Positions 1 through 64,000 of a DNA stretch of 64,000 bases are shown here, piece by piece. Below the pieces are notes generated by a model, which was given only the letters and a program-made list of their open reading frames with translations, was not told where the DNA came from and did not search any database. Source of the DNA: Balanoglossus misakiensis. Taxonomy: Eukaryota; Animalia; Hemichordata. A program made the position numbers and the translations under genes. Each line of letters opens with the position of its first letter. Position 1 is the first letter of the stretch. The stretch is taken from positions 8,812,001 to 8,876,000 of the forward strand of contig CM082591.2 of the NCBI GenBank assembly GCA_040954595.2. Reading direction: 5' to 3'.

Positions 1-13560: not shown

Positions 13561-16500
13561 TCTAATTAACATAAAATTTACATAATCATAGCATCTTTCG
13601 AACATCACTATGGCCCCCTCATCATTGATATAAATTATTATAATGGGTGTCTGCAGTGTGCTCTCTTTCTAGTTAAGCAGTCAGGCCTTAAATTGTTTTC
13701 GTTTGCTTCCTTGTTTACCAGCACATATGGCACACACACCCCTGTTGAGCGGACCAAGGCCCTTTGAAATGATGTCACTCACATGCTAGAGATATCCTCC
13801 CCCCCCAAAAAAAACAACAACAAAAAAATTGGCAACGGGGAGATATAGTACCCCCCCCCCCCCCCCCCCCCCCTGTTTATGCCATCCTGGATGAAACACT
13901 GCCTGCCCATGCCAAGTTCACAAGTTTTCAGTGCAGGTTGTCTTTTACATCCTACAACATGTATATAATTTTCAGAAATTGGACATATCCTAGGACATCT
14001 CAGATTTTGTGTTAAGGTCATAAACTGTGACAAGTGAATCTCTTTGTATGCTGCGTACACCTATCAGCTATCAGGAAACAATGTGTGTTAGCGCCGGCTA
14101 TTTTTTACACTCAGAGTGCGCCCGTGGTGCCCAGCAGTATGCCAGAAAGTGCTGTTAGAGGGTGACATGAGGTAGATTCATCTAAATTTTCAGTTTTGAA
14201 AGCAATTTGCCCAGCAGTTGTTGATTTTCTGAGTTTTGACAAATTTTACATTTTCCCAGCTTATTAGACAAACTCCCATCTACAGCCCTGCCTGCATATG
14301 CACACTAAATATCAAGGTGATATGCTAGTGGTTTCCAAGTGTTTGATGTGGACGGACATACAGACATACATCCATCCATACATACATACAGGTGAAACTG
14401 ATCGCCATAAGGTCCCGTGGTATAAATACATATACCAAATGGGCCGAAAAATTCTGATAAAATTCCTACATACATACATAGAAGTCAGCAAGAGGGGAGG
14501 GTGGGCTGGTGCTCAGTGTCTATTTCTGTTGCAAATTATAGTGCAAAAACCACTTATACCTTGGACAACACATTTTAGCATTAACTAGCTATGGAGCTCA
14601 AATCAGTCGCTTGAACAGCTTTTTCCCTACTGCACTTCACATGTTACATGATGGTAAACCATGTGCTGTGAAAGTTCATCAATCTCGTCTCCCATAGATT
14701 TTTTCATTCCACATATCTGAAGTTGTTGTGTTATACCTAGACACTGTTCTTTTCATTCTGTTTGTACGTTTTTCTCAAACCTTTTCTGTAATGCAATGTT
14801 CTTTTTTTATCTTGAAACACCACAACACATTTCTTTGTGCATGCAATATCAATTATATATGACAGTAAAAATTATTATTATTATTATTATACCACAAGTT
14901 GTGCTCACCAGAAAGTGATCTTCGATGTGGCCAGCGTCTTCTCACTCTCCTCCTCACAAGTTTAAATGCTGACATTTAATTTTAAGACTGTGAATTAAAT
15001 ATATGCATATTAATTAGTTACCAATCATAACCTTGCTATAGAATTCTGCCATACTAATTACTGAAAATATGCTAAATATGGTATAATGTCAGGTCAGACT
15101 GTGCTATGATAATGCACAACAGTGGAAAATTCATCAGGGAAATGTGTCACAGTGTTCTTTGAAACAGAAATCTTGAAACTCAATTTACATCAGGACTGCA
15201 GTAAAGAAGGTTTACATGGGTATACCAAAACATGGAAATCAAGTGATAAGTGAAACTGAAATATCTGTAAACAACAGAACATGTACACGCACTTGGCATC
15301 TATGTAACACTGTACAAGGATTACGTTATGGTTGTTGTGAAAAAGAAAACTTTCATTTGATCCAACTCACTCTTCATAAAACTGATTAGCACAAATATGT
15401 ATATTGGTAGCGATTATAAAGCAAACCTTGACATTTAAGCTTTGAATATCAGTATACTGAAATGTTTCAAACGTGGCTGTCAGTATACCTCATGGCTTGG
15501 TGGCAGACGTATATGCCAACCGTAGCATAGACTGGGCATGACAGCAACTGCAGACGATTTGAGGCAGCACCTGTGAATCAAATAGGCAAAGAAATCAGTA
15601 TTAGTAACCATTCATAAAACAGCTTTAGCATATGCCACTTATTATTCAAAATATACAGGATGTGCAATCATGTGGCCAAGTAATCCATACATTGAGGCTT
15701 AAGATAATTTGGTATTTATCATCTGATACACTTATTATCCTTGTGCCACAATGCCAACATCGGGACATACAGACACTGGTAGCTAATATAACAGTCATAA
15801 TGCTAAAAAATCTAACAGCAATTACAATTCTGATAAATCATGCAATCAAATCCCCTATCTAATAGTCACGACTGGTCAGTTTCTTCGCTATCACCTTGCC
15901 TTAAAATTGCCTGTCTCAAAAGTTAAACTGTAGTGTGTTATGGTACCACCACCATAGCAAAGCCGACACGAAGCCCACAAACAACATGTTACTGAGTGGT
16001 GTTTATGGGGGCCTAGGTAAGAAATATTAGCAAAGGCGTAGAATCAATATCTTCGAGATTGAAAACAAGGCTGAAAAGCTGCAAAATCTCTATAATTTAA
16101 TAGTGCAACAGGTTAGCTTATTTATTCATTTATTTACTTGTTTTTTTATTTACAAATATGGTCACATTTGTTGACATGTTAGAGTTAGAATTTATTCAAC
16201 GTTTAGGATTACAGTTTGGATTATTTCGCTCCACAGCACCACTCCCTGTGATCTAACTGCAATTTCAGAATTTTCCCGAAGTGGGTTTCCGTTGGTTTTC
16301 AAAATGGTAAGCGGGAGTACAAACACTCGCTTACTGCAAGTTTTTCCTGATATTTACTTGTTTGAAAGCAAAAATTTGGAATAAAATTTTGCTCCATGCA
16401 TCAAGAACGTCAAAGCCCAAATGATTTCAAATGCAAATTTACCAGTACAAGAACGAGGCACCGTCTGCAAGTCGAATATGCATATTAGTTTCTACTCAAT

Positions 16501-17210
16501 CATAATCTTGCTTAAATAGCATTACATCACTCTAATTAGTCAAAATATGCAGTGCAACGTATGTGTGCAGATGGAAAATACACATCACGTCAATGAATGC
16601 ACACAAACTGAAATCTTTATTGACAAATTCTGTCACAGCATTCTTTCGAAATGGGATTTATAAACTCTATTATCTCAGTACCGCATTAGGCTACAGAAGC
16701 GTAGGGCAAATCAAAATTGGGACAGGCTATTTTTTTATTTCTTAAAATCTTTGTACTGCTAAAACAATTGAAAACTAGTTTATTTTAGCAATAAAGTAGA
16801 AGTATAAGCATGGAAAGAACAGCCATATTCTTTTGCAGCAAAGCTAAATTATTTATCTGGTTAAAAAGTATATCAACTCATATTTAGGGTTTATAATACT
16901 TGTATATACATCATGGGGTGTTAAATTATGCAAATTAGTATTTAAATATACTCAATTATGACAATATACCTGTTTCTATAAAAACATTAAGCTTTTACTA
17001 TCAAATTTTTGCACTATAAAGGTGATTTCTATCTGTTACATTGATAATTGAAATCATTTGGCGACCATTTTTATTCTAATTATCTCAAATTTCACAGTAC
17101 TAACACAGCTCCAGTAACCATTTCTTTCTCTCTGGTGATCTATGCAAGTAGAATCTGCTTTAAAAAAAACTCTGAAGACACTTTTACAAGGTTCATCACA
17201 AAATGAACTA

Positions 17211-19230
17211 TATTGGTTAACTTGAAATAGCTTATGTACATAATTATTGTGTTAAAGTTTAATACTTCATTAGGTGTTTGAGTCCTCCAAATTTGAAGGC
17301 AGTATCTGCTGTGCATGCCAACTTATGGAAAAGTAGATCAAAGGTCATTGCCAAAATTATCAAAATATTTGGGTTATGTCCTGGCAGCAGTAGTACTCAT
17401 GTGAACAAAATCATGACTGTTGTGCTTTTTAACAAGAGGCATATCCACATAAAATAAGTTCTGGAATAACTGGATCAAAGGACAAGCGAGAGTCGCAAAC
17501 AAATTGTTTAATCAATTTCTGTAAAATCTTGATCAAAGAAGATGTGAAAGTAGTCTAATAATTGTGATATATTCTGGTCATATGGTGACTCATATCCATA
17601 AAAAGAATTTGTGTGGTTTCAATGAATAGGCTAGAAATAGGAAATTTTAGTCTTTTATCGGAGATCAGAAAATCCAATTTGGCTCCAATAAGGTTTACCC
17701 AATCACAATTTACTTGAAAACTTGAGTAGAAAAAGATTTGTGAAATTTTTCATGAGATTTTTCAAAAATCCAATATGGCAACCAAAGTGACATGACCACT
17801 AATGATATTATTGTCAAACATTGAACCGCACAGTAAATTAGAACTTGATTTGCCTTGTAGTTGTTGAAAAGATGTCAATTTTCAAGGGTTATCAGAATAT
17901 CCAATATGGCCACCATTAAGAAGAAATGGGACAGGCCCAAGCGGTTAGCATGGTTCCAACAGAAAGCAAAGGCTGTTTTGTTGTGGATTCCAAGCAATGA
18001 TAAGTTAGCAAGAGGTCACGCAAAATTGTGACACAAATTTTTGATCTTAAACTGATAAGTATCCAACAAAAACCACACTTCTATAAAGCTCTATTTGTTT
18101 ACTTGAAATAGCTTATGTACAAAATTATTGTGTTAATGTTTAATACTTCACTAGGTGTTCCAGTCCACCAAATGTGAAGGCTGTATCTGCTGTACATTCC
18201 AAGGCATGGGATAGTAGATCAAAGGTCATTGCCAAAATTATCAAGAGATTTGGGTTATGTCCTGGCAGCAGTAGTACTCATGTGAACAAAATCATGACTG
18301 TTGTGCATTTTAACAATAGGCATATCCACGTAAAATAAGTTCTGGAATTACTGGATCAAAGGACATGCGAGAGTCGCAAACAAATTGTTTAATCGAGTTC
18401 TGTAAAAACTTGATTAAGGATATGTGAAAGTAGTCTAATAATTGTGATATATTCTGGTCACATGGTGACTCATATCCATAAAAAGAATGTGTGGTTTCAA
18501 TGAGTAGGCTAGAAATAGGAAATTTTAGTCTCTTATCGGAGATCAGAAAATCCAATTTGGCTCCAATAAGGTTTAACTAATCACAATTCACTTGAAAACT
18601 TGATTAGAAATAGATTTTTGAAAAAAAATTTATGATATTTTTCAAAAATCCAATTATGCATCCAAAGCCACATGACCACTACTGATATTATTGTCAAACA
18701 TTGAACCGCACATTAAATTAGAACTTGATTGGCCCTGTAGTTTATGAAAAAATATGTCAACTTTTAAAGGTTATCTGAAAATCCAATATGGCCGCCATGA
18801 AGAAGACAATTAAAACATTAACTAAAAGCAGCATTGAAGGGACCAAAATGGTTAGCATGGTTCCAACAGAAATCAAAGGCTGTATCTGTTATGGATGCTG
18901 AGAAATGGCAAGTAAGCCAGAGGTCACGCAAATTTGGGCCAACAAATTTTGATATCAAACTAAGCTGTGTCCAACAGAAAACATACTTCTAAGCTCTATT
19001 GGTTAACTTGAAATAGCTTATGTACATAATTATTGTGTTAAAGTTTAATGCCTCATTAGGTGTTTCAGTCCTCCAAATTTGAAGGCTGTATCTGCTGTGC
19101 ATGGCAACTTATGGAAAAGTACATCAAAGGTCATTGCCAAAATTATCAACATTTTTGGGTTATGTCCTGGAAGCAGTAGTATTCATGTGAACAAAATCAT
19201 GACTGTTGGGCTCTTTAACAAGATGCATAT
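17211..19230. repeat. Tandem repeat, ~880-905-bp unit, about 2.3 copies
   Basis: Unit start TATTGGTTAACTTGAAATAGCTTATGTAC at 17211, 18092 and 18997; copies are colinear with moderate divergence. Confidence 0.9.
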
Positions 19231-19695
19231 CTATGTATAATTTACTTCTTAAAAATAATGTAAATGACACTGTGGTGCCATTTGGGGATAACACAGAAAT
19301 TAGGTATTCGCCAGAATTAAAATAACGGACGACATTGGCAAGCATATTTGGCATTACTATTTAAATACTACAGAAACTATGCCCAATCAAGTGTTATGTG
19401 TCACAGCAATCTTACAAGCAGCACTAAAAAACAACAACCGATTTTTGTCCAAAAACTGTCTGTAAAAATACATGCAAGTATGACAAGCTAATTAGTCCAA
19501 TCAGACAGAGGCATTCACTGACCTACCACCAGTTTATAATAAAATAGCTGGTGGTCCCTGTAACAGCTGGACCATAAAAATTATATAAGGAAGTTCAGTT
19601 AAAAATTTACTCCAAGATTGCCGTTTATTTTTCTCATAATTTTTGTTATATATCTGTCTTGAAATTGAAGAAAGTACTCAGATTTTAGCATGGTT

Positions 19696-20601
19696 CTCAC
19701 TCACATGAATGCTGGCATCTGTGTTGACAGGTTGACCCCAACATTGCGTGGTGGCTTGCTAGGAAGAAACGTTGTCTCCTCTGAACAGTTGCCACAGGTA
19801 AACGGGCCCACAGCAGACGAGTTGATTTTAGCAGGTGCCAAGCCTATTGGCCAGCGCTGGGAATACACAAAATATATTGATGCAATGAATGAATGAACAC
19901 AATACGTGGTGGCTTGGTAAATCTAAAACGGACTGGTTACTCCACTGAAATTCAGCCTAAGTCTGTGTGATACGCAACTCAGACCAACTCAGCTCAGCTC
20001 ACATGGCGCGTTGAATTAATCATTTGTTTGCCAGACGGTCTTATTGGACCCCCCAGTTTACATGGCCTGTGAGGGCGTACTTTACAGAAAATATAGGGTA
20101 CTTTCTCCATTTTTATTACAGATCTAAAATAGGCATTATGAATTATTCAGCAAAGACAACATCAGTCCTGATACTCACTCACATGAATGCTGGCATCTGT
20201 GTTGACAGGTTGACCCCATCATTGCGTGGTGGCTTGCTAGGAAGAAACGTTGTCTCCTCTGAACAGTTGCCACAGGTAAAAGGGCCCACAGCAGACGAGT
20301 TGATTTTAGCAGGTGCCAAGCCTATTGGCCAGCGCTGGGAATACACAAAATATATTGATGCAATGAATGAATGAACACAATACGTGGTGGCTTGGTAAAT
20401 CTAAAACGGACTGGTTACTCCACTGAAATTCAGTCTAAGTCTGTGTGATACACAACTCAGACCAACTCAGCTCAGCTCACATGGCGCGTTGAATTAATCA
20501 TTCGTTTGCCAGACGGTCTTATTGGACCCCCCAGTTTACATGGCCTGTGAGGGCGTACTTTACAGAAAATATAGGGTACTTTCTCCATTTTTATTACAGA
20601 T
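19696..20601. repeat. Recent direct duplication of ~428 bp (19696-20123 and 20174-20601)
   Basis: Near-identical copies CTCACTCACATGAATGCTGG...TTATTACAGAT, period 478 bp. Confidence 0.95.
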
Positions 20602-21559
20602 ATCTTAGTAGGTTATAATAAAGAAAATTATCAAAATCGGTTCACCGGTTTTCAAGGTACAAAGGCATCAAATAATACTGAGATTCTCAAGTATCTTCAA
20701 CATTTTTCAAAGAATTTTACCCAATTATATAAAAATGCAAGATTCACAGAAGATTACGTCTTTCAGTTTTACAGGAGATCATCTTGTAAAAAATATATCT
20801 CTACTTTTTGCATGGCACCATGGTAAAATATGAAAATTTGCAATTTTTGATGTTCCGTATCTCAATCAGGTTTGATCTAATTGTTAAGAAATTTTCAGAT
20901 TATATTACAATATATGTGCAGATACACATAGTGACTTAAGTTTTTGATATCTGGATTATAATTTAAATTCCCAGGCTCTCAAATATGGTTAACCCAGCAT
21001 TTTAACATAGCAAATGGGCAGCCATATTGGGTTGACATTTCATTAGATGGCAATATTTGTTAATAATTTTTCTGCTGCTTTTATGATTCTTTTTTCACCG
21101 TCTTTTGTAACTCGCACTGAGACGTATGTGTAGTGCGTGTAAGAAATAAATATTATTATTATTATTATACACTGCAATTTGCTGAAAATCAGTTCAATCA
21201 CTGTAGTAAGCGGAAATATTTAAATTCTTGTAAATTTTTAGCAATCATAAAGCTGATATTACTACCAAAATAATATTTTATACAGTTACTTCTGGACGGC
21301 AAAAATTGCCATCATTCAAGTCAAAGTCTCAGATCGGCCCTTATGCTTGCCTGTGTCGAGCGGATATCAAAAGTGGAGAAAGTTGGATAGTTTAATTTCT
21401 ACATGTTACCTGTACTATCCTTGTAGACTATTACCATTAACAAGAATTTCATATTAAATTTTGGTATGATATGCATGGAAAGACTGGCTGGCTATAAATC
21501 ATGAAAATGGATGCCGTTGCACCATACGGTTTTTACTGCACACACACGTATTTTAAGCA

Positions 21560-21864
21560 AACTGTGTCTTTCATGTATTCCACTTTTCTCCCTTCCTTGC
21601 TGGCTTTCTCTATTTCTTTTCTGACTGTGTCTTTACGAAATTACAGATTTTTTGGTAATTCAATTTCTGGCTCAAATAAATGTACTAGAGCTGGTAAGGT
21701 TTCCTGAACATTAATCCCTGTATCTTTAACGCAGGTGTGTAAGTTCATATAAAGTTCATTGGTTAAAGGAATATTATGAGCTGATAAATTTACTAAGCTC
21801 TTCTTTCCAGTTAGAAGCTCTGCTATATTATCAACTACTCTCAATGCTACTTCAATAATGTTGC
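21560..21864 (-). pseudogene. Decayed coding-like exon of unknown identity
   Basis: Acceptor TTTGCACAG at 21865-66, then reads GNIIEVALRVVDNIAELLTG...IELPKNL*FRKDTVRKEIEKASKEGEKW with in-frame stops. Confidence 0.35.
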
Positions 21865-23579
21865 CTGTGCAAATAAAGAATCAAAATATCCATTAGTTAG
21901 ACAACATATTTGGTTGGGTAATTACAGAATAATTACTTAATTCCATGCATACTCTACCTAAACTCAAACTAGAATATATAACTGAAATTATAATTATACA
22001 CAGGTCTATGAAATGATAAGAAAATGTATAATCTAGGAAAGAACACCCATGGGCATTCAGCTCTTAGCAGATAACATCAGTCACTTTGAAGACATGTCAC
22101 TTCCCAGACTTTACTAAAAAGAACTTGAAGTGAAACTCATCTCCAAGTTGCAAACACAATATTATTATATACTGTTAGAGATTTAAAATGGTTTAAGTGA
22201 AAAAAATAAAGAGATGTAAACACCCCTGCCATTTATTCAGTGCCATGTAATGCTGCCATTATGCACTGATTGACTCTAGCCACTTTCCCAGTAGGAGGAA
22301 AAAGACTTTAATGGCAACACCAACATATGACGTTAACAAGCGGGAAGAAACGAAAGTTACTCAGTTTTTGGCATTTTATTTTTATTTGCAAGATCGAGAA
22401 AGTTTAGAAATCAATCAAATTACACAAAATGTCCCACTTCGTATGGTGGCCATATTGGATTCTAAACTCCCTAGTAATATAAACATATAGTGTACTTAGT
22501 GAGTCTCAGTATAGGGTAATCAACACAATGAGACAAAAACTTGGGTTACCCATTCGAATATTCGTATCAAATTTCAAAGCAATCCCATATGCAGTTTCAG
22601 AAAAAAATCAGTATTTTCTCCAAAATTGTACAATATCTTACTTCAATCGCTTCAGGGAACATGCCTACCATAGCTCAAGGCAATCTGACATGCAGTTTGA
22701 AAGAAAATAATTTTTGATGAAAAATTCCACAACTTTCACACACAAAACGCAAATATGTAAATTTCAAGTATTTTTTTTAAACATCTCATTTAATTATCAT
22801 TAAGGAACAGGCCTACAAAAATTTGAAAGCAATCTCACCAGCGGTTTTAGAGAAAACATTTTTTGACCAAAAATGGCAAAAATTGCTACAAAATTATAAA
22901 TATGCACATTTTTCATCAACCAGGTTTTCATCAACTGGGACCACACATACAAAAGTATGATTCAAAGCAACACGACTCTTGGAGAAAAAATGCTTGTCAC
23001 CCTGGTCAAAGAATTGGCTTTACTAAAACATCAAATTGGTTATCTCTCAAAGCTAAAAGGGTTATCACCAACAAACAGATTACAATGCTGAGTTAAAATG
23101 TTTAAGACATTTTCTTTATTTGTGGTTTTGATTTTATCGGTTTTCCCAATAAAAATTAGCATAATTTTTTAAGTATGACAACGGAGAGGTGGAAATCTCA
23201 CCAGAAAAGCGAAAATACGCCAACCACATGTAAACAGTAAAAAGGTTACGAAAAAACAAACAAACAGAAAAGCGAAAATACAGCAACCACGTTTAAACCG
23301 TAAAATAAAAAAACCTTGCAAATACCGAGTTGTCTCATATAAAAACCTCAAAAAACGTATGGAATTATGCATGGAAAGATACGTCGTCTTCCGACCTTCC
23401 GCTAAACAAAAACTATACGTATGGAACTATCGTTCCGTCCACCAGCAAAGAGACTTTCCGGAGAAAAACGTTCTACCCGTACCATATGTCGCCACAGTGA
23501 CGTGCCATTTTGCCACAACCGTTCGACAGTATGGTCGACTATTTTGACACTAAACATCCTGCAGCGCTGATATCCTTTT

Positions 23580-24060
23580 CAATCTCACAAACTGGCCCTA
23601 CGTGCGCTTAGGCAAGAGGCCTAGCAATAAAATTCTCACAAAATATAACCCTATAAATATGACTAGACTTTCTCGATTATGACTTCCTGGTCTCCTGATT
23701 CGGGAGCCAGCGCAGCCATACCCAGAATAGCCGAGAGGCTAGCTGCACGCCCGTAGCTCGGAATAGTTTCTGGAATTAGACCTACTTCTGTACAACTACA
23801 AGGTGTTGTACGGATAGCTGCAAATCACCCAATACCAGAAAAAACAATCGAGCGACGGTAACGTAGCTATATAGGCGATTGTACTAAAAGCAACGACTGG
23901 AATATGAGCTTACCGAAAAGACGTCTTGATCCCGCGGCAAGTAGAAGGAAAGTGGTCAATACACGGCGTCGCACACCGGAAACGGGTCAATGATCACCTG
24001 TTGTTATGGTGAGTAGAACGTGTTACCCAATCACAGACCAAAGTAAGCATTACGACACAC
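23580..24060 (-). promoter_or_regulatory. CpG-enriched promoter-like / first-exon region
   Basis: Locally CpG-rich; ETS-like CCGGAA/ACTTCC motifs; minus-strand donor GTAAG at ~23909-23913. Confidence 0.3.
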
Positions 24061-24431
24061 TAATGAATATGCATACATGCTACAGCTGCATATTTTATTT
24101 CTTTAGAACGCTCTGGAACATGCTCGCATTCGAAAGAATATCTCATTTGCTTCTTGAGTGTGAGTGCATCATCGTCTACACAATAAAAATCGGGGGGGGG
24201 GGGCACAGTGGGTAATTTCTACCACAACCACGCATTTCAAACCAGGCAAGCGAACTGCAAACTTCCGGTGTCTGAGCAAGGGGTTTGATGTGCCTTGTGT
24301 TGTGCACACTATAATACTTATGTGTCAGTTTGGTCAGTCAGACCACGATACCCGAGATCGTAAAATGCTTGGGTTAGGTCGTCGAGGAGGCTGCAACTGC
24401 GGCCACAGGTCAAGTCGGTGTGTGTTGTAAA

Positions 24432-24694
24432 AGACGTATTTCATGTGGGACCAAAATTTGTGTCATAAACCCCTGCGTCGCTCACGGTGATTGGTAGCTC
24501 TAATGTCCCTATGTCCCCTTTCCGTGCAGTCATTGGCTGCCTATACGTCATTTCGTCTCATTAGTATTTACTGTTTCGAATTCAGCTCATTCATTGGCTG
24601 CTTTACGTTCTGGTCCCTTGCCTCACTTTCGAGTGTTCATTGCCTCGTTCTTTTATGTGCTCCTCACCGTCACGTAATATGCGGGACTAGCCAA
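24432..24694 (+). repeat. Left terminal inverted repeat (263 bp)
   Basis: AGACGTATTTCATGTGGGACC...GGGACTAGCCAA; reverse complement of 28351-28613 with about 5 mismatches counted by eye. Confidence 0.92.
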
Positions 24695-25090
24695 AGACTC
24701 CCAGACTCCAGGTGTTTCAATCTTGACTTTGTGAAGCCGCCAATTTTCCCCAACTAAAAAGAAACGTGGGCCTAGGAGCGACGTGATTGAATCATGGAAA
24801 CTGTTTCGGGCAACAGAAACCCCAAGAGCATATTGACACTTTGCGATTTTTAAACCATCTTTTCATTTGTCCCCTTTTCAGTGTTTGTTTTGCCATTACC
24901 AAACACATTGTCAAGCTAACGCAAAAAATAAAATCGCGTGGCTGAAAAGTACTCGGTAATACCAATGTCTCTGCGCGCGCGCGCACACACACACACACGT
25001 CAACGCAGTTGCATATTTCGAATATAACAAGTACAAAAAAAACACATCATTATTTTATTTTAAAGATCTTTAGTAGATTTGCGCCAAGAC

Positions 25091-26218
25091 TCAACGCATG
25101 AAACGATACAATCTGATATGTCGCTGGGCTAAAAATGCGCACACTTCTACAATAATCGGCATTAGCCAACGTGGGTGCCGATAAACAGAATTAATTGCCC
25201 TATAAGTTTTCATATATTTTATGGCATGTTCAACATAAACTCGGGCAAAATTAAATTCTCTATTGAATACGAGCATCTTTGGGCGGTACGGACCACGCAA
25301 CTCACGGGTTTGAAATCTCGTTAATAGCGGATACATATTTGGGTATCCTTGGTCAGCCAAAAAATATACATCTCGTGGAATCTGCAATTCACCTTTCAAC
25401 CCTATCGATGGTAACAATCTGTACTGCATGGCATAATTAGCATGTCCCAGAAATCCCGACTGAATGAAAATAATGTTACATTGATTGTCCACAATAACTT
25501 GGGTGCTCATTGCATGATGACGAGCGCATCCACTGTAAAAGTTATGCTGTTCTTCAACTTCGGGACGATATATTTCATGTAGAGTACCATCGATTGTACC
25601 TACGGCATTAGGAAAATGTTCCCATTGTCCACGTAGTTGTCCAAAGCGTTCCAACGATGGCCAGCGGACGCTACGTCGAAAGTAATGCCAAATTAATGAG
25701 AGAAGGTGACGTATTTCTCTATGAATAGTCGTGTTGCTTACCCCAAACCACGCTGCTAGTAAGTCTAGAGTAGGATAATGCCGTAGCCAAATAAAAGTGA
25801 GAAGAAAACGATTTCTTGAATCCATGGCAGGATGACGACGTAGATTCGGTTCCAGGTCATGTATAATAACTTCCATCGATTGAATGGTTTCTCCAGTTAA
25901 CATCCAGAAATGGCGAGGACGTCCTTGTAATGATGTCCAAACATCTACGCCATTACCTCGGCCAATACCATCATCGTTTGAAAAAAGCAGGTTGTATATG
26001 GTTGGTGGTCGTCGTAAAGGTGGACGCAGGATGACACACAACAGACGTGTCAAGATCTGGATAAACGACAGATCATCAACCAACTGCGCTAGATGATACA
26101 CTTCCCGTTCTTCAGAATACATTGGGAGATGGATGACCACGGAGACTACAGACAATATCACCATCATACTTCGGATACAAGATATGAGAAGCAATATTTG
26201 ATTTCGCTGGAGCGGCAT
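25091..26218 (-). CDS. Harbinger/IS5-like DDE transposase (HTH + DDE_Tnp_4 type), 375 aa from first ATG
   Basis: Open ORF; HTH FLLTFIWLRHYPTLDLLAAWFGVSNTTIHR; catalytic motifs GTIDGT, LADQGY and ARVYVEHAI; polyA signal at 25054-25059 (-). The ORF-track start at 26266 is a GTG. Confidence 0.92.
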   Translation of the reverse strand: MPLQRNQILLLISCIRSMMVILSVVSVVIHLPMYSEEREVYHLAQLVDDLSFIQILTRLLCVILRPPLRRPPTIYNLLFSNDDGIGRGNGVDVWTSLQGRPRHFWMLTGETIQSMEVIIHDLEPNLRRHPAMDSRNRFLLTFIWLRHYPTLDLLAAWFGVSNTTIHREIRHLLSLIWHYFRRSVRWPSLERFGQLRGQWEHFPNAVGTIDGTLHEIYRPEVEEQHNFYSGCARHHAMSTQVIVDNQCNIIFIQSGFLGHANYAMQYRLLPSIGLKGELQIPRDVYFLADQGYPNMYPLLTRFQTRELRGPYRPKMLVFNREFNFARVYVEHAIKYMKTYRAINSVYRHPRWLMPIIVEVCAFLAQRHIRLYRFMR

Positions 26219-26703
26219 TTTGAATGATATTGAAGTTTGTGGTGTTCCGTTTGAAGATGCTTTCACGATGTGGGATTTGTCACATACACTAACTTGTACA
26301 ACCCTATTCTAAGCATGCGTTGCGAAATACAGTTTTAACATGTCTAAAGTTTCATTTGCATAACCGGACCGTTGACCAGTCACAAATAAGCAGGAGTGGG
26401 ATCACATCGCACTCCAGATGTTCAATTTTGAATGCCAATAGACACGGAGGCATCCACAAGTTGTTTCTTATTTCCCTTTTCATTTTTTGTATGGCTGAAA
26501 ATTAACCATTTATTTTCTACTTTTAATGTCATCAACCCTTTTGAAATAGTTTTCAGCAAAGTTTAATGTGACCAGAAATCATGTATAATTCATATGGCCA
26601 ATAAAACTTTGATTCGATTCTGTAAAATTAGTCGATCACACGAGGGATACCTGCAGATTAATAGGGAGTCAATTTGCCGTATCCGATTCATTTCGCGACA
26701 GCC

Positions 26704-27736
26704 ATGGCTTCTACGCGTACACCACGCTGTGTTGTAACGGACGCCGAGATAAATTTGATTAGGGCCGGGATGAGAATCCATAATACAAATTATGGAAATA
26801 TTGTCCATTTCATGAGACAGTACAGTCACCGTGGGATGCCAGCCAATGCAGTACGGCTCTATCAAACCGGACTGATGAAACCACTGCGTCGGCGTGTTCG
26901 AGATGTTGTCGCTAAACGTATCTCAGAGTAAGTTTTATTATAGTTTCAAACAGAGGGGAGTATTTCTCAAACAGGGAATGCACATGAAGTCTGTGAAATG
27001 TGAGTTTGACGGGTATTGTCTCCCAGAAAAGCACGAAATTTCGTATTGCATCTATCGCAGCCAAAGTTTCTGTGTTTCTCTATGTAACTCCTCTGCTAAT
27101 TTGCATATTTTGTCTTGACCGTTTCTTTGAATATAATTCACAAGTACATGTATGGCAAATATTGATATCTCCACTATCATTGAAATCTAGCTATGAAATA
27201 CAGTACGATTTTTAATATTCATGTGCCGTCCTGGTAATCAGTCAGCAATTTTTGTTTATAGCGTCCGACAAATGCGTGAACGGGAGATGAGGTATGCGGC
27301 GCTGAGAACACCGGAGCAGAGGGCACCGGTACAAGCACTGGCACCACGACCACCTCCACCACCACCACTGCCCCCGCCGCCGACACAAGCGCCTCCACCA
27401 CCACCACAGCCGCTACCGCAAGCGCCTCCACCACCGACACAAGCACCACCACCACCACCACAGCCACAACCACTTCTACCAGAAGATGAACCTCCTGCTG
27501 CCGATGAGCCCTTGGACCATCACAGGGAGCCCAATCCCGATGATGACGACGGGAGGGGGATCCCTGCACCAGAGGACGCCCAAGAGAGACCACCACAGGG
27601 CAGAAGACGGCTGTACCATCTAGTGCGAGAGGCCCATGAATTATATGTGGACTTCTTGAGAAACACTCTCCCTGACACTATGGCGAATGTAAATCGCACG
27701 CTGGATCGCCTCAACGACCACTTAGACAGATTGTGA
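26704..27736 (+). CDS. Harbinger ORF2-type Myb/SANT-like protein with Pro-rich linker; exons 26704-26927 and 27262-27736
   Basis: Kozak GCCATGG at 26704; donor GA|GTAAGT and acceptor TTTATAG|C join in frame (…KRISD VRQMRE…); N-terminus VTDAEINLIRAGMRIHNTNYGNIVHF resembles a degenerate Myb/SANT repeat; AATAAA at 27749. Confidence 0.75.
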
Positions 27737-28350
27737 GCACATAACACGAATAAAATATTTTTTATCTATCACCTAAGATTTCTCATTTATCTGGGTTTTT
27801 TTAATATTCCCCACCACCAATGCAACAGCCCCTTACATGAAGACTTAGCCTTTTAGTGATAGTATGTTGTATCGATAAAGAGCATATTGCAAACATATTG
27901 AAGGAAATGCCAATACAATTGCCAGGAAACAAATAGCGAGAGCACAAACATTTCCCAGAGTTCCGCTGTTGAAGATATCTTTTTTTTATCTTTATACTGC
28001 CCAAATATGTTTTTATTTTCTAGGAATAGAAAAACAACAACAAATATTTGACATTCAGGGGGTACCTAGACTCTATGGCAGTCGCTGTGCCTGTCGATAA
28101 GGAATGAAATTTTCATACTGCATACGACGCGCTGCCGCGCCAGGCAAAGCCACTAGCGACTGTGTGATTAGCGTCGCGTCCATATGACGTTCTAGCGGAC
28201 GCGCATTTCAGTATTGGGGCAAGACTAGGGAATGGCCCGTAGCTTTGACGCCGGAGCTTCATGACACGGTGACAAACAATAGGGTGCAGCGCAGGTGCAA
28301 AACAAATTTAGTCTTTACATATGTTTCGACCATGCTCTGTCTGGTAATGA

Positions 28351-28613
28351 TTGGCTAGTCCCGCATATTACGTGACGGTGAGGAGCACATAAAAGAACGA
28401 GGCAATGAACACTCGAAAGTGAGGCAAGGGACAAGAACGTAAAGCAGCCAATGAATAAGCTGAATTCGGAACAGTAAATACTAATGAGACGAAATGACGT
28501 ATAGGCAGCCAATGACTGAACGGAAAGGGGACATAGGGACATTAGAGCTACCAATCACCGTGAGCGACGCAGGGGTTTAGGACACAAATTTTGGTCCCAC
28601 ATGAAATACGTCT
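28351..28613 (-). repeat. Right terminal inverted repeat (263 bp)
   Basis: TTGGCTAGTCCC...GGTCCCACATGAAATACGTCT, inverse of 24432-24694. Confidence 0.92.
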
Positions 28614-28759
28614 AGTCAAACATGGTAAATGCGTCCCGAACAGCAACACGCTCACTCTACCCACAGTCACTGTGCTCTACCTTTCTGTCGATCGTTTGCA
28701 TGTCAGTTTCACGTTGGCTCGTTACAATGCCCCTATGCTTATCGTAATTCCGGGATCGT

Positions 28760-29256
28760 AATTATTATTGTATTATTATTATGATTATTAGTTATCTTTA
28801 TTTCAGACACAACCGTCCATAGAAATAGGTTACAAAAAACTGACACAAACACTAGAAAAGTAATAAATAAAATAAATGTAAAGAATATAATAGTTTTAAG
28901 AATCAATGTAAAATGTCAATCCAGTGGGCATAAAGCGCATATCACATGAGACAAGACGATTGATAAAAACATTGGGACTAGAACAGAGACGAACAGAAAA
29001 ATTAAAAGCGACTTTTCTTCTCATGACGGAGAAGCAGTTTACGGCGTTTAGAACAAATGTTTTAGAGGCACTTTCGTGTCCGGGGTGACCAAGAAGTCTT
29101 CGAAGTGCATTGTTGTGACATACGATGATATTCTGGATATTATACAAATTAAAATCGCACCATAAATGAGAGTCATAAATGTTATTACAAAAGGTATTAA
29201 ATGAACGCAATTTCACATCGACAGAACACGAATTGAACTTTCTCAGGAGAAAATTA
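28760..29256 (-). mobile_element. 5'-truncated non-LTR retrotransposon (LINE) 3' end
   Basis: Reads NFLLRKFNSCSVDVKLRSF..IYDSHLW..HNNALRRLL..SASKTF..RK..F..R..S.N, typical of the LINE ORF2 C-terminus after RT; followed by AATAAA and a (TAA)n-like tail. Confidence 0.75.
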
Positions 29257-32200
29257 GGCCTAGCCCTTCCACACGTTATGTATTCGTGTTATGATAGTCC
29301 CACTGATCTGACAACACGCTCGCTTTTATTGTGGCCTTTTGTCCCGTTCGCCAGCACTGTGTATAGGCCCGCGTTTACCGTTAACAGACTATCCCGTTCG
29401 CCAACTTTACTGAACTGCAAATTGAAGAATCGGTCGGCCGGGGTCGCGTAAATTAAAGGCCGAACCGATAAGATTAAGTGCCGTAACGACTTGCTACCAA
29501 CTGGGAAGGCTACGAGCCAAGAGCATATTGCAGCTCAGTGTGGCAGGGCCGGTGGTGTGTCTTACGGGCGATGTCTCCACACACTGTACTGCTCTGTTTG
29601 ATAAGAGTGTCCAAGCATCGGACAAAGGTCATGTTCGGACTTATGTCTTAACTTTGCTTTGTAAACACATTACCAAAGTACAACCCACCCATGTTTGCGG
29701 AGAAATTAGATGAAGTCACATGGCGGAGTTCTCATCCTATCGGGATGCGTTTATCTCGGAATCGGCTGCTTTTCCATCGTCGAGTTTGATTTCATGTCCG
29801 ATTCACAGTCTAGTTATATGATGATCCCTGGTTGATATATATTTTTTCGGGCGGGGGGGGGGGGTGGTCATGGGATCAATAATTCGAGGCAGGAGAAGAA
29901 ATATGTCGACAGCGCAAATTGCCATTTTCTCGCTTTGTTTCGTCGATTTTGACAACTTCAAAAGAATTAAACTTCGCTCTGCATTGGTCGATTGGTCTTA
30001 AATTTTACCCATCTAACAAAACGACTTTGTAGTCGATAAAGTGCTCCCAGCTGGAATAAACGTTGATTCAATTCGACTCATCATGAATTTGATCCAATTT
30101 TCTAAAAACCTAACTTACGGGCGCTGTTACTTCTCAATGAACGCTGGAAACGTAACACAAACTGGTCGATTTTTCATACTTGTGCTCTAAGTAGGATGTG
30201 TGGCCAACATTGTGACTTAATTGTTTGTTATTGACCTAATACCAAACGAGCTGATATGACCTTGTTTCGAAAAACTGTCCCAAAACTGTCAAACTCGAAT
30301 ATTCAAACATCACCAAAATTGTACAATATCTTACATCAATCAGTATGAGGAACATGCTTACCAAAGTTCAGAGCAATCTAACAGGTGGTTTCACAGACAA
30401 AAACTTCTGACGAAAAATTGCAACCTATAGGCAGCTTTATACTGAATTTTTAGAGAAATCTGCCAATTACTTTCATAGAAGATGTGGAAAAAATGACAAA
30501 AGTCATAAAAAGTAGAAACTTATAGAGCTCTGTGATGTTGGTAGTAGATATATGCATACCAATTTTCAGAGCAATCTGACCAGTAGTTTCCAGCTAATGT
30601 GTCTGAGAACAGCCAAAACAGAGAACAGAACAGCCAAAGTGAGAGAACAGAATAGCCAAAACTATCAACAGCGTTTAACTCCACATCTGTAAGCAGACAA
30701 TTTGTTGGAGCGATATTCAGGTCCTAAGAAAACTCAAACTTCAATCAGACGGAACACACTGGTCATCACAATTGCCTTCTGATTGGAATCTGTATGGAAA
30801 AGCAACAACAAATACTGATCCTTGTCTGAAATCAAAGAGACAGACAAAAGCACTCATTTTATCAGAATATTTATTTTAAGTATGCAAAAATCCTTACATG
30901 ATATCTCTGTCTATTTATTTATCATGATAGGAAAATTGTTGGAATAAAAATATCAAAGATATTCCTTCCTAATGCTGCATATAATATTTACATACTCTGG
31001 CAGTCTTGTAAGTACAATGAAATGTTAGTCAAAAGCTCTTCTTAAGAACTGAGTAATTCTCAGTACAAAAAGCAATATGTGGAAAATACCAACTTAGCAT
31101 CTTAGGGAAAATAAAAGAAATAAAGAAATTGAGGAATGGTGTCCCCCCCCCTCCCCTTCAGCACTATACATGATTCTACAGCCTCATGGGGTCATTCTTC
31201 ACACACACATAAAATGAATGGCTGATTACATGAAATATTTTCGAAAGTCAATAAGTGGTCACGAAAGGCTCTTGTTTTTGTAAAAATAAAAAAATGTTAG
31301 GAAATTCAAGAAAAGTAGAAAGCAATGTTATGTGAATATTGATATTAAAAACACTTGATTTTAATCGTTTGGCAACTATGGTAACTTCCTTATAACAGAC
31401 TATATTTCTTCACATGCATCTAATAGTTTGATTCTAACATACTTGTCGTGGGTGTCGCCGTTCACCACAAAACCCACCAAAATGGTTTAAAGGTTTCACA
31501 AGACATAGGCCTATAACATTTCTTAACTGACATTGAACAGGGACATCATCAGTTCATATGTGTGGCCGGTCTGGCTACACAAGGGAACTGCTAAATTACA
31601 CACATGTATGGGAGTTCACCTACAACAGAAGACACCAAAATTCATGCAAGTGAAAAATACAGAAGTACAATTGAAGACTTGACGCAGGTTCACACACCAA
31701 TTACATGTGCTGAAATGAGCCAGTAGAATGCACCAATATTAAAAGCTTCAAGCTACAGGTAAAGTACAAGGAAAACTAACCTGAAATTGAACAGAGACTC
31801 TTCAGTTCATACATGTGGCCGGTCTGCATACAGAGGTGAACTGACTAAGTATATGCATGGGGTCCTTTTATATCAGCAATCTACACTATGGTGGCGCATT
31901 AGCTTGAGTTCATTAGTCAAATGAAACATCCTGGTGGTTTGCATATAATTGAGATCATCAAATAGAATGTAAGTTCTATCATTACTAGAAAGGTGTTCAC
32001 ATGAATAAATGATTAAATGATGACTGCAAAGAATACAGGTGTTACATACATACAGATATTATATATATATTCAAGTGAACAAATGGTTCGGTCCAAATCC
32101 ATTGTTTCCTGTGGGAAAGTTGGATGTCTACACAGGGAATTGGGTGAAAGGTGAGAGTGCTAAGAAAATAGGTCAATGGTAATTTTCCATTTTTATCTAA

Positions 32201-33175
32201 ATTGAATACATGTGTGGGCTTAATCTTTTCCAATAATGCTGACACACAAAAAGTTAATTGTTTTACCAAACTTTCCTTGAGAGTTGAATGAAGGCACTTG
32301 ATATTAGCACAGAGACCGATTTTTTCCACACACCACTTTTCTCTTTTCATAGAGCTCCATTCAAATTTTGTACACAACAATTGTCACTACCCAAGCCCAA
32401 ACTTTCAAATTACAATGTGACATTTCAAAACACTGTTAGACTCCCCAATGAAACATTAACTCTGGATCAGCATCCCTTCAAATTAGTGATAGCCCTGGGG
32501 TGAGTTTCATTAATTTTGTTATAATGGTGTTTTTTAATTGTTTGGCTGTGACAGAAATTACTACATGGAAGTATAAACATGTTATGTCCACACATATGCT
32601 GTAGGTTCAGCTTCAATTCAATTTTCATCAATCAGATCATAACAAATTATTCAACAGAAAAAAAAACAAAAAATGAACATCAAGAGCTGGTGACTTAATG
32701 GCTTTCACATGATAAATATATACGTGTGAACATTGCCCCATGCTAGAGTGTAATATTAACACGTCTCATACAACCTACAATTCTCTGTATATAACGAAAC
32801 ACATTCATTATAGCTGGATTAGTTGGTTCACAGGTAATCTGTAACCAGATAGGCTGACTTGAGCAATCCATGTTTTTGCAAGAGTTGTATTTTCACTGTT
32901 ATATTGTGACTTCTTTGATGTAATGCTCAACTGAACACAAGAGTATCAGAATTGGACAGATGAATGACCAATAACACAAAGTCTGTGATTGGGGAATACA
33001 AATGATAAGTACACAACTGGAAGTTCTGTCACTCAAAGTTATGTCTATTGCTCTCTTCCCTGAGGGAGCGATAGAGAGCAACTTTAGAGATACGTTCTCC
33101 AATTTACTGATCAGGAATAATTGAAATATTAGTCTAGTATATAGCTGTATTTTGTCTGCTTGCTTCAAAAAAACT

Positions 33176-33464
33176 ATGCATGCCACTGCCCCAATAAAGC
33201 CTGATACCCCTTGCTGGGAATTGAGATGTAATTAGCATTACTTTGAAGTCAATCACAGACTTTGTTTTTCCAATGATTGGTCAAAGGATACATATGTGTG
33301 ATTGAGGATGGGTACCATTTTGAATTGAAATTAGCCTAGCCTTCACTGTAACTTTACACACACTCGCCATTGATCAGTTTATGTGTGTGACTTCAAGGGG
33401 GATGCTAGTTACATCACAATTCCCAGCAAGGGCTATCAGGCTTTATTGGGCCAGTGGCATGCAT
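33176..33464. mobile_element. Palindromic MITE with ~75-bp TIRs
   Basis: ATGCATGCCACTGCCCCAATAAAGCCTGATA... / ...TATCAGGCTTTATTGGGCCAGTGGCATGCAT. Confidence 0.75.
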
Positions 33465-33508
33465 GACTCTAGATGTTCGTTTTGGAAGCAGAAAAAACTG
33501 GCTATATA

Positions 33509-33709
33509 CTGTAAAACATGAAATGTTTGCAACAGGAAATTTTCGCAATATCAAAAACTGTTATGCAACGATTAATTTTCGCATTCTCGAATTTCAATTC
33601 ATCATTATTTCTGAAAAACATTTTTATGCGACTTTTTAGTTTTCAGGTTTTTTTGGCTCTTGCATGATTCGTGCAAAATTATCGCTCATGAAAATTTCCT
33701 GTTTTACAG
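33509..33709. mobile_element. Tc1/mariner-type MITE
   Basis: TA|CTGTAAAACATGAAAT ... ATTTCCTGTTTTACAG|TA; TA TSD. Confidence 0.75.
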
Positions 33710-34251
33710 TACATCTTAAGTATCTTTTTTTCACACCAGAAGACAATGCATAGTTGCTTTGTGTATGGCAGACTTTGTATTACGATAGACACTGACAACC
33801 AGTTACATCTGTCTAGCATACAAATATGGTCATATTGAAATAAGGCATTACAATGAAAACAAAGTAAAGCTAATGCAAGAACTAGTACAGAACAAATCTA
33901 TTCTGTTACTACACTGGAATAACCATTCCGTGTTATTTGATCTGTTTAAAAATTATTTTCTTTTATAATCAAGGAACTAAACACTGAAGAATGAATGGAG
34001 GTGATAGCTTTGGAATGGATGTGTGTGTACAGGAAATACTGATGAGAATGATAAATATTCCAAATCCCCAACACTTGACTGTCTTGAATATTTGAAAATT
34101 CCTGCATACCTTGAGAAATTTCTGACATTTCTTTGGGGATCTGGGTTTCATTTAGTATGGGGATCCGGGTTTCATTTAGTATATAGAAGTTACAATGGTA
34201 ATGAAGGCATGAACAGTCTCCTGTTCATTATAGTCAGTTTCCTGTATGAAT

Positions 34252-35842
34252 TTATTGATTCAGAATATCAAAAAGACTCATGTCATCAGCCAGCAGACTA
34301 CTACTTGATTGTTGCTGTGTTTGTTGCATGCTGGCCGGGTGCCAAGCCCATCTGAGGTACCTGTGGTCACGGCTGTGGCTGGTGTCGCCATGTTTGTTGT
34401 GTTGCTGCTGGTTGTTGTGGTGGTGGTGGTGGTGGAATGCTTACTTGTGTTCCGTTGGCTTGTTGTTGCTGCTGCTATTGAATGCAAACAAAATGGCTTT
34501 CTTTTTAAAGTCACTTCACAGAATGTGGTAATGTGTCAGGAGACAGCTCTGTTTAACGTTGTTCACATTTGTCAATCAGACTGAAATTTAGGGCGGCATA
34601 TAGTAACTATGGCAAATAGATTTAGGCTGTGTCTAAAATTTGATGGTTAGTTTCAGGACCCCCATTGACCTAATTAATTATGTACATGCCTAATTCTACA
34701 CTAACCAATCGATCTTTAGATTTTGTAGGACATAAATCAGTTTAGGATCAACACTTTTTGACAAAATTTTGGGTATCCACAGCAGATAATCCTTGGCATT
34801 CTGTAGTAACCCTGGGAATCGCTTGTGCCAGGTGAACACTGCTTGCAGCTTTAATTCACTATGTAATCAGATGCAGACATTTTGAAAACAACGTGATTTA
34901 AATTCTAAGGAAACTTTTGTTAAAGGGTTATGATCGACTAATGCGCATGTGCTAAAGCAGAAACTCTGGGTACAAAAACTTTATCAATGACACAATTCTG
35001 TCTATACAACAGACAATATGGCGGCAACCATAGTCTGTGTTGTAGATTTGGAAAAGACAGCAAATTAAGTGAAAAGAAGAGACAAAACAAAAGTCTTCTT
35101 ATATGGTGTGCAAGAAATATGGAAGGAAGCGAAGGCAATCCACTATTTGAATGCACACATAAAATTTGCAGATATTTGGATTGGACGTTATTTTGTACAC
35201 ACAAATTACGCACATGTGCCTAAGAGTAAGAGGATTGTCGGCATTTAAAACTCACTAACTGTCTGCCAGAGGTTATCATCAGTGCTTCCACACTGGTACC
35301 ATGGAACAACTAGAAGTGTCAAAAATAAGACTGAGACAAGATTTGTTGTATTCCTCTGTCTAATTTAGGTCTGCTTTGGGCAAACAGTGCATTGAGTTTA
35401 TTCTGTGTGACTGTCAGGTCCCCAATACATTAAAATAAGTTTGGGAATGGAACAGACTATGTTATTTGTAACATCAAGAAAGCTCCTTTTTTGAGAAAAA
35501 TGATTTCATTTTTCCCCACATAACAATTCCCAGGAGTGACACAGGTTTCAGTCTTGGTTTTCAAAGTATTCACTGTTCACATTATTGTGACAACTTACTT
35601 GTAAAAGGTGTCTTAGTTGCTGATGTGTTGATTTTACATTGGATGGCTGTGCTGGCACTGCTTGTTGTTGTTGTTGTTGGGCTCTCTGTTGTTGTAACCT
35701 TTGTAATTGCTGTTGTTGTTGATGTTGTTGTCTTAGTGCTATGAGTTGACTTTGTCTTGCATGTTGATCTTGCTGTTGTTTCAATTCAATTTCTTTTTTT
35801 CTGTGCCATCTCTAGATTCTTCTGCAGTGCTTGAATATTCCT
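34252..35842 (-). pseudogene. MED25: Disabled copy of the last two coding exons of a MED25-like gene (35599-35842, 34252-34474)
   Basis: Canonical AG/GT borders; RNIQALQKNLEMAQKKE, Gln-rich tract, QLRHLLQ (LxxLL box) and terminal LLADDMSLFDILNQ* resemble my recollection of MED25 C-termini. A7 frameshift at ~35794-35800, in-frame TGA at 34367-34369 and a second frameshift. Confidence 0.5.
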
Positions 35843-36998
35843 CTGAAAGATCAAACAAAGAAAAGTGTAAACAGTCAAACATTGTCATGTGTCAATCTAC
35901 CTACAGGTAACATGACTACAGGAGCCTCAGCCAATCCAAGCTTTTCACTTGTGAGACTATTGAAATCAATTTAAAGCTCAGTAACTCCAACTTCGGGTTA
36001 TTTCCTCAATAATTTTGTTTTGGTGGTCACCTTTCATTGAACAATGAATGGGCAAGTGCTCGCTCACTTCTTCAGTGAATTTCACTGTTGGTTTATCTTA
36101 TCATAACAACTTGGGCACCGCAGTCCTTTGGACAAAAATATTCATGTGTGGTGATTTAAAATCAATGTTGCAAGAAGCAGAATTAATCACAGGATTAACG
36201 GCTTCTGATTGAAAAATACTAAATGCTTAATATGTCATATGTCGCACACAGAGTGATCACATTAGTCAATTGGACCGCTGTTCCAACGGACTAAAATGAT
36301 TGTAACGTTTTAATATTATATTTATTTTACAAAACCTTGCATCTGAGCTTTACTTTAAAGTACTTCCATTTACTAGTAGTAAAAGTACATATCAGTTAAC
36401 ATTGACAGCTAGGCATGACGTCATAGATGTAGGACTTCAAAACTGACATTCTGAACAGTGGGGGCGCTCTATCATAGTGGGTTTTAATGAACATGTGTAT
36501 TTAATTTCATGAATCAGATATATCGATGAAAACTGCGTATTTTAACATACGCTTATAGTTAATGCATTTGCAGTATCTAGTCATATTACAGTAATACACC
36601 AGACATGTTCTTAACTCAACTCAATGTGTGTAAGTTCAATTTCTGACCATACTCAGATTACCCAAGTCCCTGTGACCAACTATACTGCAAGTATACAGAA
36701 TTGAACTCCGGAAAAACTAGTCACCTTCAATACTTGAACTGGAGCCACATCCAAAACTTGACTTTGAGATCTTTTATCAAATCAGTTCTCCATTTAGAAT
36801 TAGAACTCCCATGCAATTTTTGTGACAGGAGAGAAAATTTAAATTGGACACCTGCAATCTGAATAATTTCTTCAGTCCCTTTGGTGTTAGACGGGTTTGA
36901 CTGTACTTGAAAGTGCAGTTGATATACACAACAAAAATGCAAAACAATATAATTGTAGACAGTCAGAATTTTGAGGCTGGGAATCATTTACATAGTTA

Positions 36999-37805
36999 GG
37001 CTGCATTCACAAACACCTCTGGAGGGGGGGGGGGGGCGGGAGAATTCAATTTTTTTACCGCTAATTTTCACATGCCCCCCTTCCAAACTGCCAATATTTT
37101 CAAATCCCCCCCTTCCGAACTGCCAAAATTTTGAAATCCCCCCCCCCCATTTTCTTTCACAGAGCAAAACACATCACCTATCTATCTTGTAAAAAGAAAA
37201 ACAGCACTCCCATGAAAAGAATTTGAAACTGATGTTTCCCCTCATCAGTGGGTATTAAAACTGAATATTGTTTTTATTTTTTAAGTACATATATTTGTAT
37301 TCTGTGTTGGGAGACATTGTAAACCGATAATTGAAGGGGGGTGGGTTTGGGAGGGTGTGTCCCCCTCCCACGTAAGAAAATTTTCTAAAATACAGAGCTC
37401 AAAGCTGCATTTTAATGAACCGGCAAAAGCAAATTAACTCAACTACCGGTATGTTGGGGAGGACAAATTTAACCGTCGCCGCTCAAAGTTATCATGGGGT
37501 GGGGGCAAGTCCCCTGACCTGGGACACTAGATAAACCAGTCAATGATTGAAAGGTGTTGATGAATGGAGGGCTGGGTGTGGGAGGGGGTGTCCCCCTCCC
37601 ACATTAGAAAATTTTGTAAAATAAAGGGCGCGAAACTGCATTTTTGTGGACTCAAAATAAATATTTAGTCGTTAAAGTTTTCAAGTCCCCCACTTTCAGT
37701 CCCTAAATTATTTCAAATCCCCCCCCATACATACCCTTAATTTTTTCAAATCCCCCCCTCAATTCTCCTGCCCCCCCCCCTCCAGAGGTGTTTGTGAATG
37801 CAGCC
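36999..37805. mobile_element. Harbinger/Tourist-type MITE, 807 bp
   Basis: TTA|GGCTGCATTCACAAACACCTCTGGAGGGG... and ...CCTCCAGAGGTGTTTGTGAATGCAGCC|TTA; TTA TSD. Confidence 0.9.
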
Positions 37806-38196
37806 TTACCAGAGTCAATACTGTCACAGTAGTCCATTTCTCTATGTACCAAATTGTAATAAAACATTGCTATGCAGTCATGTTACCCTTCCAAGTCGCG
37901 AACACGAGGCCAGAGTAAAAACTTGATTGTCTTGTGTATCAACACTATAGTTGGGACTGACTTTCGACAGCCACATTTTATTGTAAGGTCAGTTTTACAC
38001 TCAACTTGTATCATGTATACAACAAACTAGATGAGCTCGAGCAGTACTCTGTAACCTACTGGCCTCCTTTTTCACATTGTCTGCTTGGAGATGACACCTT
38101 ATTTTGGAAGTGTGCCCTCTTTATGAAAAAGTGTATAATGTCATAATTCATGAAGTGTTCTGTTACATGTGTAACAGACAGAAATCAACACAAGTG

Positions 38197-38348
38197 CAGT
38201 CAAACCTGTCTATTGTGGCTAGTGAAGGGACTTTCCTAAACTGGCCATTATACCTGGTAAAAAAGTCAATTAATGTAGATATAAATTACACAGGGACTAG
38301 AATAATGTGGCCACTATATAGAGGTGGCCACTCACAGAGGTTTGACTG
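38197..38348. mobile_element. Short Tc1/mariner-type MITE
   Basis: CAGTCAAACCT ... AGGTTTGACTG|TA. Confidence 0.6.
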
Positions 38349-38489
38349 TATGTTAATTTGTGCCATGAATAGCAGACATTTACCAATGACAGTACAATGT
38401 ATGATTTCAGTGTCACATATCCATGTATTAGACACTTACATTGTACAAACACATACATCTTACTTTCTCTCCAAATTGTAGATACTCAC

Positions 38490-38599
38490 CAACACGTGTA
38501 TGTTGAATCCTGGTCTGCAACCACACTGGTAACGGGCTGGTGTGTTGTAACATACTTGTTGGCATGGCGACCAACCAGCTTGATTGCACTCATTGTCAT
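38490..38599 (-). pseudogene. Calcium-binding EGF exon, frameshifted
   Basis: DDNECNQAGWSPCQQVCYNTPARYQCGCRPGF; 110 bp (not 3n) and the sixth Cys is out of frame. Confidence 0.7.
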
Positions 38600-39040
38600 C
38601 TGTGGGGAAAACACAAATATCATAAATTGTGTATGAATGAATACATCTGAATTACAGTTGTCCTTGAGTGCACATTTGAAAATATACGACAAGAGAAAAA
38701 AATTGAAAGAAACTTAATAAATATCATCTGGCATATAACTTGGTCATATCATATGTTTATCTGTACCAGTACTGTATACTGATGAACAAACAATGTAGTA
38801 ACCACATTACATTTTACAAGCTAGTGTTCTGCAAGCCAAAAATATCACACACGAGACAACAAACTCAATTTTTTTTAAATGTGTAACTTTGGAAAGTGCC
38901 TGATAACTTGTATTTATTATTTTTTTACATGGTGACTCGCTGTAATCTTTGTCACTTACAACTTGTTTAAGCGCCCTTTTGAGGCAGGAAATTCCAAGCC
39001 ATTGTTGGCCAATCCCCTCCCCACTCAAATAAAAACTTAC

Positions 39041-39160
39041 CTAAACAATTGACATGATCTGCACTCATAGAGAAACCATCATCACCACAATTACAGCTAA
39101 ATCCACCCTCTGCATTGAGACAACCTCCAACACAGACAGAATCTGAACACTCATTCACAT
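39041..39160 (-). CDS. Calcium-binding EGF-like exon (phase 1-1, orphan)
   Basis: DVNECSDSVCVGGCLNAEGGFSCNCGDDGFSMSADHVNCL with TTTCAG acceptor and GTAAGT donor; 120 bp. Confidence 0.75.
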
Positions 39161-41004
39161 CTGAAAATAGAGAAAAAAAACATCCATTGTAATTATTCAA
39201 GTCAATACCAATCCTCCCTTCCATTAACAATTTTCCTAAAGGGAACAAATTCACATGGCTTTGAAATTAAGTATTAACAGTGATATTTTAATATTTCTAA
39301 CGGACACGACTTTTATAAACGTTGAGTCTTTTTGTGGATTTGTAGAAATTATCTACAAACTGAGCTGTCAGGTCATGGCTGTTTGTGCTTTGGCATGCAC
39401 ACATATCCCAGAATGCCCAACAGGGTTGGCAGTGAAATTGATAAACTCTTCACCTAAGATTTCAAACTCGTAGATCTCAATAGATTCTCACACTCCTGGC
39501 ATGCTGAGAGTGTGGGATCAGAGTGTGAGAACAAATCAATCCCACATTCTCACTGAATCGAAAGCTGTATATGATGCGAGCGCTGATTGGATGACAAAGC
39601 GTTATTTAATAACGTGCGCTAAATGTTATCCAATGACGTGATACAGAAACTACAATGTGCCAGATGACAGTTCAAGAGTCATTTATTCTATGTTTTAAGA
39701 CGAATTGGGCTAATTTATGGCCATGTGAGAAATATAATCTCACACACCAAGGTCCTGGGATCATATTTCGCACACTCGTCAGGGATATTTTGTCCCACAC
39801 TCGCCTGCAGCTTGTTTGGGACAGAAAATCCACAATTCATGTGAGAACTATGAAATTTGTACAGTCCTATGAACCTAAAACATGAAAAAAAAAATGTTTG
39901 CTTGTTGGTAGTTTCCCGGAACAATTAAAAACCGCGTCTCCTCATCAATTTTGACATTTTGAAAGATGCTAAACAAAACTCATATTTTGGCCTTATCGGT
40001 AGCAGAGTGACGTCATTTTCTGGGTAGCCAGAACTCACTTCCGCCACAGCATTTGGGTGTTTCACATTTCTCCGTTGTTGCTGGCTTATCTGTCGACAAG
40101 CAAGGTAACGTAAATAAGGGATTTATAAGTGGCCTTGACAGTGACCTTCACATAAGACTTCTTGACCCTATAACCTTTCATGTGATGAGCAGTTGCCAAA
40201 ATAACTTTCTCTTTGTGACCAATCCAGACCGAACACTTTTCTATTCTACTACACAGAACAAACTAAACGCAAAGTAACTCATGAAGGAAAACGCTGACAA
40301 AATCTATGCCTACCAGTAATTTTCAAATCAGGTAACTGCATCTGAATTTATACAAATTAATTGAATATTGCCTTTGTGGTTGTCTGATGTCAAATTTTAA
40401 TTGAAGAGTTGTTGTGTTAGAGTTAACTTGCGTGAATTGCTTGCCTTTCATTCTGACAGTCAAGTATAATTTGAGGATGCAGCTCCCACTTCTAGATTGA
40501 AAATATGAAATATTTAAAATATATGTATTTATATTTTAATGTAAAACACTATATCACAAGTCATCCTTTCACCAGAGGTGGGCCAAACCGTAAAGGAAAC
40601 TGTGAACAATCATTCAATGCTCAGATATTTGGATTGACAACTCTACTCTTTGGCACAATATTAAATTTCAAACATTTTTGAATACAGCAATAAATGCATT
40701 TAATATTGCATGTATTAAATTTTGCTATTTTACAATTGGGGCCAGTGGGTGAGCATTTCAAGAAAAGAAAAGTCACTGTTTGTTCCTTTGATTTGCGTAT
40801 CATTTGATCACTGCAACCGTACACTTTCATTGACGAGAAGTGTCAAAACATCCACAGGTCTATTCATTGAATGTGAGGTGCAAAGCTAGAAATGGAGATG
40901 TTACAAGTAGTGCACGAGCGTCGTATGTGGAAATCTAATGGTTGGAGGCGAGAAATAAAAATCGCATTGTTTGTTGTTTGCACATGCGCACAAAGTCATT
41001 AAAT

Positions 41005-41845
41005 ATGGTGTCCTTCATGTCATTTCTGGAACGATCGCGATCGTCGACGAAAAAAGTTGTTGCATCTGTCTCACGAGAGCATCATCTCGTTTTGACAACT
41101 CAAAATCGTATGCCAAACACTTAGGGGCATGTTTCGGAGCCAGCGCTGAAAGTAGGAGTGGCTATTTGTGCATGACGTGCAAAGCAAGTATCAGAAAGTT
41201 TTGCGAGGATCGATCGTTGGACTTCAGCCACTTACTTGACAAAAAAGGCCAGAAAGGTGGAAGTAAAGGACAAAGGCAGTATGGGGGACAAAGAATAAAA
41301 CTGGCAAGGTGGGAGAGTTCTTCATCCACGTCGACGAGTAGCGAGGAAATAGGCAGCGAAGGTTCCGGCTGTGACTACCGGAGTTGGTTATCTGCGGCAG
41401 GTGCATGTGGATTGCTGCCACCCGATGTCATTGTCAGTATTCTCCATCACGTAAATGTCACTGATATTGTGAATTTCACATCAACATGTTCATTTTTGAA
41501 TACATTTCGAGCTGATCCTATAATTTGGCGTCAGAAATTTATTCATGATTTTCCAGAGAAGTATGCCACACTGATATCTCATAAGGCAGGTTTTTTTGAT
41601 AACACCACATCATGGTTTGAAATTTACAAATTATCGAAATTTTCTGATCTCAACCACCAAAATGACACACAGTAATATTTAAGTCTGATCGAAGCACTGT
41701 CTGTTCAAATGAATAATGCTTCACGGAAATTAATGACCTGAAGGAAAAGTTGGCAGCAACACAAAAATCTCTCAGTGATATTTTGACCATGTCACCATCC
41801 AAACCACTCACAGTAACACAAGAAAAAATCTTCAAAACTATGACA
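41005..41845 (+). pseudogene. Intronless SINHCAF/FAM60A-like zinc finger + F-box + coiled-coil fusion gene, disabled and truncated
   Basis: CCIC..ASSRF..SK.Y....CFG...RSG.LC..C...FSHLLD at 41058-41240; F-box LLPPDVIVSILHHV..TDIVNFTSTC..D.IIWR at ~41412-41540. ATG 41005 (AAATATGG) needs +1 A in the A6 run 41050-55; stop at 41673; further frameshift ~41720. Confidence 0.72.
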
Positions 41846-41869
41846 GTAGTTCAAGAAAGAATGGGCTTA

Positions 41870-43040
41870 AAGAATGACACTTTTTGGGCAAAAACTTGCC
41901 AAAAAGGCACTTTTATCTTGAGTGGCATCAATAAAACTGCTTTTTTGGAAATTTTTCACATATAGTGGGCATATAATACATTATCAGATCTCGGAAAGTG
42001 AAGAAAATATATAAATTCTGAGTGTTTTCTGAAAATAATTTTTTTGGGGCAAAAAGTGGCAAAAATGGCATTTTTTCTTGAGTAGGATCAATAAGAGTGC
42101 TATTTCTAGAATCAGCACCATTTTTTACATAGGATGAACATTTCATATATCACATGATCTCTGAGCTATATGAAGAAAAGTTTGTTTTTGATTTTTTTTC
42201 TAAAACGGCCTTTTTGGGCAAAATTTTTCCAAAAGGGCATTTTTGCATTAGGTTGGGTCAATAAATCTGCTTTTTTGGAATAATCACCAAATTTTACATA
42301 GGGTGGGCATATAATACATTATCAGATCTCCGAAAGTGAAGAAAATATATAAATTTTGAGTGTTTTCTAAAAATGACGTTTTTGGGCAAAAAGTGGCAAA
42401 AATGGCATTTTTTCTTGAGTGGGGTCAATAAGACTGCTATTTCTGGAATCAGCACCATTTTTTACATAGAATGGACATTTCATATATCCAATGATCTCTG
42501 AATATGAAAAACACAATTTATTTTTAGTTTTTTTTGTAAAAATGACCTTTTTTGACCTCAAAAAGTGGCCAAAAATGTCATTTTTGTATTTATTGAGGTC
42601 AAAAAGACTGCTTTATTTTCTAAAGTCACCACTTTTAACATAGAATTGACTTTCCATATATCACCAGATCAATCATTATGAAGAAAACCGTGTGTTTTAA
42701 ATGTTTTCTAAAAATGACGTTTTTTGGGCAAAAAATGGTCAAAAAGGCAATTTTGTGTTGTTTTGGGTCAATCGGACTACTTTTTTCGTTATATTCATCA
42801 AATTTTACATAGAATAAGCAAATCATATGTCATCAGATCTCAGAATGTGACGAAAACAGTGTGTTTTTAGTGTTTTCTAAAAAACACCATTTTTGGGTTA
42901 AAAATGGCCAAAATAGCAATTTTGTCGTGAGTGGGGTCAATAAGACTGACTTTTTTGGAATCAGCACCATTTTTTACATAGAATGGACTTCTCAAACCTT
43001 CCTTACCAAAAATTCTGATTAACGGCACCTATCTCCTAGG
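41870..43040. repeat. ~170-bp tandem array (7 units, partly dimeric), probably the subterminal region and end of a DNA transposon
   Basis: Unit anchor (G/A)TCAATAA-like at ~41929, 42088, 42259, 42426, 42600, 42769 and 42938; ends ...AACGGCACCTATCTCCTA; opposite end not found. Confidence 0.75.
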
Positions 43041-46000
43041 GTAATTTTTAAGTATCACAATTCTCAATTCACTCCGTTGCAAATCACTACGGTTGGAAAA
43101 CGTTCAACATGAAGAGTTCAAATGTAGAGTTCTTACATGAGTAGTGACATCTCGGTTTCTTCCACCATAGTTTCAGTCTTCATGTAGAATAAAATGGACT
43201 GCTGGTAGGTCTTCATCCAACCACAGGCAAATGATTCCACTTACCGAAGACAACAAAAGGAGAATCCTGGTCTCGGCACCAAATGTGACCCCTGGTATAG
43301 GCTTGGTAATGGTGTTGTCATTTGGCATTGCGTTGTGTAATTTCAAACCCATTCGCTCAGGGGACACAGCTATACACTGACCCGACACACATTAATGTAC
43401 GTTCATGACGTTTATTTCTTTGGTCAGCGGCTCCATCTGTACTTGGCTGCTCGCATTGGCCAAGTCAGCAAAGAGAGAGAAAAGAATTACAATACTCACA
43501 AAACCAAAGAAAATATACAGAGCATACTTAACAGAAAATACTACGGCGCATAAAGTGCTTTCCGAGTCCAATATTCACACATTTGCAGCAAAAATCACTG
43601 AACATTCTCTCAAAATATTACAGATGATGGTTCTTTTAACACTAACACATCATTATATTTCAATTATAGGGGTGGATGGCAATGATTTAACGCTTGCATG
43701 GGCGATTTAAAAGGGAGAGAAAAATATTACCAACCTACTCGCATTGGCCAAGTCAGCAAAGAGACCGGTTGTGTCTCTTTGCCCCTTGAGGGCGCCGTAC
43801 ACCTGGCCAAAGTTCGCATGCAAATACGTATAGTATTATGCAAATACTGGACAGTCATTGGGTGAACACCACCGTCAATGAATTATCAGAAACTAAGCAT
43901 TATCTTTGTATATATATATTAGAAAATCACAAAAATCCGGGTCACAAGTAATTTAATGCACGTATGTCTATATCAAACCTCTCCATTGAAATGAAACTTC
44001 CGTAAAATCTGCAAAACGAGGCCGTTAAAAACTGTCTGCATGGTTCAGGTTCCAGAACAAGAAATTCACTCTTTGAAATCAACATTCTCAGGTTATTTTT
44101 TATTCTTTTACCTAGCTTAGTTTATTTCTGTAGTAAACTCTTATAGTGCTCAAGACGTTTTCTGTCATTAAAATCGATTTAGTGGGTTTGAGATATCCCA
44201 GACCCACCTTGTAGGATACTAATAAGACCGCTTGCATTCACGCAAATTTGAGCCGGATATTTCAAAGCGTTCACACAAGACTGCAATTACTGCTAGAATT
44301 ACTTTCGTTTTAACCTATTCTTCAAATTGTTCGTAAACAAGACAGCGGAATTGAAAGCAAAAAACATGCGCTCATTTATTTTGGGCTACGCTAATTTACT
44401 TTTTGCTGACTCATATGTGGTAAATGCAAAAATTCTTCTCATGTTTCTGGCATATAACTTGTATTGGTGGACACGTAGCCATATATACATCAGAAATATT
44501 TCAATTTCGTTTGTTTTGTAACGACCGCTTGCATAATATTCACGCAAATATGAGCCGGATATCTCAAAGCGTTCACACAAGACTGCAATTACTGCTAGAA
44601 TTACTTTCGTTTTAACCAATTCTTCGTAAACAAGACAGCGGAAAGTGAAATCGAAACTTGTCGTATTTCAAGACATTTTGTTTGGCTGTGCCGATTGCGT
44701 TTATGTAATCAACAAATTAGGAACGCGATTTTAACATCTTAGCCTAATTATTAAGTAACGGAAAATATGTACTTTGAGTGGATTCTTAACTCAGTAATTA
44801 CCATAGACATAAATACCAGAGACATGTTGATTTCAAAGAGTACATGAATTTCTTGTTCTGGAATCTTAAAACAACAAAATGGTGACACCATAAATAATAG
44901 TGTACCACACCAGCGTTTAATGCTAAATATATACGCGGGATGATGAACAAAATTCATTTGGTTATAGGAGCCTTGGAATTTAATTACTTTCGTTTTAACA
45001 TATGCTTAATTCTTCGTAAACAAGATAGCTAAAAAGAAAATCGGAACTGAAGTCGCACTGTAAAACATTTTGGTTCGCTTTGCCGATTGCGTTTATTTAA
45101 TCAACAAATAAGGGACGCAATTTAGACATCTTAACACAATTATTAACTAACGGAAATAAACTTAGGTTTAGAACAAAACTGTGGATTGTTCACGATGTGC
45201 GTCATTAGATGTAAGGATTTCCGACCACCACCAGTTGCACATTAATTGTTCCTAACCCGCAACATTTTAATTTTCTTACCTTCGGCAGGACCTTGTCTGT
45301 TTTAGAGGACGTCCTACGTCCTGTTAAAGCGGGTAGCTCGTCTCACGCGCATGCGCGTAACTTCCCAGGGACAGAGGCTCTCTCTCACTGCCCTTTTTTC
45401 ATTAATTATATTTGACACAAGACCCCGTTTATGTTATTCTACATGTGGATATATATTCAATCAATGTTCGACCACACACAACTTCCATCCCACTTGCAGA
45501 CAAGAGAGTGAAAAACTCGCCAAAATGAATAAACAGTAGAGACGGATTTTTCATTTTGGCGAGATTTTCACTCTCGTGACTTTGTCCCTTTATTAAAGAG
45601 TAGCAGAACAAGTGATAAGATAGAAGACCCCTTTATTGACCGTTTCCTATTTACCAGAGGTATATACACACTTCATACACACTGAACACAAGGAACTCGT
45701 GATGACATGTAGTATAGGTTGGTAATGATCGTCCGTTCGATCTCAAAATTGGCGGGCACCGTGGTGATGGTTACAATCATATAATGTCAATTAATAGAAG
45801 CAGAAGTGATTGGAGGACAGAAATTATTGAATTTAAATGCAAATAACGATAACAGGATATAACACCGTATAGCATGATAAAATACGAATCCAAAATGTAA
45901 TGACAATATCCAAAATTAGTGAACCAAATATGATAAAACTTACAACAATTTATCACGCATAGAGCTGTATTGTCAGACATTGAGTGCCACATTGCATTTT

Positions 46001-46687
46001 ACAGGATTTGAACAACGACCCAACAATTCACGTAGCAAGCAGGTATAAATTTAATTACTAATATACATATTGAACAACTTTGTACAATCATTGCTGTAAT
46101 CAAAAATGTAAAAAAATGATTGAAATACTTTTCTTGCCTTTAGTCTGCAGCTAGCACTCAGTCGTACATGTGCAGATTGTTATCCCATGTGGTCCAACAT
46201 AGGCTTATGTCATACTGATGTGTGCACGTGTTATCTATATTTAACAAAACGGCAGGACAGGCCCCCTTTCTGGAGTTGCATGAAATTATCAAGGAGTACA
46301 TTTTCCTGATAAAGATTGTCCATGATGTGCATGTGACAGAATGAAAAATTGATCTCACGAGATGATGGGTACTACAACTATAAAAATATGCGCATTAGTC
46401 ATTTTGTGCTATTCATGGCTATCAAGTAATATTTTTGATATAAAAAGTCAATGTTTAGTAAAAATTGCCCCTAAGTTCTGTTTTGCCCTATATATGACCT
46501 ATATTCTATATTCTTATACTCACTTTCGTAATCATTCATGGTAATTTCACATATATATTTGTATACAAATTGACACTATTGGTCAAAGAAGCCTGAAAAT
46601 CACTGGATAGTATTTTGTGGTGGGTTTTATGGTGATGGACATATATCCTATACTAGTTTCACCATGTCCAAATTTGATTCTGACAGT

Positions 46688-46761
46688 CTACAGCAGTTGC
46701 TGGATAGCAATAACTGTCATCATCACAATAAGTTGAACATGATATCTTCCATGACCAGGTT
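46688..46761 (-). CDS. Probable terminal laccase exon with hydrophobic tail
   Basis: Acceptor TTTTTTTCGCAG; phase-1 join gives [24 protein letters not shown]. Confidence 0.55.
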
Positions 46762-49700
46762 CTGCGAAAAAAAGACAATAATCATGATATGTAAGTATAC
46801 GTATGTACAGGTATGTGTGTGTGTTCTTGTAGCTGGCACTCAGTATGGCTGAATTCTTTACTATCAATCACGTGATCTGGCCATGTGACCCATGGCGTTG
46901 TCATTTCCAGGTGATGGGCAAACAATATTTCGGCTTCCAGTAAAAGTTTTTATGAGTTTGTTTTCACTTTAAAACTGCCAGACACGTAACATGTATCATG
47001 TATAATGCCTTATCAGCCCCATGGAATTTCGTTTGCACAGTCTTTGTCTGCACCACATTGCTGAAATTGCCCGTCATCTGGAAATTTGAATGCCAACCTA
47101 ACTGCGCCCGAACGGCATTTGATATTGAAGAATATGATTTTATTTGACCACTGAATTTAGTTTTATTTAACTGAGCTGTGTGTAAAATGTGGAAATTTGA
47201 AATCCAACGTAACTGCGCCTGAGCGCGTCTGACGTCATTTGATATCGAAAAATATCAAATATATAAAATCACCTGTAATGTTGAATAAACTTAAAGGTCT
47301 AATGCCATGCCCTATACAACCACGCGTAAAATCACTATTTGGGTCTTGAAGTTAACGTATGTTACTATCTTGCAATGCGTTTTGCCCCTTGTGCTTAGAT
47401 AACAAGCAAGTAAAAGCGGCGGGTGGGCGTGTACCCCTAACCCAACTCAGTCGAGTTTTTTCGGCTTTTTGAAGTTCAGTGGAAGGCTTATCTTGATGTG
47501 GACAAATAGTCTTTCACACCTTTGTAAATCCTCTGCCTGTAATGTAAGGCAAGGGCTTCCTTTGCTTTGAACACTGTTTATATAGCTTGTCTTTGTCTGT
47601 GGACTTAATTACTCATGGACTGCTAATTACACTTTACTGTTAGCAGAATGGTACACTAGGACGTAGTGTACTTGTTTGTCCATATGCAAATACCTTCGCC
47701 TGGCTCGAGTGCGAAGTGGCTCCCTGATCACAGGCATGAAAAAAGGGGGCAAATTCCGGCATTCGCGCACATTTTTCGGAACCGACACAATAGGCAATGC
47801 ATAGACAGGTACCCTAGGTGAGCTTTTGACGTGGAAAAATGAAAACTTTCCAAAGCATGGCATGAGACCTTTAAGCCAGGAAAATAACTTATCCAAGCAC
47901 ATGGACGTGGCATCTTGACTAGTCTGGACCTTCGAGCGAGCGAGTGTGGGTGTAGCTCTGCGTACAGGCGTGGATGGAAGCGAGCGCACGCTGTGTCAAC
48001 GATCACGAAGATCCAGACTAGACAAGAAGACACGTCTCTGTCTATCAAAGCACATAAACCACGACGTAAAATATTGCTACATGTAGGAGAGTATGGCTCA
48101 CCAGTTCCACCAACAGCCTCTTCAAACTCCTCGTCTGACCAATCAAAGTTCCCACACGTTTTGAATCCCTTGGGTGTTGGAGGCATCTTCTTGTGGCTAC
48201 CCTCCTTCAACATTAATGCCATGCCTTCTACTTGATGAATCTCAATGTGACAGTGAACAAACCACCAACCTACAGACAGTCAATATTTGTACCATTAAAA
48301 AGGGCAGCGAGAGAGAGACTTTGTCCCTTTAAGCAAACAGTAGTGGACACCTAAGAATTATCCTCACCTCGGTTGTCAGCTACAAATCGAATAATAACAT
48401 ATCCACCGACAGGTACAATGACGGTATCTTTAATTGGAGGATTGTCCAGATTTAAACCAGGGATATTGTCGCCACTCCAGTTGCCATTGGCCCATTTTCC
48501 AGCATTGCATCGCACACTGCCATTACAGTCAATGTCAGTAGTATCCTCAAGAAATTTTCCAGTTGTTTCGTCGTATTGAGGAAAGCCAACCTTCAAAACA
48601 TAGAAGTGGTGCCCATGCACATGAACAGGGTGAGCTGTTCCTTGTAGACCTTCCCCTGTGAAATCAGAGATAGCAGTATCGTATCAGGGCTCATGGCAAT
48701 TGAATTGTTTTTTATTTTCAATGCTATAACATAACACTTATTTTAATGGAAATGTTGAGCTTGCGTCCTAAATCAACTTGTATTGTGTTTAGCTAAGAAG
48801 CCACAGTTAAGAATCTTTTTAAAAGATTCTCATTAAATTGTCAAATTTGTCGAATGGAACAGTGAGAGGAATCAGCTTTAGTCCCTAACATTTGACATTA
48901 TTTTGATTGGCTTTTATGTTGTTTTTAATACTCCCTGAAATATATTCATTGACCGGTTGTCAAGGTTTCGTTCATAGGCCATACATGAATACTTCCATCA
49001 TTGAATTTCTAGTCAGTACAGGCGTATTCTTATGTATTATAACCATGTACAAAGTGTTAATTGAGCTGTAAGTCTGTTAGCATGTTTCATTGAGTAGAAC
49101 AAAATCCAGAGCCCTTTAAAGGCACATAAGCTGCAACTTTCTGGATAATTATCATAATTTTTGTTTCAAACTGTACTACCATTAGTCCATGATGGCATTA
49201 AAAACCCTAAATATGAGTGCATATGCAAGTTTTAACCAGATAAATAATAAAGCTAGGCCGCAAGTGAATATGGCCGCCACCGTGGGAAAATGCAAGAAAC
49301 AATGAAAATGTTGCATTTCCGGTTATGAAAATTCATAAACAAAAAAACATGATCTCAACTAATTGAGCTTATGGAAGTAAATGTACACCACTGAGACATT
49401 ATATTTTCCTTTTTTATTGCAATATTGCACTTTTTTTTGAAAATTACAAGAATTTTCGTTTTTCTTTAATTTTTTGCCATTTTGTCATAATTAAGTGTTG
49501 AGCTTGATATATTATCATGAAATATCATTTAATTGACATGATTAAAAGCAAATATGAGATTATTTAAAACTTTTATTTTTTAGCCAGTTGCAGCTGATGT
49601 GCCTTTAAATACCCAAAATAATGTCAAGATTAGCCTTAAACATATGAAGTTGTCATTTAAATATACTTGTTCTGTGATGAATTTCTTTGTTACTGAGCAC

Positions 49701-52700
49701 AGAAGAGAAGAATTGAACTCACCCAATCGGATATTGTAGAGAACAATTTGAACGGTATTGCCTGGTGTTATTTCTACAAAGTAGGTGCAATCACAGTGGT
49801 TTCGTTCACATTCCTCATCATTACACGGCACCATGTATTCGGAGTAATCGTCACCTGGAAGAGTCTATCAGAAGTAATAATATGGGGTTCATACAGGGAC
49901 CATTAAGGCGTCTCTGGTCAAATACTGGCATAAATTATTATGTGTGAACGGTTTAAAGGGACAATGTCTGTCTCTCGTGCTGCCCTTTTTCCATTAATTA
50001 TGTTTGATACAAGACACAGTTTATATTATTCTACATGTGGATATATAGTGAATCAACATATGAACACACACAACTTCCATCTCGTTTGTAGGATATGAGA
50101 GTAAACATCCCGCCAAAATGAATAAATGGTAAACACCGATTATTCATTTTGGCAAGTTTTTCACTCTCGTGTCTACAAGTTGGATGGAACTTGTATGTGT
50201 TTGAATGTTGATTCACTATATATCCACATGTAGAATAATATAAATGGGGTCTTGAATCAAACGTGATGAATGGGAAAAGGGCAGCACGAGAGACAGACTT
50301 TGTCCTTTTAAGTGGTCCTGAAACGTCTCTGATTTGAGACGGCTTTGCCGGCCAGACCTGAGCCGTGTAAGGATTAACCTCTTCGCAACCCATTGTCTAC
50401 GTGGCCGAGCCCCAGCGCCTACACATAAACTTTGCATGTTTGTGGACACAAGGCGACTCAAAGGAAAACAGTGTCTCTGAACTGTTTCGAATTTTCCATG
50501 TGTGAACCTGGTAAATGTTTTCATTTGTATTTTTTTGTGTGGACAAAAATACCATCACTGTGATACATGTATAAAGTGTGACCAATTATGACATGACAAT
50601 TAAATGTGGCGGATTCCACATTTGTTTGAAACACTTCCTGGTTCATTTCTATGGTTCATATAGGTTGTGTTAATAAGCCAAATTCTGGACATTTCATCAT
50701 GTTCCATGAATCTGAACAAAAAACTGCAGAAAATACACAAAAATACATACTGAAAATATAGCGAAAAGTTAGAGCTAATTGAGCTTGAAGTTTAACCTTC
50801 TAAGTCAGTCTTAACATTCTGTATACCTCACTCGAATACCATCACGGGAAACAACGACGTCTAGCAATTTGTAATTAGGCCAAAAAATAACATGCGCTTT
50901 TCCGATTACATGGTTTAAGAAATGGATAGATAGGTAGTTTATTATGGCATTTTTGTATATCTCTGGCCGTCGTTGTATAGAATGATGTCATAGTTCTTGC
51001 GAGATAAACACGATTTCATCATAGTTCTCGCGCAATATTTAAATAATAACACATGTTAGCGAGGGCTGGTGATCTGCGGCTCGGGCATCATCAATATTAT
51101 GGTCAGAGATCACCAGCCCTCGTGCAGGCCAAACATCATCATATTGCCCGAGCATGACATGTGTTATTAATTTTATTATACCGAACAAACTCTTACGCAT
51201 GTATACATGATTGACAACACAGAACACATGTCAACTTTTAACACTAATAAATCTTTAATTTGCAAGATAACGTCAACTTTTAACAACATTTTTTTTAAAT
51301 TTTGCCAATACTACGGTTTATTTCTTCACTGCTTCTGCCCCCCAAAAATGTTAAAATTCCCCCCTGTTATCGTTGCGTTGGAAAATAGTGATGCAGCTGC
51401 TGATCTTGGCCTGTCAATATGTACGCGCGGAGACAGTGGATGCAGTTTCTCTGTGGAGTGAGCCTGAGAAATTACAGGGGACAGTGGAGGGTGTTCTTTC
51501 CGATCGGTTTGTTTTCATACCAAACGCTATCACTGACATGATACTTATCGCGTGGACGTTGAAACAGAGCATCACATGCCGGGTTCATCTGCACGGACAG
51601 GACACTCTAGTGGGTTTGATGAGTTGACGTACATAATACCACCCGACACCCCGTCATCGTCGACCTGATGGTTCTTCGTCACTTCACTGCCGACCTGAAT
51701 AACAAACTTGTTACCACTATCGTCCGCCTTTATTTCAAAATGTTCTACGCGGAGATCCCGTTGACCTTCTCTCCCACGTCGGCAAAAATAAAGCATGATG
51801 TTGAACCAAACTTTGTGAATTAGGACGGTCGCATCAACATCGGAGCGAGAAAAATAGCTCGCGAATTTCTTGAGGTCGCCCGGAAGTATCGCTGGCTTGT
51901 GAACGACGTTTCCCTTTCCTTGGCTTTTCAGCTGCTTACATACGGCCGTGAACATCTTGCGGCTTTCAGAAAACTCTTCGCCATTTACAATATCAAAGTT
52001 ACGGCGCAGTGGTGGTTGACTGTAGTAACGCTGGATGCCATAGCGAAGTGACTGCAGTGATTTTTGGGAGTATTTTTCTCCTTTCTGTGTACGTACCTCT
52101 GGGTAGAACGTTGTCAACGCGGAATCAAGAGTCGCCGCTGTGAACCGCTCCAATTCCCGGTCGCCGTACCCGAACTTGCTAGTCAAATAATGTTTAAACA
52201 CAGAGACAGCGCCGTTCATCGCCATTCTTGTATTCTTACTGTCCATTTCGATTAAAATACTGTCCAGCTCAGCTGGAGATAACTCTGCATGCCGCCGTGA
52301 AGCCATAGCTAGCTGTACAACGGGAAATCACACAACTGGCAGTGCACCAGCGAACGACAATTTGTTATGCGCAGAAAAGTTGCGCAGAACCTAAAACCCT
52401 TACTCAGCCTGTAATATACACTCAGCGCGCGCGTATCCCCGGCCCGTAGCCCCTACCTACGGGCCATATACTCTGTCAACCATGTAATATCACGTTCTTT
52501 TCTATGTCACGTGGTATGGTCTCAGCCAATCAATAGTACGGAATACAGAGTGAGGTATAATAATCATAACTTTTGTATACATGTATTTGACATCGTTATT
52601 TTTACTTCTGAGTTTTCGACGCTCTAAAAAAGTTTAGGGTCGGCAGGGGAAAATTAGGGTAGGTAGGGTATTCGGAACAGCACATATTTTTATTTATGCC

Positions 52701-55700
52701 TTATGTACTTACTGCAGGTGGGGCTGATGGTGGGATAAATCGTCGGCCATTAACAGAAGATCTCAGAGCAGGATTCCCAGAGAAATGAAAATTAATGAAA
52801 TGTTCTTCGAAGCCGGCACCACCAGAACTCTTGGGGACTTTAGCATGGCCTGGAGCCTTGAACCCAGATATTGGTATGCAGGTGCTGTATTGATTAGCTG
52901 GATGGTACCTGTCATGACAATTTTACATCAAGTAATATATGTAAGCAACACTTGAAATGAACTTCAACACCACCACTGTTTGAAAGGCCTACGGTTGTCT
53001 TATGCACATGTGCATAATTTTGAGTTTATTGCGTCCTATTCAAATGTTCTGCAAATTTTGCTTTTGATGCATTTAAATAGTTGACTGCCTTCGCTTCCTT
53101 CAATATTTCATGCACACTGTATAAGTAGACTCTAGTTTTGTCCCTTCTTTTCACCCAATATGCTGTCTTTTCCCGATCTCCGAAACAGACTATGGTCGCT
53201 GCCATCTTGTCTGTTGTTAGGACAGCACACTGCCTTATGGCATTGACTGTATATAATTTTTGTAACCAGAGTCTCCGGTTTGGCACATGCGCATAAGACG
53301 ATTGTCGCCCTTTAAAGCGATTTCCTTAACAACATGTTACTTTACGTTTTAATGGCATTACTGATATAAATGTAAGTTTCAGAACAGATTCGAAAAATTC
53401 CCAGTCACCCACCAGGGCTTTGGTTATGGATGTAGCCGTGTGTAGGTGGTGGATAGTAGTACATGCACTTTAATCAAAGGTTTGGTTTGGAAATATGGTT
53501 TAGTGGTAAGCGTTAAAACAAGTAAAGAATAATTTGAATGTCTAATGATTACGAACCCAAAGGGACAATTGGCAACATGACATGGTTCCGTAGCTGTGCA
53601 GACATCGAGTTGAGTGGTAGGAAATGCAACTGGCGCGCTTTCATAATGCAGTATAGCTTCAACATGACCAAAGTTCACTCTTTCCTACAAGATAAACGAG
53701 AAAAATAGACAAGCTTAATGGGACAAATTCTCTTTCTCCCGTTTATGTTATTCTACGTGTGGATATATAGTGAATCAAAGTTCGACCACACACAACTTCC
53801 ATCCCCTTCGTATGATATGAGAGTAAAATTGCGCCCAAACTCTCGTGTCAACAAGTGGGGTGGAAGTTGTGTGTGGTCGAACGTTGATTCATTATATATC
53901 CACATGTAGAATAATATAAACGGTGTCTTGTATTAAATAATAACACATGATAGCGAGGGCAATATCACGATTTGAAGCCTGCACGAGGGATGGTGATCTC
54001 TGACTACAATATTGATGATGCCCGAGCCGCAGGCGAGGGTATCATCAATATTGTGGTCAGAGATCACCAGCCCGAGGGCAGGCTTCAAATCGTGATGTTG
54101 CCCGAGCATCATGTGTTATTAATTTTATTACGCCGAACATTTGAACGTACATACAAGGCAGGCATAGAAGAACGTAGACGCGCGTCCATATGTCGTACGT
54201 TGCTGAGAATGTAAAATGTCTCGATCTCCCAAGAATTATACGATACCTACTTCGAACTTAGATTATTTTGAAAATACTGCACTGTTGGTTGCGATTTTGT
54301 TGTATTTACTGTCCGTTTGTGGTAAAATATCGTCCAGTTGAACAGGTGTTAAGCCTACATTGTATGTGTCGCTTTGAAGCCATAGATGCGGGAGTTGACT
54401 GATAGTGGAGGAAGCCATTGAACGACAGTTTGGAACGCGCAGAAGTCGCGCGCAGAACACAAAACAACCCAGCGGGCAATATCAGCGCACGCGACAGGGC
54501 TTTATCAACTCTAGCCATGTTATATCACTTTTTTTTCTATATCACGTGAGCGCGTCTCAGCCAATCACGAATATGGTATAATACGTGAGGTGTAATAATC
54601 AAACATAATGAATAGAAAAAAAGGCAGAGAGAAAGACTTTGTCCCTTTACTTGACTTGACTCTTAAACATGATTAAATAGTACCAGTACGACGGCTGTGC
54701 ATCACGTGTAAAATTACTCATGACACTAAATCCACAAAGCTGGATTTTGATCTGTGCGTCTACGTCTGTTGTGTACTTGTTATGACAGGTTATGGTGATC
54801 TCGACTCATGTATTGCTCTGAGTGATTGGCATGCATGAAATGAGGACACATGAACAGGGTAGGTTTTGGATATATGCACGAGCCTTCAACTGATTCTGCT
54901 GACGTTATTCAGCGCTGTCAACAAAATCCTCCCACTTATTTCGCAAACAAATCAATTATTCATTCATTCAATTAATCGATCGCTTGATCGATCGATCAAA
55001 CGACCGATCGATCGGTCAGTTAGCCAGTCAGTCAGCCAGCCAATCGATTGACTGTCAACAAACTTAATCGATCGATAACCTGTTCGTTCGAGTAATGGAT
55101 CGATGAATAGGAAAGTTGGTAAAATACAAATTACTTACATTCTTTATGTTGTCCACCTCAAGAGTGTCTGCTCGTATCCAGTAATTTGACTGCGGTTTAT
55201 TGCTCTCAATATAGAAGTCAAATCTCTCTCCGGTATGAATTATAATAGATTCCACTAATTGAGGCGTCACGTAATTTCCATCGGTTGCAAATACATGAAG
55301 ATCGTGACCGTCAATTGAAACACGGAAGGCGTAGATCATCGCAGCGTTGATCAGCCGAAACCGATAAAATTTCCTAAACTTAACAGTGACAGATTCCAAG
55401 GGAATGACTGTGTTTTCAGCAATTCCATTGAGATCGTAGTGCCAGCCTGTGGGGAAAATGGGATTGAATGAATCGCCCAAGGTTTAGCAAACAACTTCAT
55501 CACATGAAAGTAAATTTTAATAGTCCGGCTGGTTTAATTTATTTTTTCGAATCTCTTTAGGGCAAATTTTGCCATGTTAGGTCAAAACCTCTGTTTGAGA
55601 GAAACTGTTAAATTTCTCTAATCTATTCTTTGCTATGATGTACTAAGGAAACATAAACATCGCTATGGGCATTTTAAATTATTCTTGTAATGAATGTCTA

Positions 55701-58700
55701 CTTTCTCGATACCTTGCACCACTACTCAGCGGTGATTTAAGATGATTCTGTTGAAATTGTCATTTTTTTCTCTCATTTCTTTCTTGGACCCGGTAATTAG
55801 CTTACATTGAATGGTATTGATTATTGGACCTGATTTCATGTCTTATTCAAAATGTGAAATTGCAAGCATTAAATCACGGTTTACCTTTTCCATTGATTAA
55901 CCCTGACACAAACGGAGTCACTCCGATTTCTGTGCCATCTAATTGTCGCGTTTGGTAGAAACATTGTGCTGTGTTACTGTAGCCGGGAGTGAATCTACCA
56001 ATAAAATAGTAGTTGTCGACTATTATAATATTATGACATGAGGTAGAACGTCACGTGATATGATTAATAGTTCCTGAAGGAAAACAATGAGACTTTAATT
56101 GAAACTGCATCAGCTCACATAGTCTAGAATCCAGACTACAGTATTTTTCGCTATGCTCCACATATAGTCTAGCCTTGTTGTCTAATTCTTAAATTTTTGC
56201 TATTTGCATGTCAAAGGACTTTAACCATGGCGACTCAGATCATGATCATGGCCTCTAAGAAGTAAATTATAACCTGATCTACTATTGATTGGCTGAATTA
56301 ATGAGCAGGGGTGTTTTTCAATATCAGTGACCTGAGTTGCAATGGTTACAGTCCTTTGACATGCAAATACCAAAAATTCAAGAATTAGACGACAAGACCA
56401 GACTGTGTGGAGAAAAACACACAAGTCTGGATTCTAGACTACACCTCAGCATCAGTGCGCCCTCTAAGCCCATATGCTGCACCACTGACACAACAAACTC
56501 ACTGATTATCCACACTACAGTCAAGCCTGTGTTAGTGGCCATCTCTATACTGAGCTCACTACTTACCATGTGATCAAGATCATGACATCTTATGGGTCAA
56601 TTACAACTTGATCTTCTACTGATTGGCTGCATTAATGATCAGAGGTATCAGCCAGAACGCAACGCCTTCATTAACATATGCAAATGAGGAATCTGATTTG
56701 AAAAACGAGGTCGTTACACTGAGCCCCGAAAAGGGTGTCTGAATTGGGTCATTTTTTCCCGAACTTTGGTCATGAACCGCTATCAACAGCGTGTGTTCTG
56801 AGTAGTTTTGTTGGTTTTATTTAAAGGTACATATATCGAACTATATCTTCGGGAAATTTTTTGATGATTAATGCTATAGTTTTAGAGAAATGACATAAAG
56901 TGCAGAGTAATGAAAATTCACGTTTTCGAAACATGCGTCGCTAAATTCTTGAACGGACTGTTGCACCAAGTTCTTTTAGAAATCCGATGTAATATTTATA
57001 AAGTGAAGACATTGGCTATGGAAAGCCACAGCTGTCTTAAGTCCATTGTTACCATTATATGATGCCCATACATCATTATACGACGCTCATACATCTTTAT
57101 ACAATGTGCATATATCATTATACGCTGTGCATACATCATTATACGTCGGTCATTCACCATGATACTATGCCCGTTCAACATACAACGCAGGTTTGGCTTT
57201 ATACTATGCAGACATGTCATTATACTATGCTATTACTAACCGCAATTCCGTCAAAGAGGGCGTGTGATGACCTTTGACCTACTTTTTTAAGAACCTGCAT
57301 ATACATGATATATGCATATATAGCTTATACTACCTGTTCTAAATGTACCGGAGTTCTGATTTTTGTGCACATGGGTATTCTCCCTGCCAGGACCTACCCC
57401 AAATATTTTGGTAATTTTGGCAATGACCTTTGACCTACTTTTGACACATCGTTTTTTTTCTGCATATCCAATTCCAGGCTAACTTATAGGGCTAGAAGTT
57501 TGGTTTTTGATGCAGGTGAATTTGTATGTGATCAAAATATTTTGCTACTTTTCAGGACCCCTTGACCTCTGCTGACCACATTAAATATGTGCATACCTAA
57601 TTACAGGTGAATTAATAGAGCTAAAGGTTTTGGATATGGATTAGTATGGGGCCACAATTTTCGCCCAAATTTTGGCTGACCTCAGATGACCTTTGACCTG
57701 CTTTTGCATATCTCGGTATCCAAAGCAGATACAGCCTTGACGTTTGGAGGTATGGCGCCATAATGAAAAGCCAACGTTTTGGGTCACCTGTGACATGTGC
57801 TTAACTCATTATTTATGTGCATACCTAATTCTAGGCGAACCAATAGGGTCTGGTTTTTGTTGGACCCAGACTAGTATGAGGTCCAATATTTTTGCCCAAA
57901 TATGGGGTGACCTCAGGTGACCTTTGACTTACTTTCCCATATCTTGGTATCCACAGCAGATACAGCCTTGGCATATGCTGGTTACCATGGGAACCGCTTG
58001 TGCCCCGCAAAGGCTGCTTGCAGCTTTAATTAAATCTGTACTTGTTATGGATGACATTTTTCTCACCCAAAAAATGTTTATTCAAGCCGAAAATTACAAA
58101 ATATTATCTTTTTATCATCGAAGTACGTTTTTCGATGATAAAATATGTATTTAACAATTTCCGATGTGAAAAAACAGTGATTTGGTGCCAAAAATATCAT
58201 ACATAACATGTCGAGAGAGTTTGATCAAATATATTCATATTTTTACAGAGTTATAAAAACTTATTTTCATACTCGTACTGCAGATGCCAAACCGCGATGG
58301 TCGCCCGAAAATGCTTAACTACTTTCGGTCTCCTGAAACCGAATCCGAATCCGAGACCGAGACCGAAACCGAATCCGAGTCTTACTTCAGTATCGTCATG
58401 TGTATGTTACGCCCTCTTTGACGGAATTGCGGTTAGTAATAGCATAGTATAATGACATGTCTGCATAGTATAAAGCCAAACGCGCGCCGTATGTTGAACA
58501 GGCATACTATCATGGTTAATGAGCGACGTATAATGATGAATGCACAGCGTATAACGATGCACAAGCAGCGTATAAAGATGCACAAGCAGCGTATAAAGAT
58601 GCACAAGCAGCGTATAATGATGCACAAGCAGCGTATAATGATGTATAAGCGTCGTATAATGATGTATGGGCAGCGTATTATGATGTATGCACAGCGTATA

Positions 58701-61700
58701 ATGATCGCACATTGTATAGTGATGTATGAGCGTTGTATAACGATGTACGACCAGCATATAATGTTGTATGCACATCGTATAATGATGTATGCACATTGTA
58801 TAATGATGTACGAGCAGCGTATAACGATGTATGAGCGTTGTATAATGAAGTACGACCAGCGTATAATGTTGTATACACATTGTATACTAATGTATGCACA
58901 TTGTATAATGATCTACGAGCAGCGTATAATGATGCATGAGCGTCGTTTAATGATGTATGGGCAGTGTATAATGGTAACAATGGACTTCAGACAGCTGTGG
59001 CTTTCCATAATTGGCCCTTCTTCCCGTGAAGTTTGTATACTTTCCGGGGCATATTAACGAAGATATATGACGATTTAAATTTGTTTACTTTTTGCCGTGA
59101 CGAGGCCATTTTCAGTGGGAAATGGCGGTAGTTTACAGCGTAGGCGGCCATTGTCGAGCGTTCATTGCATGCATGTGTATATTGTTTACGTCCCACTTGA
59201 AGTGTTGATAAATGCACATATTCGAAATGAATTCATTTTATATCGGCTATTTAAACTAGCATGGTACCTACTATTCTTGAAAATTAACTATGATCATTGA
59301 GATCTGCCTAAACTACGTAATTTTGGACGGTTTTAATAAGTTCGATGTACATATACAATACGGTACACACAAGGCTGGTTCAGCAGGCTTGTGTGTCCGC
59401 TTACGGCGATGCCTCCACATGTACATTATGGCCTTACAGATTTCGTCGACTGTGGTGTTTCACAAAAAAAAACGTCATTGAGCGATAAAACAAACGTTTG
59501 TAAAAATCAATCCGATTCTTTCAACTCCAAACAAAATCGCGTCAAACAGAGACCGCAAACAGCAACTGGGATACTTGCGTTGCGTATTTACTAAGTGCAG
59601 TGTTTACATCAACGGCCGGGAAACCTCGGGTCACGTGTAGGTCACCTGACGACTTCCGGGTAAAACTCCCCGTTTTTTAGCGAAAATTCTTGAACTGACC
59701 GTTGCACTTGTATCTTTACGAGCTTTTTTACACGGTCATTTTAAGTGTAGAAAAACCCACGTAACCCTGAAATCTGTAAACTTTCCGGTGCATATTATGG
59801 AAACTGGAAGCGAAAAACTGGACCATATTTTCGACCGCTGAAGTAACCTTCGGAAAATCGCCGTAATATCAATATTTCAGCAAATAATTCCGAAATCCAT
59901 TTGAATGGCACGAAATAAGACATGTCAGGGGAGGTTTTCGCGTTTACATGATTTAAAATAAAGCACTCTAGCGAAAGTTACGGCAAGTTGAAAATGCCTA
60001 AAAAAACGGTCTGTGAGCGGCCATTCAAAATGTAACGTCCTGATCTGGATAGGCGATAATATGCTAATGAAGGTGTTGCGTTCTGGCTGTATCGCTCAAT
60101 ATCAGTGACCTGTGTTGCGGTGACTCACCGCTGCATTTCCCAGAGGATTCGATTATTTATGTCTATAGAGGGCTCTCTCATCCAGTCATGTAGTTGAAGA
60201 ATAAACTCCCCTTCGAAATCCGGAACGGGTTGAGTCGCTCTCTGTGACATAAGTGTACATAAATATACAAATGATGAGACAATAGAAATTTCGAGAGAAC
60301 TTTATAGCACTCCTTATACCCAAATTACAGTTGTTTGCAAAGCTATTGGTATGCGGAAAGTTTGCAGACGTTTACGTCTCGTAAAAATGTTCATTTGATA
60401 ATTAAGTGCAGGCTTAAAGGGAGAAATTCTCTCTCCCGCTGTCCTTTTCCTATTAATTATGTTTGATACAAGACACTGTTTATGTTATTCTACATGTGGA
60501 TATATAGTGAATCAACGTTCGATCACACACAACCTACATCCCGTATGTAGTAAAAAAAAGGAGTAAAAATCTCGCCAAAATGAATAAACGGTAAACTCCG
60601 ATTATTCATTTCCATGAGTTTTTCACTCTGGTGTCTACAAGTCGGATGGAAGTTGAGTGTAGTCGAACTTTTATTCACTATATATCCACATGTAGAATGA
60701 AATAAATAGTTTCTTCTATCAAACATAATTAATGGTAAAAGGGCAGCGAGAGAGAGACTTTGTCCCTTTAAACAGAAAACTACGTACCCTTTTACGATCC
60801 GAAACCTGGTCTTCACTTTCCAAGACGATCAAAGGTCCGTACAAACCATCGGTCCGTTGAACCCCAGCATGTGAATGATACCAGTGAGTTCCAGGAGGCG
60901 TTGCCAAAAATCTGATAATGCAAAACACGGATAGAAATCAAAGTTGCGCTTATGTTTAAAGCTTCTAGATCTGCCACTTTCCGCATTTTTTATGATTTTA
61001 TTTTCCAACTTAGATAGGTACATCGAAATAAGCATACTAATAGGTAAACATCAACATCTCATCGACGCCCGATTGTGGCTGTATGTTGCAATTTGAACAC
61101 GCTATATTAAACAGATGTCGCACACATTTAATATGCTTAAATGCAGGGAAGGTTAAACTTTGCATCAGAAGTAATTACCCAAGTTTGTGTGGGTTGCGCG
61201 AAACAAGAACAAATTAAACCGATGACATATTCCGAGAAGTTTGAAATAATTCATAAAGATCATTGGCCATTGCACTTGCTGTATCTGACACTTCTTGATA
61301 AGCATGTAAATACTGACATAAAAAATAATTTCTGTCAGTTCACGAAGTGTTGGCGTAGCGACATATCATGAGCATTCTGTCATGTTGAGGCCTCGAATGG
61401 TTTGACGCTTGAAATTCCGGGTAGATTATAGACTACGGGTACTTATCGAATGTACCCCGGCTTAAAGGTGAAGCTAAAACCTTCCTAGGCATATGATAAT
61501 GTAGAATATAATATACCTCATGCTAATACTGTGCCGTGATTCGCCAGAATCCGTCACGTGATAGGAAAATAGAATCGACTATGAACCGCTAGGGAAATAG
61601 CAGAAAAAATATAAACCGATCACGTGACCAACGTGGTCACGTCAATCAGCGTCGCGTCGTCTGACACAATGGCCACCGCTGAAGATGTCGTCTGCCAGCC

Positions 61701-62635
61701 TCAAGAGAAAATTGCAAGATTTTCCCAGCTGTTAGCATGAGGTTTATTATAAAACACCTAAAGCCTGGCCTATATTCGGGCCATAGCAGCCGTTTTTACC
61801 CCCTCGTGACTGTGAGTTACCAGAATCATATGCTATTTCCCGCGGCCGCTATGGCCCTCATGGCCAGGCAATAGGTGTTCAATATAAGCTTACCAGTTAT
61901 TGCCACCGAAATAAGTATAAGCGCGATAGTAAAATGAGTGATATGATATGAGAAACATTGATGGGTTAAGAACATTAATTTTACATTCAGTGACATCGAC
62001 GATAATATTGCTTACCTGTATGTGAACGTCTCTCCTGGGTTAATAAGACAATGAGAAACTGATGCAACACCATCCATCCACGGAGTACCTTTTTGGACCA
62101 TACCGTGCCAGTGTATAGATATTCCTTCAGTTATCAACCTGTTTGTCACTCTCACAACAACCTATTGATAGCAAATTTCTATGCAGTTGTAGTCATTAAA
62201 AGGGATATTACCTATAACTTTTACCGTTATTTTGAGTATTTTTTTTGTGTGTATCAAGTGCAACTTCCTAGCCCTGCTCTACGCCAAACATGTATGCTAA
62301 TATACCAAGTACTTCACATGTCAACGTAGCCGGTAGATTTTTATTGTTGACAAATGAATTCTTTTTTCTCGATGTTTTTGTGTTAACACTTTGAGATATC
62401 AAACAAAGAGTGTCTCGGATTTATTTTAAACCAACTAGCTCAATTTTTATGACACGAAAACTTGATGTAAGGATATACAAACGGCAAAGTTCTTCAAAGA
62501 ATACTTCTGAAGAGCAAGTGCCAAATTAATTTACCCGAGTGCCGTCTCTCACAACGATTGGAGGTCCAGGTAACTGACCATTGACAACAATTGCAGTACG
62601 ATATGAACCATCGCCGGTCTGAACTTGGTCTAACT
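46688..62635 (-). CDS. Laccase-like multicopper oxidase gene, 12 exons in window, 5' exons not found (probably beyond 64000)
   Basis: Phase-consistent GT-AG exons 62635-62535, 62161-62016, 60911-60806, 60241-60129, 55994-55885, 55446-55139, 53684-53557, 52908-52713, 49864-49723, 48655-48368, 48269-48102, 46761-46688. All four Cu motifs present: [29 protein letters not shown]. Confidence 0.93.
48102..48269 (-). CDS. Laccase exon (L4 motif)
   Basis: [24 protein letters not shown]...CGNF; candidate donor G|GTGAGC at 48101. Confidence 0.88.
48368..48655 (-). CDS. Laccase exon (L3 motif)
   Basis: [18 protein letters not shown]...[23 protein letters not shown]. Confidence 0.93.
49120..49604. mobile_element. 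TTAA-TSD MITE (Kolobok-like)
   Basis: TTAA|AGGCACATAAGCTGCAACT ... AGTTGCAGCTGATGTGCCT|TTAA. Confidence 0.85.
49723..49864 (-). CDS. Laccase exon
   Basis: [47 protein letters not shown]; AG/GT borders. Confidence 0.88.
49957..50307. mobile_element. Palindromic TTAA-TSD MITE (AGGGACAAAGTC family, Kolobok-like)
   Basis: Whole element is an imperfect ~350-bp palindrome flanked by TTAA; family copies at 45367-45590, 48290-48328 (end only), 53719-54646 and 60418-60767. Confidence 0.88.
51039..52563 (-). mobile_element. CryptonA-type tyrosine-recombinase transposon, internally deleted
   Basis: Ends TTAAATAA.../...TATAATAA shared with 53933-54598; subterminal hairpin; carries the recombinase remnant. 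Confidence 0.82.
51326..52306 (-). pseudogene. CryptonA / DUF3504-type tyrosine recombinase, frameshifted and lacking the catalytic C-terminal part
   Basis: 244-aa ORF 52306-51572 with KNT, FY.EVR..GE.Y..SL, FCRRGRE, TKNHQ, CPV; frameshifted continuation [24 protein letters not shown]; jumps to tail [15 protein letters not shown] with AATAAA at 51317-22. Confidence 0.85.
52713..52908 (-). CDS. Laccase exon
   Basis: [12 protein letters not shown]...[32 protein letters not shown]; phase-consistent. Confidence 0.85.
52985..53311. mobile_element. Degenerate TTAA-type MITE
   Basis: AGGCCTACGGTTGTCTTATGCACATGTGC ... GCACATGCGCATAAGACGATTGTCGCCCT|TTAA. Confidence 0.55.
53557..53684 (-). CDS. Laccase exon
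   Basis: [18 protein letters not shown]...[14 protein letters not shown]. Confidence 0.88.
53719..54646. mobile_element. Palindromic TTAA MITE interrupted by a non-autonomous Crypton
   Basis: MITE sequence GTCTTGTA|TCAAACATAAT is split by the 53933-54598 insertion. Confidence 0.75.
53933..54598 (-). mobile_element. Non-autonomous Crypton element, 666 bp
   Basis: Same termini as 51039-52563; ~185-bp subterminal palindrome with CGAGGG/CCCGAG motifs; no TSD. Confidence 0.8.
55139..55446 (-). CDS. Laccase exon (cupredoxin domain 2)
   Basis: [30 protein letters not shown]...GERFDF...NYWIRA. Confidence 0.93.
55885..55994 (-). CDS. Laccase exon
   Basis: [37 protein letters not shown]. Confidence 0.88.
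56120..56441. mobile_element. MITE with TAG...CTA termini
   Basis: TAGTCTAGAATCCAGACT ... AGTCTGGATTCTAGACTA. Confidence 0.65.
56649..60089. mobile_element. Non-autonomous TIR element with 3-bp TSD (Academ-like), containing nested insertions
   Basis: TAT|CAGCCAGAACGCAACGCCTTCATTAACATAT ... ATATGCTAATGAAGGTGTTGCGTTCTGGCTG|TAT; the rejoined empty site aligns with the paralogous sequence at ~56307-56340. Confidence 0.8.
57017..59009. mobile_element. Non-autonomous element with 6-bp TSD and TAT...ATA termini (IS3EU-like); long TIRs with 21-bp subrepeats
   Basis: ATTGGC|TATGGAAAGCCACAGCTGTC ... GACAGCTGTGGCTTTCCATA|ATTGGC; arms ~57017-57263 and ~58409-59009. Confidence 0.8.
60129..60241 (-). CDS. 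Laccase exon
   Basis: [25 protein letters not shown]...; GTGAGT donor. Confidence 0.85.
60418..60767. mobile_element. Palindromic TTAA MITE (AGGGACAAAGTC family)
   Basis: TTAA flanks at 60414-17 and 60768-71; palindromic body. Confidence 0.88.
60806..60911 (-). CDS. Laccase exon (L2 motif)
   Basis: [29 protein letters not shown]. Confidence 0.93.
61508..61888 (+). mobile_element. Short Crypton-like non-autonomous element
   Basis: Start ATAATATACCTCA...GTGATT...CACGTGATA resembles the Crypton end at 52500-52563 (reverse strand); hairpin AACACCTAAAGCCTGGCC...GGCCAGGCAATAGGTGTT near the other end. Confidence 0.45.
62016..62161 (-). CDS. Laccase exon (L1 motif)
   Basis: [49 protein letters not shown]. 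Confidence 0.95.
62535..62635 (-). CDS. Laccase exon
   Basis: [33 protein letters not shown]. Confidence 0.9.
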
Positions 62636-64000
62636 CTGCAAAATACAAGCATTCGGAAACATAATTAATATTAAAAACACATTCAACACATGGAATCATT
62701 ATTTAGTTTCCATAGTTAGTATACGTCAATTTAATTTTATCAAATAGCTAAGAAGTTCATACTATCATATCTATAGACTTCTGTCTTCCCTTTTAGAGAA
62801 ACTCCCTTCCAGTTTTCGATTGTTGAATGACCCCCCCCCCCTTTGATTCGTCCGACCCCCACGCCCTAAATAATGACGGCTCCCTAATGACGTTGGTATA
62901 TTAATTTTTATCAACGGCGATATCTAGCTTTTCCTCCGCATTTTGTCATTTTCATTTTTGTTCATTCAGTTTTCTTCAGCCTAAAGTGTCGGCAGTTTGT
63001 CCTGTAGAATATTTCCCTTTTCCTAGATTATTCTGTTTCTCTGTTGCTTTGTTTTTCCGCCAGATCTGTTAGAGTTTTTTCTTTATGTATTATGTATGAC
63101 AGCATGCACGTGTTCTGCCCTTAAATGCACATCTTGTCACGAAATCTCGGGAAACACTGCGAATACTTTAAAGGTTCAGCACCTAAGAAAGCACTCTGGG
63201 GAAATTCCCACAGAAATCTGCAGCGTGGTAACGTGAACGAGCTTTCGATGACGACTGTCACTGAAGCGCCGACTTGTGCGTGGACAGAATACGCACTTGT
63301 AAAGCTGTGCTTGGGCGACAGATCACCCGTCCCAACTCAGACGGACCGAATAAGCAATAGCACCGAAAAATAGCTACGTAAACCCACCGATCTAGCAATC
63401 CAGCCTCACAGAGGCACAGTACTGATGCATAGAAATGGAGTTGAACGTAAATAAACGCAAAATAGCGGTAGCCAAGAGATTGGATCAGGAGAACACGAAG
63501 CGCACTGTTAGCTACAAGACGGCTACCTCAGAAGTGACTCAGAAGGTGGGAAAGATTTGCCTATACATGTATGTGCACATGACATGTGACCTAGTCTCCG
63601 CCCCTCAATGGGTGAGTGACATACCATGCACGGGGACCGTGTACCTGAAAATCAGGGATAGTGCCTATTTTACTCAATCACCTGCAAACCCATACCATGA
63701 GCCCCTCCACACCATTGGGTTACCAAGCGCGCATGTAATGTCAGGTATTTCATGACAACTCCCCCACCTAGACCTGTGTATGTCCTCATGCACAATTGGT
63801 TGTCAAAATATTACTTGTCATATACTTAACTGATCCAACCTCAAGGTTAACAAGGGTAAGTAACCCTTCTGTCCTGTCAACAACTAAATCCAGAAGATTA
63901 GTCCAGTCAATACCGTCACAAAAATGTAACTGTGGATACCACATCCTTCTAAAAGTATAAAGCTCGTCGTTCAGTCAGCCATCGTGAGGAACATGCCATA

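Follow-up and report, generated by a model that had tools for sequence, protein, structure and literature searches.

The gene fragment described here, which lies in a 64,000-nucleotide stretch of Balanoglossus misakiensis DNA (the window), is probably the broken 5′ part of a gene for a predicted Chapaev-related cut-and-paste transposase with a RAG1-type fold. Its N-terminal arm combines a FAM60A-type zinc finger with an F-box that, in the intact element, likely recruits SKP1-CUL1 and so would make the transposase its own ubiquitin-ligase receptor. The parts of this reading differ in strength. That the finger and F-box form the N-terminus of a transposase is very likely, and binding of SKP1 by the F-box in intact relatives is likely, while action of the F-box in cis at the transpososome is a proposition that could go either way. 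The copy in the window, a dead fragment, makes no such protein, as it has no in-frame start and carries a stop, a frameshift and a truncation; its disabled appearance had already been remarked on in the preliminary description.

Finger and F-box in one reading frame

The plus-strand frame at 40959-41675 runs from stop to stop over 238 amino acids and contains the CCIC...CMTC finger and an F-box without interruption, as first proposed. The F-box (41412-41543) passes the Pfam F-box-like cut-off (residues 152-195 of the window protein, E 1.6e-6, 28.2 bits against 24.3) and agrees with known F-boxes in both motif and fold. The finger (41052-41249) is a single C4 zinc finger of FAM60A/SINHCAF type by Pfam, hhalign and fold modelling, with C34, C37, C71 and C74 of P0001 present. 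It narrowly missed the Pfam FAM60A cut-off (residues 32-97, E 7.1e-6, 26.6 bits against 27), and its original assignment is upheld by hhalign of a 13-row finger and F-box profile, the window row among them, against 10 host-type FAM60A proteins (probability 98.9, E 1.9e-17, 72 columns).

No in-frame ATG occurs ahead of the finger between 40959 and 41060. The nearest ATG, at 41005, opens a frame other than that of the finger, and in transposase-type relatives a Met stands 4-10 residues ahead of the first Cys. We compared the window with contigs from three sequencing runs (X1, X2 and X3) of one sample, which may be the window's own source and are therefore not independent of it; contig depth was not taken as copy number. 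That an assembly error removed the start is unsupported, since X1 and X2 contigs span the six-A run at 41050-41055 without a gap, and the commonest versions thus share the lack of a start. In X1 and X3 the entire depth over 41673 shows a letter other than that of the window, and so the premature stop at 41673-41675 is seen only in the window copy. Three different letters occur at 41155 among the sample contigs.

Continuation into a transposase

The preliminary description had placed the end of coding at 41675. Coding in fact continues at 41717-41861 after a shift of frame, in a segment that scores 10.6 bits on a family profile built without the window row, a value reached by none of 500 shuffles (best 7.8). 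In the continuation (41676-41861, plus strand) a likely coiled coil is followed by the frameshift, near 41718, and then by the family motif PLT..QEKIF that starts the transposase body. At 41861 a 169-bp tandem array (41870-42988) breaks it off and takes the place of the remaining gene. Neither tblastn of the 42 database matches nor the family profile detected any further part of the transposase in the window. Behind 41861 the X1 and X3 contigs carry other sequence than the window, and in contigs extending past this point an Asp-Gly, read by eye in frame, follows the Phe of the PLT..QEKIF motif by twelve residues. The same spacing is found in 9 of 17 matched relatives and is 13-14 in the others (19 relatives examined). 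Near 41718 a single minority contig carries one additional base. An X2 contig with a loose end joins letters like 40980-40990 to 41687 and, by eye, is possibly a deletion derivative that dropped exactly the finger and the F-box.

Relatives and the transposase core

An HMMER search of 1.84 billion representatives returned 42 matches at E<=0.001. Thirteen look like host SINHCAF (FAM60A E<=1e-21) and have no transposase parts; one of them, from a flatworm, is named FAM60A, and we infer the host label for the other 12. The remaining 29 comprise one match to the F-box only, one coiled-coil artefact and 27 proteins of another type. FAM60A and F-box are both matched at E<=0.05 in 11 of the 42 relatives, so further copies of the fusion do exist, and in these 11 a coiled coil and conserved motifs come after the F-box, with the longer frames continuing into DUF1280. 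This domain, described as putative Chapaev transposases that group with RAG1 (PMC3985635), is above cut-off in P0007, P0032 and four more proteins from an alignment search (P0055-P0058), and in P0032 the Pfam matches to FAM60A, F-box and DUF1280 all lie in one frame. The mobile-element context suggested at the outset is thereby borne out, and the separate adaptor protein first envisaged gives way to the N-terminal arm of a Chapaev/RAG1-type transposase.

The DUF1280 core model of the relatives matches RAG1, so that a RAG1-like fold of the core is predicted. A DKG motif in the relatives carries a candidate first Asp of the catalytic triad, and the retrieved frames end before the later triad residues. 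In one subgroup (P0002, P0007, P0034 and P0055-P0058) the finger is followed by a long low-complexity linker and the F-box is reduced to its first two helices; several frames of this subgroup stop just past a shared PAPG motif, which suggests a conserved intron. The transposase-type proteins that were looked up have no informative names. A word-index search with P0001 gave 0 matches among 159 candidates, the family being found by HMMER instead; a longer-protein search gave one match, which is unrelated; whole P0032 gave no usable match in the Atlas; and sequence profiles searched against the PDB found F-boxes only, with no RAG1, Transib, ZAD or SINHCAF. Literature searches returned no description of a transposase with this head, within a search that did not extend to Repbase, Dfam, supplements and most subscription journals, any of which may hold such elements.

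Fold and kinship of the finger

The finger is predicted by modelling to be a treble clef, a single small fold with four conserved Cys ligands and one extra Cys pair position, and its best solved matches are ZAD domains at low Z. The RAG1 NZD entry is absent from the fold-match lists, and the library may not include it. A homodimer prediction scored 0.00 and is uninformative either way. In an unrooted tree of 43 fingers (77 columns) the 13 host-type rows are set apart (97/92), and the window finger groups with transposase-type rows (95/86). Transposase-type fingers differ widely among themselves and from the host ones. Capture of a host module, as originally suggested, is one of two possible directions of transfer, between which the unrooted tree cannot choose.

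Genomic setting

The window is eukaryotic, repeat-rich DNA, and the transposase fragment appears to lie antisense within an intron of a minus-strand host gene. One exon of this gene (39043-39160, minus strand) encodes a calcium-binding EGF domain by Pfam; a second, likely coding exon (43245-43329, minus strand) has canonical splice edges and ends in a GT donor, and the two are presumably neighbours in one transcript. By eye, 40008-40331 on the plus strand may hold a promoter of the element together with non-coding 5′ exons, with splice-donor-like sites near 40105 and 40332.

A search for intact copies with flanking terminal inverted repeats or transposase had been suggested; the fusion does recur in relatives, and in the window no such repeats mark the element, the right end of which is lost. 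Our terminal-repeat search of the window gave 41 raw 16-mer pairs, none of which marks element ends; the run near 39831-39847 is part of another, small element. A CAC..GTG pair accompanied by a 4-bp duplication was not found in the window, and a candidate left-end 15-mer is without a second copy. Searches of P0032 and P0001 against viral contigs, and of P0032 and P0049 against metagenome contigs, gave no confirmed locus, and there is accordingly no sign of a viral setting, which is no proof against one.

Other features of the window can be noted. The small element, at 39485-39847 just left of the transposase fragment, has a short terminal inverted repeat, and many contigs stop at 39485 and differ in their flanks, which would fit a high-copy MITE. 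Positions 1-10237 are filled by a degenerate (GAT)n array of 10 kb that contains GTTT runs and has a GC skew of about 0.96-0.99. A PIF/Harbinger-like element at 24423-28622, with 284-nt inverted arms that are 95% complementary, looks young; it holds a DDE_Tnp_4 and HTH_Tnp_4 frame (25091-26308, minus strand) and a Pro-rich frame with no Pfam match (27197-27736, plus strand). Exons of a multicopper oxidase (laccase-like) gene with Pfam Cu-oxidase and Cu-oxidase_2 matches lie at 47700-55500 on the minus strand. Within this gene, a 251-aa minus-strand frame at 51572-52327 has a weak QRICH1-domain match (E 7e-6, below cut-off) and presumably resembles a Crypton-type tyrosine recombinase. The region 45370-60770 contains a palindromic repeat family in four copies, near 45400, 50000, 53800 and 60500, together with inverted 21-bp tandem arrays at 57053-57263 and 58409-59009.

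Discussion

In the mechanism that we consider most probable, the finger would help to keep the transposase on DNA or chromatin, by analogy with the requirement of the FAM60A finger for promoter binding, and the transposase body would bind the element ends. The F-box would bring in SKP1-CUL1-RBX1 (SCF), which could tag the transposase itself and so lead to its turnover and release after integration, or alternatively could tag proteins on nearby chromatin. The F-box would thus do the job done by the RING ligase in RAG1 and some Chapaevs. Against this proposal stand the weak F-box of one subgroup and a weak likeness to Elongin A.

The history of the finger admits a further reading, which we hold tentatively and regard as doubtful: a third RAG1/Chapaev branch may have kept a single-zinc, ZAD-like head, as in a hypothetical NZD ancestor, may have filled the place of the RING with an F-box, and may have donated the finger to the host, so that the N-terminus of SINHCAF would be a domesticated transposase domain.

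It is unlikely that the F-box is something other than an SCF receptor, such as a decoy that sequesters SKP1, an Elongin C binder or a structural linker. The F-box is short and weak in the P0002/P0007 subgroup, P0032 is weakly similar to Elongin A, and no recognised substrate-binding domain follows the F-box, all of which would fit such a role.

Slightly less likely still is an anti-silencing device inside the transposase, in which the finger mimics host SINHCAF and binds an HDAC1/2 complex, which SCF, recruited by the F-box, then destroys. The F-box is intact by Pfam, and hhalign shows the finger to be clearly homologous to that of SINHCAF. In human FAM60A the HDAC1/HDAC2/RBBP4/RBBP7 submodule was recovered with both N- and C-terminal parts (PMC13254352), and a contact with HDAC is therefore possible. 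The docking on SIN3-HDAC that was initially proposed keeps this much in its favour and is otherwise weak. Cys mutants of the human finger are reported to have reduced promoter binding and to retain SIN3-HDAC co-immunoprecipitation (PMC3463326). Binding to Sin3/HDAC is assigned mainly to residues 149-221, and residues 1-148 did not bind the complex by immunoblot, C-terminal motif 1 being crucial (PMC13254352). The counterpart of residues 149-221 is missing from the window protein, whose Pfam match is limited to profile positions 13-81 of 206, in line with the earlier remark that the usual C-terminal region is absent; several host-type relatives match FAM60A only to profile position 117-153, so a missing C-terminal match is not diagnostic by itself. 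A mimic that has to fit a conserved host surface would also not be expected to diverge as widely as these fingers do. Since the finger is kept and the C-terminus lost, the retained part is the chromatin-binding part, and a role in degrading HDAC has a low probability.

It is very improbable that the locus is a host gene, stand-alone or domesticated, encoding a short finger and F-box protein that ends at 41675. Both domains do share one open frame closed by a stop, there is the possible promoter with 5′ exons upstream, and P0015 and P0051 (189 aa each) also stop after the F-box; against this, the frame has no start, the stop is confined to the window copy while related contigs continue into the transposase motif, and 7 of the 22 listed substitutions are silent in the finger and F-box frame, no clear sign of constraint. 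Host fragments are captured by DNA transposons, and the role of the finger and F-box is a prediction, but chance passengers with no role for the element are equally improbable given that the same order recurs in frame with the core in proteins 21-38% identical to P0032 and that the four zinc ligands are kept in at least 90% of rows.

The transposase reading bears on the question of why RAG1 and some Chapaev transposases carry a ubiquitin ligase. An F-box in the same position in a sister lineage suggests that selection favoured ubiquitylation at the transpososome on two occasions, and the family likely reaches the protein-tagging machinery of the cell by a second route, through an F-box and not a RING. 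The shared finger links a transposase family to a subunit of human chromatin complexes whose origin is unexplained. It is also a candidate for the intermediate with one zinc that has been proposed in the history of the N-terminal domain of RAG1.

Comparison with known systems

In host proteins such as the F-box DNA helicase FBH1 and KDM2A/KDM2B (zinc finger and F-box), a DNA enzyme or a chromatin-binding finger is combined with an SCF-joining F-box; these are host genes and not mobile, and they resemble the window family in the F-box only. SINHCAF/FAM60A (PF15396) has a homologous C4 finger at its N-terminus, the two profiles being 36% identical across 72 columns, whereas here the finger is fused to an F-box and a transposase and stands apart from host-type fingers in the tree. 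As the C-terminal SIN3-HDAC-binding region is missing, we do not classify the family as SINHCAF.

RAG1 and RAG1L (NZD, RING and core) share with the family the predicted core fold and the order of zinc domain, ubiquitin-ligase module and core. The ZFa half of their NZD is likened to ZAD (Hong et al., bioRxiv 10.64898/2026.01.24.700457), the best match of our finger model. The NZD and the predicted Chapa domain are described there as two-zinc folds, for which a ZAD-related single-zinc ancestor is proposed; the main text of that preprint mentions neither FAM60A, SINHCAF nor F-box. Identity to RAG1 is low (10-14% in structural alignments), the finger here has a single zinc site, and its F-box needs SKP1-CUL1-RBX1, whereas a RING recruits E2 itself. 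No RAG2-like partner was seen in the sequence available. No RING match follows the zinc domain in the window protein or its relatives, where the F-box holds that position.

The closest system is Chapaev (Pfam DUF1280, PF06918; a CMC or Transib-superfamily group), whose transposases begin with a Chapa zinc domain; in two subgroups a RING comes next, as it does in RAG1, where the RING is a ubiquitin ligase (PMC4411706). The relatives have the DUF1280 core; the window copy keeps only the first motif ahead of this core. Both groups place a zinc finger at the extreme N-terminus and, in the RING-bearing subgroups, an E3-type module between finger and core. In contrast to the two-zinc Chapa domain (ZFa and ZFb), the family has, by its Cys ligands and the fold model, one FAM60A-type C4 finger, and it has an F-box where those subgroups have a RING. 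In relatives the Met stands so close to the first Cys (4-10 residues) that it leaves no room for the N-terminal part of ZFb, and since no Chapa domain is found we place the family as Chapaev-related and not as Chapaev proper. The best reading is thus a Chapaev-related transposase lineage with a single-zinc finger at the Chapa position and an F-box at that of the RING.
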